Shown here piece after piece: positions 1 to 64,000 of a stretch of DNA of 64,000 bases. Source of the stretch: Terrimesophilobacter sp. Lineage in GTDB: Bacteria > Actinomycetota > Actinomycetes > Actinomycetales > Microbacteriaceae. A program made the position numbers and the translations under genes. The stretch is from the NCBI GenBank assembly GCA_039924285.1, contig JBDTBD010000003.1, positions 17,179-81,178 on the forward strand. Direction: 5' to 3'. The notes under the pieces are model-generated. The model ran no database searches, was not told where the DNA came from, and was given only the letters and a program-made list of their open reading frames with translations. The stretch's first letter is position 1. The number at the start of each line of letters is the position of its first letter.

Positions 1-1
1 G

Positions 2-40
2 GCCGGACGGCGCGCCGGCCGAGGCCGTGGTGCAGCATGA
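2..40 (+). CDS. 3' end of upstream gene (partial, ...AGRRAGRGRGAA*)
   Basis: Open frame ending in TGA 38-40, overlapping the next ATG at 37 (ATGA coupling as in the rest of the operon). Confidence 0.4.
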   Translation, partial: AGRRAGRGRGAA

Positions 41-675
41 CGGACTTGCTCTTGGTCGGCACCAGCGGCCTCGCTCGTGAGGCGCTGGCGGTCGTGCGTG
101 CCACCAACCAGTATGAGGTCGTCGGCTTTCTGGATGATGACCCGTCCACCTGGAACCACCAGCGCGACGGCGGCATCGTGCTGGGCGGAATAGAGGAGGT
201 ACAGCGATTCCCCACGGCCAAGCTGCTCTTGTGCACAGGCAAGGGCACCACTCGAGCTGCAATCGCCAAGAGACTAACCCTGCTGGGTCGAAGCGATGAC
301 GACTACGCGACCGTCGTCCACCCGAGCGTGGACATTGCACCTACCTGCCGGGTCGGCGCCGGCAGCATCGTGCTCGCTGGGTCGGTTCTCACGACCAACA
401 TCGAGATCGGCAAGCACGTTGTCATCATGCCCAATACCTCCATCACCCACGATGACCTCATCGAGTCGTTCGTCACGCTCTGCGCAGGAGTCTCGCTCGG
501 CGGGAACGTGTGGATCGGTGAAGGCGCATATCTCGGCATGAACTCAAGCGTGCGGCAGGGCGTGCGGATCGGTAAGAACTCGGTGCTCGGCATGGGCGCA
601 GCGCTGATCGCCGACCTGCCGGGTGATGAGACTTGGGTCGGCGTGCCTGCAAGACGGCTGGAGTCCAGATCATGA
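37..675 (+). CDS. NeuD/PglD/PerB-family sugar N/O-acetyltransferase (left-handed beta-helix)
   Basis: N-terminal LLLVGTSGLARE..VVGFLDDD Rossmann-like part, hexapeptide repeats, THDD, C-terminal WVGVPAR. Confidence 0.9.
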   Translation: MTDLLLVGTSGLAREALAVVRATNQYEVVGFLDDDPSTWNHQRDGGIVLGGIEEVQRFPTAKLLLCTGKGTTRAAIAKRLTLLGRSDDDYATVVHPSVDIAPTCRVGAGSIVLAGSVLTTNIEIGKHVVIMPNTSITHDDLIESFVTLCAGVSLGGNVWIGEGAYLGMNSSVRQGVRIGKNSVLGMGAALIADLPGDETWVGVPARRLESRS

Positions 676-1823
676 GTGTGCCGTTTGTCGACCTGGCCGC
701 ACAGCAGGCGGAGGTTGCCGCAGAGGTCCTGCCGCAGTGGCAGCACCTGTTTCGCTCCGCCCGTTTTGTAGGCGGTGAGCCTGTCGAGTCGTTCGAGCGT
801 GACTTCGCCTCCTTTACGGGAGTGCGACACTGTGTCGGCGTTGCAAACGGCACCGATGCCATCGAATTGGCACTGCGGGCGGTCGGCGTGGAACCCGGCG
901 GACAGGTCATCCTGCCGGTGAACACGTTCATCGCGACAGCGGAGGCAGTATCGCGCATCGGCGCGGTACCGGTGTTCGTCGATGTCGACCCCGAGTATCT
1001 GCTCATCGACCCGGACGCCGTCGCCGCAGCCATAACGCCCCGCACCCAGGCGATTGTCCCCGTGCACCTGTACGGGCAGGTGGCGCCCGTCGAGCAATTG
1101 CTACCGCTGGTCAAGGGTCGCGGCATCCCTATCGTCGAAGACAACGCCCAGGCGCAAGGTGCCTCTGTCGTTGCCAAGGACGCTGTCGCTTCGAAGCACA
1201 CTGGATCTCTCGGCACGATTTCTGCAACCAGCTTCTACCCTGGAAAGAACCTCGGTGCTGCCGGCGACGCCGGCGCGGTGACCACGAACGATTCCGACCT
1301 CGCACACACTGTTCGCGAACTTGGAGCACACGGCAGCTCTGTGAAGTACGTCCACACTCGGATCGGCATGAATTCGCGCTTGGATGCTCTGCAAGCAGTG
1401 GTGCTTTCGGCCAAGCTGAAGCGGCTCGACGGGTGGAACGCGCTACGGCGCAGTGCCGCCGCACGGTACCAGGAGCTCTTCGCTGACGTCGAAGAAGTAC
1501 AAACGCCGATGTCCCGGCCTGGATCACTCGACGTCTTCCACCTCTTCGTCATACAAGTTGACGAGCGCGACCGAGTGCTCAATGACCTTGACGCCGCGGG
1601 GATCGGCGCAGCAATTCACTATCCGACGCCGCTGCATCTCACTGCCGCTTACGAGAATCTCGGCTACCGGGCTGGCCAGTTTCCGATCGCGGAAACGGCG
1701 GCTAGGCGGATCCTGTCGCTGCCGATGTTCCCACATCTCACGGCTGACCAGCAGGCAACGGTTGCCGCCGAACTCACCGCGGCCACCACCACCGCCATGG
1801 CTGCGGGGAGAACAAGGCGATGA
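672..1823 (+). CDS. DegT/DnrJ/EryC1/StrS family PLP-dependent sugar aminotransferase
   Basis: VPFVDL, VANGTDA, PVHLYGQ, EDNAQAQG, SFYPGKNLG (PLP Lys), NSRLD, LSLPMFP; ATG 672 overlaps the upstream stop. Confidence 0.95.
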   Translation: MSVPFVDLAAQQAEVAAEVLPQWQHLFRSARFVGGEPVESFERDFASFTGVRHCVGVANGTDAIELALRAVGVEPGGQVILPVNTFIATAEAVSRIGAVPVFVDVDPEYLLIDPDAVAAAITPRTQAIVPVHLYGQVAPVEQLLPLVKGRGIPIVEDNAQAQGASVVAKDAVASKHTGSLGTISATSFYPGKNLGAAGDAGAVTTNDSDLAHTVRELGAHGSSVKYVHTRIGMNSRLDALQAVVLSAKLKRLDGWNALRRSAAARYQELFADVEEVQTPMSRPGSLDVFHLFVIQVDERDRVLNDLDAAGIGAAIHYPTPLHLTAAYENLGYRAGQFPIAETAARRILSLPMFPHLTADQQATVAAELTAATTTAMAAGRTRR

Positions 1824-3052
1824 AGGGGGAATCCTCGCTCAAGGTACTGGTGCATCTGAACGCCCTCGAGCTGGGCGGAACACAAATCAATGCGGTCGAC
1901 CTCGCCGCGCAGATGCGCAGCCACGGTGTCGAGTCCGTCCTGCTGGGCGCACGTAACACCATCCCGGATGGCCCGTCTCTCCTTGAAATCGCTGCGGCTC
2001 GCGATATGGAAATCTGTCTGTACGATCCTGCGCCGGCCATCTTTTCCCGCGCGCGTCAAGTCACCGCCTTCGCCCACCGACACCACGCCGATCTCGTGCA
2101 CGTCTACGGATCGTGGGGAGGTGGTGCCCGACCCACGTACTGGGGACCATCCCGGTTTGCAAAAACGCCGTGGGTGCAAACGGTGTACGAGATGAGCGTG
2201 TCGCCCAAGATCTACAGGCATATGCCGATGATCGTCGGAACGGGCTACCAGCGGGACGAACAACACGATCGCCCCGGGCGCACCATCCTCATCAGCCCGC
2301 CCGTCGATCTGGTTGAGAACCACCCGGACGCGGTCGACCAGAAGCAGTTCCGCAGTGCGAACCACATCGGCGATGGGCCGCTCGTGGTCATCGTCAGTCG
2401 ACTTGATGCAAGCATGAAGTCTGTCCCTATCCGCGCCGCTATCGACGCGATGCGCCTACTTGCACCCACCGGCGCAACTCTCGCGATTGTCGGCGCCGGC
2501 GACGATGTCGTCGCGATTCAGGGCCGAGCGGATGCCGTCAACAACGCTCTGGGCAGAAACGCCGTGCGACTGATCGGACCGATGGCCGACCCGCGACCCG
2601 CCTATGCCGCATCCGACGTCATGCTCGGAATGGGAGGTTCCGCCGCGCGGGCGCTGGCATTCGCAAAGCCACTCGTCGTACAAGGCGAAGCCGGATGGTC
2701 GATGCTGTTCGAACCAACTTCTGCTGAGACTCTCGCGCGATCCAGCTACTGGAGCCCCGAGGCAGTGGCCGACCCTGCACCGCGGCTTGCGGCGATGGTC
2801 GCGCCTCTTCTGCGAGACCGCGAACGGCGCGCCGAACTCGGGTGTTTCGGCCGGACTTTCGCCGAGGAGCATTTCGCCCTCACATCGATGGCTGACCGCC
2901 TTGTCGACTTTTACCGCACCGTTCAAGGCGAATACACCGGCTGGGACTGGTTAGCCGATCTCCCACTCGAAGGACGAGCACTCGCCGCGAAGATCGGCCG
3001 CGTCGCTCGCCAGACACTGCGCCTCGCGCCCACCTCGAAAGAGGTTACGTGA
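1820..3052 (+). CDS. Glycosyltransferase, GT-B/GT4-like
   Basis: LVHLNALELGGTQ, VIVSRLD, LAIVGAG, AYAASDV; coupled within the sugar operon. Confidence 0.8.
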   Translation: MKGESSLKVLVHLNALELGGTQINAVDLAAQMRSHGVESVLLGARNTIPDGPSLLEIAAARDMEICLYDPAPAIFSRARQVTAFAHRHHADLVHVYGSWGGGARPTYWGPSRFAKTPWVQTVYEMSVSPKIYRHMPMIVGTGYQRDEQHDRPGRTILISPPVDLVENHPDAVDQKQFRSANHIGDGPLVVIVSRLDASMKSVPIRAAIDAMRLLAPTGATLAIVGAGDDVVAIQGRADAVNNALGRNAVRLIGPMADPRPAYAASDVMLGMGGSAARALAFAKPLVVQGEAGWSMLFEPTSAETLARSSYWSPEAVADPAPRLAAMVAPLLRDRERRAELGCFGRTFAEEHFALTSMADRLVDFYRTVQGEYTGWDWLADLPLEGRALAAKIGRVARQTLRLAPTSKEVT

Positions 3053-4638
3053 TGGATGACCAGCCGGCGCGGGACACTCCCCGTGAACCCGTGACCGACG
3101 TCTCCGAAATCCAGGTCGCACAAGACATCGAGTCATCGAGTGAGCCAGCGTCACAGCCCGGCGTCGGAAACAGCGCCGCCGCGGGAGTTGTCTGGTTGAC
3201 GATTCAAAAATGGGCGATCCGAATATTCAGCTTCGCGACGATCGCGGTTCTTACTCGACTGCTCACACCCGCAGACTTCGGCACCGTAGCGGCAGCCTCA
3301 ACAGTGCTGCCGTTCTTCTTTTTACTCGCCGATCTCGGATTCGCAGCGTACATAGTTCAGGTCGATAGAACCGACCGGCGGATGCTGAGCACCGCGTTCT
3401 GGTTCTCGATGACGGCAGGGTTGCTGCTGTGCGGATGCTTGTTCCTCATTTCGCCACTGCTCGGCGTGATCTTCGCGGCATCCGGCGTCGTGCCCGTCTT
3501 GCAAGTATTGTCGCTCTGGGTCGTCGTCACCGCTATCGGCTCCGTCCCGATCGCCCTGTTGCGCCGCGACATGCGGTTCCGGGCGATCGCGGCACAGGGA
3601 GCGGCGGCGGCCATTGTCGCTCAAATCGTCGCAATCATCATGGCTTTCTCCGGCTTCGGTGTCTGGGCCCTCGTCGCACAGTCGCTCGTTGCCGCCGTCG
3701 TCGCAACCGCGCTGGCATGGTGGACCGTCAAGTGGCATCCAAGGGGGGAGTTTTCGAGAGTGGACTTCGTCCGGATGGCGCGCTTCGGCGGACAAGTACT
3801 GGGCGTTGAGTTCGTCGCAATGCTCCGCGCGTGGGGTGAGGCCGCCGTTATCTCGACAACCCTCGGCCTTACCGCACTCGGATACATGAGCATCGCGCAA
3901 CGCCTCGTACAAATCGTGCAAGACCTGACGGGAAGTGCGATCGTTCCCGTCACCAATGTCGCCTTCGCGAAGATCCGTGACTCTGCTTCGAGGTTGCGCG
4001 ATGCCTACCTGCGTGCGCTCAAAGTCACCTACGCCGCGCTGGCGCTGCCACTGACCGCCGTGGCCGTCGCCGCGCCCCTCATGATCCCTATCCTCTTCGG
4101 TCGCGGATGGGAGCAGAGCCACCAGATTGCCCAGGTCCTCGCGCTCGCCGGCACGCTATCGGTGGGCGCGTGGCTTGACCACGGCTTGTTCTATGGATTG
4201 GGCAGACCCGGCGCGTGGTTTGTCTATGCGCTGGTCATCGACATCCTGACTTTCGCCACCACGGTGTTCACCGTGCGCTGGGGACTCGTTGGCGTCGCTA
4301 TCGGCTTTCTTTGCGTCGCAACGCTCGCGACAATCGTCCGCTGGTTCCTAGTTGCTCGCGCCCTCCAAACAACCTCGCGGGTGGTCGCGGGACCGTTCGT
4401 CTACCTGATCACCGTCGTCGGATGCATGGGGGCAGTTGGTTGGGGCGTCAATCTCTGGACAGCGGCGCTTTCCCCCTGGCTTGCCCTCGTTCTGATCGGG
4501 CTCGTGATGCTCGTGGCGCACGCCGTAATCACCTTTCTCATGGCCCGGCCTGCCATCCACGAAGCGCTGAAAATCGTGAGCCGGTTCGGCATCAGCTCCC
4601 GCCTTCCGTTTCTCGCGCGGATGCGAGAGCAGTCGTGA
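3049..4638 (+). CDS. wzx: Wzx-type oligosaccharide flippase (WzxC/TuaB-like)
   Basis: About 12-14 hydrophobic segments, LTRLLTPADFG, DLGF, ALLRRDMRFR, GFGVWALV. Confidence 0.88.
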   Translation: MMDDQPARDTPREPVTDVSEIQVAQDIESSSEPASQPGVGNSAAAGVVWLTIQKWAIRIFSFATIAVLTRLLTPADFGTVAAASTVLPFFFLLADLGFAAYIVQVDRTDRRMLSTAFWFSMTAGLLLCGCLFLISPLLGVIFAASGVVPVLQVLSLWVVVTAIGSVPIALLRRDMRFRAIAAQGAAAAIVAQIVAIIMAFSGFGVWALVAQSLVAAVVATALAWWTVKWHPRGEFSRVDFVRMARFGGQVLGVEFVAMLRAWGEAAVISTTLGLTALGYMSIAQRLVQIVQDLTGSAIVPVTNVAFAKIRDSASRLRDAYLRALKVTYAALALPLTAVAVAAPLMIPILFGRGWEQSHQIAQVLALAGTLSVGAWLDHGLFYGLGRPGAWFVYALVIDILTFATTVFTVRWGLVGVAIGFLCVATLATIVRWFLVARALQTTSRVVAGPFVYLITVVGCMGAVGWGVNLWTAALSPWLALVLIGLVMLVAHAVITFLMARPAIHEALKIVSRFGISSRLPFLARMREQS

Positions 4639-6080
4639 CCGTCATGCAGGGGCTCGCCACTCGAGTGGGCGGACAGGTGAGTGCGCTGATTCTCGGCGCC
4701 ATCACCGGGGCAACCGGAATTCTGCCGCCACGTATTCGGTACGGGTACGTTCACCGAATCACCGGAGCGGTCCTGCGCAAGTCACTCCCGAAATTGCGAG
4801 CCCTCGGTGCCGCCACGGTATCGCAGCCCGCCGCTCAGGTCACGCAGACCGGCGAGCTCACGTGTGTCCTCGGGGTGGGCACGATGGACATCGGTGGTAT
4901 CGGCTCAGTCGTCGAGCTGCTGGCCACCTCGCTGCCGACGAGAGGGATCACGCCGGCGGTTGTTTGCGTTGGCGGCGGATCGCGTGCACAACGCATCCGT
5001 GATCTGGGTATTGAGGTGCGCTCCGTCTCCGACCACGCCTCGGCTCTGCGCGCGTTCACGGAGCTTTCCCCCGATGTCATCCAGCTCCACGGCGCACCGG
5101 CCTTTCTTGAAGCCGCTGCCGAAGAAAGTGGGGCACCTCTCGTGCCCGTGCTGCACAACACCGAGATCCACTACTCGCGCGCCCGTTGGCACAGACTCAC
5201 GCAAGTTTTCGGTCGGTCCTCCTCTGCGGTCGCCGTCAGCGAACTCGTGCGCACCTTCCACGCAGCTCACCTTCCGGCCATTCTTCACTCCCGAATCGCA
5301 GTGATCCCCAACGCCGCCCCGGGACTGCGTGCGCCCGCCCCGGAGCAGCGCAGTGTCGCTCGAAACCTGCTCGAGCAAACCGTCGGTGCCCACTTCCACG
5401 ACGATGTGGTCTTCGTATGCCTTGCACGGTACGACGCGCAGAAGAACATCGCAGGGACGGTGGCGTCGTTTCTCACCTGCGTCGCCACAGGCGTACCGGC
5501 GCGGCTTGTGATCGCAGGCGAACCATCTGACTGGGTCGAGTTCCGGCGATCCGACGCGATCCGACGTGGCAGCCGCGCTGCCGATCGGGTACACCTGCTC
5601 GCCACCTCGGACTCCCAGACGCTACTCGCCGCCGCCGATGCCTTCCTGCTCGACTCGTTTTTCGAGGGATGGCCAGTCGCCGCGACGGAAGCGTGGACCG
5701 CCGGGTTGCCGCTCATCCTGAGCGACGTCGGCGGGGCCCGAGAGCTCGTCGCGCGCGATCCCGCCCGTTCGGTGCTCATTGGCAACGGGTCGGGCGACGC
5801 AAGCGTGGTGAGCGACGCCCGCGTTGAACGCGCACGGCGGCGAGCGCGGCACCAACGGAACTCGTCTGAGCTCGGGGACGCCGTCCGGCGCGTCGTAGAA
5901 ACGGTGCGTCGCGAGCGCGTTGTGCCACTGGCGCAGCGTGAAACCTCCGACGGTGTCGCCGAAATGATCGACGCACACGCGCGCCTGCTGCGGGATGCGG
6001 CACGCAACAACCCCTCCGGGGTTCCGGCCCGATCGGGCTGGCTCCCGGAGGATGAATCAAAAGGGGTGGTCACGAAATGA
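4635..6080 (+). CDS. Glycosyltransferase family 4
   Basis: MDIGGIG, IPNA, CLARYDAQKN, DSFFEGWPVAATEA, SDVGG; start set at GTG 4635 overlapping the flippase stop. Confidence 0.88.
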   Translation: MTVMQGLATRVGGQVSALILGAITGATGILPPRIRYGYVHRITGAVLRKSLPKLRALGAATVSQPAAQVTQTGELTCVLGVGTMDIGGIGSVVELLATSLPTRGITPAVVCVGGGSRAQRIRDLGIEVRSVSDHASALRAFTELSPDVIQLHGAPAFLEAAAEESGAPLVPVLHNTEIHYSRARWHRLTQVFGRSSSAVAVSELVRTFHAAHLPAILHSRIAVIPNAAPGLRAPAPEQRSVARNLLEQTVGAHFHDDVVFVCLARYDAQKNIAGTVASFLTCVATGVPARLVIAGEPSDWVEFRRSDAIRRGSRAADRVHLLATSDSQTLLAAADAFLLDSFFEGWPVAATEAWTAGLPLILSDVGGARELVARDPARSVLIGNGSGDASVVSDARVERARRRARHQRNSSELGDAVRRVVETVRRERVVPLAQRETSDGVAEMIDAHARLLRDAARNNPSGVPARSGWLPEDESKGVVTK

Positions 6081-7288
6081 GCCGAGGCACGCAGCTACTC
6101 TGGAAGACGCGCCGAGCATTGGACGTCGGCCCGTTCGGGATCGCGCAACGGATCGCACAACGCGCCTACCGCAAGACGGGAGCGGCAGACCTGCAGTTCA
6201 ATCTCGATCTGGAGGATCTCCTCGTCGACATCCCCGACGAACTCCCCGTGCCCTCGACGCCCCCCGAGCCGGGCCGACCACTCCGGGTCGGATGGGTGAC
6301 CACACCACCGGCGGCAGGATCGGGTGGACACACCACGCTCTTTCGGATCGTCGAGGCACTCGAAGCAGCGGGACACCGTTGCGTGCTGTTCCTCTACGAC
6401 AAGCACGGTCTCGACGTCGCGCGCTTGACATCGGTCATCCGAGAGCACTGGCCGAGCATGCGTGCCGAAGTCCGGGACGCGCGTGCAGGGGTCGCGGATG
6501 TCGATGCGATCGTCGCGACATCCTGGGAGTCCGCGCACGTAATCGTCAAGTATGCGCGCTCGCCGATGCGTCGGCTCTACTTCATTCAAGACTACGAACC
6601 GTTCTTCTACGGGCACGGCGCCGAGTACACGTTCGCCGCGATGACCTACCAACTCCCGTTCCGGCGCATCGCGCTGGGTGAGATGCTCGGTGGGATGATC
6701 CTCGAGCAGACCGGGCTCGCCAGTGACGTGGTGCCGTTTGGCTGCGACTCGGCCGTATACCATCTGCCCGCCGCGGGGATTGCGCGCAGCGGAATCGTGT
6801 TCTATTGCCGGCCGGACTTCCCGCGACGCGGCTATCAGCTCGCCTGCATCGCGCTCATGGTGTTCCACCGTCGTCATCCCGATCAAGAGATCCACGTGTA
6901 TGGCGCGCCGCCGCGAGGACTCAGAATCCCCGTCACCTTCCACGGTCGAATGACGACGTCAGCGTTGAACGACCTGTACGGGCGGACGATAGCAGGACTC
7001 GCGATGTCGTTCACGAACATCACGCTCGTCGCGGAGGAAATGCTCGCCGCGGGCAATATCCCGATCGTCAACGACCTGCCGCTCGCCCGGCAGGTGCTGC
7101 CCAACCCCCACGTGCGCTGGGCAGAGCCGACCGCTGCCGCCCTCGCAGAAGCGCTCAGCGCCGCCGTGACCACCGACAACCTCGCCGGGCGCGCCGCGGC
7201 TGCTGCGGCATCCGTCGTAGGACGGTCATGGAAGCCGACCCAGGATGCCGTCGTCCGCATCATCGTCGAGGAGGTGATGGGCGCATGA
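6077..7288 (+). CDS. Glycosyltransferase, WsaF-like (GT4, possibly rhamnosyltransferase)
   Basis: GSGGHTT, IVATSWES, YFIQDYEPFFY, FYCRP..PRRG motifs. Confidence 0.8.
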   Translation: MSRGTQLLWKTRRALDVGPFGIAQRIAQRAYRKTGAADLQFNLDLEDLLVDIPDELPVPSTPPEPGRPLRVGWVTTPPAAGSGGHTTLFRIVEALEAAGHRCVLFLYDKHGLDVARLTSVIREHWPSMRAEVRDARAGVADVDAIVATSWESAHVIVKYARSPMRRLYFIQDYEPFFYGHGAEYTFAAMTYQLPFRRIALGEMLGGMILEQTGLASDVVPFGCDSAVYHLPAAGIARSGIVFYCRPDFPRRGYQLACIALMVFHRRHPDQEIHVYGAPPRGLRIPVTFHGRMTTSALNDLYGRTIAGLAMSFTNITLVAEEMLAAGNIPIVNDLPLARQVLPNPHVRWAEPTAAALAEALSAAVTTDNLAGRAAAAAASVVGRSWKPTQDAVVRIIVEEVMGA

Positions 7289-8643
7289 ACGAACCAACCA
7301 ACGCTCAGCCGCCGCACGTCGTGATCATCGTGCAGAACCTGCCGGTTCCACTGGATCGGCGGGTGTGGCTGGAGTGTCAGGCGCTGGTCACTCGGGGGTA
7401 TCGCGTCAGCGTAATCTGCCCGAAAGGGCCAGGCGACCCCGCCCGCCAGCACCTCGACGGGGTGGACATCTACAAGTATCGGCCCGCGCCCGAGGCAAAG
7501 GGGCTACCCGGCTTCGTATGGGAGTTCGCCTACAGCTGGGTTCGCACAGCGTGGTTGTCTCTCCAGGTGCGACGAGACCGGCGGTTCGACATCGTCCAGG
7601 CGTGCAATCCCCCGGACACCTATTGGCTGCTGGCGTTGCTGTGGCGGCCATTCGGCGTCAAATTCATCTTCGACCACCACGATCTGAACCCCGAACTCTT
7701 CATCTCCCGGTTTGGTGAGCCGCGAGGTGGCGTGAAATCCCTCGAGTACCGCGGCCTGCTCTGGCTTGAGCGGCGCACGTTCCGCACCGCGCACCGGGTC
7801 ATCTCGACGAACGAGTCATACAAAGCCATCGCGGTCAGGCGCGGACGCCGCCGGCCGAACGAGGTGACCGTGGTGCGCAGTGGGCCGGATACCCTGCAAA
7901 TGCGCCCGATCTACCCCGACCGCCCTCGGGCCGCCGACGAGATCAATCTGGTCTACCTCGGGATCATGGGCCCTCAGGATGGGGTCGATCAGGTGCTGCT
8001 CGTCGTCGACGAACTCGTACACCGCCGCGGGCGCGTCACCGTGACCGCTACCCTCCTCGGCTTCGGCGACTGCCTGGAGGCGCTCAAGACACAGTCCGCT
8101 GAACTCGGGCTCGACGATCATGTGATTTTCACCGGGCGTGTAGACCGTGTGGCGATCGCGGAACACCTCAGCCGCGCCGATATCGGCCTGTGCCCGGACC
8201 TCAAGACCCCCCTCAACGATCTGTCGACGATGAACAAGACGATGGAATACATGTCGTACGGACTTCCGGCCGTGTCTTTTGACCTAACTGAAACGCGCGT
8301 GTCTGGTGGAGACACCCTGCTCTACGTTCCCTCCGGTGACATCACAGCGTTCGCCGATGCCGTCGAAACGCTGATCGACGATCGGACACTTCGAGTGGAA
8401 CTCGGTAGAAAAGCTCGCACGCGAGTGGCCACACTCTTGGACTGGCGGCCACAGGCCGAGGCTTATGTCTCGGTGTACGACGGGCTGTCCGGATTCTCGC
8501 AAGCACCACCGGCCGTGCCAGCGACCGACGCATCGCCCGATCGAGACCCCCAGGGCCGACGCTATGTCAACCTCGAGGATCCTGAGGAGTTCGACCAATA
8601 CCTCCTCGAGCGTGGCGCAGGCGCGGAGCGGAGCACACGATGA
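7285..8643 (+). CDS. Glycosyltransferase family 4
   Basis: DRRVWLEC, QACNPPD, DHHDL, YLGIMGPQDG, NKTMEYM..GLP; ATG 7285 in ATGA overlap. Confidence 0.88.
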   Translation: MNEPTNAQPPHVVIIVQNLPVPLDRRVWLECQALVTRGYRVSVICPKGPGDPARQHLDGVDIYKYRPAPEAKGLPGFVWEFAYSWVRTAWLSLQVRRDRRFDIVQACNPPDTYWLLALLWRPFGVKFIFDHHDLNPELFISRFGEPRGGVKSLEYRGLLWLERRTFRTAHRVISTNESYKAIAVRRGRRRPNEVTVVRSGPDTLQMRPIYPDRPRAADEINLVYLGIMGPQDGVDQVLLVVDELVHRRGRVTVTATLLGFGDCLEALKTQSAELGLDDHVIFTGRVDRVAIAEHLSRADIGLCPDLKTPLNDLSTMNKTMEYMSYGLPAVSFDLTETRVSGGDTLLYVPSGDITAFADAVETLIDDRTLRVELGRKARTRVATLLDWRPQAEAYVSVYDGLSGFSQAPPAVPATDASPDRDPQGRRYVNLEDPEEFDQYLLERGAGAERSTR

Positions 8644-10208
8644 TACCGATCAGGACCAATTTCCATCATCTGCTCGCCCAGGCGGCCGCCACAGCACCCG
8701 ACGCCCCCGCGCTGACGTACCGCAGCACGACGGTCAGCTATGCGGACACCTGGAGAATGTCACGCGCTGCCGCTTCCCAACTGCTCGCCATAGGGCTGAC
8801 CCGTGGCGACCGGGTGGCAATCTATCTTGAGAAGCGCATCGAGACCGTTGCGGCGATCTTCGCCATCTCCACCGCCGGTGGCGTCTTTGTGACAATCAAC
8901 CACGTTCTCAAGGCAACGCAGGTCAGCCACATTCTCGGCGACAGCGGCGCGGGAGTGCTCATTACCTCGGCCGACCGACTCGCTCAGCTCGCTCTGGTAC
9001 TGCCGAATACCCGAGTCACACGCGTGATCGTTGTCGGTGACGTGGCACCCGACCCGACAGCGTCGTGGCAGGCCTACAGTTGGAACGACGGCCAAGCGGC
9101 CGCAGGAGATCCACACCCCTCGCCCGCGATCGACATCGACCCGGCTGCGATCCTGTACACCTCGGGTAGCACCGGCAAACCCAAGGGCGTGGTGTTGACC
9201 CACCGTAACCTGCTCGTCGGCGCCGAGAGCGTGAGCAGCTACCTGAAGAACACGAGCGACGACGTCATCCTCAGCGCCCTGCCGCTCAGCTTCGACGCCG
9301 GCCTGAGCCAGGTAACGACGGCCTTCTCCGTCGGGGCACACTGCATCCTCATGAACTACCTACTGCCACGGGAAGTGCCGAAGCTCTGCGAACAGTACGG
9401 CGTCACTGGCCTGACTTGCGTGCCGCCCCTCTGGCTGCAGATAGCTGACCTGAACTGGCCCGAAGCAGCCGCCGGTCGCTTGAGGTACTGGGCGAACACG
9501 GGTGGCCGAATGCCGCGCGCCACCCTCGACCGCCTCAGGAGCATCTTCACCGAAGCCGACGCCTACCTGATGTACGGTCTCACGGAGGCGTTCCGCTCCA
9601 CATACCTGGACCCAACCGAGGTCGACCGCCACCCAGACTCGATCGGCAAGGCCATCCCTAACGCCGAGATTCTCGTGCTGCGTGCAGACGGGACGCAGTG
9701 CGCGCCCGGCGAGGAGGGGGAACTCGTGCACCGCGGCGCCCTGGTGGCACTCGGCTACTGGAACGACCCGACCCGGACCGCCGAGCGGTTTCGCCCCGTG
9801 TGCCATCCGGGACAGAATTGGCGTGCTCCCGAATCCGCGGTGTGGTCGGGGGATACGGTGGTGGCCGACGCGGAAGGTTTCCTCTACTTCGTTGGCCGCA
9901 AAGACGAGATGATCAAGACGTCCGGCTATCGGGTGAGTCCGAGCGAGATCGAGGAAGCCGCGTACAACACCGGCCTCGTCCGCGACGCCGTCGCCATCGG
10001 CGTCGAAGACCCATCCCTCGGGCAGCGGATCGTTCTCGTAGCCACACCGACCGACACCGGACTCGACGTGGACGCACTAACCGCGGCGCTGAAGCAGATT
10101 TTGCCACTCTACATGGTCCCGTCCCGCATCGAGGTCCGCGACGAACTACGCCGTTCTCCCAACGGAAAATACGATCGAAATCTGCTCACGACCGAGGTGT
10201 CCCGATGA
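8640..10208 (+). CDS. AMP-forming acyl/aminoacyl ligase (similar to the 'exosortase A system-associated' acyl-CoA ligase)
   Basis: YTSGSTGKPKG, LPLSFDAG, YGLTEAFRS, SGD, GRKDEMIKTSGYRVSP, PNGK adenylation motifs. Confidence 0.9.
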   Translation: MIPIRTNFHHLLAQAAATAPDAPALTYRSTTVSYADTWRMSRAAASQLLAIGLTRGDRVAIYLEKRIETVAAIFAISTAGGVFVTINHVLKATQVSHILGDSGAGVLITSADRLAQLALVLPNTRVTRVIVVGDVAPDPTASWQAYSWNDGQAAAGDPHPSPAIDIDPAAILYTSGSTGKPKGVVLTHRNLLVGAESVSSYLKNTSDDVILSALPLSFDAGLSQVTTAFSVGAHCILMNYLLPREVPKLCEQYGVTGLTCVPPLWLQIADLNWPEAAAGRLRYWANTGGRMPRATLDRLRSIFTEADAYLMYGLTEAFRSTYLDPTEVDRHPDSIGKAIPNAEILVLRADGTQCAPGEEGELVHRGALVALGYWNDPTRTAERFRPVCHPGQNWRAPESAVWSGDTVVADAEGFLYFVGRKDEMIKTSGYRVSPSEIEEAAYNTGLVRDAVAIGVEDPSLGQRIVLVATPTDTGLDVDALTAALKQILPLYMVPSRIEVRDELRRSPNGKYDRNLLTTEVSR

Positions 10209-11431
10209 AACCACGCGAGCACCTCGCCGCCTTCGGCACGGCCGACGGCGAACTCAAAATCGGTGGGATGCCGCTCAGCAGACTTGCTGCTCGCGTCGGT
10301 TCGACCCCCTTCTTCGCCTACGATCGCGCACTACTCGACGAACGGGTCGATCGGTTGCGCTCACTCCTTCCGGAGCAACTGGAACTCAGCTTCGCGATGA
10401 AGGCGAACCCCATGCCCGCTATCGTGCAGCACCTGGCACACACGATCGACCGGTTCGACGTCGCCTCAGGACTGGAATTGCGAACAGTTCTCGACACCAC
10501 AATCCCCGCCGATAAGGTCAGCTTCGCCGGCCCCGGCAAGTCTTTTGCAGAAATCCGGCAGGCAGTCGCAGCCGGTATCACCATCGAAGTCGAATCCCCC
10601 ACGGAATTCGGCCGTGTAATCGTTGCGGGGAACGAACTCGGGCTTGCGCCGAACGTCGCCGTGCGGGTGAATCCCGACTTCGCTGTGAAGGGATCGGGAA
10701 TGCGGATGGGCGGCGGACCACAACAGTTCGGCATCGACGCGGAACAGGTGCCTACAGTTCTGCGCGAATACGCAACGGCGGGAGCGAACGTTCTCGGCTT
10801 CCACGTATTCGCCGGCTCGCAGAACTTGAACGCGGTGACCCTCGCCGAGTCGCAGCGCCACACCGTCGATCTCATCAGCGCTCTCGCAGAGCACCTGCCC
10901 GCACCGGTGCGCTACATCAATCTGGGTGGCGGCTTCGGCATCCCGTACGTCGAGAAGGACCGACCACTCGACCTGGAGGCGGTAGCACAAAACCTCCATG
11001 ACCTGGTGGACGGGCCAATTGCACAGCGGATGCCCGAGGCACGCCCGGTTATCGAACTCGGCCGCTACATCGTTGGGGAGTGCGGTATCTACGTCACACG
11101 GGTGCTCGACCGCAAGATTTCCCGCGGAAAGACGTTTTTGGTCGTCGACGGGGGGATGCACCACCAACTCGCGGCCTCGGGCAACTTCGGTCAGGCCATT
11201 CGCAGGAACTATCCCATCGTGGTCGGGAATCGAGCTGAGGTCACCCCCGAGGAGAGAGCCACGATCGTAGGGTGCCTGTGCACCCCGCTTGATCTACTCG
11301 GGGATGACGTCGAACTTCCCCGAGCCGACATCGACGATCTCATCGTGGTTTTCCAGGCAGGGGCGTACGGCCTGACCGCGAGCCCGACCGCATTCCTCGG
11401 ACATCCCGCGCCGGTGGAAGTTCTCGTCTAA
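10205..11431 (+). CDS. PLP-dependent fold-type III decarboxylase, BtrK-like (similar to the 'exosortase A system-associated' decarboxylase)
   Basis: TPFFAYD, FAMKANP (PLP Lys), DVAS..E, FAGPGK, HVFAGSQ, NLGGGFG, ELGRY, DGGMHH, GCLCTPLD, GAYG. Confidence 0.9.
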   Translation: MKPREHLAAFGTADGELKIGGMPLSRLAARVGSTPFFAYDRALLDERVDRLRSLLPEQLELSFAMKANPMPAIVQHLAHTIDRFDVASGLELRTVLDTTIPADKVSFAGPGKSFAEIRQAVAAGITIEVESPTEFGRVIVAGNELGLAPNVAVRVNPDFAVKGSGMRMGGGPQQFGIDAEQVPTVLREYATAGANVLGFHVFAGSQNLNAVTLAESQRHTVDLISALAEHLPAPVRYINLGGGFGIPYVEKDRPLDLEAVAQNLHDLVDGPIAQRMPEARPVIELGRYIVGECGIYVTRVLDRKISRGKTFLVVDGGMHHQLAASGNFGQAIRRNYPIVVGNRAEVTPEERATIVGCLCTPLDLLGDDVELPRADIDDLIVVFQAGAYGLTASPTAFLGHPAPVEVLV

Positions 11432-11448
11432 CCCAATAAGGAGCAAGC

Positions 11449-11706
11449 ATGACCAACACCATGGACGCCGTACGCACGGTGCTGATCGAGGCTCTCGAGT
11501 TGCACCAGAATCCGGAAGATTTGCACGAGGACACCCCCCTGTTCGGCGCCCTCCCCGAACTCGACTCGTTCGGCGTCGTACAGCTCGTGACCTCGATCGA
11601 AGATCGCTTCGACATCACCGTTGACGACGACGAGTTCGGCGCCGAGATATTCGAGACGGTAGGCACCCTCACCGGGTTCGTCGATGCCAAGCTCGCCGCA
11701 GCTTAG
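11449..11706 (+). CDS. Acyl carrier protein
   Basis: 85 aa, acidic, LPELDSFG phosphopantetheine Ser, IEDRFDI, FETVGTL; RBS AAGGAG. Confidence 0.92.
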   Translation: MTNTMDAVRTVLIEALELHQNPEDLHEDTPLFGALPELDSFGVVQLVTSIEDRFDITVDDDEFGAEIFETVGTLTGFVDAKLAAA

Positions 11707-13447
11707 ATCGAACGGGCCGCACGGAGCCCTTCCCGGCTTTCTCGCGGTCGGACGCGACGATCCGACCCTCGAAACAGTGTTCGGGACTCAGGCGGGAGTC
11801 ACGACGACTCTGTGCGGTCCTGCGAAACTGGCGTCCTGGAACCTCGTGTCACTCACATCACCGATGCCGACGCTCACCCTTTCCCGCGTCACGAGAACCG
11901 AGAACGGCGAAGTATCTTCCGAAGAGATCGCCAACGGAATGCGTGACGATCCGACGGCGTTGACGCGCCTGCTTCCGCCTTTCGCTGCGGTGCGCGGAGA
12001 CGCGCAGGGGGTGACGATGGTCGCCGACTCGATGGGATTCCGGCAGCTGTATCACAGCACTCCGGACTCCACAGACCCGCCGGTGCTTTCGACGTCGGCC
12101 TTATTCGCGGGCTGGGCGCGGCGCGCCGAATTCGACCACACTGCGATCGCTGTTCAATCCTTGCTCGGGTGGCAGCTCGGCCAACGCACGTTGTTCAGCG
12201 GAGTCGACAAACTCGCCCCTGACGCCGTCGCCCATCTCGATGCCGAGGGCGTGCGAGTGAGCGCGCCGGAACGGAAACACGAGACAGAAATCCCCCTCAA
12301 AGAGGCAGTCTCGATGACCGCCGAGTTGCTTCGTGCCTCGCTGAACGCCCTGTTGGACGACCACCCCGACGCGGTGCTGCAACTCACCGGTGGGCAAGAT
12401 TCTCGCCTCCTCCTCAGCGCCATCCCGCTCGCCCGTCGGCACGGACTCCGCGCTATGACGCTGGGTGTCCCAGGAAGCGGGGATGTCATCGTCGCAAAGC
12501 GACTCGCGGAACAATACGGACTGCGGCACGAAGTCCACGGCCTTGCTGCTCTCGACGGTTTGAGTGCCATGGACGCCTGGGATCTCACTCGAGAAGCCGC
12601 GATGCGCCTCGACGGCATGTCGGACCCGATCGCTCTTGCCGCGCTCACGGTCGCCGAAAGCAGCTTTGACCAGGGTGTGCGGATCTCGGGACTCGGTGGA
12701 GAGGTCGCCCGCGGCTTCTACTACGTCGGCACGGTGCGCGAGCGGTCGTTCACACGGAAGGATGCCGGGCAGCTCGCCGCCTGGCGGATGTTCGTCAACG
12801 AGGCCGTCGAACCGGAACTCCTCGACCCGACGTTCTCGGCCTGGGCCCGTGCGACGGCCGACGATGAGGTCGTGTCTGCCATGACCGAAACGGGCGTTGG
12901 TTGGTTTCGGGCCACCGACGAACTTTACCTGCGGCACCGCATGCAACGATGGGCAGGCGTCACCGACACCGCGGTCAGTTCCCAGCGGATCGTCATCAAC
13001 CCGATGCTTTCACAGGACTTTCTCAGCATCGCTTCACGGCTGGCCCCAAAAGACAAAGCGCACTCGCGGTTTCTTGCCCTGCTGCAGATGGAACTCGACC
13101 CGGAACTTGGCCTAATTCCCCTGGAGGGGCGTCCAGCCCCGGTCGACATGGCGCACCCGAGCCCTTGGGCGTCGGCGGCCGGCGCCTTCCACACCGGGCG
13201 CCGCCTGGTCAAAAAAGTTGTCCAACGCGTACAGCGCGGAAATCGTGCTCCAGCCGGGGGATCCTTGCTCGCGGAGAAGGTCGTGGAACACTGGCGTGAG
13301 CACCCGGATTTCCTACTATCTGCGGAGCTCTCGACCTTCATTCGGCCGGACTGGACCGAGCATATGCTCAACGGGCGACTCACGCCTCGACCCAGTTCGA
13401 TCGCCTTCTTGACGAACCTCATAGTGGCCAGCCAACGGACATTCTGA
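11684..13447 (+). CDS. Asparagine synthetase-like ATP-dependent amide ligase (degenerate Ntn domain, no Cys1)
   Basis: ADSMGFRQLY, RTLFSGV, PP-loop LTGGQDSR, ISGLGGEVARGFY; start uncertain. Confidence 0.8.
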   Translation: MPSSPQLRSNGPHGALPGFLAVGRDDPTLETVFGTQAGVTTTLCGPAKLASWNLVSLTSPMPTLTLSRVTRTENGEVSSEEIANGMRDDPTALTRLLPPFAAVRGDAQGVTMVADSMGFRQLYHSTPDSTDPPVLSTSALFAGWARRAEFDHTAIAVQSLLGWQLGQRTLFSGVDKLAPDAVAHLDAEGVRVSAPERKHETEIPLKEAVSMTAELLRASLNALLDDHPDAVLQLTGGQDSRLLLSAIPLARRHGLRAMTLGVPGSGDVIVAKRLAEQYGLRHEVHGLAALDGLSAMDAWDLTREAAMRLDGMSDPIALAALTVAESSFDQGVRISGLGGEVARGFYYVGTVRERSFTRKDAGQLAAWRMFVNEAVEPELLDPTFSAWARATADDEVVSAMTETGVGWFRATDELYLRHRMQRWAGVTDTAVSSQRIVINPMLSQDFLSIASRLAPKDKAHSRFLALLQMELDPELGLIPLEGRPAPVDMAHPSPWASAAGAFHTGRRLVKKVVQRVQRGNRAPAGGSLLAEKVVEHWREHPDFLLSAELSTFIRPDWTEHMLNGRLTPRPSSIAFLTNLIVASQRTF

Positions 13448-13532
13448 AGTACCGATGAACCTAACGCGAGGTGATACGACTAAAACTCTCGGCTTGACGC
13501 GCCACACGTCGTCCGCTCTAATGGGAAAGCAA

Positions 13533-13555
13533 ACGTACCCCACCACGGGGTACGT
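13533..13555. promoter_or_regulatory. Perfect 9-bp stem hairpin in the leader of the DUF4082 gene
   Basis: ACGTACCCC-accac-GGGGTACGT; a TTGACG -35-like hexamer lies about 40 bp upstream. Confidence 0.45.
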
Positions 13556-13665
13556 CCTCCGCGCCCAGCCGGTACGACGGAGTGAGCGACAACTCGAAAT
13601 TCGGGACGAGTTAGGAAGCCATATTGAACTACCCTCAAAGCGTATCACGTCATCGTGGAACGAAA

Positions 13666-15186
13666 ATGAAAACCAAGTTTGTGCTCCGCGTCGGCAGCAT
13701 TGCGGCGGCGTTTGCGATGCTGCTGGCGTTGGTCGTTGCGAACGGTCCGTGGACCGCGGCTCCAGCCAGTGCAGCAGACAGTACGATGCTGGGCAGCTCG
13801 GCTCCGGCCGGACTTGTCTCTCACGCTGACACCAACGGGGTCGAGGTCGGAACGCGGTTTAGCGCGCGCACCGACGGAACGGCCACCGGGATGCGATTCT
13901 GGAAGGGCCAGAACGCCGCGAGCCCCCATCAAGGAACCCTCTGGAGCGCGCAGGGAATGAAGCTCGCTCATGCGACCTTCGCGAAGGAGACCCGTTCCGG
14001 TTGGCAGACCGCTAAGTTCGACCGGTCGGTCACACTGAAAGCGGGCCAGAGGTACGTGGTCTCGTACTACGCCACGGGTGGCCGGTATGCGGCAACGTAC
14101 AACTTCGCCGGAGAATCGAAGTCTCCCAACTTGGCAATCACGACGGGATCCGGCGTCTTCAAATACGGGTCGGAGTCGCTGTTCCCCACCGATACTTACC
14201 GCAACAGTTCATACTGGGTCGACCTGGTCTTCTCCCCGAGCGCAGCAGGCGCTTCCACCGACTACCAGAGGCCGATAACCACGCCGACGACCGCACCGAC
14301 ACCGGCACCGACAACCACGCCGACGCCAGCTCCGATAACCACTCCGAAGCCGGCTCCGACGACCACACCCGCGCCAGCGCCAGCGCCTGCGCCTGCGCCT
14401 GCGCCCACTAAGGGTTTCCCGTCGGCCGCCACAACAGGAGTTCCGACCGGAACCGCCCTCTCCGCCTACACCGGACCGTGCAGGATTACCACACCGAACA
14501 CCGTCATCAACGCCAAGCAGGTGAACTGCTCACTGGAGATCGTCGCGCAGGGCGTGACGATCACCCGGTCGCTCATCAACGGAACTGTCTACACCGATGC
14601 GGACGGAAGCGGAACCTTCACGATCAGCGACAGCAAGATCGTGATGGGTAACGAGGCGGGAACCGGGATTGGCGATGCCAGGTTCACGGCCACTCGCGTG
14701 GAAGTGACCGGCGGTAACCGATCCGTGAATTGCTACCTCGACTGCACCATCCAGAACTCTTACGTTCACGGTCAGTTCCGCGATAGCAGCGGGCGCACGC
14801 ACGAATCCGGAATTCGGATGGGGTCAGGCTCCGTGATCCGCGGCAACACCATTGCCTGCGACGCACCCGACGTGGCTCCGGACGCTGGATGCTCTGCGGC
14901 CCTGACCGGCTATGGTGACTTCGCGGTCGTCCAGAACAACACCATCGATGGGAACCAGTTCATCGGGGGATCCGGCGGCTACTGCTCGTACGGCGGCTCG
15001 ACACCCGGTAAGCCGTTCTCAAACGGGACCAAGAACATCAGGTTCACGAACAACGTCTGGCAACGTGGGGAGTCCGGTAAGTGCGGCTTCTACGGCCCGA
15101 TCACCTCATTCGACTCCGAGGCCCCGGGCAACGTGTGGAGCAACAACACGTGGGATAACGGAACCGCTGTTCAAGCCGCCGACTAA
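13666..15186 (+). CDS. Secreted protein: signal peptide, DUF4082 domain, Pro/Thr linker and right-handed beta-helix domain
   Basis: MKTK+hydrophobic+APASA signal; GVEVGTRF..GMRFWK..LWS..GWQ..YVVSY..YWVDLVF (DUF4082); (TP/AP)n linker; G/N-rich beta-helix-like repeats. Confidence 0.8.
   Translation: MKTKFVLRVGSIAAAFAMLLALVVANGPWTAAPASAADSTMLGSSAPAGLVSHADTNGVEVGTRFSARTDGTATGMRFWKGQNAASPHQGTLWSAQGMKLAHATFAKETRSGWQTAKFDRSVTLKAGQRYVVSYYATGGRYAATYNFAGESKSPNLAITTGSGVFKYGSESLFPTDTYRNSSYWVDLVFSPSAAGASTDYQRPITTPTTAPTPAPTTTPTPAPITTPKPAPTTTPAPAPAPAPAPAPTKGFPSAATTGVPTGTALSAYTGPCRITTPNTVINAKQVNCSLEIVAQGVTITRSLINGTVYTDADGSGTFTISDSKIVMGNEAGTGIGDARFTATRVEVTGGNRSVNCYLDCTIQNSYVHGQFRDSSGRTHESGIRMGSGSVIRGNTIACDAPDVAPDAGCSAALTGYGDFAVVQNNTIDGNQFIGGSGGYCSYGGSTPGKPFSNGTKNIRFTNNVWQRGESGKCGFYGPITSFDSEAPGNVWSNNTWDNGTAVQAAD
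14273..14410 (+). repeat. Pro/Thr/Ala low-complexity linker repeats (PTTTPAPAPAP)
   Basis: Degenerate 6- and 24-bp coding repeats. Confidence 0.85.
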
Positions 15187-15207
15187 ATCAGATTCGCCAA
15201 CTCAATG

Positions 15208-15250
15208 AGGTAGGCGTCGTGATTGCCGCTAGGCATCGCGACGCCTACCT
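15208..15250. terminator. Long stem-loop between convergent genes (likely bidirectional terminator)
   Basis: AGGTAGGCGTCGTGATTGCC-gcta-GGCATCGCGACGCCTACCT. Confidence 0.75.
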
Positions 15251-15266
15251 TCCGTTGGTTAACGCT

Positions 15267-16133
15267 CTACCACGTGAGCAAGGTCAATTCGCTGTAGAGG
15301 TAGTCCAGAGCGCCGGCGGACACGTTCTTGCTGCGGAACATCTTCGCCCGCGGGGTTCGGAGATCAACACCGAACGCCGGGACGAAGCCGAGCACGCGAC
15401 GCTCCGCGAGCGTCGCCAACGCTCCGTGCCGAAGGAGCAAATGCGACGCAATCTGTGGCCAAGCAGAGCGTAGGAGACCCTGGCTGCCCCCGACATACAA
15501 CGGTGAGACAAAGAGCGGGAGCCGTTTGCGGCGATCCTTGCGGACAACGAGATAGCTGTATTCCTCACCCGCAATCGCCACGATATGGCGGGCGGCAGGG
15601 GCAGCGCGGTGATCACGGTAGACCTGTGCGTCCCTCCCTCGGAGGATCCGCTCAACGACATCGGGATCATCCGACACCGTGAGACCTCGTCGCGGGATGG
15701 CCGGCAGATTGGGGGTCACACGTGTGGCCGTGTCGAGCAAGCTGAAGCCGAGGCGCTCATTCAGCGCCACCACGTTCCCGCTCGGCGAAAGGTCCGTGAA
15801 CTCGAATCCGCGCTGCGCCAGGATCGCGCGCACGAGCCGGAAGCTGTGGGCACGGTAACTCTCACGCACACAGAATGCCGCGAGGTTGCAGAACTTCCAC
15901 TGTTCGCCGTCGACGTCGCGTTCGGAATAGACCGCGACGTACACCCCGACGATCGTAGAATCCTCGACGAGCTGGAACCCGTGGTTGGGCGCCTCGACGC
16001 CCCAAGGAGGAAGGAGGAGCGCGCTCCACGCTCCGAGAGTGACCCGCGGGTTCAATTGATCGTGAAGGAATCTCGCAACCGCGCCAGCGTCCTCATTCCT
16101 GATCGGTCGTATCTCGATGTTTCCGCGACCCAT
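15267..16133 (-). CDS. GNAT-fold-like acyltransferase (hypothetical)
   Basis: IRPIRNED, IVGVY, FCNLAAFCVRESYR, TDLSPS..V..LNERLGF resemble GNAT motifs A/B. Confidence 0.6.
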   Translation of the reverse strand: MGRGNIEIRPIRNEDAGAVARFLHDQLNPRVTLGAWSALLLPPWGVEAPNHGFQLVEDSTIVGVYVAVYSERDVDGEQWKFCNLAAFCVRESYRAHSFRLVRAILAQRGFEFTDLSPSGNVVALNERLGFSLLDTATRVTPNLPAIPRRGLTVSDDPDVVERILRGRDAQVYRDHRAAPAARHIVAIAGEEYSYLVVRKDRRKRLPLFVSPLYVGGSQGLLRSAWPQIASHLLLRHGALATLAERRVLGFVPAFGVDLRTPRAKMFRSKNVSAGALDYLYSELTLLTW

Positions 16134-16235
16134 GAGCCGAATATTACGGCACAACCGCAGAGATGCCAGGTATCCTGCTTGAGGAAAGGATTCGCAGTTC
16201 GGTCACCCGAGACCACGGCGAAAGGAACCCCGACA

Positions 16236-17111
16236 ATGCCGAGCGTCGTCATCGCCGCGCACAACGAGGAAAACGTGATCGGCCGCTGCCTCTCCGCGCT
16301 GCTCGTCCAACAGATATCCGCACCTCTCGAGGTCGTCGTCAGTGCCAATGGCTGCACCGATCGCACGGTTGCCGTTGCGACGCGCCCCGGTGTCACTGTG
16401 ATCGATTCTCCGGAGCTAGGAAAGGCCGCGGCCTTGAACGCCGGCGACGAAGTTGCAACCGAATTCCCGAGGGTCTACCTGGACGCCGATATCGTTGTGC
16501 CTCCCGGCGGTCTCACCGCCGTGGTCGAACGCTTCGCGAAGACACCGCACCCGCTCGCCGTGGTGCCTCGGCGCCGAGTGAACACAGCGGGACGACCCTG
16601 GCCGGTGCGAGCATACCTTTCCATTAATGAGCTCCTGCCTGCGTTCCGAGGCGGATTGTTTGGACGTGGGATGATCGCGCTGTCCGAGCAGGGCCGCAAA
16701 CGGTTCGGTGCGTTTCCGACGATGATCGCGGACGATCTGTTCATCGACTCGCAGTTCTCCGACGCGGAAAAGGCCGAAGCAAGCGACGTTGAGGTTATTG
16801 TCGAGGCCCCGTTCACGACACGGGGGCTGATACGTCGGCTGGTTCGGGTGCGTCGCGGCAACGCCGAGCTGCGGGCGGCGGCCACGGCGGGACTGGTCGA
16901 AGTACGAGTACGTACGGCCGACCGCTGGGCCTGGTTGCGCGACGTCGTGAGGCTCAACCCACGGTTGATCCCCGCTGTCGTCCCCTATGTATCGATCACA
17001 CTGATCGCTGGTTTTCTGGCGCGGCGCAGGGTGAAGACGGCTCCCGGGTGGGGACGCGATGAGAGTACCCGTGGGGAGCAATCATCGGAGACGAACGGAG
17101 CGTCAGTATGA
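16236..17111 (+). CDS. Glycosyltransferase family 2
   Basis: SVVIAAHNEE, NGCTDRT, GKAAALNAG, YLDADI, ADDL; RBS AAAGGA. Confidence 0.92.
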   Translation: MPSVVIAAHNEENVIGRCLSALLVQQISAPLEVVVSANGCTDRTVAVATRPGVTVIDSPELGKAAALNAGDEVATEFPRVYLDADIVVPPGGLTAVVERFAKTPHPLAVVPRRRVNTAGRPWPVRAYLSINELLPAFRGGLFGRGMIALSEQGRKRFGAFPTMIADDLFIDSQFSDAEKAEASDVEVIVEAPFTTRGLIRRLVRVRRGNAELRAAATAGLVEVRVRTADRWAWLRDVVRLNPRLIPAVVPYVSITLIAGFLARRRVKTAPGWGRDESTRGEQSSETNGASV

Positions 17112-17761
17112 TCATCAACCTGTGCTTCCACGGCATCGGAACTATCACTCGGGAACGGGAGCCTGGCGAGTCCCGGTACTGGGTTACCGAAGACTGCTTT
17201 CGCCGCATCCTGGACGAGGTGCACGACAGTTCCAACGTCAGGTTGAGCTTCGACGACGGTAATCGGTCCGACGTCTCCGTTGTGCTCCCCGCTTTGCGGG
17301 AGCGTGCATTGCACGGCTCTTTCTTCCCTCTTGCCGGCCGCCTGGGCGACGCCGCGAGCCTCTCCCCCTCGGATCTGCGAGAACTGAGGAAGGACGGAAT
17401 GGCCATCGGAACTCACGGCTGGACCCACACCCCGTGGCGCGGACTGAGCAAAAAGGAAGCGCACCGGGAGCTGGCGGAGGCCCGCGCGATCCTCGCCGAA
17501 GCAAGCGGAGGACTGATCGAGGACGCGGCTTTGCCGCTTGGGCGGTATGACCGCCAACTTCTGGGGCGTCTGAGGCATATCGGATATCGGACGGTATACA
17601 CGAGCGATCGGCTCCCCGCGCGCTCCACCGCGTGGTTGCAGGCACGGTACAGCGTTACTGCGCAAGACACGGTGGAATCGGTTCGATCGATGATCAGGCG
17701 CCACCCCAGCGTGCGAGATGCCCGCAACCTGATGGCGAGCACGGTTAAGCGGATCCGGTGA
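17108..17761 (+). CDS. Polysaccharide deacetylase (CE4/NodB)
   Basis: CFHGI, LSFDDG, IGTHGWTH, ALPLG. Confidence 0.9.
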   Translation: MIINLCFHGIGTITREREPGESRYWVTEDCFRRILDEVHDSSNVRLSFDDGNRSDVSVVLPALRERALHGSFFPLAGRLGDAASLSPSDLRELRKDGMAIGTHGWTHTPWRGLSKKEAHRELAEARAILAEASGGLIEDAALPLGRYDRQLLGRLRHIGYRTVYTSDRLPARSTAWLQARYSVTAQDTVESVRSMIRRHPSVRDARNLMASTVKRIR

Positions 17762-17906
17762 CCAGCTGCCAACGAGTTGAAACCAATCTCAGTTCCGTGC
17801 TGTCGCGTATGTCATGTCGTCCCTTAGTATTTGTCGAGTTGCCGTCGGCGTTGAGGTCGAGTGCTTACACTGGGTGCCTGGGAAGGCCGGAGAGAGAGGA
17901 TCGCCC

Positions 17907-18611
17907 ATGACCATGAGCGAAATCGCGTCCGCCATGCTCCGGCGCTGGTACGTTCTCCTCGGGCTCCTCGCGTGCGCCGTGCTCGTCACGGTGATGCTGG
18001 CTCATGACGGTGGCATCTACACCACGAGGACCGTCGTTTCATTCCTGCGTCCCGCTGGCACGAGCCTGTCACTCGGCAATGGTACGAACGATCCAAGTGT
18101 CATCGCGTTCGCGGGGTCCGTCGTTCTGGGTATCAACAACGGCCGACCTCCCGCCAGCTACTCGATGGAGGACGCTCCCTATTACGGCGCCGGAATCCGT
18201 CAGGGCGCGCTCGTCGAACTGTCCAACTCGGGGAACCAATGGGTGTCGTCGTTCGACAAGGCGGAAATCCAGATCCAGATCGTCGGGCGCACCTCCAACT
18301 GGGTGCAGTCGAAGCAGGATGAACTTGTCAGCAAGGTCTTGAGCATTGCCGAATCCCAGCAGGCAGCCATGGCGATCTCTCCGAGCAAGCGCATCACCGC
18401 CTCCGTCGTTCCACTCACCACCCATATCGACTATGTCTCCGCCTCCCGAAGCAGCCAGCTGGCCGCCGGTGCCGCGATGCTCACCGCGGCGATGATCATC
18501 GGAGCCTGGGGTTCCGTCACCGCCGACCGCTTGCTTTCGAGACGACGGCTGTTAGCCGACACGTCGAAATCACCTCCAATCGATCACACTCTGGAAGGAT
18601 CACTATCGTGA
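17907..18611 (+). CDS. Wzz/PCP-like membrane protein 1
   Basis: MLRRWY followed by a TM helix, extracellular region and C-terminal TM helix. Confidence 0.6.
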   Translation: MTMSEIASAMLRRWYVLLGLLACAVLVTVMLAHDGGIYTTRTVVSFLRPAGTSLSLGNGTNDPSVIAFAGSVVLGINNGRPPASYSMEDAPYYGAGIRQGALVELSNSGNQWVSSFDKAEIQIQIVGRTSNWVQSKQDELVSKVLSIAESQQAAMAISPSKRITASVVPLTTHIDYVSASRSSQLAAGAAMLTAAMIIGAWGSVTADRLLSRRRLLADTSKSPPIDHTLEGSLS

Positions 18612-19261
18612 AGTTCGCCGACACACTTCGTGGACTCTTGCGACGGTGGTACATCGTTGTCCCCGGGATTCTCGTCACCACCGCGATAGTGCTCGGCGCC
18701 TGGTTCACGATCCCCACGGGATATGAACGCTCCGCGACGCAGCTCCTGATCCCCGGTGCAAACAGCATGCCGGCAGGGGCGAACCCCTATCTTTTCCTCG
18801 GCGGCCTGTCACCCGCCGCCGACGTTCTGGTGCGAGCAATCGGGTCGCAAAACGTTCTTGATGAAGTGGTCAAAGAACACCCAGGGGTCAAGATCGAGAT
18901 TTCACGGGACACATCAACAGCGGGACCGATCATTCTCATTACGGTGAACGCAAGCAGCAACGACTCCGCAAAGGAGGTCCTTGGGCTGCTCGTCGACCGC
19001 ACGACGACAGTACTCGAAGACTTACAGCGAGTGGAAAACATCCCTAGGGCGAACCGCATCACCGTGATTCCCATCACCATTGACAGGCAAGGCCAGATTC
19101 AGCAGCGAAACCGACTCCTTGGAACCGCCGGTGCCGGAATCGCCGGCCTCATCCTCACGTTGCTCACCGCCGGCTTTGTCGAAGGCGCCAGTCAGCAGAG
19201 ACGGCGGCGCAGCAGGCCGTCAAACAGCGACGACAATGAAACCGACGCCGAGCCCGCATGA
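18608..19261 (+). CDS. Wzz/PCP-like membrane protein 2
   Basis: LLRRWY+TM, P.Y..SATQLL, NPYL, C-terminal TM. Confidence 0.65.
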   Translation: MKFADTLRGLLRRWYIVVPGILVTTAIVLGAWFTIPTGYERSATQLLIPGANSMPAGANPYLFLGGLSPAADVLVRAIGSQNVLDEVVKEHPGVKIEISRDTSTAGPIILITVNASSNDSAKEVLGLLVDRTTTVLEDLQRVENIPRANRITVIPITIDRQGQIQQRNRLLGTAGAGIAGLILTLLTAGFVEGASQQRRRRSRPSNSDDNETDAEPA

Positions 19262-20652
19262 CCGCCAAGCATCACGCCTCGGGACCTGACGCTGATTTCG
19301 ATCGTCCCGCCCTAGGGAGTCGGCGCGAGGCTGATGCAGTGACGATGCTCACGGTGTATCTGGTCCTGCTCCTCGCGATACCGTCGGGAGTCACGATCGA
19401 CGCCCTCGGCGCTCTCGGTCGGCCGTCTTTGATTTGGGGTCTCATCCTCATGGCGTGGTGGATGGTGTCGCGATTGCAAGCGCGAGTGCACGAGACAACG
19501 CCGCTCTCCCACCCGGTGCGCTTTGCATTCGTGGCCTTCGTCGTGATCGTACTCATAAGCTATGCGGCTGCGATGCTTCGCGGTCAGCCAAGCGATCAGC
19601 TGAGCCCAGCATTCACGGCGCTCATTCGACTGCTGTCCTGGGCGGGAGTGCTGTTCGTTGCGGTCGACGGCATCCGAACGATGAACGATCTCGCAACCAT
19701 GGTGCGGCGGATCGGAATCGGGGCCGGACTGCTTGCGGCACTCGGACTCCTACAATTTCTCACGGGGCAAGCGCTGGTCGATTTTTTCGGGACAATTCCT
19801 GGACTGACCATGGCTGGCGGCATCGGACAGCGCGCGGGCGTGATCCGCTCGTCCGGAACGGCAATTCACCCACTCGAGTACGCGACCGCGCTCAACGCCG
19901 CATTGCCCCTCGTTATCGCGGCCGCACTCTCAGGCGGGTTCCGATCACGCCATTCCGCTAAGGCACTCTGGTGGTGGCTGCCCGTCGGACTCATCTCGAT
20001 CTCGTCGTTGGTGGCAGTCTCCCGTTCAGCCATCATCGGAGTCGCAGTCGCCGTCTTGTGGATGATACCGGCGATCCCGCGTCGACGCCTCCCCGCCGCG
20101 CTCGGCGTGGGTACCGTACTCGCTTTCGGAGTCTTCGCCGCTATACCGGGCCTGCTGTCGACGACCGCCTCGCTGTTCTCTGGGGCTGCAAGTGACCCAA
20201 GCACCGTGTCGCGGACGACCGGATTGGCGCGGGTTCCCGAGTTCATGTCCACATCACCGCTGATCGGCTCTGGATTCGGCACCTTTCTGCCCCGGTACTA
20301 CATCTTCGACAACCAATGGGTGCTCATCGCCATCGACCTAGGAATTCTTGGCCTCATCGCATTCACCAGTATCTTCGTGACGGGAATCTGGAGCGCCCTT
20401 CGTGCAAAGCGATCAAGCGAACCGGGCGCGCGGCTGCTTGGGCATGCGCTCACGGCATCGATGTTCACCATCGCCGTTCTGTTCGCGTTCTTCGACGGGC
20501 TCTCCTTTCCGATAGCGGGCGGCGTCCTCTTTCTTCTAGCGGGGTTGTGCGGAAGCATCCACACCATCACCACGCCGCACCGGGCGCTGGAGATGCTGCG
20601 ACTGCCGGGCACTCGGTCGTCGTCGCGTTCTGACCACAGTCGGCCTGCGTAG
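19258..20652 (+). CDS. O-antigen ligase/Wzy polymerase family protein
   Basis: About 12 TM helices, RSSGTAIHPLEY, SRSA, PLIGSGFG, DNQW..IAIDLGILG. Confidence 0.85.
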   Translation: MTAKHHASGPDADFDRPALGSRREADAVTMLTVYLVLLLAIPSGVTIDALGALGRPSLIWGLILMAWWMVSRLQARVHETTPLSHPVRFAFVAFVVIVLISYAAAMLRGQPSDQLSPAFTALIRLLSWAGVLFVAVDGIRTMNDLATMVRRIGIGAGLLAALGLLQFLTGQALVDFFGTIPGLTMAGGIGQRAGVIRSSGTAIHPLEYATALNAALPLVIAAALSGGFRSRHSAKALWWWLPVGLISISSLVAVSRSAIIGVAVAVLWMIPAIPRRRLPAALGVGTVLAFGVFAAIPGLLSTTASLFSGAASDPSTVSRTTGLARVPEFMSTSPLIGSGFGTFLPRYYIFDNQWVLIAIDLGILGLIAFTSIFVTGIWSALRAKRSSEPGARLLGHALTASMFTIAVLFAFFDGLSFPIAGGVLFLLAGLCGSIHTITTPHRALEMLRLPGTRSSSRSDHSRPA

Positions 20653-20657
20653 CCCGG

Positions 20658-21602
20658 ATGGGAGGTGGCGACCGAGCTGGATATGCCCGTAGCATGGGAG
20701 CCGTGCCCCTCGACGTCGCCGCGGTTGTCGTCACGTATAACAGCAGACGCCACGTATCCGCTCTCCTCGACAGTCTGCCCGACGCGTTCGGCAATCTCAC
20801 CTACTCCGTCGTCGTGGTCGATAACGGTTCGACCGATGGGACCGCGGACCTGCTGACCGGCCGATCGGACTGCCATGTTGTGCGCTCGACGAATGATGGT
20901 TACGCGGCCGGAATCAACCGAGCGGTGCTCGCCTCTCCCGATGCCTCGGCGATTCTCATCCTCAACCCGGATGCCACACTCGACCCTGACGCTGTGCCAC
21001 GGATGCTCGAATCACTTCGACGGCCCGGCGTCGGAGTCGTCGCGCCTCGCGTGCGCGAAGAGGACGGCAGGCTCTCCCCGACAATACGACGCGGGCCGAC
21101 TCTCGGGCGGGTGGGCGGGTTGAGCTTCACCGGACTCTCGGCGTTCACCGAACGGATCGAGAATCCGCGCGAGTACCTGAGCGAGCACGAGGTCGACTGG
21201 GCAGTCGGTGCGATCCTGCTCGTCGATCGCCGCTGTTTCGAGGCCCTCGACGGCCTTGACGAATCTTACTTTCTGTACTCGGAGGAGACCGATTTCAGCC
21301 TCAGAGCTCGGGACGCCGGCTGGAGAACCGTCTATACGCCCCACGCCGGGGGGATGCATGTGGGCGGCGGCTCGGGCGAGAGCGCGGCAACGCATACGAT
21401 GCAGATGCTCAACAGGGTTCGACTCTATCGACGACGCGCTGGCGATAAGCGTGCCCGGCTGTACTTCGGCATGATTGTCCTCATTGAACTCCGACGAGCG
21501 ATCCTTGGACAACGCAAGTCTTGGCCGACGTTGCGTGCCCTATTGCGGCCTTCGCTCCGCCCCCCTCAGCTCGGTGCGAGCACGTCACTGCTGCCCCGAT
21601 GA
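20658..21602 (+). CDS. Glycosyltransferase family 2 (WbbL/rhamnosyltransferase-like)
   Basis: VVVTYNS, VVVDNGSTDG, GYAAGIN, LNPD, GLDESYFLYSEETD; alternative start at 20694. Confidence 0.9.
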   Translation: MGGGDRAGYARSMGAVPLDVAAVVVTYNSRRHVSALLDSLPDAFGNLTYSVVVVDNGSTDGTADLLTGRSDCHVVRSTNDGYAAGINRAVLASPDASAILILNPDATLDPDAVPRMLESLRRPGVGVVAPRVREEDGRLSPTIRRGPTLGRVGGLSFTGLSAFTERIENPREYLSEHEVDWAVGAILLVDRRCFEALDGLDESYFLYSEETDFSLRARDAGWRTVYTPHAGGMHVGGGSGESAATHTMQMLNRVRLYRRRAGDKRARLYFGMIVLIELRRAILGQRKSWPTLRALLRPSLRPPQLGASTSLLPR

Positions 21603-21668
21603 CGGCACGCAGACATCCGCTCGATGAAATCTAACGTCGTGCATTCTCTCTGCCCGGCGCGCAGCATG

Positions 21669-22682
21669 TCAGCGCACCACTGACGGCGACCACGCGTGCT
21701 TGATATAGACGACCGGTGCCGAACCGTCGTCAATGGGGATTGACCACACGTCGCTATCGCCGGCGACTTTTGCGTTCACCAGTCCGTAGAGCAGAGTTGT
21801 GTCATCGAGCCACTCAACCTGGTCGTCGACGCTGTGCTTCTCGCTCAGGACTGTCTCCTGGTCCGTTGCCAGATCGAGCACGGCGATCGCCCAGCGTGAG
21901 TCCGGGCCGCTTGACACCTTCTTCTTGTAGGCGACGTGGAGCCCGTCCGGCGACAGCGACGGGCACTCTGCGTTCTCGCGCACCGACATCATCGTGCGGG
22001 CACGCAAATCGCCGCGGACCAGCCAGGTCTTCCCCCCTGAGGCGGCGGTCGCGTAAAACGTGTCGGCGTCTGCACCGAAGGTCACTCCCCAAAAATTGCG
22101 GTCGATCGCCGTGAGCCTGTCCCCATCGATCAGGGTCGTAAAGTCTTCCAGATGGCCGTAGTCAGATCCGTCGGCGCCCTTGATAACCGTCTGGGTGGAA
22201 AAGCCCACCGTGGCATATGACATGCCGGTGATGAACGCCGTGCTTGCGACAAAGCGTGAATCCTGAGAGATCCTGGTCCGGCTCGGGATACCTGGAAGAG
22301 CCCACGAAGCCAACTGTTTTCCGGATGCATCGGTCACCACCGCCTCGAAGGTTGTCACTACTCCCCTGTTGGTACGCAGACAGGCGATATCCTGCTCCGT
22401 TTCATAGACGCGATCGCACGCCCGGTCGGTAACGACGCGTGGGGCTGCCGGATTGTCTAGCGGCACTGATGCGACGAGCCCGTATCCCTGGCCGGTTGCC
22501 GTGTTACGAAAAACCACGCGTGGCCCCGATGCTCGTACTGTTGCCGTAATCGTCTTCACGGTGCTGGGAGCCGACTGCCGTTGCTGGTAGTTGACAAACG
22601 AGATCGCGCCGTAGGTAATGGCGCCTGCAAGAACTATCGCAGCGATCGATGACAACGCCAGCCACTGGGTGCGCGCTTTCAC
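21669..22682 (-). CDS. Membrane-anchored TolB-like beta-propeller protein
   Basis: N-terminal TM, CDRV, GIPSRTRIS, NFWGVTF, ECPSLSPDG, SVDDQVEWLDD, AWSP; GTG 22682 overlaps the MFS stop. Confidence 0.7.
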   Translation of the reverse strand: MKARTQWLALSSIAAIVLAGAITYGAISFVNYQQRQSAPSTVKTITATVRASGPRVVFRNTATGQGYGLVASVPLDNPAAPRVVTDRACDRVYETEQDIACLRTNRGVVTTFEAVVTDASGKQLASWALPGIPSRTRISQDSRFVASTAFITGMSYATVGFSTQTVIKGADGSDYGHLEDFTTLIDGDRLTAIDRNFWGVTFGADADTFYATAASGGKTWLVRGDLRARTMMSVRENAECPSLSPDGLHVAYKKKVSSGPDSRWAIAVLDLATDQETVLSEKHSVDDQVEWLDDTTLLYGLVNAKVAGDSDVWSIPIDDGSAPVVYIKHAWSPSVVR

Positions 22683-23938
22683 ACCGCGACCGATCGCGTC
22701 GTCACGCCGCGGAGCAGTACCGCGACGACGGGGATGGCAACGGCCAGAGCCACCGCAACAAGGAGCACCGAGGTACCGCGCCCTGCGAAGAACCACAGAA
22801 ATCCGAAGCCCGTCGAGGCAACCAGTCTGGCTACGGCGACGACAGTCTGTGCGGCAGCAATTCCGGTAGCAGTGCTCGATGGTGGCGTGAACTGAGTCGC
22901 CAGCGCCGCAAGCACACCGTCGGTCGCCGCGTAAAACGTGCCGAGAAGCAGTAGGCATAAAACGGTGATCAGCACACCGCTCACTGGTAAAGCGGCCGAT
23001 AAATACGCGGCAAGCAGCACGATATACCCGGCAATGAACACCCGGATGCGGCCAATCCGATCCGCGAGCCTGCCTAGCGGCAGCGACAAGCTGAGATACG
23101 CGATATTCGTACCGACGTACAGCAGAGGGAACCACTCGGCCGCAAACGCACCCCGACTCTGCAACACGAGGTAGATGAATCCATCGCCGATGGTGAGCAC
23201 GCCAAACAGTGCAGCTGCAATCAACAAGCGCCGTAGGCGCGGGTCGCCCAGGTGCTTCCAGCTAAACGGCTGGCGTGGCCGATCCGGGGCGGCGCGGTCG
23301 GCGCGCGGTCGCTTATTTGGCACAACGATGCCGAGAACGGCGACCCCAAGCACAGCGAAAGCGAGTGATACGACGAACACCGTGCTGTATCCGTCGGGGA
23401 GTATGAGCAGGATGACGAAGGCGATGAGCGGACCGACCGCTGCGCCGATCGTGTCCAGCATTCTGTGCATCCCGAAGGACCGCCCCAGGTTTTGCGGAAG
23501 CGACGAGGCGGCAACGAGTGCATCCCGGGGAGCGGTGCGCACTCCCTTGCCCAACCTGTCGATCGCGAGGACCGTCGTGATCCCCGCGAAAGTGGTGGCG
23601 AACAGCAGCCCCACCCGAGCGATCGCGGAGACCCCGTACCCGAAGAACGCGATCCACTTCGGTTGATCGCCGCGGTCGGCGGCCCACCCGCCGGCGATTC
23701 GCACCAGGGCACTGACGCCCTGATAGACACCGTCGATAAACCCATAGGCGATGGTCGAGAGCCCGATGACCCCGGTTATGTAGAGCGGGAGCACTGCGGC
23801 GACGGACTCGGACGAAATGTCCGTGAGCATGCTGACGACGCCCAGCGCGACCACCACAGAGGAAACTTTGGGACCAACCCGCGACGACCCTGTCGGAACC
23901 TCCTCGTCTTTCGGGCGATCCGAGAGCGAAATGTACAT
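22679..23938 (-). CDS. MFS transporter
   Basis: 12 TM, SMLTDISSE, GWAADR, DRLGKGVRTAPRDAL, GRLADRIGR. Confidence 0.92.
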   Translation of the reverse strand: MYISLSDRPKDEEVPTGSSRVGPKVSSVVVALGVVSMLTDISSESVAAVLPLYITGVIGLSTIAYGFIDGVYQGVSALVRIAGGWAADRGDQPKWIAFFGYGVSAIARVGLLFATTFAGITTVLAIDRLGKGVRTAPRDALVAASSLPQNLGRSFGMHRMLDTIGAAVGPLIAFVILLILPDGYSTVFVVSLAFAVLGVAVLGIVVPNKRPRADRAAPDRPRQPFSWKHLGDPRLRRLLIAAALFGVLTIGDGFIYLVLQSRGAFAAEWFPLLYVGTNIAYLSLSLPLGRLADRIGRIRVFIAGYIVLLAAYLSAALPVSGVLITVLCLLLLGTFYAATDGVLAALATQFTPPSSTATGIAAAQTVVAVARLVASTGFGFLWFFAGRGTSVLLVAVALAVAIPVVAVLLRGVTTRSVAV

Positions 23939-23948
23939 GGGCCCGAGA

Positions 23949-24638
23949 TCAGACTTCCGTCGTGAAAACGCCATACACCGTGTACCGCGAGCCGTCACCG
24001 GTTGCCGAGGCCGTCACAGTGACGGTGTCTGCGCCGCGCACGAAAGCCAGTGCGATCGACCCGTCGAGCGCCGGTGTCGTAGTTGCGGTCAACCCCACCG
24101 AACCAAGCGCTGTGCGATAGAAGTCGAGAATTGCGGTGGGGCCAAGAGACGATGTAGCGTCGAGCCCCACTTGCAATCGAGTTTCCGCGGACCCAACGGA
24201 AGTGAATGTGACAGTCGACTTCTGTGCCAACGGAATCACCGTGCTGGGAAACCCGGCCACAATCTTTCCTTGTGCGCTCGCCGTCTTCGGCAATGGGGCG
24301 AAGACAAGAGGCCGACGGGGAGCGGAGGGGGGCAGCACGTAAGGCGGAGAACTCATGTTGACGGAGGGCTGCTGTTCGTGTCCGCCGGTGGACGATCCCG
24401 GAGTGGGCTTCGCCTCATCGAGGGTCGGTGGCACTTTCGGTGTTGCGGACTGATCAGCCTCCGGCACCGCGGACTGATCAGCCTCGGGCGCCACGGACGC
24501 GGCTCCGGCCGGCGAGTCGACGGCTGCGGGCGTAGTGGCGCTGCCCCCTGGCAGTTGATTGACGACGACCGCCGCAACGACGATCGCCGCCGCGAGGCCG
24601 AGTGCGGCCAACGCTGCGTTTCGTAATTTCACCTTCAT
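23949..24638 (-). CDS. Hypothetical membrane-anchored/secreted protein with Pro-rich linker
   Basis: N-terminal basic residues plus TM, PEADQSA duplication, GFPSTVIP..YRTAL core. Confidence 0.7.
   Translation of the reverse strand: MKVKLRNAALAALGLAAAIVVAAVVVNQLPGGSATTPAAVDSPAGAASVAPEADQSAVPEADQSATPKVPPTLDEAKPTPGSSTGGHEQQPSVNMSSPPYVLPPSAPRRPLVFAPLPKTASAQGKIVAGFPSTVIPLAQKSTVTFTSVGSAETRLQVGLDATSSLGPTAILDFYRTALGSVGLTATTTPALDGSIALAFVRGADTVTVTASATGDGSRYTVYGVFTTEV
24445..24492. repeat. 24-bp tandem duplication (PEADQSA x2)
   Basis: gcggactgatcagcctccggcacc / gcggactgatcagcctcgggcgcc. Confidence 0.85.
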
Positions 24639-24807
24639 GCGAACACCCCTCACCGGGTCGGGTCGGTGCTCCGCACCTCGGCTCGACTAGCGGGATTTTG
24701 CCGAACCGTGCGGCTCGCCCATGGCGGCGGTGAGCTTACCCTAATACGGATACAACCTGTCGTCCAACCCCCTCGGTAAACTCACTGCACCTACGCGCGC
24801 AGCACTG

Positions 24808-25764
24808 TTATCGGGCGAACCGATCGGTGGCATCGATCAGCGCAGCCAGGATGCCTGGCTCGTCGAAAGAGTGCCCGGCATCCGCGATCAGCACAAACTC
24901 GGCTTCCGGCAACACTTTGTGCAGATCCCACGCCGTGGTAGCCGGCGTGCACACGTCGTAGCGACCCTGCACGATAACTGTCGGTATGTTTTTCAGAGTC
25001 GTCGCATCCCGGATCAGCTGGCCGTCATCAAACCAGCCTCGGTTCATGAAGTAATGATTCTCGATGCGCGCAAATGCCAAAGCGAACTCAGGATCGGCGA
25101 AGCGGGCTACGAGGTCGGGTTTCGGCAGGAGGGTGATACCGGATGCCTCCCAAGTGGCCCAGGCGACAGCGGCAGGCCCGTGCACGGTCGGATTCGGATC
25201 GTTCAGCAACCGGGAGTAGGCCTCGATAAGTCCGCCGCGCTGCGCCGCAGCAACCGGCGCGAGGAATCCCTCCCAGGTGTCGGGGAACAAAGCGGCAGCA
25301 CCACCCTCATAGAACCAGTCGAGCTCGCTCTTTCGCAGCGTGAAGATACCGCGCAGCACAAGTTCGCTCACCCGGGCGGGGTGTTTTTCGGCGTAGGCGA
25401 GCGCCAGGGTGCTGCCCCAGGAACCACCGAACACCTGCCACCGGTCGATGGCGAGGTGCTCTCGAAGCCGCTCCAGGTCCTCGACGAGGTGCCAGGTCGT
25501 GTTCGTGCTCAGGTCCGCGTCCGGCGAACTGGCATGCGGGAGGCTCCGGCCGCACCCGCGTTGGTCGAACAGGACAATGCGGTATCGGGACGGATCAAAC
25601 AGCCGCCGATGGTCGGCAGTGCAGGCGGCGCCGGGGCCGCCGTGCAAAAACACTGCCGGTTTTCCGTCCGGGTTGCCGCATGCCTCCCAGTAGAGCCCTT
25701 GGCCGTCGCCGACGTCCAGCATCCCGGACTCGTAGGGTTCGATCTCGGGGTACAGTGCGCGCAT
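24808..25764 (-). CDS. pip: Prolyl aminopeptidase (proline iminopeptidase)
   Basis: LYPEIEP, LHGGPG, FDQRGCGRS, FGGSWG, LRGIF, QGRYD, AGHS. Confidence 0.95.
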   Translation of the reverse strand: MRALYPEIEPYESGMLDVGDGQGLYWEACGNPDGKPAVFLHGGPGAACTADHRRLFDPSRYRIVLFDQRGCGRSLPHASSPDADLSTNTTWHLVEDLERLREHLAIDRWQVFGGSWGSTLALAYAEKHPARVSELVLRGIFTLRKSELDWFYEGGAAALFPDTWEGFLAPVAAAQRGGLIEAYSRLLNDPNPTVHGPAAVAWATWEASGITLLPKPDLVARFADPEFALAFARIENHYFMNRGWFDDGQLIRDATTLKNIPTVIVQGRYDVCTPATTAWDLHKVLPEAEFVLIADAGHSFDEPGILAALIDATDRFAR

Positions 25765-25793
25765 GCTCCGAGCGTATCCCGGCGGCGTGCCCA

Positions 25794-25875
25794 CCCGTTT
25801 CAAGGAGTCCCGGTCCTCACCGGGCAGTCTTCCTGGGATGCGAGGCGACCCGAGGTAAAAACTCCGTGAGATGGG
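25794..25875. repeat. 82-bp palindromic intergenic element, copy 1
   Basis: CCCGTTTCAAGGAGT...AACTCCGTGAGATGGG terminal inverted repeats. Confidence 0.8.
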
Positions 25876-25883
25876 ATTAGCGG

Positions 25884-27203
25884 CTATCGTCCAAGGCCAC
25901 GATAGTTCCAGCCGGCCGCTCGCCACGCTTCCGGGTCGAGGCAGTTTCGCCCGTCGATGATGACCGGGGTCCGCACAAGGAGTCGCACGTCAACCGGATC
26001 GAGGGCCTTATATTGACTCCACTCCGTCACAAGAACCACCGCGTCCGCGTCCCGCAGCGCCTCTACAGGGTCGGCGACGAAGTGGAGTTGAGGATGCTGA
26101 CGGCGGGAATTCTCAATCGCTTGCGGGTCGGTGGCGAAAACCTCGGCGCCAAGCCCATTCAACTGCACCGCGACATCCAGTGCCGGAGAATCGCGAATAT
26201 CGTCCGAGTCAGGCTTGAAGGCCAGGCCGAGAACGGCGACCTTCTTCTCGTGCGGTTCGCCGCCCAGCGACTCGACGACAAGGTCAACCACGTGCTGTCG
26301 CCGTCGAAGATTGATCGCATCGACCTCTTTGAGGAACGCCACGGATTCTCCGCGACCAAGCTCCTCCGCCCGCGCGATGAAGCCTCGAATGTCCTTTGGC
26401 AGGCAACCGCCGCCGAAGCCGATGCCGGCATTGAGGAACTTGCGTCCGATACGCGGGTCGAAGCCGATCGCATCCGCTAACTCCGTGACGTCGGCACCGG
26501 TGACCTCGGCGATTTCCGCCATGGCATTGATGAACGAAATCTTTGTCGCCAAAAACGCGTTCGCCGCCGCCTTGACCAACTCGGCAGTGGCGTAGTCCGT
26601 GACGACCAAGGGCGTGCCGGCGGCGAGCGCTGCCGCATATACCTCGTTGAGTGCTTCGACCGCGGGATGCAGCCCGCTCTCGCCTAACGCTCTCTCAGGA
26701 CCTACGCCGTAGACCAGCCGATCTGGGGCGATCGTGTCGTTGACGGCAAAGCCCTCCCGGAGAAATTCCGGATTCCACGCCAGCATCGCGCCAACGGCTT
26801 CCACCTGCACCGCCAGTCGAGCAGCAGTGCCGACGGGCACCGTCGACTTTCCCGCCACTAGATCACCCGGCGACAGGTAGGGAAGCAACCCTGCGACTGC
26901 GGCATCGACATAACTGAGGTCGGCCGCACCCTCACCCTTCTTCTGCGGCGTGCCGACAGCGATGAAATGCACCTTCGCGCCGCGCGCATCCGCAAGCCGG
27001 CTGCTGAAACGCAGGTGCCCTGAAGATCCGGCCGACGCTAGAATCTCCGGCAACCCCGGTTCGAATACCGGTGCCCTGCCCGAAGCGAGTGCCTTTATCT
27101 TGCCTTCGTCGACGTCGATGCCGATGACGTCGTGCCCAAGTTCGGCCATGGCCGCCGCGTGCACGGCGCCCAGATAGCCGCATCCGATCACAGAAATCTT
27201 CAT
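25884..27203 (-). CDS. ugd: UDP-glucose 6-dehydrogenase
   Basis: GCGYLG, KSTVPVGT, NPEFLREG, AELVK, GFGGGCLPKD, KPDSDDIRDSP, DGRN. Confidence 0.93.
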   Translation of the reverse strand: MKISVIGCGYLGAVHAAAMAELGHDVIGIDVDEGKIKALASGRAPVFEPGLPEILASAGSSGHLRFSSRLADARGAKVHFIAVGTPQKKGEGAADLSYVDAAVAGLLPYLSPGDLVAGKSTVPVGTAARLAVQVEAVGAMLAWNPEFLREGFAVNDTIAPDRLVYGVGPERALGESGLHPAVEALNEVYAAALAAGTPLVVTDYATAELVKAAANAFLATKISFINAMAEIAEVTGADVTELADAIGFDPRIGRKFLNAGIGFGGGCLPKDIRGFIARAEELGRGESVAFLKEVDAINLRRRQHVVDLVVESLGGEPHEKKVAVLGLAFKPDSDDIRDSPALDVAVQLNGLGAEVFATDPQAIENSRRQHPQLHFVADPVEALRDADAVVLVTEWSQYKALDPVDVRLLVRTPVIIDGRNCLDPEAWRAAGWNYRGLGR

Positions 27204-27272
27204 GGTGACATCCTCTCGGAAAGACGAGCGTTTGGCCATAATACGGGGAGTTGAATGACCCGGCGCGACGAG

Positions 27273-29102
27273 TCAGGCCGCCATGTGGGCAGCGAGTGTC
27301 TCCAACAACTCGTCGCCGTACTTGGCCAGCTTGCTCTCCCCGATGCCGGTGACAGTGCCGAGGTCCTCGAGCGAAGCCGGACGGCGCACTGCGACCTCCC
27401 GCAGGGTAGCGTCGTGGAAGATCACGTACGCGGGCAGCCCTTGCTCCTTGGCCTTGCCGGCTCGCCACGCGCGAAGAGTCTCGAACAGTTCGCGGGCATC
27501 CGGCGACAGGTCCGCCAGAGCGCTCGAGATGGCAGCCTTCGTCCGCGACACCCGGCTCCGCTCCGGCTCGCGTCGCAGCCGCACCGGATGCGACCCGTTC
27601 AGCACGCCGGCGCTACTCTCGGTGATCACGAGCGTCGGATAGGACCCCTGCCCCGAGGCGTGCACGGCGAGCAGTCCCTGCGCGAGCAGCTGCCGCACCA
27701 CTCCCCGCCACTGCGTGTCGCGCAACTCGGTGCCGAGCCCGAACGTGCTGAGCGCGTCGTGACCGAACTGCTCCACGCGAGCGGTCTGCCTGCCCAACAG
27801 GATGTCGATGATCTGTCCAGCGCCGAATTTCTGCCCAAACTGCCGCTGCAGCCGCACCACCGTTGACAGCAGCTTCTGGGCGGCGATCGTCCCGTCCCAG
27901 CCCTCGGGCGGGTCCAGACAGGTGTCGCAGTTTCCGCACGGCTGGGACGACTCGCCGAAGTAAGACAGCAGTTGCACGCGTCGGCACTGCAGCGTCTCAC
28001 ACAGCGCGAGCATGGCATCCAGGTGGGCGCCCAGGCGGCGTCGATAGGCAGCGTCACCCTCGGACTGGTCGATCATTCGGCGCTGTTGAACAACGTCCTG
28101 CAGCCCGTAGGCGAGCCACGCGGTGGCCGGCAAACCGTCGCGTCCGGCGCGACCGGTCTCCTGGTAGTAACTTTCCACGGACTTCGGCAAGTCCAGATGA
28201 GCGACGAAGCGCACATCCGGTTTGTCGATGCCCATCCCAAACGCGATCGTGGCAACCATCACCATGCCGTCTTCGCGCAAGAATCGGGACTGGTTGGCGG
28301 TGCGGATTCGGGAGTCGAGACCGGCGTGGTAGGGCAGGGCGGGGATACCGTGGTCGACGAGGTAGTCGGCCGTCTTCTCCACCGAGGCCCGGGACAGGCA
28401 GTAGACGATGCCAGAGTCCCCCGGATGCTCGGTGCGCAGCAGCTGCAGCAACTGCGCCTTCGGGTCGTTTTTGGGCACGATGCGGTACTGGATGTTCGGT
28501 CGGTCGAAGCTCGCGACGAAGTGCCTGGCGTCGCCGAGGCTCAGCCGCAGCGCGATCTCAGCGTGGGTGGCGGCGGTCGCGGTGGCGGTGAGTGCGACGC
28601 GCGGCACCGTGGGCCAGCGTTCGTGCAGCATCGACAACTGCAGGTAGTCGGGTCGGAAATCGTGGCCCCACTGCGACACGCAGTGCGCCTCGTCGATGGC
28701 GAACAGGGCGATCCTGCCCCGGTCGAGCAGCGCCGAGGTCGACTCGACGCGCAGCCGCTCCGGGGCGAGATACAGCAGGTCGAGTTCGCCGGCAAGAAAG
28801 GCGGATTCCACGCGACGGCGTTCGGTCGCATCCTGCGTCGAATTGAGGAATGCGGCGTGCACGCCGACGAGGTTCAGGGCGGTGACCTGGTCCTGCATCA
28901 GGGCGATGAGCGGGGAGATGACGACGCCGGTGCCCGGTCGCACAAGCGCGGGGATCTGGTAGCACAGCGACTTGCCGCCGCCGGTGGGCATGAGCACCAA
29001 CGCGTCGCCACCGCCGATGACGTGGTCGATCACCTCGGCCTGCTGTCCGCGGAACTGGTCGTAGCCGAAGACGCGGTGGAGAACGTCCAGGGCCGGTGAC
29101 AT
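27273..29102 (-). CDS. recQ: ATP-dependent DNA helicase RecQ
   Basis: [37 protein letters not shown], Zn-binding CRR..CGNCDTC, RQC and HRDC domains. Confidence 0.97.
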
Positions 29103-29174
29103 GCTTCTACTGTATGAGGTGATACTGACGGCACGAACGGTCGAAAACAGCTCAACCCGATTGGATGTACCTCG

Positions 29175-30422
29175 ATGAACACGACGCCCGCGAAATCCAA
29201 TGAGCACGTCGATCCGATTTTCGACGTCGCGGTCATCGGTGCGGGGATCGTCGGCCTGGCTGTGGCACGAGAGCTCCTGCTGCGCCGCCCGGGACTGGCC
29301 GTTGTGGTCTTCGAGACGGAGCAATCGGTGGCAGCCCACCAGAGCGGGCACAACTCGGGCGTCATCCACAGCGGGATCTATTACACGCCCGGCTCGCTCA
29401 AGGCACGGCTGTGCGTGGAAGGCTCGCGGCTGATGTATGAGTACTGCGATGCCCACGACATCCGCTACGAACGATGCGGAAAGTTGATTGTGGCCACAAA
29501 GCCAGCCGAGCTCGGGGCGCTTCACGACTTGGAGGTGCGCGGAGCGGCCAACCAGGTGCCCGGGCTCCGCCGAGTGGACGCGGCAGAGATCGGCCGCATC
29601 GAGCCGGGCTGCCGCGGCATCGCCGCGTTGTACTCCCCGAGCACCGGCATCGTGGATTACCGGGAGGTGTGCCGCGCTCTGGAGTTCGAACTGCGCGCGA
29701 AGGGTGTCACGTTTCTCCTGGGCTGTCGCGTTCAAGGGTTGGCGCGATTAAACGACGTCACGGTTCTCACCCACTCCGGCGGAACGACGCAGGCACGCTG
29801 GGCGGTGGTGTGTGCTGGGCTGTGGTCGGATCGCCTGGCGGTGAACTCCGGCGCCTCGGCCGACCCCAGAATTGTGCCGTTCCGCGGCGCCTACCTTCGG
29901 GTGCGCCACGGCGATGGTCCGCTGACCCGTGGCCTGATTTATCCTGTACCCAACCCGGAACTGCCGTTTTTGGGCGTGCACATCACCAAGCAGGTCGATG
30001 GTTCGCTACTGCTGGGGCCTACCGCAATGGTGGTCGGCGCCCGGGATGCGTACCGGCTTTCGCGATTCCGACTTCACGACGTGTTGTCGACGTTGCTCTG
30101 GCCGGGCACCTGGCGGGTGGGGGCACGTTTTTGGAGGACGGCACTGAACGAGGTGCACCTTGCCGTGAGCGCGCGGGCGTTCGTGCGAGCCAGCAGCCGG
30201 TACCTTCCGTCGCTGGTTCGGATGAGATTGGAGCGTCGCCGCTTCGCGGGAGTTCGCGCTCAGGCAGTTGCGCGCGATGGCACGCTGGTGGATGATTTCG
30301 TCATTTCACAGACGCCGGGGGCCACCCACGTGCGCAACGCACCGTCGCCGGCGGCAACATCCGCCCTCGCCCTCGCCCGAGAGCTCGTCGATCGATTCGA
30401 GCACAATCTGGGTGAACACTGA
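29175..30422 (+). CDS. lhgO: L-2-hydroxyglutarate oxidase
   Basis: [54 protein letters not shown]. Confidence 0.9.
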
Positions 30423-30466
30423 CCTGAGACCCTGCCGACGAATGGTGGCCACAGGGCAGACCACTG

Positions 30467-31069
30467 CTACTCCAGTTCGACCAGTTCCTGAGGCCCAGTC
30501 TGTCGAAAACGCGCTCCGGTGACCGGGCAGACCCAGACGCCGATTGACTCTTCGGTCAGCGGATGCCCCGCCCTTCCGACCCAGCCGATCCGCCGGGCCG
30601 GAGCGCCGACCATCAGGCCGAAATCCGGAACGTCTTTCACCACCGTCGAACCTGCACCCACCAGTGCCCACCGACCGATGGTGACCGGTGCGATGCACAC
30701 GGTGCGAGCGCCGATCGCGGCGCCTTCTCGTACCGTCACGCCCACCGCATCCCAGTCTTCACCAGACTTCAAGGAGCCATCCGGGTTGATGGCGCGGGGG
30801 AATTGATCGTTGGTGAACACCACCGCTGGTCCGATGAAGACGCCGCGCTCCAACCGGGCCGGCTCATAGACCAGCGCGTAATTCTGAATCTTGCAGTTGT
30901 CACCGACCTGCACCCCAGGCCCAAGGTAGACGCCGCGACCAACGATGCAGTTCTGGCCAACATCGGCGCCTTCGCGGATGTGAGCGTACTGCCAGACCTT
31001 GGTGCCGGCACCTATCGACGCAGACTCGGCGACATCAGCGCTGTCGTGGATGCTCGGACCGGTCGGCAT
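30467..31069 (-). CDS. WbpD/WlbB-like hexapeptide N-acetyltransferase
   Basis: IGAGTKVWQ, CKIQNYALVY, FIGPAVVFTND, VGAPARRIGWV. Confidence 0.88.
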   Translation of the reverse strand: MPTGPSIHDSADVAESASIGAGTKVWQYAHIREGADVGQNCIVGRGVYLGPGVQVGDNCKIQNYALVYEPARLERGVFIGPAVVFTNDQFPRAINPDGSLKSGEDWDAVGVTVREGAAIGARTVCIAPVTIGRWALVGAGSTVVKDVPDFGLMVGAPARRIGWVGRAGHPLTEESIGVWVCPVTGARFRQTGPQELVELE

Positions 31070-31164
31070 GCGAACTCCTTCTGTCTCGACTTCTCGCCCA
31101 TGGGGCAGCTGAACCCTCGTGCCGCTCATCATAATCAGCCCGCTCCCCAGCCTGGCCCGTCCAG

Positions 31165-31246
31165 CCCGTTTCACGGAGTTTTTGTGCCGGTGGCCGCTGG
31201 ATGCCCGGCGCCAGGGTGCCTGACGACAAAAACTCCTTGAAACGGG
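31165..31246. repeat. 82-bp palindromic intergenic element, copy 2
   Basis: CCCGTTTCACGGAGTTTTTGT...ACAAAAACTCCTTGAAACGGG. Confidence 0.85.
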
Positions 31247-31262
31247 TTAAGCCAGTCGCGGG

Positions 31263-33326
31263 TTACTTCTTTTTCTTCTTCGGAGACTTCTCCTCGACCG
31301 GCATCGTGCCGGAGGCGCGCAGTGCGCGATAGTACTGCCGCGCCTCATCCTGCCGCTCGGCCTCGATGCCCGAGGCGATCGTCGCACGCAGGTGCTCCTG
31401 GCCGTAACCGAACGCATCCACCAGATCCTGCGCGTGCGGGCGCACCCTGGCGATCAGCCGGTCAAGGTACGCCCCGACGGCCTGCGCACGCTGCGGCGAG
31501 ATGCGTCCGTGCATCAGATACCAGGCGAGGTGTTTCTCGATCAGGCCGAGCCCGAACACGTCGTGCAACCAGGACAACACGGTCTTCGTCCCCGGATCGT
31601 CCACCTGCTCCAGTGCGCGGGTGAACGCCTCCCACTGCAACAGTTCGGCGTGAGCGCGGGCCGCCTCGATCAGCTCGTTCTGCTGAGAGTTGAACAACGC
31701 CGCTGCGTCCACTTTGGAGAGCTTGGACGCCGGGCGCAACCGCTGCCCGATGCCGGCGATCATCGCCTCCACCCGGTCGGTGAGCAGCTCGCGCTGCACA
31801 TCCGTGTCCTGGAGCTCATGCACGGAACGGGCGGTCGAACCGAAGTCCCGCACGGTCTGCGCCAGGGTACGCAGGCCGGTGCCGTGATAAGCGCGATCGG
31901 CGGCCTGCACCACGACGTAGCGGGCCAGGGCGCCGGCATCCGCCTTCTTGAACTTCGAGCTGTAATCGGTGAGCAGACGCTTGGCGACCAGTTGCAACAG
32001 CACGTTGTTGTCGCCCTCGAAGGTGACATAGACGTCGAGGTCCGCGCGCAGCCCGACCAACCGGTTTTCGGCCATGAACCCCGCGCCGCCGCACGCCTCG
32101 CGCGACTCCTGAAGCGCATCCAGCGCGTGCCAGGTGGACAACGGCTTCAACGCCGCGGCGAGCGTCTCCAGATCCTGTCGGTCGTCATCCGTATCGGTCG
32201 TACCGCTGAACACGCCGTCGAATTTCACGAGCAGCTCGTCGTGCGCGAAGATCTGCGCATACGTGGTCGCCAGCCGCGGGATGAGCCGCCGCTGGTGGCG
32301 CTGGTAATCCAGGATCACTTCCTCGTCGGTGTCACTGCCGGCCGTGAATTGACGGCGTTGGTTCGCGTAGGTGATCGCGATCGTCAACCCGATGGCCGAT
32401 GCGGCGGTCGCGGCGCCGTCGAGCGACACACGCCCTTGCACGAGAGTGCCGAGCATGGTGAAGAACCGGCGGCCGGGGCTGGAAATCCTCGAGGTGTAAC
32501 TGCCGTCTTCGGCGACATCCCCGTACTTATTGAGCAGGTTCGTGCGCGGCACCCGCACGTGATCGAAGTGCAGCCGACCGTTGTCGACGCCGTTGAGGCC
32601 GCCCTTGAGACCGTCGTCGGTGCCGTCCAGACCGGGCAAGAACTTGCCGTCGTCGTCTCGGATCGGCACATAAAGCGCGTGCACCCCGTGGTTCACGCCC
32701 TGGGAGATGAGCTGGGCGAACACCACGGCGGCCTTGCCGTGCAGCGCGGCGTTGCCGATGTATTCCTTCCACGCCGCCCGGAACGGGGTGTTGATCACGA
32801 ATTCGCGAGTCTCGAGATCGTAGGTGGCCGTGGTGGCAATGCTCGCGACATCCGACCCGTGACCGATCTCGGTCATTGCGAACGCACCGGGCACCGAGAG
32901 GTCGATAATGCCCGGCAAAAACTTTTCGTGGTGAAACCGGGTGCCCAGCTGCAGCACGGCGGAGCCAAAGAGCCCCCAGTGCACACCGGCCTTGATCTGC
33001 AAAGACGGATCGGCGGATACGAGTTCTTCGAACGAGGTGATGTTGCCGCCGTTGTCCCCCTCGCCGCCGAACTCCTTGGGAAAGGCGCGCTTGACCGCCC
33101 CGTGCTCTGCCAGCAGGGCCAACTGGCGCATCGTGCGTTCGCGCTGCTCCTCAAGCGTCAACCCATCGATGTGGTGCAGCTGCGGATCACCGGTGAACGC
33201 ACGCGCCGCGCGCCGGACGTCTGCCCAGGTTCCCATGAGCTGGCGGCCGAGGCTCTCGACGTCGACGGAGGCACCGTCGATGTCGTCAGGATCGACGGTC
33301 TTCATCGGTGTTGCACTGTCAAACAT
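31263..33326 (-). CDS. Acyl-CoA dehydrogenase/acyl-CoA oxidase family protein
   Basis: FAMTEIGHGSDV, KEYIGNAA, GLNGVDNG, REACGGAG, TFEGDNNVL, ACOX-type C-terminal domain. Confidence 0.92.
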   Translation of the reverse strand: MFDSATPMKTVDPDDIDGASVDVESLGRQLMGTWADVRRAARAFTGDPQLHHIDGLTLEEQRERTMRQLALLAEHGAVKRAFPKEFGGEGDNGGNITSFEELVSADPSLQIKAGVHWGLFGSAVLQLGTRFHHEKFLPGIIDLSVPGAFAMTEIGHGSDVASIATTATYDLETREFVINTPFRAAWKEYIGNAALHGKAAVVFAQLISQGVNHGVHALYVPIRDDDGKFLPGLDGTDDGLKGGLNGVDNGRLHFDHVRVPRTNLLNKYGDVAEDGSYTSRISSPGRRFFTMLGTLVQGRVSLDGAATAASAIGLTIAITYANQRRQFTAGSDTDEEVILDYQRHQRRLIPRLATTYAQIFAHDELLVKFDGVFSGTTDTDDDRQDLETLAAALKPLSTWHALDALQESREACGGAGFMAENRLVGLRADLDVYVTFEGDNNVLLQLVAKRLLTDYSSKFKKADAGALARYVVVQAADRAYHGTGLRTLAQTVRDFGSTARSVHELQDTDVQRELLTDRVEAMIAGIGQRLRPASKLSKVDAAALFNSQQNELIEAARAHAELLQWEAFTRALEQVDDPGTKTVLSWLHDVFGLGLIEKHLAWYLMHGRISPQRAQAVGAYLDRLIARVRPHAQDLVDAFGYGQEHLRATIASGIEAERQDEARQYYRALRASGTMPVEEKSPKKKKK

Positions 33327-33608
33327 GACACTCCCATTCGTCACGACAACTGATCGTGATCCCACGCTAAGCAGCCGCACACCGGGGTGAAAATCGTCGG
33401 TGAGTGCCCACTAAGAGGCATCCCGCTTTCGCCCTGAGCGCTGAGGATTCCTACAACCGCTGACCGCAAAAATCGTACGCACTGCACAACGCCAGCAAGT
33501 TCGGCACCGGGTCCGGCACGACTCCGACACCCGGTCCGTCAAGAGCAGCATTCGGCCGCCGTTCGCAATCTTCTTCGCCCACGAGGCAGCGGCCTGTATC
33601 GTGATCTC

Positions 33609-34787
33609 GTGGCAACCCAACGGCGGACTCCGGGCTCTCAGACTTCACTTCGTGAAGCCAACCGAGCGAGAATCGTCGACGCCATCAAACTGCACGGCGG
33701 TTTGACCCAGGTGGAACTCGCGGGCATCACGGGCCTTTCCGCTGCGACGGTATCCAACATCGTCAGGGAACTCTCCGGTACTGGAGTGCTGCACACCTCG
33801 CCGACCACACAAAGCGGGCGACGCGCGCAGAACGTCACCCTCGCCCACGCGCTCGGGCTCGTCGTCGGTGTGCACTTCTCGCTGCGGCACATGCGTGTGG
33901 CACTGGCGGATGTGGCGCACACCATCGTGGCAGAACACCACATGCCGCTGGCCCACGACCACCGCGCCGATAATGAACTCGACCGCACCACGCTGCTGAT
34001 CGCCGACATGCTCGACTCGGTGCAGGCCAGCATGAGCGAGGTGCTGGCGGTGGTCATCGCGTTGCCGGCCCCGATCAACCGCCCCCTGGGAACCACTGCG
34101 CGCAGCGGCATCCTGCGCGGCTGGGACGGCATCCCGGTGGCGGAGGTCATGCAGCATCGGCTGAGGCGCGCCGTTTACGTCGACAACGCGGCTAACCTGG
34201 CCGCGCTCGGGGAACTGAGACTGGGCGCCGCGCGCGGCAAACGCAACGCCGTCTACCTCGACGTGGGCGAAGGCATCGGCGCCGGAATCATCATTAACGG
34301 CGAGGTTTTCCGGGGTCAAAATGGCACCGCCGGCGAGTTCGGGCACACCACGGTGCGCGAAAACGGCACCCTGTGCCGGTGCGGCAACCGCGGATGCCTC
34401 GAGGCAATCGCCAGCGGGTCGGCACTCTTGGAAAACCTCAAACCAACCCTCGGTGTACTCAAGCTGAACGACGTCGTACTCCGAGCGATGGGCGGTGACG
34501 ACGCCTGCATCCGGGCCATCGGCGACGTTGGCAAACACATCGGGGTGGCAGCGGCGAACCTGTGCAACCTGCTCGATCCGGAGCGACTCGTGATCGGCGG
34601 CGAATTGGCGCGGGCGGGCGAATTACTGCTCGGGCCGATCCGGCACGCGACCGAGCGATCAGTGATCGTGGACGAGCAGTCCATGCCGGACATCGTTCAG
34701 GCGCAGCTCGGCGCTCGCGCCGCGACTCTCGGCGCCGTCGCCTACGCGATCGACCAGGTCGCGATCGGCACCGAAACCGCCGCCTGA
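33609..34787 (+). CDS. ROK family transcriptional regulator
   Basis: N-terminal HTH (GLSAATVSNIV), DNAANLAALGE, GIGAG, GEFGH, CRCGNRGCLE. Confidence 0.93.
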   Translation: MATQRRTPGSQTSLREANRARIVDAIKLHGGLTQVELAGITGLSAATVSNIVRELSGTGVLHTSPTTQSGRRAQNVTLAHALGLVVGVHFSLRHMRVALADVAHTIVAEHHMPLAHDHRADNELDRTTLLIADMLDSVQASMSEVLAVVIALPAPINRPLGTTARSGILRGWDGIPVAEVMQHRLRRAVYVDNAANLAALGELRLGAARGKRNAVYLDVGEGIGAGIIINGEVFRGQNGTAGEFGHTTVRENGTLCRCGNRGCLEAIASGSALLENLKPTLGVLKLNDVVLRAMGGDDACIRAIGDVGKHIGVAAANLCNLLDPERLVIGGELARAGELLLGPIRHATERSVIVDEQSMPDIVQAQLGARAATLGAVAYAIDQVAIGTETAA

Positions 34788-34800
34788 CCGTTACCAAATC

Positions 34801-34825
34801 CTTGCGTTCAAGACTTGACGACAAG
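34801..34825. promoter_or_regulatory. Probable ROK operator overlapping the -35 of the ABC operon
   Basis: Imperfect palindrome CTTGcgtTCAAG-A-CTTGAcgaCAAG containing TTGACG. Confidence 0.55.
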
Positions 34826-34887
34826 TTGTGGGAATGTCATGCTCATGTCAGCCGCCATCGAAGGCGGGACCAATCGGAGGTTTTTCA

Positions 34888-35997
34888 ATGAAGATCGCCA
34901 CCATGAGAGCGGTAGCAACTTCAGCCGCACTCCTGCTCACAGCTGCCACCCTTGCCGGATGTTCCAACGCCGCCGACACCGGCGGCAGCGCCAAGACCGC
35001 CGATGCGTCGCAAGCCACCATCGGCCTGCTCCTGCCTGACTCCGTCACGGCACGGTACGAAAGTGCCGATAAGCCATACTTCGAGGCAAAGGTCAAAGAG
35101 CTCTGCGCCGACTGCAAGGTGCTCTACGCCAACGCCGACGGTGACGCTGCCAAGCAGCAGCAGCAAGCCGAGTCCATGATCACCCAGGGCGTCAACGTGC
35201 TCGTCCTCGACCCGTTCGACGGCGAGGCGGCGGCGGCCATCGTCGCCAATGCGAACAACAAGAAGATCCCGGTCATCTCCTACGACCGCCTCATCAACAG
35301 CGCAGACCTCGACTACTACATCTCGTTCGACAACGAAAAGGTCGGTGAGCTGCAGGGCACCGCACTGGTCGGCCAGTTGAAGAAGCTCGGCGTCGCACCA
35401 GGCGATGGCGGCATCCTGATGGTCAACGGCTCGCCCACCGACAACAACGCCTCGCAGTTCAAGGCCGGCGCGCACAAGATCATTGACGCCAGCGGGTACA
35501 AGGTTCTGGCCGAGTTCGACACACCCGGATGGGACGGCGCCAAGGCCCAAGACTGGGTCGCCGGCCAGATCACCCAGTTCAAGGGTCAGATCAAGGGCGT
35601 GTACGCGGCCAACGACGGTACCGCCGCCGGCGCGATCGCCTCACTCAAGGCCGCAGGGGTTTCCCCGCTGCCACCGGTCACCGGACAAGACGCCGAACTC
35701 GCCGGCATCCAGCGGATTCTCGCGGGCGACCAGTTCATGACCGTTTACAAGGCGCTCAAGCCGGAAGCGGAGAAGGCTGCTGAGCTCGCGGTCAGCCTGA
35801 CCAAGGGCGACAAGGCCAAGGGCGACACCACGGTGAAGACCAAGGGCGGCGCTGAGATCCAGTCCTTCCTGCTCACCCCGGTGGCGGTCACGGCGGACAA
35901 CATTGGGTCCACAGTGATCGCGGATGGCTTCTACAAAGCCTCCGACGTCTGCACCGGCGATTACGCGGCAGCCTGCGCCACGGCCGGCATCAAGTAA
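34888..35997 (+). CDS. Sugar ABC transporter substrate-binding lipoprotein (XylF/ChvE-like)
   Basis: Lipobox LAGC, ARYESAD, VISYDRL, SFDN..VG, AANDG, VTGQDA. Confidence 0.93.
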   Translation: MKIATMRAVATSAALLLTAATLAGCSNAADTGGSAKTADASQATIGLLLPDSVTARYESADKPYFEAKVKELCADCKVLYANADGDAAKQQQQAESMITQGVNVLVLDPFDGEAAAAIVANANNKKIPVISYDRLINSADLDYYISFDNEKVGELQGTALVGQLKKLGVAPGDGGILMVNGSPTDNNASQFKAGAHKIIDASGYKVLAEFDTPGWDGAKAQDWVAGQITQFKGQIKGVYAANDGTAAGAIASLKAAGVSPLPPVTGQDAELAGIQRILAGDQFMTVYKALKPEAEKAAELAVSLTKGDKAKGDTTVKTKGGAEIQSFLLTPVAVTADNIGSTVIADGFYKASDVCTGDYAAACATAGIK

Positions 35998-36007
35998 CAC
36001 AACCCCG

Positions 36008-36053
36008 GTACACCCGGTCGGAGCCGCTCGCACACGGTCCCGACCGGGTGTAC
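36008..36053. other. Intercistronic stem-loop (mRNA stabiliser/partial terminator after the binding-protein gene)
   Basis: GTACACCCGGTCGG...CCGACCGGGTGTAC 14-bp stem. Confidence 0.7.
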
Positions 36054-36117
36054 TTTCGCTCACAAGCGAACGCGGATGTCAGCCGAGGCCCCCATCCGCC
36101 GATTCAAAGGAGACATC

Positions 36118-36939
36118 GTGACGCTCGAAGACACCTCGATGCAACAAAAGCCCCCCACCAAAGAACCCGTCCTGTCTCTGCGAGGGATATCGAAGAGCTT
36201 CGGTGCGGTGCAGGCACTCACCGCCGTCGACATGGACGTCTACCCAGGAGAAGTCGTCGCCATCGTGGGCGATAACGGTGCTGGCAAGTCGACCCTGGTC
36301 AAGATTCTCGCCGGCGTGCACGGGGCGGATTCCGGGGAGATCACCTTCGAAGGCAAACGGGTGTCGATCCCGAGTCCCTCGGCCGCGCGCGACCTGGGCA
36401 TCGCCACCGTTTACCAAGACCTCTCCCTGTGCGACAACCTCGACGTGGTGTCTAACCTTTTTCTCGGTCACGAGGTGGGCGGTTTCACCATGGACGAGGA
36501 AGAGATGGAGAAACACTCCTGGTCGCTGCTGCGCCAGTTGTCCGCCAAAATCCCCTCGGTGCGCATCGCCGTGGCTTCCCTTTCCGGAGGGCAACGGCAG
36601 ACCGTCGCCATCGCACGCTCGCTCATCGGTGACCCGCTAGTGGTCATCCTCGACGAGCCAACCGCCGCACTCGGCGTTGCTCAAACCGCCGAGGTACTCA
36701 ACCTGATCGAGCGGCTGAGGGAACGCGGTCTCGGCGTCATCCTGATCAGCCACAACATGGCCGACGTGCAGGCGGTCGCCGACCGCGTCGTCGTGCTCCG
36801 ACTCGGGCGCAACAACGGCGACTTCCGCGTACCGGAGGTCAGCTACGAAGAAATCATTTCCGCCATCACGGGCGCGACGGACAACGCAGTCACACGCAGA
36901 GCGACCGCCCATACGGTTTCGGAGGACCAAAACTCATGA
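36118..36939 (+). CDS. Sugar ABC transporter ATP-binding protein
   Basis: GDNGAGKS, LSGGQRQ, ILDEPT, SH; RBS AAAGGAG before GTG 36118. Confidence 0.95.
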   Translation: MTLEDTSMQQKPPTKEPVLSLRGISKSFGAVQALTAVDMDVYPGEVVAIVGDNGAGKSTLVKILAGVHGADSGEITFEGKRVSIPSPSAARDLGIATVYQDLSLCDNLDVVSNLFLGHEVGGFTMDEEEMEKHSWSLLRQLSAKIPSVRIAVASLSGGQRQTVAIARSLIGDPLVVILDEPTAALGVAQTAEVLNLIERLRERGLGVILISHNMADVQAVADRVVVLRLGRNNGDFRVPEVSYEEIISAITGATDNAVTRRATAHTVSEDQNS

Positions 36940-38195
36940 CCACGACCCCCAACCCCGAGGCCCCGTTCAAGGGCCTGGCCGACACCCTCGATGAGCGAGT
37001 CACCCATCGCGAGGGACTCGGCGGCGCGATCTTGGATTTCCGCACGCGCGTGCGTGGCGGCGACCTGGGCTCTCTTCCCGTGGTTGTCGGCCTCGTTCTC
37101 ATCTGGGCCATCTTCCAGGTGCTCAACCCGAATTTCCTCTCCGCCAACAACCTGGTGAATCTCACGCTGCAGTGCGCGGCCACCGGCACGATTGCCATCG
37201 GTGTGGTCCTCGTTTTGCTCGTCGCGCAAATCGACCTTTCCATCGGCTCCATCAGCGGTCTAGCCGCCGCGATCCTCGGCGTCGGGATGACACAGTTAGG
37301 CTGGCCCATCTGGCTCGCTATCATCGCGGCAATTGCTGCCGGTGCGCTGATCGGGCTCGTCTACGGGCTGCTCTTCACCAAGTTCGGGGTGCCGACGTTT
37401 GTGATTACGCTGGCCGGGCTGCTCGCCTTCCTCGGCCTCCAACTCCAAGTGCTCGGGCCGAACGGCTCGATCAACCTCCCCTACGACTCGTGGATCGTGC
37501 AGTTCGCCCAGCTGTGGTTCCTGCCACCGTGGGTTGGCTACACCTTGGCGGTCCTCGCCGCCGCCGGCATGTTCGGTTCGGACTGGCTGCGTGCCCGTCG
37601 GCGCACGAACGCCGGCCTGTCCTCCGGCTCCGTCTCGGTCATGATTCTCAAGAGCGTTCTGATGTTGCTGCTGCTGGTGGCCTCGGTAGCCTACCTCGCC
37701 ACCGACCGAGGCGTCGGAATCATGTTCTTGATGTTCGTGGTGCTGGTCGTCGTCATGAACTTCTTCCTGGTGCGCACCCGCTGGGGCCGGGCGGTGTACG
37801 CGGTCGGTGGCAACGTCGAAGCGGCCCGTCGCGCCGGCATCAACGTCAACGCCATCTTCATTTCGGTGCTCGTGCTGGGCACCACGTTCGCGGCGGTTGG
37901 CGGACTGTTCGCGTCGGCCCGACTCACCTCGGCCAGCTTGTCCAGTGGTGGCGGCGACGTCAACCTGCTAGCCATCGCGGCGGCGGTCATTGGCGGAACC
38001 TCACTGTTCGGCGGCCGTGGCAGCGCCTACTCGGCGCTGCTGGGCATCCTCGTCATCCAGTCCATCTCGAACGGACTGACCCTGCTGAACCTGGGCTCGC
38101 CGGTGCGCTACATGGTCACCGGTGCTGTGCTGCTGGTCGCGGTCATCATCGATTCGCTGTCGCGGCGCTCCCGCGCCAGCCACGGGCAGGCCTAA
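36936..38195 (+). CDS. Sugar ABC transporter permease (XylH-like)
   Basis: IDLSIGS, TRWGRAVYAVGGN.EAARRAGI, IAAAVIGGTSLFGGRG. Confidence 0.95.
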   Translation: MTTTPNPEAPFKGLADTLDERVTHREGLGGAILDFRTRVRGGDLGSLPVVVGLVLIWAIFQVLNPNFLSANNLVNLTLQCAATGTIAIGVVLVLLVAQIDLSIGSISGLAAAILGVGMTQLGWPIWLAIIAAIAAGALIGLVYGLLFTKFGVPTFVITLAGLLAFLGLQLQVLGPNGSINLPYDSWIVQFAQLWFLPPWVGYTLAVLAAAGMFGSDWLRARRRTNAGLSSGSVSVMILKSVLMLLLLVASVAYLATDRGVGIMFLMFVVLVVVMNFFLVRTRWGRAVYAVGGNVEAARRAGINVNAIFISVLVLGTTFAAVGGLFASARLTSASLSSGGGDVNLLAIAAAVIGGTSLFGGRGSAYSALLGILVIQSISNGLTLLNLGSPVRYMVTGAVLLVAVIIDSLSRRSRASHGQA

Positions 38196-38290
38196 AACCT
38201 GCAAGTGGATGGTCTGGGCGGACACCATGACAGGATGTAGCACGGCGACCCGACGCAGCTGAGGCGCCACGTCACCGAGAAGGATCCGTC

Positions 38291-39271
38291 ATGCTCATAG
38301 TCACCATCGGACTGGTGGGTGCGCTCATTTTCGGCGCAGCCGATTTTCTCGGTGGGCTGGCCTCGAAACGCATCAGCGCCCTCAAGGTCACGGCGATCGT
38401 GGCGGCATCCGGCTTGGTCGTGCTCGTCTCTGCCATGCCGATCCCGCTGCTGCATGGAACCTGGTCGTGGAACGCGGTGCTGCTCGGCGGCATCTCGGGC
38501 GTCTCCGGGGCTCTGGCGATCTCGCTACTATACGGATGCCTGGCCATCGGGCCCATGAGCATCCTGTCGCCCACCACAGCGGTAGTGTCGGCCGTTGTTC
38601 CGATGCTGGCGGGGCTGGTGCGCGGCGAGCGCCTGCCGCCGCTCGGGTACGCGGCGATCGTGCTGGCCCTGATCGCTATCGTGCTGGTCGGCTTCGTGCC
38701 CGAGAAGGGCGCGGTGCGGCCGTCCCTGAAGGCGCTGTCGATGGCGGTGGGTTCCGGAGCGATGATCGGCACCTTTCTGATCCTCATCGATCTGACTCCG
38801 GATGACTCGGGACTCATTCCGCTGATCGCCAACCGCGCCGTGAATGCCGCAATCATGCTGCTCGTCATCGGCATCATTCTCGTGGTGACCAGAGTGCGGG
38901 CGGCGAGGACGGCCGCCCTGGTGGGCACAGGGGTGACCTCCACCGCCCGACAGGCCCGCGACTCCACCACAGAGGCCGGGAACTCGAGCACCAAAGCAGC
39001 CCGAGGCGGCCGCGAGCGAGCGCACGACAACTTGTGGCGCAACGGACTGGTCGTCGCACTGATCTGCGGTGGGTTGGACGCGTTCGCCAACATCCTGTTG
39101 CTGATCGGGCTGCGCATCGGCGAACTCACGGTGATGTCGGTGCTCACGGCGCTGTATCCGGCCGGCACCATCCTCCTGGCCGCGGTTGTGCTGAAGGAGC
39201 GCATCGCTCCGTTGCAGATCGTCGGCCTGGTGCTGGCCATCACGGCGGCCAGCATGTTGGCCATTACCTAA
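38291..39271 (+). CDS. DMT/EamA family transporter
   Basis: About 10 TM, GAADFLGG, GPMSILSP, RGER, LYPAGT..LA..VLKER. Confidence 0.85.
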   Translation: MLIVTIGLVGALIFGAADFLGGLASKRISALKVTAIVAASGLVVLVSAMPIPLLHGTWSWNAVLLGGISGVSGALAISLLYGCLAIGPMSILSPTTAVVSAVVPMLAGLVRGERLPPLGYAAIVLALIAIVLVGFVPEKGAVRPSLKALSMAVGSGAMIGTFLILIDLTPDDSGLIPLIANRAVNAAIMLLVIGIILVVTRVRAARTAALVGTGVTSTARQARDSTTEAGNSSTKAARGGRERAHDNLWRNGLVVALICGGLDAFANILLLIGLRIGELTVMSVLTALYPAGTILLAAVVLKERIAPLQIVGLVLAITAASMLAIT

Positions 39272-39479
39272 CAGACGGAATCTCCACAAGCCTCGTGCTG
39301 TTCGAGGAGGCAACGCGTCATCGCAGCGGTAACTTTTCATGCGCAATAGACGCAAGAAGCGTATCGTGTGCGTATCGCTCCAGACCCCGGCGTGAATGTT
39401 GTGAAAGTACACATATGCAGGGGGCCTAAATGGCGATGAAACTGGACCTAACCGGCGCTTGGTTCCGGAGGCGATCGGG

Positions 39480-39836
39480 ATGAAGCGGCTACAACACGTA
39501 GGTGGTTCCGTGCTCACCGGAGACGCACTCGCGGACGCCGTGTTGGACTACGCGCGAGCGCTCGGTAACGAACACCTGCTTGACGTGGTCGACATTCCCG
39601 TGATCGACGACCACGGGAAGTATGGGCGCGCTCAGATGCTCATCGGCTCCGGAATTCAGCTCATGAGCGTCACGGCGTCGTCGGTTTCCCCTGAGCTCGT
39701 GGACCACGACGCTGTCACCGCCATCCTGCGCCAGACGGCCGGAAAGAGTAGCGTCCATGCGCGCCCGTTCGGATTCGCCGACGCCGGCAACATCGACGAG
39801 TTCGTCTATGCCTCAACCGCGCCCGAGCAGTATTGA
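39480..39836 (+). CDS. Hypothetical protein (Microbacteriaceae-type small protein)
   Basis: RBS GGAGG; GGSVLTGD.LADAVLDYARAL..D.VDIP pattern. Confidence 0.7.
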   Translation: MKRLQHVGGSVLTGDALADAVLDYARALGNEHLLDVVDIPVIDDHGKYGRAQMLIGSGIQLMSVTASSVSPELVDHDAVTAILRQTAGKSSVHARPFGFADAGNIDEFVYASTAPEQY

Positions 39837-39871
39837 GTTTCGGGGCAGTAACAGGATTCGAGCTGGGAATT

Positions 39872-40255
39872 TCAGCCCGAGACCGCGAGGAACAGCAGCC
39901 CCAGCGCGGGCGGTACCAGTTGAACCAGTGCCGCCCGCCACAGTCGCGGTGAGGAAATCAGCAGCACGAGTCCGGCCAGCACCATTGACGCGGCGCCGGC
40001 GACCATGAGTCCGGCTCCGACCGCCGCATAGCCGAGGGCGATGACCACCATCCCTGCTACTGCGATCAGCGCCAAAAAGAGATTGTAGAAACCCTGGTTG
40101 AACGCGAGCGGCCTGGTGGCATCCACCTGTTCCTGGCTGCGGATGCCGAAAATCTTGCGGGTGGACGGCGCCGACCAGCGCAACGACTCCAACACGAAGA
40201 TGACGAAGTGAATGAAGACGGCCACGCCGAGGAAGGCCAATGCCACCGCGATCAC
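39872..40255 (-). CDS. DUF1304 family membrane protein
   Basis: H..IFVLES..W, AFNQGFYNLFLA, four TM. Confidence 0.88.
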   Translation of the reverse strand: MIAVALAFLGVAVFIHFVIFVLESLRWSAPSTRKIFGIRSQEQVDATRPLAFNQGFYNLFLALIAVAGMVVIALGYAAVGAGLMVAGAASMVLAGLVLLISSPRLWRAALVQLVPPALGLLFLAVSG

Positions 40256-40330
40256 CTGGCCACCTCGCTGTCGATGCGTTCCATCGGGTCAGTTTGGCAC
40301 GATCCCGACGGCGACAGGCGAGCGGGTCAT

Positions 40331-40349
40331 TTCACCCGCAAACTCACCC
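40331..40349. promoter_or_regulatory. Putative operator TTCACCCG-NN-AAC-Y-CACCC, copy 1
   Basis: Direct TCACCC repeat; matching copy at 43516-43534. Confidence 0.45.
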
Positions 40350-40580
40350 GCATCGTGAAACAGACGTTCTGGGTTTTTGAGACAATTGCGGTAACGGGTG
40401 AATTCACCGTCTTAGTCGGTTGCCGATTGACCATCGGCACGCCGCCGGGAGTAGTCGTATCGATCATCCCGACTTAGTGGGTGCTTGCCGGTTTCGGGTT
40501 GCACGAGTCGCAGATCCGCCGTTTATGCGTCAGGGGTCGCGCTCACCGAGGTTCGGGATACCTGTCAGGGGAAGAAGTAC

Positions 40581-43157
40581 ATGGGGGTACGGCGAGTGGT
40601 GGGGACGCCGTTGGTCGGGGCCCCGCCGCTGCCCCGCTACCTGGTGCGAAATATCCCTGCCGAGGACCGGCTGGGCGCATTCACGAGAGACTACCCGCTG
40701 ACCCTTCTTCGAGCTCCGGTTGGGTTGGGTAAGCGAACGCTGGTGGCGTCCTGGCTTCGCCACGGGGCGACAGACCTCAGGCCACTGTGGCTACGCTTGC
40801 CACACGACACCGCGCAAGCCTCTGACGTGATCGACCTCGTGAACCATACCCTCGACTCCAGGGCGCCGCTGCTGCCGATGCTGAGCGACCACTACCGGTG
40901 GCGTGAACGCGATCGCCCCACGGTCATCGTTGTAGACATCCGGGCGCTGAACCTCACTGCCGACCAACTTGAAGAGATCGAGCACGCCACACGAGTCCAG
41001 CACCGACTTCCTATGGTTGTGATCCAAGACACTCTGTCTGGCTCGGCGTTGGCCCATGACCGCAGACACCCGGTTATCACGGCCTACGACCTGCAGCTCG
41101 CCCCAACGGCACTGCGAGACACACTTGAGCGGCACCACGTGCAGGTCCCAGAGTCCATCGTCACGGCACTTTGCGACAATTATCGGGCCAGCCCTGTCAT
41201 GGTTTCTGCGCTGGTCGAGCAGCTCACCGAGCATGATAGACGGCCCGAAGAATCGCTTGCGTGGGCGCACGCGACCTCACTCACCCGCCTCGCTCGGCGG
41301 TTGATGCCGCACGAGGACTCGGCGGCACTGGCGTTGCTCACGATGCTGCCGACAATCGACGAAAACCGTCTCGTCGAGAAACTCGGGCACGAATACAGCG
41401 CACTGCCCTTTCGCGAGCTGGCTACGCGCGGTTATCTGGAACGCGTCGTCCTCGACGACAACCGTGCAGTTGTCCGTTTGCCGGATTTCGTGCGCGAGAT
41501 CGTGCGGTCAGTGATGTTGCCCTACTACTTGGACGACCGCACGCGACTCCACCTGATCGCATCGTCGCTGAGTCTCAACGACAACGACCTGCTTGCGGCG
41601 GTTCAGCAGCTGCTGTTGCTCAACGACGTCGCTGCGGCAGTGGACCTCTGCTGCGCACACTGGGAGGCTTCGCTACGACGCAGCCTCGACAAGACACGCG
41701 AGGTCTGCGCCTCGATCCCCGAAGATGGCATCCGGTCAAGCCTCGAAGCGAGTGCTGCCGTGGTGCTCATCCATCTGGCAACGCCCAGAATAGACCCGCC
41801 GGGAACCTTGACCGCCCGGGTGTTGGCAGCACAGGCTGGTGAGCTTGCGGCGCTCAAGCCGCACGCGAGGCTGACGGTGTCCACGGCGCGAATCAATTTG
41901 CTGCTGGAACGCGGATGCATCGACACGGCTGAGCGCGAGGTCCACGACACTCACGTCAGCCTGGGGCTGGGTAACAGTCGCCCCGACCTCGCCGTTGACA
42001 GAATGTACCGAGACTTCTTGTTGGCCGCAGGTCGCACCGCACTTTTCAGGGGGAGACTGCGCACGAGCGCGCGTTTGTATGACGAGGCACTGAGCATCGC
42101 CCAGATCACCAGCGCCCCCCGGTCCACCTACCAGGCGCTAATCGGTAAAGCATTGTGCCTGTCACTCAATGCGGAGTTCTTAGCCGCACAGGAACTGCTC
42201 GATCACGCAACCGCGATCGAAGAACAGTTCGCCTGGGGGAGATCGCAAGCCTCGGCCGAAAAGACTTGGTGCCAGTGTCTGATTTGGGATTTCCAGGGCG
42301 GCCATGCCCGCATCCAAAAAACTCTGGCTGCGGCGACAAGCGCCCACCCCGCGAACGCCGCGTGGGGGGCGGTCATTGCCTACATGCAGGCGAGTCTGTT
42401 TCGTCACGATGGTCGCCACGCCGAGGCCGAAAGTCTTCTTCGAACCCATCTTGAGTCAATCATCCCCACTCCGCCGATGCCACTGTTTCGCCACACGGCC
42501 GCCGCCTTCCTCGCAGTCTGTCTACTCGACTCCCGACAACCTGGAGCCGCGCTTGAAGCGCTGAACCACCGCGCCCCCCACGAGATCGAGCCGCAGTTTC
42601 TGCCAGCTATCGAGGCGCTTGCCCATATTTCCCGTGGGCAGCCGCTCGCCGCGCTCGAAGCGACCGAAACAGGCCTGAATAACAGAGCCGCACAGCCGAA
42701 GACGGCGCTCTTATTCATCTATCTGGCGCGAGCCGTGGCGCTGGAAACCCTCGGCTTCCACGACGCTGCCGAGGATGCCTTTCTCAACATGTTGGGCATT
42801 GCCACCAACTCGGGTATGCAGCTCACCATCGGCAACCCGGCAGCGTCGACCCTCACAGTAATCCGCCGCAGGGCGCAGGTCAAAGAGCCGCGGCTGAATG
42901 CTGACGCGATCCATCTCGGAACGGAACCAACCCCCATCGTGGGCAGCGGTGCAGGCACGCTAACCAAGCTGACCAAGAAGGAGCGTGAGGTCTTACGTCA
43001 CCTGATCGGGAACGTCACACTGGGCCAGATCGCTGCGAAGCTGTACATCAGCGAGAATACCGTCAAGACACACACCAGGAACTTGTATCACAAGCTCGGC
43101 GTGAGTTCTCGACACGATGCGGCCGAGATCGCCATCAGGTGGGGAATTTCGTCATAA
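40581..43157 (+). CDS. MalT/LAL-like LuxR family regulator
   Basis: N-terminal degenerate P-loop APVGLGKRT, helical middle region, C-terminal LTKKEREVL..IAAKLYISENTVKTH..NLYHKLGV; start uncertain (40485 possible). Confidence 0.88.
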   Translation: MGVRRVVGTPLVGAPPLPRYLVRNIPAEDRLGAFTRDYPLTLLRAPVGLGKRTLVASWLRHGATDLRPLWLRLPHDTAQASDVIDLVNHTLDSRAPLLPMLSDHYRWRERDRPTVIVVDIRALNLTADQLEEIEHATRVQHRLPMVVIQDTLSGSALAHDRRHPVITAYDLQLAPTALRDTLERHHVQVPESIVTALCDNYRASPVMVSALVEQLTEHDRRPEESLAWAHATSLTRLARRLMPHEDSAALALLTMLPTIDENRLVEKLGHEYSALPFRELATRGYLERVVLDDNRAVVRLPDFVREIVRSVMLPYYLDDRTRLHLIASSLSLNDNDLLAAVQQLLLLNDVAAAVDLCCAHWEASLRRSLDKTREVCASIPEDGIRSSLEASAAVVLIHLATPRIDPPGTLTARVLAAQAGELAALKPHARLTVSTARINLLLERGCIDTAEREVHDTHVSLGLGNSRPDLAVDRMYRDFLLAAGRTALFRGRLRTSARLYDEALSIAQITSAPRSTYQALIGKALCLSLNAEFLAAQELLDHATAIEEQFAWGRSQASAEKTWCQCLIWDFQGGHARIQKTLAAATSAHPANAAWGAVIAYMQASLFRHDGRHAEAESLLRTHLESIIPTPPMPLFRHTAAAFLAVCLLDSRQPGAALEALNHRAPHEIEPQFLPAIEALAHISRGQPLAALEATETGLNNRAAQPKTALLFIYLARAVALETLGFHDAAEDAFLNMLGIATNSGMQLTIGNPAASTLTVIRRRAQVKEPRLNADAIHLGTEPTPIVGSGAGTLTKLTKKEREVLRHLIGNVTLGQIAAKLYISENTVKTHTRNLYHKLGVSSRHDAAEIAIRWGISS

Positions 43158-43433
43158 CACCTGCCGTTGGGACGCTCGCTTTTCTGCAGCTTCCTGACGA
43201 CTGTTGTAGGGCTTGCGGTCGAGGGCCAACCATTGCGCGTACGTGTGGTCGCGGCCGAGCGCACAGGTGCAACTGATCCGAATGACGTCGCCGGTTTCCG
43301 CGACGTGATGCGTCTCGACATGCGCCCCGTGCGGCACGCGACGCGTGGGGGCCTCCGGCGTTACCACCAGCGAGCGTGCCGTGTCGTGATGCGTTAGAGC
43401 TCGCGCTGCCGTCTTGTGAACCGGGGAGTGCAT
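43152..43433 (-). CDS. Small hypothetical protein with HH..CxC-x4-H motif
   Basis: 93-aa ORF with THHVAETGDVIRISCTCALGRDHTY; TAGGCT -10-like hexamer upstream. Confidence 0.5.
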   Translation of the reverse strand: MHSPVHKTAARALTHHDTARSLVVTPEAPTRRVPHGAHVETHHVAETGDVIRISCTCALGRDHTYAQWLALDRKPYNSRQEAAEKRASQRQVL

Positions 43434-43515
43434 CGGCGCCTTGCTCTCTGAATTGGAGTTCTATCGCTTGGAGCCTAAAACGCGACGCGATGGACTTCCC
43501 ACTGATCCGCTGAAC

Positions 43516-43534
43516 TTCACCCGTGAACCCACCC
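43516..43534. promoter_or_regulatory. Putative operator TTCACCCG-NN-AAC-Y-CACCC, copy 2
   Basis: 16/19 identical to 40331-40349. Confidence 0.45.
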
Positions 43535-43584
43535 AGCTCATGCGCTACTGCCGAGGGCCGAGCCCCCAAACAGGGGCTGACCGA

Positions 43585-44478
43585 TCAACCGACCGCCGGC
43601 CCCGCATGAAAAAACTCATGGGCCGCTGCCCTATGCTGCACGGTGATCTGCTCGAACAGGGCAAGGCTGTCGAAGCCGGGCCAGTTGTCCGGCAGCGCGG
43701 CCGGCGGCAGGCCCGGGTCAAGGTAGGGCAGGATGCGCCACTGATCGAGCGCACGGATGAAGCGTCGAAATGATCCGCCGGCATCCTGCAGGTCGGTGCC
43801 GTGCGGTTCTGTATCGTGCGGGTCTGTACCGTGCCGGTCTGTGTCGTGCGGGTCGACGCCGCCGGTCGGAATGCCCCGCTGAGACTCCAGAAAATTGCGG
43901 TGCAGCCCGGCGAGACGCTCGAGATCCCACCAGCGGCGGGCGGCCTCTGCCAGACTGTGCGCGGTACGGGGTGTGTCGGTGAGAAAGATGGTCACCTGTT
44001 CCCCCAGGTGCAGCTCGGTCACGATCTGCTCGACCTCATCCGTGAGGAACGCCGGGCAGATCCACAGCCCGGTAGACACGGTGCCGCAGCCGATCCAGCC
44101 GAGACGCTGCCGAAGCAGGTGGCGCACGCCCCGCTGCGTCTCAGGGATCGAAAACGACAGCAGGCACCACTGGTCGCCGTCGGCCATCTGGCGAAAGGTG
44201 AAGATGCGGCGGTCGCCGCTCTCCAGCATCGGGACCGCCTCCGGATTCAGCGCGTATCCGGCCGCGGCCTGCCGCGTCTCGGGGAGGAGCAGGCCCTTCG
44301 CCTTCACCCGGGAGATGGCAGTGCGGGTGTGCGGGGCACTGACCCCCACCGCATTCATCAGGCGGATCAGTTCTGCCACCGAAATCCATCCGCCCAGGCG
44401 GCGCAGGCCCACGCCCACGATCGTGCGCAGCAGCGAGGTGGCGCTGCCGGAGCGGGCGTCGACGTCGTCAAGGATCAC
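43585..44478 (-). CDS. PaaX family transcriptional regulator
   Basis: RTAISRVK.KG, W.LLSFSIPE..R..RH.LR..L.W.G.G, WWDL, WR.LPYLDPGLP. Confidence 0.92.
   Translation of the reverse strand: MILDDVDARSGSATSLLRTIVGVGLRRLGGWISVAELIRLMNAVGVSAPHTRTAISRVKAKGLLLPETRQAAAGYALNPEAVPMLESGDRRIFTFRQMADGDQWCLLSFSIPETQRGVRHLLRQRLGWIGCGTVSTGLWICPAFLTDEVEQIVTELHLGEQVTIFLTDTPRTAHSLAEAARRWWDLERLAGLHRNFLESQRGIPTGGVDPHDTDRHGTDPHDTEPHGTDLQDAGGSFRRFIRALDQWRILPYLDPGLPPAALPDNWPGFDSLALFEQITVQHRAAAHEFFHAGPAVG
43791..43850. repeat. 4 x 15-bp in-frame tandem repeat (H[DG]T[DE]x) inside PaaX
   Basis: ggtcggtgccgtgcg/gttctgtatcgtgcg/ggtctgtaccgtgcc/ggtctgtgtcgtgcg. Confidence 0.85.
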
Positions 44479-44518
44479 CCGCGGCGCTTTGGCTCTGGCC
44501 CGGGGTGGCGTAGACCGG

Positions 44519-45757
44519 TCACGACGGCAGCCGTTCCAGTTCCTCCCGGATGGCCTCCACCCCGAGCCACAGCTCTTCGAAGCTGGTCGACAGCGGCGAC
44601 AGGCCCAGCCGGATGCCGTTCGGGGTGCGGAAGTCGGGGATGATGCCGCGCTGCCACAGTGCCGCGTTCACCTGGCGGAACCGGTCGTGGGTGATGGTGA
44701 TGTGGCTGCCGCGGCGGGCGGCGTCCCGCGGGGAGGCGAGGCCGACCCCCAGCGGAGCAAGCACCGCGTCGGTCAGCGCGATCGCGTATTCGGTCATCCG
44801 CACCGACTTCTCGCGCACCGCGACAACTCCCACGCCGCCGATCAGCTCGAGCATGTCGCGCATCGGCAGCATGCCGATCACCGGTGGGGTGCCACTGATG
44901 AACCGGCGAAGGCCCGGGTGCGGCTGGTAATCAGGACCCATGGTGAACGGTTCGCTGCTGCCCATCCACCCCCAGATGGGCTGCTGGAAGGTGTCGTGGT
45001 GCTCGGCGCGCACGTAGCCGAAGGCAGGGGCGCCGGGTCCGCCGTTCAGATATTTGTAGGTGCAGCCCGCCGCCAAATCCACGCCCCACGCGTCCAGTTC
45101 GGTGGGCACGACGCCCACCGAGTGGCACAGGTCGAACAGCACGAGCGCGCCGGCCCGGTGGGCCGCCGCGGTGACGGCTGGCGCATCGGCCAGGTAGCCG
45201 GATCGGTAGTCCACGTGGCTGAGCACCACCAGGGCGGTGTCCGGCCCGCAGGCGGCAGCAACCTGCTCGGCGGTGACGCCGGCATCCGGCTCCGGGGTGA
45301 TCCAGATGAGGGTCGCGCCGCGCTCGGCGGCGATGCCCTGCAGCAAGAACCGATCGGTGGGAAAGTTGCCGGTGTCCACGACGATTTGGTGCCGGCCCGG
45401 GCGGGCGTCCAGTGCGGCGCGCATCAGCTTGTAGAGGATGACGGTAGTGGAGTCACCGATGAAGGTTTGCCCGGCGGCCGCGCCGAGCGTCACCTGGCCC
45501 AGGGTGTCGCCGAGGGTGAGCGGCAGGTCGTACCATTCCTCGTCCCAGCCCCGGCTCAGCCGGGCGCCCCAGGCCTGGGTGGCGAAGGACGCGAGACGTT
45601 CGGCGCTGGCGGCCAGCGGGCGGCCGAGCGAGTTCCCGTCGAGGTAGGCGACGACATCCGCCTGGGCGACGAACAATTCGCGGTGGGCGCGCAGCGGGTC
45701 GGTCGCATCGAGGGCGCGGGCTGCATCCAGGCTGGTGTCGGTCAGCGGGTCGGTCAT
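44519..45757 (-). CDS. kynU: Kynureninase
   Basis: YLDGNSLG, DSTT, NFPTD, DLCHSVG, GCTYKYLNGGPG, GWMG, RGSH, DFR.P..IR. Confidence 0.93.
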   Translation of the reverse strand: MTDPLTDTSLDAARALDATDPLRAHRELFVAQADVVAYLDGNSLGRPLAASAERLASFATQAWGARLSRGWDEEWYDLPLTLGDTLGQVTLGAAAGQTFIGDSTTVILYKLMRAALDARPGRHQIVVDTGNFPTDRFLLQGIAAERGATLIWITPEPDAGVTAEQVAAACGPDTALVVLSHVDYRSGYLADAPAVTAAAHRAGALVLFDLCHSVGVVPTELDAWGVDLAAGCTYKYLNGGPGAPAFGYVRAEHHDTFQQPIWGWMGSSEPFTMGPDYQPHPGLRRFISGTPPVIGMLPMRDMLELIGGVGVVAVREKSVRMTEYAIALTDAVLAPLGVGLASPRDAARRGSHITITHDRFRQVNAALWQRGIIPDFRTPNGIRLGLSPLSTSFEELWLGVEAIREELERLPS

Positions 45758-46779
45758 CTGGGTCGCTCCTTAGATTCGGGTGAAACAGCTGCTGCACTGA
45801 GCACGGATGCACCAGCGAGCCAGGCGGGGACATCCGGCAGTGCAACTCCGGCGATAAAGCTGACGGCGGGGCCGAATCCACCGGTGCGCGTTCCTACGAT
45901 GCTGCGCACGACGGCGTCGCTGTCGAGGCCGGCGTCTTGCAGGGCGCGCAGTTCGCGGAGGTTGACACCAAGCGGCAGTGGGCCGTTACCGAGGTCGGTG
46001 CCATAGACAACGGTGCCGCCGAACCGGTGGAACCGGCGCAGGTTGTCCTGGGCGGTGGCGAAGTCCGCGCCGTACTTTCCCCAGCCGTGGATATCGAGGG
46101 TGCTGATCCACTGCTGCGAGCCGGCCATCGACTTTACGAGGTCGTCATCAAGCCGTTCTGTCCACGGCGTGTGAGCGAGCCGATCGACACCGGCCGCGAA
46201 GGCTCGTTCCGCTTGGCCGATGCCTTCGGCGTGCGCGACCACGGTGGTGCCCGCCGTGTGGGCATGGGAGACCAGGGCGGCAAGGGTGCTGTCGTCGAGC
46301 ACCGGGCCGGCATCGGAGTTGAGGGTGATCTTGATGAAGCTGGCGCCGACGGCCAGTTGCGCGTCGATGGCGGCCGTTGCAGTCTCGGGCGAAGACACCT
46401 CGGCCACGCACTGCGACGGCGCCCACGCCCGATCAGTCGGATACCCGCCCGGCGCGGTGAGGAACGCTCCGGCGAAGCGCACCGACGGCAGAGCCGGGTT
46501 GTCGGGCCAGCCGCGGGCGATGTCGGGATTCCAGCCGAGGTCGTCGACTGCGGCGATGCCACCAGCGAGAAGCGCAGCGCCGTCGATGAGTCCCAGGTGG
46601 ACGTGCGCGTCGGTGAGGGGAGGAAGCACGGTGCCAGCCAGGTGTGCGCTCGGGGCGGGGTCGGCATCCGTGGCGATGCGAATGCTGCCACCGTCGACGA
46701 CGAGCGCGGTCGAGCCGAGCCACCGGCCGGCCCAGCACTCGTCGACCGAAAACACGGAATCAATCACCGGTGATTCCAC
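45754..46779 (-). CDS. Metal-dependent amidohydrolase superfamily protein (candidate kynurenine formamidase)
   Basis: LTDAHVHL (HxH), FIKI, VAHAEG, LAHTP, YGTDLG; abuts kynA and overlaps kynU. Confidence 0.8.
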   Translation of the reverse strand: MESPVIDSVFSVDECWAGRWLGSTALVVDGGSIRIATDADPAPSAHLAGTVLPPLTDAHVHLGLIDGAALLAGGIAAVDDLGWNPDIARGWPDNPALPSVRFAGAFLTAPGGYPTDRAWAPSQCVAEVSSPETATAAIDAQLAVGASFIKITLNSDAGPVLDDSTLAALVSHAHTAGTTVVAHAEGIGQAERAFAAGVDRLAHTPWTERLDDDLVKSMAGSQQWISTLDIHGWGKYGADFATAQDNLRRFHRFGGTVVYGTDLGNGPLPLGVNLRELRALQDAGLDSDAVVRSIVGTRTGGFGPAVSFIAGVALPDVPAWLAGASVLSAAAVSPESKERPR

Positions 46780-47634
46780 TCACCGAATTTCGGTCCGAAC
46801 AGCATACAACTCGGGGAAAAACGTGAGGTCGAGCGCCTTCTGCAAGAAGCTGACCCCGCTCGATCCGCCGGTGCCCCGCTTCATGCCGATGATGCGCATC
46901 ACCGTCTTGACGTGTCGGAACCGCCACAGTTGGAAGTTGTCTTCGAGGTCGACGAATTCCTCGCAGGTCTCATAGGCGAGCCAGTGCTGGTCGGGGTGCT
47001 CGTAGATTTCCCGGAAGGTGTCCACCAACTCGGGGTGGAACGCGTAACCCTGGGTGACATCCCGTTCCAGCACGGATGCGGGAACGTCGAATCCGTGCCG
47101 CGCGAGGTAGCGCAGGAACTCGTCGTACACGCTCGGCTCACCGAGCAACGTGGACAGCAGTTCGTGCGCCTCCGGGTTCGACTCGAACACCTTCAACATG
47201 CCGGCGTTCTTGTTGCCGAGCAGAAACTCGACGGCGCGGTATTGGTAGGACTGGAATCCGGAGGCGTTGCCCAGATAGCCACGGAACTGCGCATACTCGC
47301 TCGGCGTCAACGTCGCGAGCACGGACCACTGTTCGGTGAGTTGGCGCTGAATGTGTTTGACCCGAGCGATGCGTTTGAGAGCAACCTGCAGTTCGTCATT
47401 CGCGATCAGATCTCGCGCCGAGAGCAGCTCATGCCGCATGAGCTTCAACCACAGTTCGCTGGTCTGGTGCTGGATGATGAACAGCATCTCGTCGTGGTGC
47501 ACAGGATCGCTCACCGGAACCTGCGCCGCGAGTAGCTTGTCCAGGTGCAGGTAGGAGCCGTAGCTCATCCGGTCTTTGAAATCGGTGACGATGTCGGCTT
47601 CGATCGCTCGTTCACCGGTAGAAGAAGTTGGCAT
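46780..47634 (-). CDS. kynA: Tryptophan 2,3-dioxygenase
   Basis: YGSYL.LD.LL, HDEMLFIIQHQTSELW, ASGFQS.QYR, WRFRH...V.RIIG.K.GTGGSSG. Confidence 0.96.
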   Translation of the reverse strand: MPTSSTGERAIEADIVTDFKDRMSYGSYLHLDKLLAAQVPVSDPVHHDEMLFIIQHQTSELWLKLMRHELLSARDLIANDELQVALKRIARVKHIQRQLTEQWSVLATLTPSEYAQFRGYLGNASGFQSYQYRAVEFLLGNKNAGMLKVFESNPEAHELLSTLLGEPSVYDEFLRYLARHGFDVPASVLERDVTQGYAFHPELVDTFREIYEHPDQHWLAYETCEEFVDLEDNFQLWRFRHVKTVMRIIGMKRGTGGSSGVSFLQKALDLTFFPELYAVRTEIR

Positions 47635-47700
47635 GCCGACACCCTATTACACTTTCGCGACGGTCGCCTACCTTTTGTGACACCATCCCCGTCCGCCCCA

Positions 47701-47782
47701 CCCGTTTCACGGAGTTTCTGTGCCCGAGGGCCGTGGTTGCCGAGGCACAGGGACTTCAGCGACAGGAACTCCGTGAAATGGG
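47701..47782. repeat. 82-bp palindromic intergenic element, copy 3
   Basis: CCCGTTTCACGGAGTT...AACTCCGTGAAATGGG. Confidence 0.85.
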
Positions 47783-47802
47783 ATCAGGACGCAGGTGCGC
47801 TG

Positions 47803-50013
47803 CTACAGCGCGGCGAGTTCCTCCAGCACCGTGTCGCCCGGGCGGGCGGGTTCGATACGGGCGGTGATCTCCGCGCGCACGAGCAACTCGTCCATGCGGC
47901 GACGACGCGACTTGGGCACCAAGGTGACGACGGTGCCCTTCTTGCCGGCGCGGCCGGTGCGGCCGGAGCGGTGCAGATACGACTTGTACTCGTCCGGCGC
48001 ATCCGCCTGAATGACCAGGGTGATGTCGTCGACGTGGATGCCTCGAGCCGCGACATCCGTGGCCACCAGCACATTGACGCGACCGCTGGTCAGCAGCGCG
48101 AGGTTGCGGGTGCGGCGGGATTGATTCAGGTCGCCGTGCAAGCTCGTTGCCGGGATGCCGGCATCCTCGAGACGATCGGCCAACTGCTCGGCGAATGCCC
48201 TGGTGCGCGCGAAGATCAGCGTGCGGTGCTCGCCGGATGCGAGCTGCTCGATGATCTCACCCTTGTCGCGCTGCTCGATCAGCAGTACTCGGTGGTCGAT
48301 TGTGGAGTGCTCCTGGTCTTCGCCGGCAACCTCGTGCACGGCCGGGTCGACGAGGTAGTCCTTGACGAGCTTGGCGACGGCGCGGTCCAGCGTGGCAGAG
48401 AACAGCATCTTTTGGCCGCCCGGTTTGGTGGCGCTCAGGATGCGCTCCACCGGCTCGAGGAAGCCCAGGTCGCACATGTGGTCGGCCTCGTCGATCACGG
48501 TGACGAAGACCTCGCTGAGGTCCAGGCGGCCCTGCTCGATGAGATCCTCGACGCGGCCCGGGGTGGCGATGACGATGTCAACGCCGCGCTGCAGCGCCGA
48601 CACCTGGCGGTACTGGGGCACGCCGCCGACGATCGTGACGGTGAACAGGCCGACGCTGCGGGCGATGGGCTGCACGGTGCGGTCGATCTGCATGGCCAGC
48701 TCACGGGTGGGCGCCAGGATCAGCGCGCGGGGCTTGCGGCCCTGCTTGCGATCCTTGGCTCCGTTGTTCTCCATGAGCCGCTCCACCAGCGGCGCGCCGA
48801 ACGCGATGGTCTTGCCGGAGCCGGTCTTGCCGCGGCCGAGTACATCCTTGCCGGCCAGAACGTCGGGGATGGTGGCAGCCTGGATCGGGAACGGCAGGGC
48901 CGCTCCCATCGCGGCGAGCTGGCGGGTGATGTTGTCGCCGATGCCGAGCTCGGGGAAGGTGCGGCCGTCGGCCTCGGTCGCCGTGAGCACCTGTGCCTCG
49001 AGGCGCTCGAGAACGACGTCTTCGTGCGGGGCGAAGTTCGTCTTGTGGTCGCGGTTCGGGTAGAAGTCGGATTCGCGGCGCGGGGCGCGGTCGGAGTGAT
49101 CTGGGCGATCGTACGAGCGGGTGGGGCGGTCCGAGTGATTCGGGCGATCGTACGAGCGGGTGGGGCGGTCGCTGCGGCTCGGGCGGTCGCTGCGGCTCGG
49201 GCGGTCACCGTAAGCCGGACGACTGTCGTGGCTCGGGCGTTCGGTGCGAGCGTTGTAGGAGCCACGCTCGGTGCGGTCGCCGTAGCTGGGGCGCTCGGTG
49301 CGCGGGGCGCGGTCGCCGTAGCTTGGACGGTCGGTGCGGACCGGACGGTCACCGTAGGACGGGCGGTCGGTGCGCGGTGGCCGGGCGCTGTACGAGGAAC
49401 GCTCGGTATGCGGGGCGTGATCACCGGTGGCGGGGCGTCCACTGCGGTCCGGGCGATCACCGTAGGACGGGCGCTCGGTGCGGTTGGCCCGGTCGTTGTA
49501 GCTGGGGCGCTCGGTGCGGTTCGGCCGGTCGCCGTAGCTGGGACGGTCGGTGCGCGGCGCGCGGTCGTTGTAGGGCGTGCGCTCGTTGTGGGACGGGCGG
49601 TCGGTGTGATTGGTGCGGTCACCGTAGCTGGGGCGTCCCGTGCGATTCGTACGGTCACCATACGACGGACGCTCGGTGCGGCTAGGGCGGTCACCATACG
49701 ACGGGCGCTCGGTGCGTCCGGCGCGCTCGTTATGGGACGGCCGGTCACCGTGTGAACGGTCACCGTAAGCGGGACGCTCGGTGCGCTGCGGCCGGTCGCC
49801 GTACGGGCGCCAGTCTGGTCGGGAGTCGTTCGCTGCGGGACGGGAGGTTTCCGAGCGCTTGGCACGGTCATCCGCGCTCCAACGTTTCTTGACGGGGGCG
49901 CCGGATTCGGGGCGGAAACCACGATGTCCGGGGCTTCGACTTCCGGCAGTGCGTGAGTCGCGAGGGTCACTCTTTTTATAGGAGCGGCCGGTGGCAGGCT
50001 TATTGAAAGGCAT
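47803..50013 (-). CDS. DEAD-box RNA helicase with long N-terminal Arg/Asp/Ser-rich repeats
   Basis: Q motif PFPIQ, GKTGSGKT, PTRELA, TPGR, DEAD, SAT, HGDL, ARGI, HRSGRTGRAG. Confidence 0.95.
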   Translation of the reverse strand: MPFNKPATGRSYKKSDPRDSRTAGSRSPGHRGFRPESGAPVKKRWSADDRAKRSETSRPAANDSRPDWRPYGDRPQRTERPAYGDRSHGDRPSHNERAGRTERPSYGDRPSRTERPSYGDRTNRTGRPSYGDRTNHTDRPSHNERTPYNDRAPRTDRPSYGDRPNRTERPSYNDRANRTERPSYGDRPDRSGRPATGDHAPHTERSSYSARPPRTDRPSYGDRPVRTDRPSYGDRAPRTERPSYGDRTERGSYNARTERPSHDSRPAYGDRPSRSDRPSRSDRPTRSYDRPNHSDRPTRSYDRPDHSDRAPRRESDFYPNRDHKTNFAPHEDVVLERLEAQVLTATEADGRTFPELGIGDNITRQLAAMGAALPFPIQAATIPDVLAGKDVLGRGKTGSGKTIAFGAPLVERLMENNGAKDRKQGRKPRALILAPTRELAMQIDRTVQPIARSVGLFTVTIVGGVPQYRQVSALQRGVDIVIATPGRVEDLIEQGRLDLSEVFVTVIDEADHMCDLGFLEPVERILSATKPGGQKMLFSATLDRAVAKLVKDYLVDPAVHEVAGEDQEHSTIDHRVLLIEQRDKGEIIEQLASGEHRTLIFARTRAFAEQLADRLEDAGIPATSLHGDLNQSRRTRNLALLTSGRVNVLVATDVAARGIHVDDITLVIQADAPDEYKSYLHRSGRTGRAGKKGTVVTLVPKSRRRRMDELLVRAEITARIEPARPGDTVLEELAAL
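49080..49810 (-). repeat. Degenerate ~33-bp coding repeat, R-T-[ED]-R-P-S-Y-G-D-R-x
   Basis: Eight exact RPSYGDR copies plus many variants. Confidence 0.9.
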
Positions 50014-50263
50014 GGTTCTTTCCGGGTTGTTTCTTAGTGCATGGCAGCGCACGACCAGCGTGGCCGTACCTCTGTAAGGAACCCGGGCAGTCTCTGGCCA
50101 GGACCGTTCACATACGTGATTTTCCCGTCCGGTGCATGTGGATACACCCTTGGGGAACCGGCCCGAAAGACTTACAAACCCATTCGCGAGACGTCGCGAT
50201 GTCTAGAGCCGACTGAACAACGTTACCCTATCCGCGCCTGATTAACACTAAGGTGAGGCAACC

Positions 50264-51199
50264 ATGCTGCGCCCGACCCGAGAAACCCTGTGCATCCGCG
50301 CCCTCATCGGGCTGCTCGCGGCCGGCGTCATCCTCGTTCTCGGCGCCTGCGCATCCGGTCCGCCACCGGCACCAACGAAGGCGGTCGCGGTGCCCGCACA
50401 GCAGCACGCGCTCGTGTATCCGGACGTCACAACCGTGAGCAACATCGGCTACGGGACAGCCGACGGGCAGCCGCTGCTCCTCGATGTGTGCCTGCCCTCG
50501 GATGCCGCCGAGACGTCACGCCCGGCACTCATCGGCGTGCACGGAGGCAGCTGGCGCAGCGGGGACAAGGCCGACCAGAGCTGGATGGGGATCTGCCGCT
50601 GGCTGGCATCCGAGGGCTACGTGACGGTGTCGGTGAACTACCGGCTCGCGCCGACCCACACCTTCCCGTCCCAGATCGTGGATGTGCGGCAGGCGGTGCG
50701 CTGGCTTCGCGACCCAGACCAGGTAAGCCGGTACCACGTCGATCCCGCGCGGATCGGCGCGATAGGCGGGTCCGCCGGCGGCAACCTCGTCGCGCTGCTG
50801 GGCACCGAGGGGTCCGGCGCGCTCGATGCGGGCACCCGGGTCGCCGCGGTGGTCGACCTCAGCGGCCCGGTGGATCTGACCGCGGACGGCGCCGCGACAT
50901 CCGGTTTTGAGCAAACCCAGTTGTCGTACCTCGGTTGCGCCGACTACTCGAACTGCCCCGCCGCACCGGAGGCGTCGCCGACCTACCAGGTGGATGCATC
51001 CGACCCACCATTCTTCATCGCGCACTCCACCCACGAGTTCATCCCGCTGGCCCAGGCCACGCAGTTCGTGGCGGCGCTGCGAGCGCACGGCGTGGCGACC
51101 ACCTTTGTCACCACACCCGGTACGAAGCACGCGACCGCGATGCTGAATGACGCCCTGCGCGCCCAGATCACGGAATTCTTCCGCAGCACCCTTGGGTAG
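50264..51199 (+). CDS. Alpha/beta hydrolase (HSL/BD-FAE-like esterase), probable lipoprotein
   Basis: Lipobox LGAC, HGGSW, VNYRLAP, GGSAGG nucleophile elbow, C-terminal H. Confidence 0.88.
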   Translation: MLRPTRETLCIRALIGLLAAGVILVLGACASGPPPAPTKAVAVPAQQHALVYPDVTTVSNIGYGTADGQPLLLDVCLPSDAAETSRPALIGVHGGSWRSGDKADQSWMGICRWLASEGYVTVSVNYRLAPTHTFPSQIVDVRQAVRWLRDPDQVSRYHVDPARIGAIGGSAGGNLVALLGTEGSGALDAGTRVAAVVDLSGPVDLTADGAATSGFEQTQLSYLGCADYSNCPAAPEASPTYQVDASDPPFFIAHSTHEFIPLAQATQFVAALRAHGVATTFVTTPGTKHATAMLNDALRAQITEFFRSTLG

Positions 51200-51208
51200 A
51201 CATCCGCT

Positions 51209-51253
51209 CACTTGCGCCTTGGTGTTGTTCCCGGGCCCCGGGAGGGTGCACAA
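51209..51253. repeat. REP-like imperfect palindrome, left flank of remnant
   Basis: cacttgcgccttggtgttgttccc..gggagggtgcacaa; aligns without gaps to the copy at about 51638-51682. Confidence 0.7.
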
Positions 51254-51609
51254 AATGCACGTCTGTTAGCGGGACGGTGAGGGCTCGCATTCTGGTGTCC
51301 GCCTGGATGAAGTAGTCGCCGGCGGCCACCAGGTCCGAAAGAGCGAGCACCGCGCCCTGGTGCCCGATGCGGCGGGGACACTGCCCCGTGGAGCACGCGC
51401 GAGCGCTCATAGTGTGAGAGAAGAGGCAGCCCGAGGAGCACCGCGGCCGTGATGCCGCAGAAGTGGGCGTGTGTCGGCATCGTCTGCTGATAAGCGAGGG
51501 CGCGATCGAGCAGCGCGAGATCGCCGAACACGGGTGTGCGGATGCCGCGATACGGTCGCTGCAAATCTTGGTTGCGGAGGCGGTTGCGCCCGAGACCCGC
51601 ATGCAACAT
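51254..51609 (-). pseudogene. Deleted/frameshifted remnant of an actinobacterial AbiEi/DUF559-type protein
   Basis: DLQRPYRGIR..RALAY..FCGITAAVLLGLPL in one frame and LSDLVAAGDY in another; no C-terminal nuclease domain. Confidence 0.6.
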
Positions 51610-51636
51610 CCGTGCGGGGCGTTATGCACAGCACCA

Positions 51637-51696
51637 TGACTTGCAGGTTGTTGTTGTTCCCAAGGCCTGGGAAGGTGCACAAGGCGCAAGTCAGCG
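51637..51696. repeat. REP-like imperfect palindrome, right flank of remnant
   Basis: TGACTTGC...TTCCCA..TGGGAA...GCAAGTCA hairpin; 51680-51696 is a 16/17 inverted match to 51205-51221. Confidence 0.7.
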
Positions 51697-51713
51697 AGCG
51701 GCCGGCTACGACC

Positions 51714-54700
51714 TCAGGCGGCGCGGCGCTCCAACCGGCGCTCCTTGGCACCCTCCACCAGGTAGTACAGCACGGGCAACACCACGAGGGTGAGCAGTGT
51801 TGAGGACACCAGCCCGCCGATCACGACCAGCGCGAGCGGCTGCGAGATGAACCCGCCGTGCCCGGTGATTCCGAGCGCCATCGGCAGCAGCGCGAAGATC
51901 GTGGCCAGCGCCGTCATGAGAATGGGCCGCAGCCGGCGACTGGCGCCGTGCACGATCGCATCGCCCACCCGCATCCCACGGGTGCGGTACTGGTTGATCA
52001 GGTCGACGAGCACGATGGCGTTAGTCACCACGATGCCCACGAGCATGAGCACCCCGATGAGGGAGGGCACCCCGAGCGGCACGCCCGAGATCACCTGCAG
52101 GATGATGCCGCCGGTCGCCGCGAACGGGATGGACACCAGCAGCAGCAGCGGTTGGCGCAGGCTCTTGAAGGTCGCCACCATGACGACGTAAACGATGAGG
52201 ATGGCCACCAGCAGGGCGAGACCGAGCTGGCCGAACGCATCCGACTGCTGCGAGGCGACGCCGCCGAGTTCTGCCTTCGCACCGGCGGGCAGATCCACCT
52301 TGTCGACGGCCTGCGTGACGACGGCGGAGGCCGTGCCGCCGTCGTCGCTCTTCGGCGCCACGCTCACGGTGGCCGAGCGCAAGCCCTTGACACTGGTGAT
52401 GCTCGCCGGTCCGTTGACGGTCGTCACGGCGGCGAGGTTGCTCAGCGGCACCGGGCCTGCCACCGTGGGAATGGTGAACGCCTTCAGTTGCTCGACACTG
52501 GTCGGGGTGCTCGCATTGCTGATGTAGATAGACATCGTCTTCTCGTCGATGACGACAGAGCCGACGGCGCTCGGCAGCATGGCCTGCGAAACGATGCCTC
52601 CGACGGCCATCTCGGTGAGTCCTGCCGCGGCGGCCTTGTTCCGGTCGACCACGACCGCAATATAGGGCAGCGACGCGGACAGGTTGCTGGTGGCGGCGCC
52701 GGTGACGGCCAAACCCTTGACCGACGCGAGGACCGCATCCGCCGCCGTGCGCAGCTGCGTGTCGTTGCTGGCGGTGATGTTGACGCGGATGTCGGAGGAG
52801 GCGAAGCCGGAGCTGGCCGCGGCGAGCGCGACGTCGCCGACCCCGGCGAGCTTGGACAGGTTCTTGCGCACCGTGGCCTGCAGTGCCGCCTGGTCGACGT
52901 CGGGGTTGGTCGTGACCGAGAAGGAAATTCCGCCACCGCCGCCGAAGGCCGCCGCGAGCGAACTGCCGCCGGAGCCGATGGAGGTCTGCACCGTCCCAAT
53001 GCCCTTGGTGGCGCGCAGGGTCTTCTCGACGACCGTTGCGGCCGCATCCTGCGCATCGAGGCTCGCGCCGAGCGGCAGCTTTTGGGTGACCGTGAGGGTG
53101 TTCTGGCCGCTGTCGCCGATGAAGTTCGTCTTGAGACTGGGCACCAGGGCGACGGTGCCGCCGAGGATCAGGAACGCGACCAGGATGGTCACGGCTGGTC
53201 GTTTCAGGGTCCAGTGGATGACGGGCAGGTAGCCGCGTTGCAGGCGGGTCGGATGCGCGAGCTCCTCCTCGGCGGACATCCCCACCTCGGCGCGGCGACG
53301 GGAGGAGCGGGTGGCGGCGGGTACTGCGGGGTCGGAAGTGACGGCGGAAGGGACGGCGGCGGCGGGGACTGCGGCGTCGGAAGTGTCGTCAACAAGCATG
53401 GCGGCGACCGGTTCAGAAGCGGGCTGCTCGTGCTTGCCTAGGAACCAGTAGGCGAGCACCGGCACGATCGTCAGCGCGACGAACAGGGACGCGCCGAGGG
53501 CGATCGTCACGGTGAGGGCGAATGGGCGGAACAGCTCTCCGGTGATGTCGCTGACCAGGGCGAGCGGCAGAAACACCGCCACAGTGGTGATGGTCGAGGC
53601 GGTGACAGCCGTGGCGACCTCCCGTACCGCCGCGGTGATCGCGCGCACCTTGGTGTCACCGAGGGTCAAGTGCCGCTTGATGTTCTCGATGACGACGATC
53701 GAGTCATCCACTACCCGCCCGATCGCGATCGTGAGGGCGCCGAGGGTGATGATGTTGAGCGTGTAATTGGCGGCCTGCATGCCGATGAACGTGATGAACA
53801 CGGACACCGGGATCGAGATCGCCGTGACCAGGGTCGAGCGGATCGACATCAAGAAGATCAGGATGACGATGACCGCAAAGAACAGTCCGAGCAGACCTTC
53901 GGTGGCGAGCGAATCGATGGATTGCTGGATGAACGGGGCCTGATCGAAGACGACGGTGAGCTGGGTGTTGTGGCCGAGCGCCTTCTGCAGGTCGGGGAGC
54001 AGGGCGCGCACGTCCTTGGAGACGGCGACGGTGTTGCCGGCGGGTGTCTTGGTCACGGCGATGGTGAGGGCGGGCTCCCCGTTGACGCGGGAGATTCCGG
54101 TGATCGGACTGTCCGCGATGGCAACGGAGGCGACGTCCGCGATGGTGAGCGGGGTCGTGGTGCCCGGAGCGCCGGCTAAGGGACCGGCGGGACTCGCAGC
54201 GCGCACGAGCGGCAGCGCGGCGATGTCATCGACCGAACCGAGGCGGGAGCCGGCCTGCACGCTGAGCGTCTTGTCGCTCTCGGTGATGGACCCCGCTGGC
54301 AGCAGGGCACCGTTGGCTGTCAGTGCGTCGCGGATTGCCTGGGGGCCGAGCCCGGCGGCGGCCAGTTTGGCGGCATCCGGGGTGATCGACACGCGTTGCG
54401 CCGTGGTGCCGAGCAGGGTGGCCTGGCGCACACCGTCGACGCCTTGGATGTCGGTGAGCGTCGATCCTTGGATCGCGCTGGTGAGGGTTTGAGCGTCCAG
54501 GTCGCTGGTCGCGGCGATCTGCACGACGGGGAGGTCGTCGATGGATCCGGTGATCACTCGCGGGTCCACATCCGCTGGAAGTGCGCTCTTGATGCGGTTG
54601 ATCGCCCGCTCAACCTTTTGCTCGGCGGAGATCAGGTCGGTGCCATACGCGAACGATGCGGACACTGTGGAGCGGTTGGTGCTCGAGGTCGCGGTGGTGC

Positions 54701-54938
54701 TCTCCAGGCCTTCCACGCTCTGGATGGCGGTTTCGATCGGGCCGCTGAGGTACTGGTCGACGACCGCCGGAGCCGCGCCAGGGTAGGAGGTGACGACGAC
54801 CAACTGCGGAAAGGTGAGGGAGGGGATCAGCTCCTGCTTGAGCGAGGTGAGGGCGATCGATCCGAACACGCCGACCACGACGGTGACAAGTGCAATCAGG
54901 GCACGGTTGCGCAAGCTGAACACGGAAAGCAGATGCAC
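51714..54938 (-). CDS. RND (AcrB/AcrD/AcrF family) efflux permease
   Basis: LKQELIP, YPGA.P, AISIPVS, LNIITLGAL.IAIGRVVDDSIVVIENI, GIVVTNAIVL, RLRPILMT. Confidence 0.95.
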   Translation of the reverse strand: MHLLSVFSLRNRALIALVTVVVGVFGSIALTSLKQELIPSLTFPQLVVVTSYPGAAPAVVDQYLSGPIETAIQSVEGLESTTATSSTNRSTVSASFAYGTDLISAEQKVERAINRIKSALPADVDPRVITGSIDDLPVVQIAATSDLDAQTLTSAIQGSTLTDIQGVDGVRQATLLGTTAQRVSITPDAAKLAAAGLGPQAIRDALTANGALLPAGSITESDKTLSVQAGSRLGSVDDIAALPLVRAASPAGPLAGAPGTTTPLTIADVASVAIADSPITGISRVNGEPALTIAVTKTPAGNTVAVSKDVRALLPDLQKALGHNTQLTVVFDQAPFIQQSIDSLATEGLLGLFFAVIVILIFLMSIRSTLVTAISIPVSVFITFIGMQAANYTLNIITLGALTIAIGRVVDDSIVVIENIKRHLTLGDTKVRAITAAVREVATAVTASTITTVAVFLPLALVSDITGELFRPFALTVTIALGASLFVALTIVPVLAYWFLGKHEQPASEPVAAMLVDDTSDAAVPAAAVPSAVTSDPAVPAATRSSRRRAEVGMSAEEELAHPTRLQRGYLPVIHWTLKRPAVTILVAFLILGGTVALVPSLKTNFIGDSGQNTLTVTQKLPLGASLDAQDAAATVVEKTLRATKGIGTVQTSIGSGGSSLAAAFGGGGGISFSVTTNPDVDQAALQATVRKNLSKLAGVGDVALAAASSGFASSDIRVNITASNDTQLRTAADAVLASVKGLAVTGAATSNLSASLPYIAVVVDRNKAAAAGLTEMAVGGIVSQAMLPSAVGSVVIDEKTMSIYISNASTPTSVEQLKAFTIPTVAGPVPLSNLAAVTTVNGPASITSVKGLRSATVSVAPKSDDGGTASAVVTQAVDKVDLPAGAKAELGGVASQQSDAFGQLGLALLVAILIVYVVMVATFKSLRQPLLLLVSIPFAATGGIILQVISGVPLGVPSLIGVLMLVGIVVTNAIVLVDLINQYRTRGMRVGDAIVHGASRRLRPILMTALATIFALLPMALGITGHGGFISQPLALVVIGGLVSSTLLTLVVLPVLYYLVEGAKERRLERRAA

Positions 54939-55086
54939 GGAGGATTCTCCCTGGAATGCGGATGCCACAGACTGCGGCAAAGGAACACACGCACGACGTC
55001 GTGCTTCTGTCGAATTATCTCATCAGGGTCTTGGAGCGTGCGTACTCCCGCGGGATGAGATGCCGGCGCGCCCGAGTGGGTTGCGA

Positions 55087-55230
55087 TCATCGACGATCAT
55101 CGACGATCAGCGGCAGGATGCGGTCGGCCAGCGCGGTATACGCTGTCGCTGACGTGGTTCCCCGCCGGTTCGCCACAAGCGAGGCCAGGGCACGGGCGCG
55201 GTGCGAGGTACTTCCTGAGCGAATGACCAT
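55087..55230 (-). pseudogene. Truncated yczR (MocR/GntR-type regulator) N-terminal remnant
   Basis: 47-aa ORF ..ARALASLV..AYTALADRILPLIVDDRR*, divergent from yczE, broken by a 10-bp tandem duplication. Confidence 0.65.
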
Positions 55231-55280
55231 GAGGTAGCTAGAGAAGGATTGGCCTAGTGAATGTGAGGCCGTGAGCGGTT

Positions 55281-55964
55281 GTGGATTGCGAGGTGATTTC
55301 TCTGGGAACCGAGACCGTCTGGCAGCGCGTTCGTGGTGGACGCACCGGCCGTACGGTGCAATTGCTCCTGGGCTTGTTCCTCTACGGGATCGCTATCGCC
55401 ATGATGGTCCGCGCCGCCGTAGGGGTCTCGCCCTGGGACTGTCTGGCGCAGGGGTTGTCGATCAAGACCGGCCTCGGGTTCGGCCTGGTGACCAATATCG
55501 TCGGCGGGTTCGTGCTGCTGCTGTGGATCCCGATCCGGCAGCGGCTGGGCATCGGAACGGTGCTCAACGCCCTGCTGATCGGGCCGAGCGCGGATGTCGG
55601 ACTCGCTTTTATCGCGGAGCCGTCCGTGCTGTGGCTGCGCATCCTCCTCTTCACCGGCGGGCTGGTCTTGCTCGCGGTCGCGACCGGGCTTTACCTCGGC
55701 GGCCGCTTCGGTCCAGGGCCGCGCGACGGACTGATGACCGGGATCAGCACCAAGTTCGGCTGGCCGATCTGGGCGGTGCGCACCTCGCTGGAGGTGACAG
55801 TGCTGGCGATCGGCTGGCTGCTGGGCGGCAACGTCGGTTTCGGGACCCTCGCGTTCGCGCTGCTGGTCGGGCCGCTGGTGAACTGGGCCATGCCGTTGCT
55901 CTACATCCGCCCGCGTTCTGTCGCGGCCGGTGAGGTCGAGGTCGGAGTCGAACCAGCGCGATAG
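55281..55964 (+). CDS. YczE/YitT family membrane protein
   Basis: QLLLGLFLYG, GVSPWD, LLWIPIRQR.GIGT..N, GPGPRDGLMTG, LGG.VG.GT; start uncertain. Confidence 0.88.
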   Translation: MDCEVISLGTETVWQRVRGGRTGRTVQLLLGLFLYGIAIAMMVRAAVGVSPWDCLAQGLSIKTGLGFGLVTNIVGGFVLLLWIPIRQRLGIGTVLNALLIGPSADVGLAFIAEPSVLWLRILLFTGGLVLLAVATGLYLGGRFGPGPRDGLMTGISTKFGWPIWAVRTSLEVTVLAIGWLLGGNVGFGTLAFALLVGPLVNWAMPLLYIRPRSVAAGEVEVGVEPAR

Positions 55965-56021
55965 TTCCCGTTGCGGCTAAGTGTTCCCGTTCCGCGGGGC
56001 ACAATTAGCCGGAACGGGAAC
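55964..56021. terminator. Large hairpin immediately after yczE (terminator or REP-like)
   Basis: GTTCCCGTTGCGGCTAA...TTAGCCGGAACGGGAAC. Confidence 0.65.
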
Positions 56022-56127
56022 AGTTACAGGTGGTGATCCGCGTACACCGTCTTAGCGTCGCGGACGAAGTGCGCACCCCTCTTCTTGAATGATGAAAGTT
56101 GGCCGGGGAGGGTTGCGCCGGCGCCAA

Positions 56128-56169
56128 ACGCGATATAACGTGAATCCAAATAGACGCGATATATCGTGA
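56128..56169. promoter_or_regulatory. Tandem palindromic operator (probable PadR sites)
   Basis: ACGCGATATAACGTGA and ACGCGATATATCGTGA, 26 bp apart; core palindrome CGATATATCG. Confidence 0.6.
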
Positions 56170-56198
56170 TTATGCATCCGCCGGATGCGGAACTCGAC

Positions 56199-56268
56199 GA
56201 GACGCAACGGCCCAGCGGGACGCAATGGCCCGACGAGACACAATGGCACAGGAGACGCAATGGCACAG
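56199..56268 (+). repeat. 4 x 17-18-bp tandem repeat spanning the RBS/start codon
   Basis: gagacgcaacggcccagc/gggacgcaatggcccgac/gagacacaatggcacag/gagacgcaatggcacag. Confidence 0.8.
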
Positions 56269-57066
56269 GAAAAATGGATGATCGACGGTGAGAAGACCAT
56301 CGACATCGAATCGGTCCGCAACCTGAAGATCGCCCTCATCGGCGGTCAGGTGGATGTGATCGGGCACGACGAGCCCGGGGCCAGGATCGAGGTGCACTCG
56401 GTTGACGGAAAGCCGCTGAAGGTCACCCTGGACGGCGACACGTTGGAAATCGACCACCCGCAGCTCAGCTGGGACAACTTCCTCGACGTGTTCATGTCGT
56501 TTCGCGGCACGGCGCGGGCGGATGTCAGCATCATGGTGCCGCGGGACGTCGCCCTGAAGTTTGGCGTGATTTCTGCCAAAGGGCTGATCAGCGGGCTGAC
56601 CAAGGACGCGAAGATCAGCACCGTTTCCGGTGATGTGGTCGTCGACGGCGTCACCGCCGACCTCGACCTCAACGCGGTCAACGGTGAAATCGCAGTGCGC
56701 GACCATCGCGGCAACATCGTCTCCCACACGGTGAGCGGCGACGTGACGGTGAGCGGTGAAGTCAAGCGATTCCACTCCGACGCGGTGTCCGGCGAGGTCT
56801 TCCTCGACGTGACCGGCACCCCTGATGAAGTGCGGGTGAAGAGCGTCTCCGGGAACGTGACCGTGCGGCTGGCCGCGGGCGTCGCCGCTCAGTACCGGGT
56901 GAACACCATCGCGGGCCGGCTGCAATTGGACGACTCCGAGATCCGCGGCATCCGCGGTCAGTACACCGGCAAGTTCGGCGAACTGGACGGGCACTGGCTC
57001 GACTTCACCGCCAGCACCGTCTCGGGCAACATCGCCGTGCTGCACGGGTCAGAGGTGCCCGCATGA
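56260..57066 (+). CDS. DUF4097 family beta-strand repeat protein
   Basis: Repeated [TA]VSG[DE]V motifs; MAQEKW start with GGAG RBS. Confidence 0.88.
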   Translation: MAQEKWMIDGEKTIDIESVRNLKIALIGGQVDVIGHDEPGARIEVHSVDGKPLKVTLDGDTLEIDHPQLSWDNFLDVFMSFRGTARADVSIMVPRDVALKFGVISAKGLISGLTKDAKISTVSGDVVVDGVTADLDLNAVNGEIAVRDHRGNIVSHTVSGDVTVSGEVKRFHSDAVSGEVFLDVTGTPDEVRVKSVSGNVTVRLAAGVAAQYRVNTIAGRLQLDDSEIRGIRGQYTGKFGELDGHWLDFTASTVSGNIAVLHGSEVPA

Positions 57067-57677
57067 AGGCCCCCGTTTTCGCGCACGGCCACCTACGGTT
57101 GTACCTGCTGAACCTGCTCGCGACCGAGCCGATGCATGGCTACGAACTCATCCACGCGCTGGAGACCCGTTTCGGCGGCACCTACATTCCGAGCGCAGGC
57201 ACGATCTACCCTCGACTGGCGAAGCTCGAAGATGAGGGCCTCGTGACCAAGACCACCGACGGGCGCAAGACCGTCTACGCGATCACGGATGCCGGCAAGG
57301 CCGAGCTGGACGAGCGCCAGTCCGAGCTGGACGGCATCGAAAGCGACGTGACCGACTCGGTGCGACGCCTGGCCGATGAGGTGCGCTCGAGTGTCGACTC
57401 GGCGATGCGCAGTTTGCGGGCCGACCTAGCGGCATCCGCCCGCGAAGCGCGTCGCGAGGCCCACCAGCCCGGACGCAGCGAGCACACCACGCACACCGAC
57501 ACCGTTCGCGAGGTGAGCAACGAGCAGCTGCGGGCGGCGGAGCTGGTGCTCAACGAGTTCCGGCACCAGGTGCGCGCGGATCTGCGCACGCTGGCGGCGC
57601 GCGGGCAGGTGTCCAAGGAGACGGTTGCCGTGCTCAAGGAGCAGCTGGCCTCGGTGCGGTCTGGTTTGATGCATTAG
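57063..57677 (+). CDS. PadR family transcriptional regulator
   Basis: LRLYLL.LL..P.HGYELI, PSAGTIYPRL.KLE.EGLV, Y.ITDAG. Confidence 0.93.
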   Translation: MKAPVFAHGHLRLYLLNLLATEPMHGYELIHALETRFGGTYIPSAGTIYPRLAKLEDEGLVTKTTDGRKTVYAITDAGKAELDERQSELDGIESDVTDSVRRLADEVRSSVDSAMRSLRADLAASAREARREAHQPGRSEHTTHTDTVREVSNEQLRAAELVLNEFRHQVRADLRTLAARGQVSKETVAVLKEQLASVRSGLMH

Positions 57678-57696
57678 ACGGATGTTTGCGGCCACT

Positions 57697-57738
57697 TTGT
57701 CACCAGCGCGTCCGGTCGACCGGGCGCGCTGGTGACAA
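57697..57738 (+). terminator. Stem-loop after padR
   Basis: TTGTCACCAGCGCGTCCGG-tcga-CCGGGCGCGCTGGTGACAA. Confidence 0.75.
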
Positions 57739-57852
57739 CCGGATGCGGACGCTTCGGCGGGCTCCTCTGCGACCGCTGACGCGCCGGCCTGCGAAGGGAA
57801 GCCGCATCCTGGTGTATTCACAGCACCGTCAACGGGTGTAGTGTCGCTGCTC

Positions 57853-59943
57853 GTGACTAACGAAGTTCGGTCGCCTAAACGGTGGCTGATCGGCGAACCG
57901 TTGTCTTCCGACAAGCTCGAAGGCCAACTGCTCCCGAAACATTTAGCGCTCCCGATCTTTGCCAGTGACGCGCTGTCTTCCGTCGCATACGGGCCTCAGG
58001 AACTTCTGCTGATCCTAACTCTCGGCGGACTCGGGTTCCTCAGTTTTGCCCCGTGGGTGGCCGCGGCCGTCGTGGTCGTGCTGGTCACCGTCGTAGCGTC
58101 GTACCGGCAACTGATCAAGGCCTACCCCTCGGGCGGCGGCGACTTCGAGGTCGCGCACAAGAACCTGGGTGAAAAGGCGGGTTTGGTCGTCGCGTCCGCC
58201 CTGCTGATCGACTACATCCTCACCGTCGCCGTGTCGGTGGCCAGCGGCGTGGACAACATCATCTCCGCGTTCCCCGCACTGCACAGCTGGCGGGTCGAGT
58301 TGGCGGTCATGTTCGTGATCCTCCTGGCCGCCGTCAACCTGCGCGGCGTGCGCGAATCCAGCAAGGCCTTCGCGCTGCCGACCTATTTGTTCATCGCCAG
58401 CGTGCTCGTCATGATCGCCGTCGGTCTGGTCCGGATGCTGTTCGGCAACGCCCCCGTGGCCGAGTCGGCGCAGTACACGGTGCACACCCAGGATCTCACC
58501 CAGGTGGCGTTCGTGCTGCTGCTTCTGCGTGCCTTCGCCAGCGGATGCAGCGCCCTCACCGGCGTGGAGGCCGTCGCCAACGGCGTGCCGGCGTTCCGAC
58601 GGCCGAAGGTCAAAAATGCCCAGCGCACCCTGGTGCTGATGGGCAGCATCGCCGCGGTGTTGTTCTCCGGGGTGATGGTCATGGCCCTGGTCAGCCGCGT
58701 GCACTACGCCGAGACGCCGTGTGACCTGGTCGGCTGGGCCCAGTGCGCGACGTCACCGCAGCGCAGTGTGATCGCCCAGCTCGGCGCGGCAGTGTTCGGC
58801 GGACCCAATCAGATCATGTTCTACGTGCTGCAGGCCGCCACGGCCGCCGTGCTGCTGCTGGCTGCGAACACTGCGTTCAACGGCTTCCCACTGCTCGGCT
58901 CCGTGCTGGCTCGTGACAGCTACGCGCCCAAGTCGCTCCAGACCCGCGGCGACCGGCTCGTGTACTCGAACGGTGTCATCGTGCTGGGCCTTGCGGCGAT
59001 TCTGCTGCTGCTGATCTACCGGGCCAACCTGTCCGCGCTCATCCAGCTGTACATCATTGGTGTGTTCGTGTCGTTCACCCTCGGGCAGACCGGCATGGTG
59101 CGTCACTGGATAAGGCTGCTGCGCGAGGGCGCCGAGAATCGCAGTCAGGTCATCCGGAGCCTGTCGATCAACTCGTTCGGCGCGTTGCTCACCGCGACGG
59201 TGCTGCTCGTGGTGACGGTGACCAAGTTCACGCACGGTGCCTGGCTCGTGTTCGCGATCGGGCCGGTGTTGTACTTCCTGATGCTCGGGGTGAACCGCTA
59301 CTACAAGGGCGTGGAGCGGGATATCGAGGTTGATCCGACCACCCGGTTCGGCGCGGACGGCGACCACGCCGTCGTGCTGGTGGGGCGGATGCAGAAACCC
59401 ACCCTGAAGGCGCTCGACTACGCCATCGCCGCCCGCCACGAGAGCATCGAGGCGGTGCACTGTTCCATCGACGACGACGCCACCGAACTGCTCGAAGAGC
59501 AGTGGACGCAGATGAACATCGCGGTGCCGCTGCGCGTTATCCAGTCGCCGTACCGCGACATCAGCTTCCCGTTGATCAGATACATCAAAAAGCGCCGCAT
59601 TGACCACGGCTCGGAGGTCATCACTGTCTATATCCCGCAGTACATCGTCGGGCACTGGTGGGAGAACCTGCTGCACAACCACAAGGCCAGGCGCATCCGC
59701 CGCAAGCTCCTGCTGTGCCACGGCGTCACCGTGGCGCTCGTGCCGTGGCTGCTGGATTCCTCGAGCCGACTGTACGCCAGGCCGAAGCGGCCACTGCCCG
59801 GCCAAGACCGACGCGGCGAGCCGGTGCGCCGGGCGGTGGTGCGCAAGCCGCTGCCGCCGGCTGTGCCGCTCCGGGATGCCGAACACGGTAAGGGTGCTAG
59901 CGGCACGACCCCAGCCGGCCGGCAGCCGGCCGGCAAGAAGTAG
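57853..59943 (+). CDS. APC family permease, KimA/YdaO-like (probable K+ importer)
   Basis: IFASDALSSVAY, YPSGGG, DYILTVAVS, FASGCSALTGVEA..NGVP, C-terminal soluble domain SPYR..WWE..LHN. Confidence 0.85.
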   Translation: MTNEVRSPKRWLIGEPLSSDKLEGQLLPKHLALPIFASDALSSVAYGPQELLLILTLGGLGFLSFAPWVAAAVVVVLVTVVASYRQLIKAYPSGGGDFEVAHKNLGEKAGLVVASALLIDYILTVAVSVASGVDNIISAFPALHSWRVELAVMFVILLAAVNLRGVRESSKAFALPTYLFIASVLVMIAVGLVRMLFGNAPVAESAQYTVHTQDLTQVAFVLLLLRAFASGCSALTGVEAVANGVPAFRRPKVKNAQRTLVLMGSIAAVLFSGVMVMALVSRVHYAETPCDLVGWAQCATSPQRSVIAQLGAAVFGGPNQIMFYVLQAATAAVLLLAANTAFNGFPLLGSVLARDSYAPKSLQTRGDRLVYSNGVIVLGLAAILLLLIYRANLSALIQLYIIGVFVSFTLGQTGMVRHWIRLLREGAENRSQVIRSLSINSFGALLTATVLLVVTVTKFTHGAWLVFAIGPVLYFLMLGVNRYYKGVERDIEVDPTTRFGADGDHAVVLVGRMQKPTLKALDYAIAARHESIEAVHCSIDDDATELLEEQWTQMNIAVPLRVIQSPYRDISFPLIRYIKKRRIDHGSEVITVYIPQYIVGHWWENLLHNHKARRIRRKLLLCHGVTVALVPWLLDSSSRLYARPKRPLPGQDRRGEPVRRAVVRKPLPPAVPLRDAEHGKGASGTTPAGRQPAGKK

Positions 59944-59992
59944 TCGCGCACCCGCATCGGCCTCGTCCGCATCCGCGTCGTCCCTTCCGCTT

Positions 59993-60074
59993 CCGAAATG
60001 ACGGACTTTTGGTCCTGGACACCCTCGGTTGCCAATGAGTGGTCTCGCGACCTACCAAATCTCCGTCATTTCGG
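59993..60074. repeat. 82-bp palindromic element, diverged copy 4
   Basis: CCGAAATGACGGA...TCCGTCATTTCGG; ACGGA/TCCGT core at the same offsets as copies 1-3. Confidence 0.6.
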
Positions 60075-60144
60075 AAGGGGACGGGAGGGGGCTGGCCGGA
60101 GGATCGAGAGCTGCAGGATCGGGGCCAGAGCGAGCGTACGTGCT

Positions 60145-61227
60145 CTACAGGTTACTGAGCTGCGCGACGACCTGTCTGGCGATCTGCCGGCCCGCACGGT
60201 TGGCGCCGATCGTACTGGCCTGGGGGCCGTAGCCGGCGAAGAAGATGCGCGGATCCTTCCAGGATGCTCCGGAGCCGACGGTCACGCCGCCGGCTTTCTC
60301 GCGCAGCTTGAGCGGTGCCAGGTGCCGAAGTTCCGGGCGGAAACCCGTGGACCAGAGGATCGCATCCGCCGCCAGGAAGGTGCCGCCGGCGAAGCGCACG
60401 CCGCCTGGCTCGATCGCCGTGAACATCGGTTTCGGTGTGAGCAGTCCGCGTTCCATGGCGGCGTGAATGCGCCGGGTCACCGGCACCCCGGTGCCGCTGA
60501 CAATGCTGGGCAGGGCCCGGCCGGCCCTGGCCGCCTCGTCTTGCAGGGCGACGGCCTTCGCCCGCGCCTCAAGATTGAGTTCGCCCTCGTCGCGGAATTC
60601 GGTGGGCCCCCTGGTGACCCACACCAACTCGGAGGCCACGTTCTCCAGTTCCATCAAAAAACCGATCGCCGAGGTGCCGCCGCCGACGACGACGACGGAC
60701 TGGCCGGCGAAGTCCGCCGCGTCGGTGTATTCGGTGGTGTGAAGTTGCCGGCCGGCGAAGCTGTCGCGGCCGGGATACCACGGCACGAACGGCGAACCCC
60801 ACGTCCCAGTGGCATTGACGACGACAGCCGCGCTCAGCTCGCCGCCGTCGTAAGCCACAACGAGCTCGCTGCCCCGATTGAACACCTGCCGTACGGCACT
60901 TGGCCGGTGCACCTGCAGGTCGTAATACTCTTCATAGTGCCGGTAGTAATCGGCGACGACATCCTTCGCCGGGAGCGTGCGGCCAGCGGTTTCGAAGCTC
61001 ACGCCCAGTTCGTCCATGCCCGGCAGGTCGTTGATTCGATGGGCGGAGCCGATGCGCAGCGCCTCCCAGCGCAGTTGCCACGCGCCGCCGGTGCCCGGAC
61101 CTCTGTCGAAGACCACAAAATCCACGCCGGGAGCCAGGCCGAGACGGGCCAAATAATAGGAGACGGACAGCCCGGCCTGCCCGGCGCCAATAACGACAAC
61201 CTGGGCGTGGGTCGGGACGGGGTTCAC
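60145..61227 (-). CDS. NAD(P)/FAD-dependent oxidoreductase (flavin monooxygenase-like)
   Basis: GAGQAG, GGAW, NATG, F.G.QLHT..Y, VVGGGTSA, WSTGFR. Confidence 0.88.
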   Translation of the reverse strand: MNPVPTHAQVVVIGAGQAGLSVSYYLARLGLAPGVDFVVFDRGPGTGGAWQLRWEALRIGSAHRINDLPGMDELGVSFETAGRTLPAKDVVADYYRHYEEYYDLQVHRPSAVRQVFNRGSELVVAYDGGELSAAVVVNATGTWGSPFVPWYPGRDSFAGRQLHTTEYTDAADFAGQSVVVVGGGTSAIGFLMELENVASELVWVTRGPTEFRDEGELNLEARAKAVALQDEAARAGRALPSIVSGTGVPVTRRIHAAMERGLLTPKPMFTAIEPGGVRFAGGTFLAADAILWSTGFRPELRHLAPLKLREKAGGVTVGSGASWKDPRIFFAGYGPQASTIGANRAGRQIARQVVAQLSNL

Positions 61228-61395
61228 GACTTCACGTTAGCGGTATGGCGCAGGTCAATTTGCTGTAGCGTATGCCCCTGGGGTGCCACGCGTAGTAAAA
61301 AAGCGCATGCTAAAGTTAGAAGTTAGTTTTGCATCCTTGTAGGCCGATCCTGGGGTTCTTTTCCCCGCAGGCTGGAATTCGTGAGGGGGTTATCC

Positions 61396-61617
61396 GTGGG
61401 ACGTGGTCGCCAGAAGGCAAAGCACACCAAAGTCGCCAGGGAGCTGAAATACTTCAGCCCTGACACCAACTACGGCGCGCTTGAGCGCGAATTGACGCAC
61501 GGCGCCGAGAAGAACCCGGCGCTGGATGAAGACCTCGAGAAGTGGCCTGAGTACGCGGCCGGCTCGGCGGCATCCGGGGACGATGACGAGTTCGAGGGCC
61601 ACACCAAGCGCGCCTGA
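61396..61617 (+). CDS. DUF3073 family protein
   Basis: MGRGRQKAKHTKVARELKY signature; usual location next to purM. Confidence 0.92.
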   Translation: MGRGRQKAKHTKVARELKYFSPDTNYGALERELTHGAEKNPALDEDLEKWPEYAAGSAASGDDDEFEGHTKRA

Positions 61618-61663
61618 GTTTCGAGACGACTCGTCGAGCGCGGCCAATTACGACGGGCACCGG

Positions 61664-62812
61664 TCAGGCGCGGTAGGCACCGATCAGGCGCACGGCCCCG
61701 CCGCGCACCCCCTTGGCACCTTGCTCGAACCCGGCGAGGTCGCGCGAGCCGGTCGACACGACACCGGCCTGCCACGCCGGGAGGCCGGCCGCGGCCAACG
61801 AGGCGATGATGGCACTCGCCGCATCCGGCGCCACGATCGCGATCATACCGATGCCAAGATTCCAGGTGCCCTCGGCACTTTCCAGGCTGGTTCCGGCCAG
61901 CTCGCTTAACACTCGGAACACGACGGACGGAGACCACGTCGCGCGGTCCACCTCCACCCAGGATTCGACCGGCAGCACGCGGGCCAGATTAGCGGCGATG
62001 CCGCCGCCGGTGACGTGGCTGAGGGCGTGCACGGCGCCCGGATGTTCGGTGAGCAACCCGAGCAGCGGCGCCGTGTAAAGCCGGGTCGGCTCAAGCAGCA
62101 CCTCGCCGACAATGCCGCCGAAGTCATCCGACCGATCGAGGTAGCCGATGTCACGCTTCGCGAGAATGTGACGCACCAGGGAGAAGCCGTTGCTGTGCAG
62201 TCCGGAGGAGGCGAGCGCAATCACGGCATCGCCGTCGCGCACGCGGTTTGCGCCGAGCAGCGCATCCGCCTCGACCGCGCCGACGGCTGCTCCCGCGACG
62301 TCGTAGTCATCGGGGCCGAGCAGGCCCGGATGTTCGGCGGTCTCGCCGCCGACGAGCGCAGTGCCGGTGGCTGAACAGGCGCGCGCGATGCCGGCGACGA
62401 TGTCGGCGATACGAGCCGGGACGACCTTGCCGCACGCGATGTAGTCCGTCATGAACAGCGGTGTCGCGCCGACCACAACGATGTCGTCAACGACCATGCC
62501 GACCAGGTCCTGCCCGATCGTGTCGTGCTTGTCGAGCGTCTGGGCGATGGCGATCTTGGTGCCGACGCCGTCGGTGGAGGTGGCCAGCAGCGGATGCGCG
62601 TAGGCCTTCAGCGCAGACGCGTCGAAGAGTCCGGCGAATCCGCCGACTCCGCCGAGTACTTCAGGTCCGTGGGTTGCCCCCACGGCCGCCTTCATCAGTT
62701 CGACGGCGAGGTCGCCCGCTGCCGTGTCGACCCCGGCGGCGGCGTAGCTGTCCACCTCCGACACACCCGCTGGCGCTTGCTCCTCAGGGACCGAAGTCGG
62801 AGAGGTGCTCAC
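61664..62812 (-). CDS. purM: Phosphoribosylformylglycinamidine cyclo-ligase
   Basis: YAAAGVD, GGFAG, STDGVGTK, GGETAEHPG, SSGLHSNGFS, HVTGGG. Confidence 0.97.
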   Translation of the reverse strand: MSTSPTSVPEEQAPAGVSEVDSYAAAGVDTAAGDLAVELMKAAVGATHGPEVLGGVGGFAGLFDASALKAYAHPLLATSTDGVGTKIAIAQTLDKHDTIGQDLVGMVVDDIVVVGATPLFMTDYIACGKVVPARIADIVAGIARACSATGTALVGGETAEHPGLLGPDDYDVAGAAVGAVEADALLGANRVRDGDAVIALASSGLHSNGFSLVRHILAKRDIGYLDRSDDFGGIVGEVLLEPTRLYTAPLLGLLTEHPGAVHALSHVTGGGIAANLARVLPVESWVEVDRATWSPSVVFRVLSELAGTSLESAEGTWNLGIGMIAIVAPDAASAIIASLAAAGLPAWQAGVVSTGSRDLAGFEQGAKGVRGGAVRLIGAYRA

Positions 62813-63999
62813 TCCTGACGACCAGGGTCGCCGAGAATCGGGCCGCCGATCCGCAGGGCGTGAGCGCGCAGGCTGTCGGCGTCGAACAGCACGCCGGCCA
62901 GTTCCGCATCGGGGCTCCGCTCGCATCCATCGCTCGCGGCATCCTGCGGGATCGTTTGGTCCAGGCGCCGCGCATCCGGAATTGCGATCGGATACTTCCC
63001 GGTGAAGCACGCGGTGCACAATTCCCGCCGCGGCTGGGCGGTAGCGGCAATCATCCCGTCCTCCGACAGGTAGCCGAGGCTGTCGGCACCGATGGCCTGA
63101 CGCACCTCGTCGACCGCGAGGCCGGCTGCCAGCAGTTCCGCGCGGGAGGCGAAGTCGATGCCGTAGAAGCACGGCCACTTGATCGGCGGGCTGGAGATGC
63201 GCACGTGCACCTCCGCGGCGCCAGCCTCGCGGAGCATCGCCACCAACGCGCGCTGGGTGTTGCCGCGCACGATCGAGTCGTCCACGACGATGAGGCGCTT
63301 GCCCTTGATTACGTGACCGAGCGGGTTCAGCTTCAGCTTGATGCCGCGCTGCCGAAGCGTCTGGGACGGTTGGATGAAGGTGCGTCCGACGTACGCGTTC
63401 TTCACTAGTCCCTGCCCGTAGGGGATGCCGGCGGCTTCCGCATAGCCGATCGCCGCGGGCGTGCCGGACTCCGGCACCGGGATGACGAGATCCGCTTCGA
63501 CCGGATGCTCCGCGGCCAGTCGGCGGCCCATTTCCACGCGGGCTTCGTGCACGCTGCGACCGGCGATGGTGGTGTCGGGGCGGGCAAGGTAAACGTACTC
63601 GAACACGCATCCGGACCGCTTCACCGGGGCGAATCGCTGGGTGCGCAGGCCGTTCTCGTCGATCGCGATCAGCTCGCCAGGCTCGACCTCGCGCACGAAC
63701 GAGGCGCCGACGATGTCGAGCGCCGCTGTTTCGCTGGCGACGACCCAGCCGCGTTCGAGTCGGCCGAGCACGAGCGGGCGCACCCCCTGCGGATCGCGCG
63801 CCGCATAGAGGGTGGTCTCGTCCATGAATACGAAACAGAACGCGCCGAGCAGTTTCGGCAACACCTCGAGCGCTGTCGCTTCCAGGGTGTGGTCGAGGTC
63901 GCCGGTGAAGAGCGCCGTGACCAGGGCGGTGTCTGTCGTGTTGCCGCGCCGCAGTTCGCCATCGTTTTCGGGGTAGCGCTCGTGCACGAGCCGCAGCAG
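62809..63999 (-). CDS. purF: Amidophosphoribosyltransferase (5' end outside the window)
   Basis: ARDP.GVRPL, ASET, CVFEYVYLARPD, PVPESG, VVDDSIVRGNT, CFYGID, CTACFTG. Confidence 0.97.
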   Translation of the reverse strand: MLRLVHERYPENDGELRRGNTTDTALVTALFTGDLDHTLEATALEVLPKLLGAFCFVFMDETTLYAARDPQGVRPLVLGRLERGWVVASETAALDIVGASFVREVEPGELIAIDENGLRTQRFAPVKRSGCVFEYVYLARPDTTIAGRSVHEARVEMGRRLAAEHPVEADLVIPVPESGTPAAIGYAEAAGIPYGQGLVKNAYVGRTFIQPSQTLRQRGIKLKLNPLGHVIKGKRLIVVDDSIVRGNTQRALVAMLREAGAAEVHVRISSPPIKWPCFYGIDFASRAELLAAGLAVDEVRQAIGADSLGYLSEDGMIAATAQPRRELCTACFTGKYPIAIPDARRLDQTIPQDAASDGCERSPDAELAGVLFDADSLRAHALRIGGPILGDPGRQE

Positions 64000-64000
64000 C

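Follow-up and report, generated by a model that had tools for sequence, protein, structure and literature searches.

A putative carrier-protein-dependent aminoacyl decoration module within a Wzx/Wzy surface-polysaccharide locus of Terrimesophilobacter sp.

The window analysed here, a 64,000-nucleotide stretch of a Terrimesophilobacter sp. contig, carries a surface-polysaccharide cluster within which a mobile gene set is lodged, built around an adenylating ligase, a PLP decarboxylase and a stand-alone carrier protein (hereafter the trio; Table 1). All five genes of the module claimed in a preliminary description (the trio, an AsnB-like ligase and a GNAT) lie where it had placed them, and the coupling to glycosyltransferase genes that it had noted is genuine: ATGA start/stop overlaps occur at 7285, 8640 and 10205, the ligase and decarboxylase starts each overlapping the preceding stop, and the ACP gene begins 17 nt after the decarboxylase gene. 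The DUF4082 gene between the AsnB-like and GNAT genes had been overlooked. The Wzx/Wzy setting is borne out by the flippase and Wzy_C genes and by a gene for a Bac_transf priming transferase that precedes the window on its contig, as do genes for a Gfo/Idh/MocA oxidoreductase, for an epimerase/dehydratase and for another DegT aminotransferase. Genes of the 17814..21602 block are present in 52–57 of 80 related loci, and a homologue in L053 gives a weak Wzz match.

Table 1. Genes of the locus, with positions counted from the first nucleotide of the window.
Feature	Position	Strand	Remarks
PglD-like hexapeptide acetyltransferase	1-675	+	upstream sugar-precursor/assembly block
DegT aminotransferase	633-1823	+	upstream sugar-precursor/assembly block
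GT4	1820-3052	+	upstream sugar-precursor/assembly block
Wzx-type flippase	3049-4638	+	upstream sugar-precursor/assembly block
GT4	4635-6080	+	upstream sugar-precursor/assembly block
GT4 glycosyltransferase	7285..8643	+	Glyco_trans_1_4, Glyco_trans_4_4; stop overlaps ligase start
ANL adenylating ligase	8640..10208	+	AMP-binding + AMP-binding_C; TIGR03098
Fold-III PLP decarboxylase, BtrK type	10205..11431	+	Orn_Arg_deC_N + Orn_DAP_Arg_deC; TIGR03099
Stand-alone acyl/aminoacyl carrier protein (ACP)	11449..11706	+	PP-binding, E 8.5e-9
AsnB-like ATP-dependent amide ligase, putative	11684..13447	+	Asn_synthase 22.2 bits; start alternatively 11777 or 11846
Secreted DUF4082 protein	13666..15186	+	DUF4082, E 3.5e-42
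Tandem-GNAT acyltransferase, predicted	15267..16133	-	fold match; Pfam/NCBIfam silent
GT2 with C-terminal hydrophobic segment	16236..17111	+	Glycos_transf_2; divergent from GNAT gene
Cytoplasmic CE4 (NodB-type) polysaccharide deacetylase	17108..17761	+	Polysacc_deac_1, E 4e-19
Wzz-like two-TM protein	17814-18611	+	TM-flanked sequence
Wzz-like two-TM protein	18608-19261	+	TM-flanked sequence
Wzy_C polymerase/ligase-type protein	19258-20652	+	Wzy_C
Conserved GT2	20658-21602	+	end of 17814..21602 block

The likeness of the ligase and decarboxylase to genes labelled ‘exosortase A system-associated’ had been proposed previously, and in profile searches both products exceed the curated cut-offs of the respective families (722.2 bits against 592 for TIGR03098, 558.5 against 478 for TIGR03099). 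The top PDB match of the decarboxylase is BtrK (7ru7; 250 bits, E 5e-73, residues 27–407), far above the DAP decarboxylases at 149 bits, while the lysA model reaches 230 bits, under its own cut-off. Complete module-bearing genomes keep a separate true lysA in addition to the decarboxylase paralogue, which likewise agrees with the earlier placement in the BtrK family; no other lysA was found in the window's own MAG, which is 72% complete. The PLP-binding Lys66, the GGG motif, E284/R287, C359 and Y388 are invariant among 96 sequences, and the enzyme is predicted to act on an ACP-tethered amino acid.

The ligase displays NRPS-type motifs A3–A10, including A8 and A9; its A4 ‘SFDAG’ Asp and A10 ‘NGKYDR’ Lys align with LgrA, and VinN (3wvn, 181 bits) is among its best single-domain PDB matches. 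These features suggest an enzyme that adenylates amino acids, not fatty acids, in line with the preliminary description. Its pocket code, D-A-S-P-A-T-M-R-S-K, in which D, M, R, S and K are invariant (90 sequences), matches no assignable code, leaving the acid between Asp, Glu and some other. A substrate that retains a free carboxylate would fit the invariant Asp that binds the amino group, together with the A10 Lys and the invariant Arg at pocket position 330, and the ligase is predicted to load the ACP with an amino dicarboxylic acid.

Conservation of the module was followed through the 80 loci related to the trio of the window. The ACP, recognized by its PP-binding match and by the ‘DSF’ serine noted earlier (D39-S40 invariant in 86 sequences), is present in all 80 and contiguous with the decarboxylase in most, and the trio stays contiguous across phyla at 44–85% identity. 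Its most conserved neighbour is the GT4 gene directly upstream of the ligase, found in that position in 55 loci with a median identity of 78%. The AsnB-like gene occurs in only 29 loci, in every case directly behind the ACP, and is an accessory outside the conserved core. It is asparagine-synthetase-like, as had been claimed: the Asn_synthase score is barely over the cut-off, the PP-loop TGGQDS is present, macrolactam-cyclase and asn_synth families match weakly, and in the Atlas the protein falls among Asn_synthase clusters. No Cys that could serve as the glutaminase nucleophile (Cys2) follows any of its candidate starts.

The commonest partner of the trio is the product of the minus-strand gene, which lies within 10 kb of it in 61 of the 80 loci and is immediately adjacent in 29. 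It has no Pfam or NCBIfam match although it is conserved, with homologues in 1049 clusters mostly named ‘hypothetical protein’. Structural comparison confirmed the suspected GNAT: the AF2 model (pLDDT 92.6) aligns over about 260 residues with tandem GNATs in Foldseek and VIA-align searches, namely NMT, GlcN N-acetyltransferase and Eis-like proteins, with Z of 13–14.6, so that on its modelled fold the protein is a tandem-GNAT acyltransferase of an unnamed family. The R/QxxGxG donor motif is degenerate, which is compatible with a non-CoA donor but falls short of proof. An even sample of 401 Actinomycetota contained two genomes with the trio, both of which have the family; among the 399 others it occurs in one. 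The expected co-occurrence of all five genes holds for the trio and, in most loci, for the GNAT, but not for the AsnB-like gene; where the preliminary description had left the final transfer to the GNAT and/or the amide ligase, the GNAT is the likelier transferase, predicted to move the aminoacyl group from the ACP onto an amine acceptor. It counts against this reading that the GNAT is absent from three of five trio-bearing genomes in which it was sought; two of these carry a hexapeptide acyltransferase gene close to that for the ACP or the AsnB-like protein.

The genes on either side of the GNAT hint at its acceptor. The GT2 gene is found in 38 loci and the CE4 deacetylase in 43, the latter with ‘FDDG’ and ‘HGWTH’ motifs and no signal peptide; one or the other flanks the GNAT in 31 loci, and in Mycolicibacterium a deacetylase lies upstream of the cassette. 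The pair adjoining the GNAT suggests a route of deacetylation followed by re-acylation, for which the CE4 enzyme is predicted to unmask the amine, although the absence of these genes from many loci counts against it. The DUF4082 protein, encoded in 44 loci, has a signal-peptide-like N-terminus, a Pro/Thr linker and a C-terminal repeat domain, and may take part in glycan processing; a relative in L056 has an additional weak Beta_helix match.

The module is independent of any exosortase here, as had been supposed: neither XrtA nor PEP-CTERM proteins were found in the MAG (72% complete) or in complete relatives, in a search backed by a working positive control. The XrtA-associated set of Pseudomonadota EPS loci (TIGR03098, TIGR03099, an ACP and the TIGR03100 hydrolase 1) shares with the window both enzyme families, overlapping ligase and decarboxylase genes with the ACP close by, and a nearly identical pocket code with D..MRSK invariant. 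However, the proteobacterial versions are paired with hydrolase 1, which was not identified in the locus of the window, and with an Acetyltransf_6 GNAT unrelated to the tandem GNAT. Their ACP gene is divergent rather than co-directional and downstream, and their decarboxylases group in a clade of their own (98% SH-aLRT), with 45–53% identity to the type seen here. Our literature search found no paper describing the chemistry or biochemistry of any member of the ‘exosortase A system-associated’ set.

What could be the chemistry of the trio? The ligase would adenylate an amino dicarboxylic acid and thioesterify it to holo-ACP; the likeliest substrate is L-aspartate, activated at the beta-carboxyl, with L-glutamate, activated at the gamma-carboxyl, as second choice. 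The BtrK/VinO-type decarboxylase would then strip the free alpha-carboxyl on the carrier, giving beta-alanyl-S-ACP or 4-aminobutyryl-S-ACP. In VinN/VinL/VinO and FlvN (Asp), a ligase works with a stand-alone ACP, and the acid bound to that ACP is the substrate of a PLP decarboxylase (PMC11284099). Alongside BtrK, these systems are the better-matched ANL precedent: in vicenistatin (VinN/L/O) and fluvirucin (FlvN/L/O) biosynthesis the ANL enzyme loads 3-methyl-Asp or Asp, the latter yielding beta-Ala-ACP. Their product reaches a polyketide synthase after VinM has performed a second aminoacylation and by way of the acyltransferase VinK, whereas here there is no PKS and a tandem GNAT, encoded among glycan genes, is the predicted transferase. 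From butirosin biosynthesis (BtrI/BtrJ/BtrK with BtrH) comes BtrK, the L-glutamyl-ACP decarboxylase to which our enzyme is closest among solved structures, and the product of that pathway ends as an amide on an amino sugar; yet BtrJ is an ATP-grasp rather than an ANL ligase, BtrH is not a GNAT, a gamma-glutamyl protecting group is added and removed, and an aminoglycoside is modified instead of a polymer.

The likeness of the decarboxylase to BtrK, which acts on side-chain-tethered Glu and outscores every DAP decarboxylase by far, also counts against the possibility that the same architecture handles another substrate. The ligase would in that case activate meso-diaminopimelate, or some further amino diacid (2-aminoadipate and 3-methylaspartate are examples), at the alpha-carboxyl, and the decarboxylase would trim the distal end, for example to lysyl-ACP. 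A glutamate mutase, which would imply 3-methylaspartate, was sought in 15 proteobacterial carriers and not found. Membership in the DAP decarboxylase superfamily, reflected in the lysA score, would agree with this, and the conserved Asp and Arg of the ligase pocket would suit a long amino diacid too; with the ANL precedents VinN and FlvN taking Asp-type substrates, we regard it as quite improbable. Less credible still is that an ordinary fatty-acyl-CoA ligase merely happens to neighbour a LysA paralogue and a fatty-acid ACP, with no carrier-bound amino-acid chemistry and at most lipidation of the glycan. NCBIfam long-chain-fatty-acid-CoA ligase models do score 200–300 bits on the ligase and FadD5 is a PDB match at 180 bits, but those models stay far under their cut-offs while TIGR03098 passes its own, and the NRPS-type FD, A8, A9 and A10 motifs and the contiguity of the trio across phyla speak against coincidence. 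That no other lysA was found in the MAG would agree with such a reading, but the MAG is 72% complete, and complete carriers keep both genes.

Another possibility is that the same omega-aminoacyl-ACP donor serves a non-sugar acceptor, the GNAT acylating a secreted protein or peptide, as do NMT or, with acyl-ACP, the HlyC-type toxin acyltransferases, or else a small molecule. N-myristoyltransferases and Eis, enzymes of protein and peptide amines, are among its top fold matches, and secreted DUF4082 or beta-helix proteins often adjoin. The four-gene cassette GNAT-ligase-decarboxylase-ACP, found in Mycobacterium, Micromonospora, Nakamurella, Georgenia and Bradyrhizobium, sometimes lies outside glycan loci, which counts against a sugar acceptor: in Georgenia it stands between mfd and a citrate transporter with glycan genes absent nearby, and in Bradyrhizobium beside a C39-peptidase ABC exporter, HlyD and an 1864-aa ORF. 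Glucosamine N-acetyltransferases, however, match the GNAT as well as NMT does, the GT2/CE4 pair points to a hexosamine amine, and the cassette mostly lies within, and is translationally coupled to, glycosyltransferase/Wzx/Wzy genes. We consider a non-sugar acceptor unlikely.

The reading that we favour, with somewhat more confidence than doubt, is that the module decorates a surface glycan made by the Wzx/Wzy route with aminoacyl groups supplied on a carrier protein. Its logic would be that of NodC/NodB/NodA with NodF and of LpxC/LpxD, in which a HexNAc is supplied by a GT2, a deacetylase, of CE4 type or not, frees the amine, and an acyltransferase then draws on a dedicated acyl-ACP to re-acylate it; NodA and LpxD have no sequence relationship to the GNAT and use a fatty acyl donor where ours would be amino-acyl, so that the likeness is one of analogy, not membership. 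DltABCD (teichoic acid D-alanylation) and AlmEFG (lipid A glycylation) also aminoacylate surface glycopolymers with an adenylating enzyme and a small carrier, adding positive charge, and weak matches were obtained here with the models for DltA and DltC; but they lack a decarboxylase and form esters through MBOAT/DltD or LpxL-type enzymes, whereas an amide is the predicted product of our cytoplasmic GNAT. This enzyme would pass the omega-aminoacyl group to a free sugar amine by N-acylation in the NodB/NodA style, probably on a hexosamine installed by the adjoining GT2 and unmasked by the CE4 deacetylase, or alternatively on an amino sugar that one or other DegT aminotransferase would supply, with the AsnB-like ligase adding an optional further amide-forming step. 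Flipping and polymerization of the modified repeat unit by Wzx and Wzy would then give the organism a cationic or zwitterionic polysaccharide.

The 5' end of the window lies in the interior of a long plus-strand glycan operon (see table), in which ATGA stop/start overlaps occur at 7285, 8640 and 10205, the last of them joining ligase and decarboxylase (10205-10208). The locus is of the Wzx/Wzy type and produces two or more amino sugars. Ahead of the window, the contig also encodes a Bac_transf priming transferase, a Gfo/Idh/MocA oxidoreductase, an epimerase/dehydratase and a second DegT enzyme. The same upstream stretch encodes a 1694-aa protein (L111:8846-13930) that combines four DUF4082 domains with DMFA2_C and Big_5/Big_7 domains; its gene has the priming transferase on one side and the sugar-precursor genes on the other. 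DUF4082 or beta-helix proteins are found near the cassette in many loci, including those of Mycolicibacterium and Bradyrhizobium. The five genes named in the preliminary description (ligase, decarboxylase, ACP, AsnB-like gene and 'GNAT-like' gene) are all at their positions in the locus gene table, to which the secreted DUF4082 protein in the interval between the AsnB-like and GNAT genes, unmentioned there, has to be added. A 488-aa ORF on the minus strand at 21669-23135 has no Pfam match, and conserved counterparts with 41-58% identity occur in 22 of the 80 loci compared with this one.

Gene content of the glycan locus in the window
Feature	Position	Strand	Model
PglD-like hexapeptide acetyltransferase	1-675	+	
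DegT aminotransferase	633-1823	+	
GT4	1820-3052	+	
Wzx-type flippase	3049-4638	+	
GT4	4635-6080	+	
WsaF-like glycosyltransferase	6077-7288	+	
GT4	7285-8643	+	
Ligase	8640-10208	+	TIGR03098
Decarboxylase	10205-11431	+	TIGR03099
ACP	11449-11706	+	
AsnB-like gene	11684-13447	+	
Secreted DUF4082 protein	13666-15186	+	
'GNAT-like' gene (tandem GNAT)	15267-16133	-	
GT2	16236-17111	+	
CE4 deacetylase	17108-17761	+	Polysacc_deac_1
Two Wzz-like proteins	17814-19261	+	
Wzy_C protein	19258-20652	+	
GT2	20658-21602	+	

What kind of acid does the ligase activate? The protein matches TIGR03098 (ligase_PEP_1) almost end to end (profile positions 2-516 of 517), its 722.2 bits clearing the curated cut-off of 592.35, and all fatty-acid-ligase models of NCBIfam score it far under their own cut-offs. 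The Asp of its A4 motif 'SFDAG' aligns to FD in both adenylation domains of LgrA, its A10 motif is NGKYDR with the catalytic Lys, and both residues are invariant in 90 sequences, as would be expected of an amino-acid adenylation enzyme of the NRPS A-domain type; against TIGR01733 it reaches 254 bits, under the cut-off of 317. The top PDB score, 261 bits for LgrA, is the sum of two domains; among single-domain matches, a peptide synthetase comes first with 201 bits, followed by VinN with 181 and FadD5 with 180. Motif mapping to GrsA numbering yields the pocket code D-A-S-P-A-T-M-R-S-K, in which position 278 may be off by one residue. This code matched no known one, substrate prediction from the ten residues was abandoned, and use was confined to the conserved Asp, Arg and Lys of the pocket. 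Across the 90 ligases (44-82% identity, those linked to exosortase A, XrtA, included), D235, M322, R330, S331 and K517 are invariant. The amino-binding Asp and the pocket Arg thus conserved appear to fit an amino acid that retains a second free carboxylate, which is what the decarboxylase would require. The 880-889-aa frames in genomes G097 and G310 had raised the possibility of a ligase-decarboxylase fusion, which is rejected in G097, where the two genes lie in different frames.

The decarboxylase covers TIGR03099 (dCO2ase_PEP1) at profile positions 2-398 of 398 with 558.5 bits (curated cut-off 478.45). Its best solved relative is BtrK, which decarboxylates L-glutamyl-[BtrI ACP] (E 5e-73, 250 bits, residues 27-407), and the top-scoring diaminopimelate (DAP) decarboxylase reaches 149 bits. 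The PLP lysine K66 (AMKAN), the GGG loop, E284, R287, C359 and Y388 are invariant in 96 decarboxylases. With its catalytic residues intact, the enzyme therefore appears, as far as sequence can tell, to be of the BtrK/VinO type and nearer to BtrK than to the DAP and ornithine decarboxylases acting on free substrates. Identity with the housekeeping LysA was considered and rejected: the TIGR01048 score is 230 bits against a cut-off of 297.9, and separate lysA genes scoring 420-486 bits accompany the decarboxylase paralogue in G029, G061 and G062. Since the complete carriers Leifsonia sp. McL0618, Mycolicibacterium iranicum and Bradyrhizobium sp. STM 3562 have kept a true lysA of their own, the decarboxylase is not an enzyme of the lysine pathway; in the window's MAG, which is 72% complete, no other lysA was found. 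TIGR03099-like decarboxylases scoring 405-428 bits, below the cut-off, occur in one actinobacterial family (f39), in 16 of the 31 genomes sampled from it (for example G405:C1:1668043-1669230), and probably constitute a distinct subfamily in a different context.

A PLP-dependent alpha-decarboxylase requires a free alpha-amino and a free alpha-carboxyl group, so the amino acid would have to be thioesterified through its side-chain carboxyl. We propose that the ligase loads Asp (or Glu) onto the ACP and that the decarboxylase acts on the ACP-bound amino acid, the products being beta-alanyl-ACP from Asp and GABA-ACP from Glu. Antibiotic biosynthesis offers precedents for such on-carrier chemistry, and BtrJ, BtrI and BtrK follow the equivalent route with glutamate. 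In the vicenistatin pathway the stand-alone ACP VinL receives 3-methylaspartate from VinN, and the acid is decarboxylated on the ACP by the PLP enzyme VinO; FlvN is the equivalent of VinN with aspartate (PMC11284099). By analogy with these ANL enzymes, which take Asp-type substrates, we would slightly favour Asp over Glu. The same preference follows from the fact that a GABA thioester lactamises readily, a loss against which butirosin biosynthesis protects by a second ligation, and the minimal cassette is devoid of a second ligase.

The predicted acyltransferase is the minus-strand gene, for which no Pfam or NCBIfam match was obtained; a few homologues match Acetyltransf_1, _7 or _9 at E 0.005-0.05, and nearly all of the about 1000 sequence clusters in its family are labelled 'hypothetical protein'. 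An AlphaFold model (AF2) built from an alignment of 28 homologues (pLDDT 92.6) matches tandem GNATs with a Foldseek E of about 1e-8 and VIA-align Z of 13-14.6 over 250-266 residues, among them N-myristoyltransferases, fungal and clostridial glucosamine N-acetyltransferases and Eis-like proteins; FemX, NodA and HlyC/ApxC-type transferases, which use acyl-ACP or aminoacyl-tRNA, are absent from the top 50 fold matches but may still be related. The model thus predicts a two-copy GNAT fold. At the beta4-alpha3 junction, the CoA-pyrophosphate motif R/Q-x-x-G-x-G/A is replaced by R-A-H-S-L-R, with the Arg alone invariant, and this degeneration makes a donor other than acyl-CoA plausible. We suggest that the tandem GNAT would N-acylate a sugar amine from the aminoacyl-ACP and that the decorated repeat would then be exported by the Wzx/Wzy system.

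The GNAT gene lies within 10 kb of the trio of ligase, decarboxylase and ACP in 61 of the 80 loci. It is directly adjacent in 29, of which 19 have it on the opposite strand behind the ACP and 10 on the same strand immediately before the ligase; in two loci seemingly without it, the gene was found just outside the fetched flank. It is nevertheless not a universal partner, as three of the five genomes with GNAT-less loci that were checked have no homologue anywhere. Two of these three carry a hexapeptide-repeat acyltransferase beside the ACP or the AsnB-like gene, which may be an alternative transferase. Acyltransferases of this LpxA/LpxD-like fold family are located at L074:11666-12310 and L053:13280-13828. 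Conversely, one genome with a member of the GNAT family (G410:C69:5378-6211, 210 bits) has no TIGR03099 match at E 1e-120, so the family is not strictly bound to the trio.

How widespread is the module? A scan of one genome per species found at least 439 decarboxylase relatives, and the loci compared here are those of the best 80 (67-85% identity). Their hosts are Microbacteriaceae, Jiangella, Microlunatus, Mycobacterium, Micromonospora, Nakamurella and others, with Bradyrhizobium sp. STM 3562 in addition. NCBI names these related proteins 'exosortase A system-associated'. Decarboxylase and ACP are present in all 80 loci and the ligase in 77, in each case next to the decarboxylase, and the trio is contiguous except in a few loci with an insertion between decarboxylase and ACP (L035, L056, L067, L081). 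The unit is reduced to GNAT, ligase, decarboxylase and ACP in remoter taxa. Among 401 evenly sampled Actinomycetota, TIGR03099 exceeds its cut-off only in the window genome and one other, where the GNAT again adjoins the trio; the GNAT family occurs in both and in one further genome. Only one of 60 close relatives has the module. The decarboxylase tree, a quick search with SH-aLRT support, nests Jiangella, Propionicimonas and a Microthrixaceae MAG within Microbacteriaceae, and the module looks rare, patchy and horizontally mobile. A 19-kb contig labelled Stenotrophomonas maltophilia P13 (L060, JACEFY010000009.1) bears a full Microbacterium-type locus in Microbacterium gene order, with a decarboxylase nested among Microbacterium sequences, and is probably a contamination of that assembly.

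The family names raise the question of an exosortase. Neither the window's MAG (72% complete) nor the complete Leifsonia relative (G029) has a match to PF09721, TIGR03109 or TIGR02595, and four other carriers (G061, G062, G063, G065) give no exosortase/PEP-CTERM signal, which bears out the absence of an exosortase claimed in the preliminary description; in a positive control, the short PEP-CTERM model matched two of three XrtA genomes. Hydrolase 1 (TIGR03100) was not detected by NCBIfam in the ten window ORFs at 4215-17111, nor was an alpha/beta-hydrolase domain by Pfam in the remaining locus genes, whereas TIGR03100 is present in the XrtA-type loci L106 and L108. In the XrtA type, the ACP is divergent and upstream, accompanied by hydrolase 1, and XrtA export and chain-length genes follow. 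Of 301 sampled Pseudomonadota, 15 carry TIGR03099 above cut-off. Twelve of these also have XrtA above cut-off, almost always on the same contig and within 10-45 kb, and lack an adjacent tandem GNAT; G310 has a sub-cut-off XrtA match only. The remaining two, Bradyrhizobium and G233, show no XrtA match at all and have the GNAT immediately upstream of the ligase. A branch with 98% SH-aLRT support separates the GNAT-type decarboxylases, these two proteobacterial ones included, from the XrtA type. No glutamate mutase was found beside the trio in the 15 proteobacterial carriers searched.

The partners of the XrtA type include an Acetyltransf_6 GNAT in L108, the only locus in which the ORF could be assigned. 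This 346-aa FemAB-like protein (L108:6914-7954, minus strand, genome G205) is divergent from the ligase and lies by the ACP and hydrolase 1; the NCBIfam models missed it at E 1e-10, and the corresponding L106 ORF is unmatched. Homology between it and the tandem GNAT was considered, and no relation was detected (hhalign probability 0.6%). The contrasts between the two types, together with the missing exosortase, suggest that the trio is a donor-making unit joined to varied transferases, and the 'exosortase-associated' name fits one context only. We tentatively regard the trio as a mobile, context-independent generator of omega-aminoacyl-ACP which, with the GT2 and the CE4 deacetylase, would exchange the N-acetyl group of a hexosamine for beta-alanyl or GABA, a reading to which we give somewhat less than an even chance. 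Equally tentative is the set of acyltransferases it might serve: the unnamed tandem GNATs in Actinomycetota and some rhizobia, the hexapeptide transferase in a few genomes, and the Acetyltransf_6 GNAT with hydrolases in the XrtA type.

Which amine would receive the acyl group? The combination of GT2, CE4 and GNAT recalls NodC/NodB/NodA with NodF, and LpxC/LpxD, in which deacetylation is followed by re-acylation from a dedicated carrier. The deacetylase scores 69 bits against Polysacc_deac_1, has intact FDDG and HGWTH motifs of the NodB type, which supply the Asp-Asp and His-x3-His metal and catalytic residues, and no signal peptide, and is accordingly predicted to be cytoplasmic; by sequence, it and the GT2 gave only weak, uninformative PDB matches. 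In 31 loci the GNAT has the GT2 or the deacetylase as its neighbour, and among the 80 loci the deacetylase recurs in 43 and the GT2 at 16236 in 38, the GT4 at 7285 in 55 and the GT2 at 20658 in 54. An alternative acceptor is a nucleotide amino sugar from either DegT enzyme. The acceptor may also be a protein or small molecule, because not every cassette is part of a glycan locus: in Georgenia it is flanked by mfd and a citrate transporter, and in Bradyrhizobium it adjoins a C39-ABC/HlyD exporter. Behind the four-gene cassette of Bradyrhizobium sp. STM 3562 (L085:11570-21140) come HlyD, an ABC exporter with a C39 peptidase and an 1864-aa ORF, an arrangement that hints at transfer to a secreted protein or peptide in that strain.

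The AsnB-like protein may add a second amide. Its PP-loop TGGQDS (residues 235-240) is the ATP pyrophosphatase motif, it scores 22.2 bits against Asn_synthase (cut-off 21), and the glutaminase nucleophile Cys is absent after every candidate start (11684, 11777, 11846). The gene is found in 29 of the 80 loci, nearly all of Microbacteriaceae, where it invariably follows the ACP.

To our knowledge, TIGR03098 and TIGR03099 have for about two decades been catalogued only as 'exosortase A system-associated', and full-text searching of one literature library returned nothing on the chemistry of the module or its polysaccharide use. The cataloguing and automatic annotation of the families and the logic of on-carrier decarboxylation in antibiotic pathways are already known; new would be a function, open to direct test, for families that have long gone unexplained, together with a partner family of tandem GNATs. 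The window locus and its 80 relatives indicate that the families function without an exosortase and have as partners a deacetylase and a transferase that is defined and foldable, which makes the whole pathway testable with four or five soluble proteins. If the proposed exchange on the hexosamine is real, Wzx/Wzy polysaccharides would, as far as we know, gain their first described case of carrier-protein-dependent amide-linked aminoacylation, and the function of the XrtA-linked version would become approachable for the first time. Amine-containing, zwitterionic surface glycans would then be borne by many actinobacteria of soil and cold habitats (Cryobacterium, Leifsonia, Microbacterium, Agromyces, Jiangella and some mycobacteria) and by some rhizobia, with charge motifs of a kind that influences adhesion, desiccation and freeze tolerance, interactions with phage and antimicrobial peptides, and immune recognition.

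Follow-up and report, generated by a model that had tools for sequence, protein, structure and literature searches.

The window, a stretch of 64,000 nucleotides from a Terrimesophilobacter sp. contig (the source assembly is a MAG, 72% complete), contains a kynurenine-pathway gene cluster on the minus strand. In detail, kynA (46780–47634) encodes a 284-aa tryptophan 2,3-dioxygenase (PF03301, 218.6 bits; equivalog model TIGR03036, 405.8 bits vs. a cut-off of 390.7), and kynU (44519–45757) encodes a 412-aa kynureninase that carries the KYNU_C and Aminotran_5 domains (TIGR01814, 254 bits vs. a cut-off of 246.4). The gene between them, at 45754–46779, encodes a 341-aa amidohydrolase (AH), a candidate N-formylkynurenine formamidase by its metal ligands, TIM-barrel model and kynA linkage. 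The TGA stop codon of kynA is immediately followed by the GTG start codon of AH (0 bp), with a second possible GTG start 12 nt downstream of the first, while the AH stop codon and the kynU ATG overlap by 4 bp (ATGA). An AAGGAG ribosome-binding site for kynU was read from the sequence at 45766–45771 on the same strand, within the 3′-end of the AH gene and 8 nt upstream of the kynU ATG. The first-pass annotation had described AH as flanked by kynA and kynU with a 0-bp and a 4-bp-overlap junction, and both the ORFs and the junctions were confirmed.

Further, a fourth co-oriented gene, not mentioned in the first-pass annotation, lies within 43585–47634 and is the last gene of the unit. It encodes a 297-aa PaaX-like transcriptional regulator (43585–44478, minus strand), for which PaaX, PaaX_M and PaaX_C scored above cut-off but TIGR02277 reached only 98.7 bits vs. 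a cut-off of 264.55; judged from these profiles, it appears to be a member of the PaaX family and not phenylacetate PaaX proper. A PaaX-like homologue follows kynU in many of 80 related loci. At the other end, the sequence that separates kynA from a DEAD-box helicase gene upstream of it folds on the minus strand into a strong RNA hairpin (47701–47782; −40.7 kcal/mol, z = −4.28, equalled by 0 of 200 shuffles). This hairpin is likely a terminator or delimits the kyn unit, or else it has a regulatory role. No promoter was found by a sigma-70 scan.

The six residues expected of a binuclear metal centre, H59, H61, K150, H183, H203 and D262, were all located in AH, matching the HxH, K, H, H and D ligands proposed earlier, and they are invariant in 48 orthologues and also in 24 more distant sequences. 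The AF2 model (pLDDT 93.4, pTM 0.91) is a TIM barrel, (β/α)8, and its best PDB matches in Foldseek were all amidohydrolases, with E-values down to 2.8e-20. By its ligand set and barrel, AH belongs to subtype I (binuclear) of the amidohydrolase superfamily. AH had no Pfam match at E ≤ 0.01, the ESM Atlas gave generic names only, and members of the AH family, where named in databases, were only called "amidohydrolase family protein" or "imidazolonepropionase-like".

The top Foldseek matches were cog1228 enzymes (carboxypeptidases and ochratoxinases; TM 0.73–0.77, at only 18–22% identity), and the best PDB sequence matches were cog1228 enzymes as well (E = 7e-9 with the single sequence, 1e-16 with the profile). 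These comprise the Arg/Lys carboxypeptidase Cc2672 (3mtw), the Sgx dipeptidases/prolidases (2qs8, 3n2c, 3mkv), with Xaa-Pro and Xaa-hydrophobic specificities among the dipeptidases, and the ochratoxinases (4c5y, 8ihq), which share with AH the fold, the subtype-I binuclear site and a small β-sandwich accessory domain. It counts against a formamidase reading that the closest relatives with a characterised function are carboxypeptidases and dipeptidases, with no deformylase among them. On such matches, AH could be a cog1228-type carboxypeptidase or N-acyl-amino-acid hydrolase that feeds the pathway by freeing tryptophan or kynurenine bound in peptides or N-acyl conjugates, while deformylation would depend on non-specific hydrolases or proceed slowly and spontaneously. 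However, besides the low identity, AH is 60–90 residues shorter than these enzymes, it scored 49.8 bits vs. a cut-off of 500 with the NCBIfam model of the cog1228 group (NF051886), which places it outside the group at the sequence level, and it is encoded among kynurenine-pathway genes rather than in a context of peptide or mycotoxin hydrolysis.

In the cog1228 carboxypeptidase group, His191 and His289 of AnOTA bind the C-terminal α-carboxylate of the substrate (PMC11342369). The counterparts of these two residues in AH, by sequence alignment and not by superposition, are Tyr113 (GGY, vs. GGH in cog1228 enzymes) and Glu/Gln185 (HxE/Q vs. HxH). Because this carboxylate-binding pair is replaced, a carboxypeptidase-type specificity would not be expected of AH. 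Tyr113 is also present in non-kyn members of the AH subfamily and is therefore not specific to the proposed formamidase function.

ACMSD-type decarboxylases (PF04909) belong to the same superfamily and are likewise linked to the kynurenine pathway, but their Amidohydro_2 domain has a mononuclear site without the bridging lysine. AH lacks a PF04909 match and keeps both that lysine (the invariant K150) and the second metal site. A search of the source assembly, itself incomplete, gave no 3-HAO gene, and the AH cluster ends its catabolic part at kynU, so an ACMSD-like role was rejected.

AH was also compared with the known kynurenine formamidases. The bacterial enzyme KynB has a cyclase-like fold (PF04199/TIGR03035; structures in PMC4243253), and AH matched neither of these models of the KynB cyclase domain (HxGTHxDxPxH). 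AH and KynB would catalyze the same reaction and take the same place in the operon, next to kynA and kynU or between them, each activating water by a binuclear metal centre, as proposed for AH; yet they are unrelated in sequence and fold, AH being a (β/α)8 barrel with HxH/carboxy-Lys/H/H/D ligands. The Afmid/Bna7 type, represented by the Drosophila enzyme (PDB 4e11), is a serine hydrolase of another unrelated fold, which relies on a Ser-Asp-His triad instead of a metal centre. AH matched none of the α/β-hydrolase Pfam families, and its TIM barrel differs from the α/β-hydrolase fold, with HGGxW motif and GxSxG nucleophile, that marks this type. The formamidases of the Streptomyces kyn and actinomycin clusters are of this Afmid/Bna7 type.

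A PF04199 search found no cyclase gene on the contig of the window, in agreement with the earlier observation that the window holds no cyclase-family kynB. The first-pass annotation had also proposed that the genome be checked for kynB, and the outcome was divided: canonical KynB is absent from the assembly, but two weaker cyclase-family paralogues, its only PF04199 genes, are present on other contigs, and a statement that the genome has no kynB therefore holds only for canonical KynB. Their HxGTHxDxxxH motifs are intact. Further, an unrelated BD-FAE α/β-hydrolase gene (50264–51199, opposite strand), likewise not mentioned in the first-pass annotation, encodes a 311-aa HSL-type esterase 2.6 kb upstream of kynA. 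With these candidates at hand, the true formamidase might be a cyclase paralogue or this esterase, and AH might have a different function and merely co-occur with tryptophan catabolism, which we consider quite improbable. The paralogues scored 32–33 bits vs. the KynB cut-off of 223.05 and lie in unrelated contexts (a TPP enzyme and a thioesterase; a CoA-transferase and a PrpD-like gene), so that neither is likely to be KynB. Among 10 other genomes with AH and kynA that were tested (96–100% complete), 8 had no PF04199 gene. Against the formamidase reading of AH, some weak cyclase-family match occurred in 27 of the 43 kynA genomes of the family sample below. The esterase resembles acetyl-xylan esterases and lipases and is separated from kynA by the helicase gene; as a candidate Afmid-type formamidase it was rejected only in so far as it is no orthologue of the hydrolase of other kyn clusters described below (33% identity across 129 aa; the whole-genome search gave no match).

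The distribution of AH was evaluated in 151 Microbacteriaceae genomes, with kynA counted only if high-scoring. AH was present in 44 genomes and kynA in 43, with both in 37; in 36 of these 37, AH adjoins kynA. AH lies beside kynU in 34 genomes and beside both kynA and kynU in 29; where it lies beside kynA, kynU was elsewhere in 6 genomes and not found in 1. In each of the 6 kynA genomes that lack AH, an α/β-hydrolase was found instead; it contains HGG[YF]W and GHSAGG motifs, gives a weak full-length match to 4e11 and lies next to kyn genes in 5 of the 6. AH and this Afmid-like hydrolase were never found together and never both absent among the 43 kynA genomes (37 vs. 6), the latter occupying kynA–kynU clusters exactly where AH is missing, a mutual exclusivity of the kind that had been put forward for checking. 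As the sampled genomes are related, fewer independent events underlie these counts than the numbers suggest. Canonical KynB exceeded its cut-off in only 1 of 151 genomes, where it adjoins kynU and AH is absent.

A one-for-one alternation with an Afmid-like hydrolase would not be expected of a peptidase that feeds the dioxygenase. AH–kynU pairs, as well as α/β-hydrolase–kynU pairs, are kept in genomes without any TDO or IDO, which is not expected of such a peptidase either; that the two hydrolases behave alike in this respect also favours the formamidase reading. The peptidase alternative gains from 7 small-genome members of the family that have kynU–kynA but none of the three hydrolases, and a dedicated clustered formamidase is therefore not obligatory; on balance we regard this alternative as unlikely. 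In one of the small genomes (G011), a patatin-like gene lies between kynU and kynA, but it was set aside as a candidate for a fourth type of formamidase, as it is absent from the congeneric G111.

The alternation of AH and the Afmid-like hydrolase in kynA genomes, together with the conserved linkage, supports the proposal of the first-pass annotation that AH fills the missing formamidase step with a third fold. With this strong comparative-genomic support, we infer, at a probability of roughly 0.7, that AH acts on N-formylkynurenine as a kynurenine formamidase of a third fold. The kynA–AH–kynU–paaX-like genes would then form one translationally coupled unit that converts tryptophan to anthranilate and alanine. 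KynA would open the indole ring to give N-formylkynurenine, AH would use a binuclear metal centre bridged by a carboxylated lysine (ligands HxH, K, H, H and D) to activate water and remove the formyl group to release kynurenine and formate, and KynU would cleave the kynurenine. The middle position of AH in the operon matches the order of these steps. AH would thus be a non-orthologous (β/α)8-barrel replacement of both the cyclase-fold KynB and the α/β-hydrolase Afmid.

In a wider sample, the full kynA/AH/kynU trio was found in 56 of 80 species loci, among them Micromonosporaceae with the rearranged order kynA–kynU–AH. Promicromonosporaceae, Cellulomonadaceae and Pseudonocardiaceae also share the trio, and Nocardia has TDO–AH without kynU nearby. 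In the tree, AHs linked to kyn genes group in a single clade with good support; eight rows with over-extended ORFs formed an artefactual long-branch group, on which no conclusion rests. The Micromonosporaceae order, and the AH–kynU pairs that occur without kynA, would fit a swapped order of steps, in which kynureninase turns N-formylkynurenine into N-formylanthranilate and AH deformylates the latter, remaining an aryl-formamidase with a different physiological substrate. However, kynA and not kynU is the tightest partner of AH in the Microbacteriaceae counts above, and the Nocardia arrangement also speaks against it, making this order very improbable. Returning to N-formylkynurenine as the substrate, the clade of ~340-aa AHs probably represents a third structural class of formamidase, which would be the main one in Microbacteriaceae, widespread in other Actinomycetota, and also a partner of kynureninase where no dioxygenase is present.

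In pathway reconstructions of bacterial tryptophan catabolism, the step most often reported missing is that of kynurenine formamidase. If the assignment is true, this gap would be closed for much of Actinomycetota, and there would be a clear case of convergent evolution, with three unrelated folds (cyclase, α/β-hydrolase and TIM barrel) alternating at the same operon position across one bacterial family. The AHs would also constitute a new specificity branch beside the carboxypeptidases and ochratoxinases of cog1228, which would help in studying what determines substrate choice. In literature searches whose coverage left out most subscription journals, no TIM-barrel or amidohydrolase-type kynurenine formamidase was found, and nothing on Streptomyces SCO3644–3646.

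The hydrolase–kynureninase pairs in genomes without a dioxygenase raise the testable question of a salvage of oxidised tryptophan. AH–kynU in genomes without a tryptophan or indoleamine dioxygenase would point to N-formylkynurenine salvage, with oxidative or photochemical tryptophan damage, or uptake from outside, as its source. In-frame stops in AH occurred only in two genomes, both of which lack kynA.

In the window, the kyn unit comprises four genes in one orientation on the minus strand, that is, kynA (46780–47634; 284 aa), encoding a tryptophan 2,3-dioxygenase (TDO) that matched PF03301 and scored 405.8 bits with TIGR03036 (cut-off 390.7), the 341-aa ORF of the TIM-barrel amidohydrolase (AH; 45754–46779), kynU (44519–45757; 412 aa), encoding a kynureninase with KYNU_C and Aminotran_5 domains and 254 bits with TIGR01814 (cut-off 246.4), and a gene for a PaaX-like regulator (43585–44478; 297 aa) carrying all three PaaX Pfam domains. 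When the sequence was re-read, the GTG start of AH directly followed the kynA stop codon, and the AH stop overlapped the kynU start in ATGA, with AAGGAG 8 nt upstream; the operon of the first-pass annotation was thus correct in its gene set, coordinates, and 0-bp and 4-bp-overlap junctions. The PaaX-like gene lay inside the span assigned there to the operon and was missing from its description. This protein probably regulates the kyn unit. The Lrp/AsnC type is the one to which known regulators of kyn genes belong. A PaaX-family regulator, which ends the unit here, was also found after kynU in many related loci, and a second PaaX-like gene of the MAG (L001:2460-3233) is divergent from a thioesterase–cyclase–TPP-enzyme operon. 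The 168-bp gap between kynA and the upstream DEAD-box helicase gene contains an 82-nt hairpin (47701–47782, minus strand; −40.7 kcal/mol, z = −4.3 (−4.28)), which could act as a terminator lacking a U-tract or have a regulatory role.

To survey the window's bacterial family, 151 genomes were searched with AH, TIGR03036, TIGR01814, TIGR03035 (the cyclase-fold formamidase KynB), and the alpha/beta hydrolase of kyn clusters, and the coordinates were tallied by script. Of these, 44 carried AH and 43 a high-scoring kynA (377–407 bits), and 37 had both (Fisher p = 6e-22, which overstates the independent events because the genomes are related). AH directly adjoined kynA in 36 genomes, kynU in 34, and both in 29. 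A two-gene kynA–AH unit occurred in seven, six of which had kynU elsewhere; no kynU turned up in the seventh, where a contig end was close by. That kynA is the tightest partner of AH argues against deformylation of N-formylanthranilate after kynureninase, the least probable of the alternative roles considered.

All six high-kynA genomes without AH carried an alpha/beta hydrolase of ~250 aa, whose oxyanion motif is HGG[YF]W and whose nucleophile elbow is GHSAGG, and it adjoined kynU or kynA in five of them. In detail, it was the third gene of AH-less kynA–kynU clusters at L004:6047-6802, L005:3232-3993, L008:6039-6719, and L007:6056-6788; the L007 copy (genome G025) is frameshifted. The protein places in the hormone-sensitive-lipase group and gave a weak, near-full-length match to the Drosophila kynurenine formamidase 4e11 (E 2e-4). 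AH and this hydrolase occurred together in none of the 151 genomes, and none of the 43 high-kynA genomes lacked both, so that mutual exclusivity with other formamidases in kyn operons, which the first-pass annotation proposed to test for kynB, was borne out (37 with AH vs. 6 with the alpha/beta hydrolase, overlap 0). KynB exceeded its cut-off in one genome of the 151 (G015), beside kynU, an alanine dehydrogenase gene, and an amino-acid permease gene, and a similar arrangement with a lower KynB score was seen in G085; AH was found in neither. A distribution of this kind is what non-orthologous gene displacement at one step of the pathway should produce. In G040 (L009 and L020), the kyn cluster nearest to that of the window (KynA 79%, KynU 75%, and PaaX 64% identity) has no AH between kynA and kynU; an amino-acid permease gene and another kynureninase-like gene come after it, and the AH of this genome is on another contig.

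From the identities of the genes, the conserved ligands, the fold, the linkage, and the complementary distribution, AH is proposed, with a probability of about 0.7, to be the N-formylkynurenine formamidase of the kyn unit, its substrate and activity being predictions. N-formylkynurenine produced by KynA would be bound by AH in a pocket of invariant aromatic and polar residues, with Y113, W224, H231, and R275 in the predicted substrate shell, and the aryl formamide would be hydrolysed by a hydroxide bridged between two metals, after which KynU would give anthranilate and alanine. Hydrolysis by a metal-bridged hydroxide is generic chemistry of subtype-I amidohydrolases. The earlier proposal that AH fills the formamidase step with a third fold is supported by linkage and complementary distribution, with the activity itself inferred. 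As kynurenine formamidases, the literature consulted describes only the bacterial enzyme with the cyclase fold and a eukaryotic one that differs from it (PMC4243253). A TIM-barrel amidohydrolase assigned to this step was not found in the literature searched, which leaves out most subscription journals. The eukaryotic enzyme we take to be an alpha/beta hydrolase, as the 4e11 match also indicates, and the esterase-like Streptomyces coelicolor formamidase SCO3644 is presumably of the alpha/beta type as well. Operon and reaction are thus of a known kind, and the enzyme family would be a new, analogous one.

Seven small-genome members of the family (1.2–1.7 Mb) carried a divergent kynU–kynA pair without AH, the alpha/beta hydrolase, or KynB (L010 in G009, L011 in G079, L012 in G011, plus G038, G111, G123, and G130), therefore a clustered dedicated formamidase is not universal. 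G011 alone among these has a patatin-like hydrolase between kynU and kynA. Further, by searches in which that for IDO had no positive control, AH–kynU was kept in four genomes without a TDO or IDO match (L015 in G004, L016 in G041, L017 in G074, and L018 in G132), and alpha/beta hydrolase–kynU in one (G129:C2:200055-201961). These pairs may serve to salvage N-formylkynurenine that comes from outside or arises by oxidation; three of the AH–kynU pairs are accompanied by a gene for a methyltransferase. As both kinds of pair persist without kynA, the two hydrolase types behave alike, which fits a role for each in the step directly before kynureninase. In G094 (L019), kynA is reduced to its last ~41 residues upstream of an AH with an in-frame TAG, and this kyn operon is decaying. 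The AH of G039 (L021) is interrupted by an in-frame TGA and has no kyn genes beside it. No in-frame stop was found in the 37 AH genes co-occurring with kynA.

AH gave no Pfam match at E ≤ 0.01, and its NCBIfam match, to a Caulobacter Xaa-Pro dipeptidase model, was sub-threshold (49.8 bits vs. a cut-off of 500). In an alignment of 48 orthologues (50–83% identity), H59, H61, K150, H183, H203, and D262 were invariant, and these six are the classical ligand set of subtype-I binuclear amidohydrolases. Y113, P114, W119, W224, D229, H231, N265, R275, and E276 were invariant as well. An AlphaFold2 model from this alignment (pLDDT 93.4, pTM 0.91) was searched with Foldseek against the PDB, and the top matches were enzymes of the cog1228 amidohydrolase group (TM 0.73–0.77, 18–22% identity), namely the Xaa-hydrophobic dipeptidase 2qs8, the Arg/Lys carboxypeptidase Cc2672 (3mtw), ochratoxin amidohydrolases, and prolidases; sequence searches likewise placed cog1228 enzymes nearest.

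These nearest characterised relatives point to a carboxypeptidase or N-acyl-amino-acid hydrolase. In the cog1228 carboxypeptidases, three histidines hold the C-terminal carboxylate of the substrate; in Aspergillus niger ochratoxinase numbering, they are His287, which is also a metal ligand, His191 (GGH), and His289 (HxH) (PMC11342369). However, where the cog1228 carboxypeptidases have the two carboxylate-binding histidines, HMMER alignments placed Tyr113 (GGYP) and Glu/Gln185 of AH, a difference that we read, from sequence, as a changed substrate specificity. This apparent loss, the one-for-one alternation of AH with an Afmid-like hydrolase, and the existence of AH–kynU pairs without any dioxygenase match make such an activity unlikely, although it is the strongest competitor of the formamidase assignment. 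Tyr113 is common to a wider ~340-aa subfamily, as an alignment with more distant members showed, while W224, H231–G232, and G266 are restricted to the kyn-linked clade.

Another possibility is that the true formamidase is encoded by a different gene. The genome holding the window, a 2.19-Mb MAG of 72% completeness whose closest relatives bear the names Parafrigoribacterium, Terrimesophilobacter, and other Microbacteriaceae, has two PF04199 cyclase-family genes, both on other contigs. One (261 aa) is flanked by genes for a TPP-dependent enzyme and a thioesterase, opposite the second PaaX-like regulator, and the other (271 aa) by a CoA-transferase gene and a PrpD-like gene. The absence of kynB from the genome, a check proposed in the first-pass annotation, was confirmed for canonical KynB and not for the cyclase family as a whole. 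Both paralogues keep the metal motif, but their KynB equivalog scores are weak (32–33 bits vs. a cut-off of 223.05), their contexts are unrelated, and cyclase genes are absent from most other AH carriers checked, with none in 8 of 10 AH-plus-kynA genomes (PF04199, E ≤ 0.01; 96–100% complete), so this explanation is quite improbable, slightly more so than a carboxypeptidase. A 311-aa BD-FAE/HSL-type esterase in the window (50264–51199, plus strand) resembles acetyl-xylan esterases; it is not orthologous, or otherwise related, to the alpha/beta hydrolase of the kyn clusters.

Beyond the family, AH formed 110 clusters at E ≤ 1e-30 in a 50%-identity representative library, and named source records label members only 'amidohydrolase family protein' or 'imidazolonepropionase-like'. 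In 80 loci from one genome per species, with neighbours assigned by tblastn, the order kynA–AH–kynU was found in 50, a rearranged kynA–kynU–AH in six, all Micromonosporaceae (Actinoplanes, Couchioplanes), and AH with kynU only in six, including Microbacterium, Curtobacterium, Actinopolyspora, and Winogradskya. Eight loci, from uncultured Actinomycetota (L083, L089, L093, L094, L097–L099) and one Planctomycetaceae MAG (L084), had AH downstream of uvrB, followed by a sulfite-oxidase-like molybdopterin oxidoreductase, and a convergent gene for a KYNU_C-domain protein ~29% identical to KynU; AH and the KYNU-like gene abut in L084. In Nocardia grenadensis (L072:2869-6445; one locus), three consecutive genes, for a TDO-like protein (379 aa), AH, and a cytochrome P450, may form a kynurenine-modifying module; no kynureninase gene was found nearby, and a LIV-type amino-acid ABC transporter is encoded divergently from them. 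Nine loci showed no kyn gene, seven of them with AH at a contig end. In a maximum-likelihood tree, the kyn-linked AHs formed one clade (support 99), with the Nocardia sequence as sister and the uvrB-linked group next; an artefactual group of eight rows with over-extended ORFs was disregarded. The AH of Sphaerisporangium cinnabarinum ATCC 31213 (L034) was nearly identical to those of Cellulosimicrobium (L039, L044; branch lengths 0.05–0.11), which suggests that the gene was transferred recently, or that the assembly is contaminated or mislabelled.
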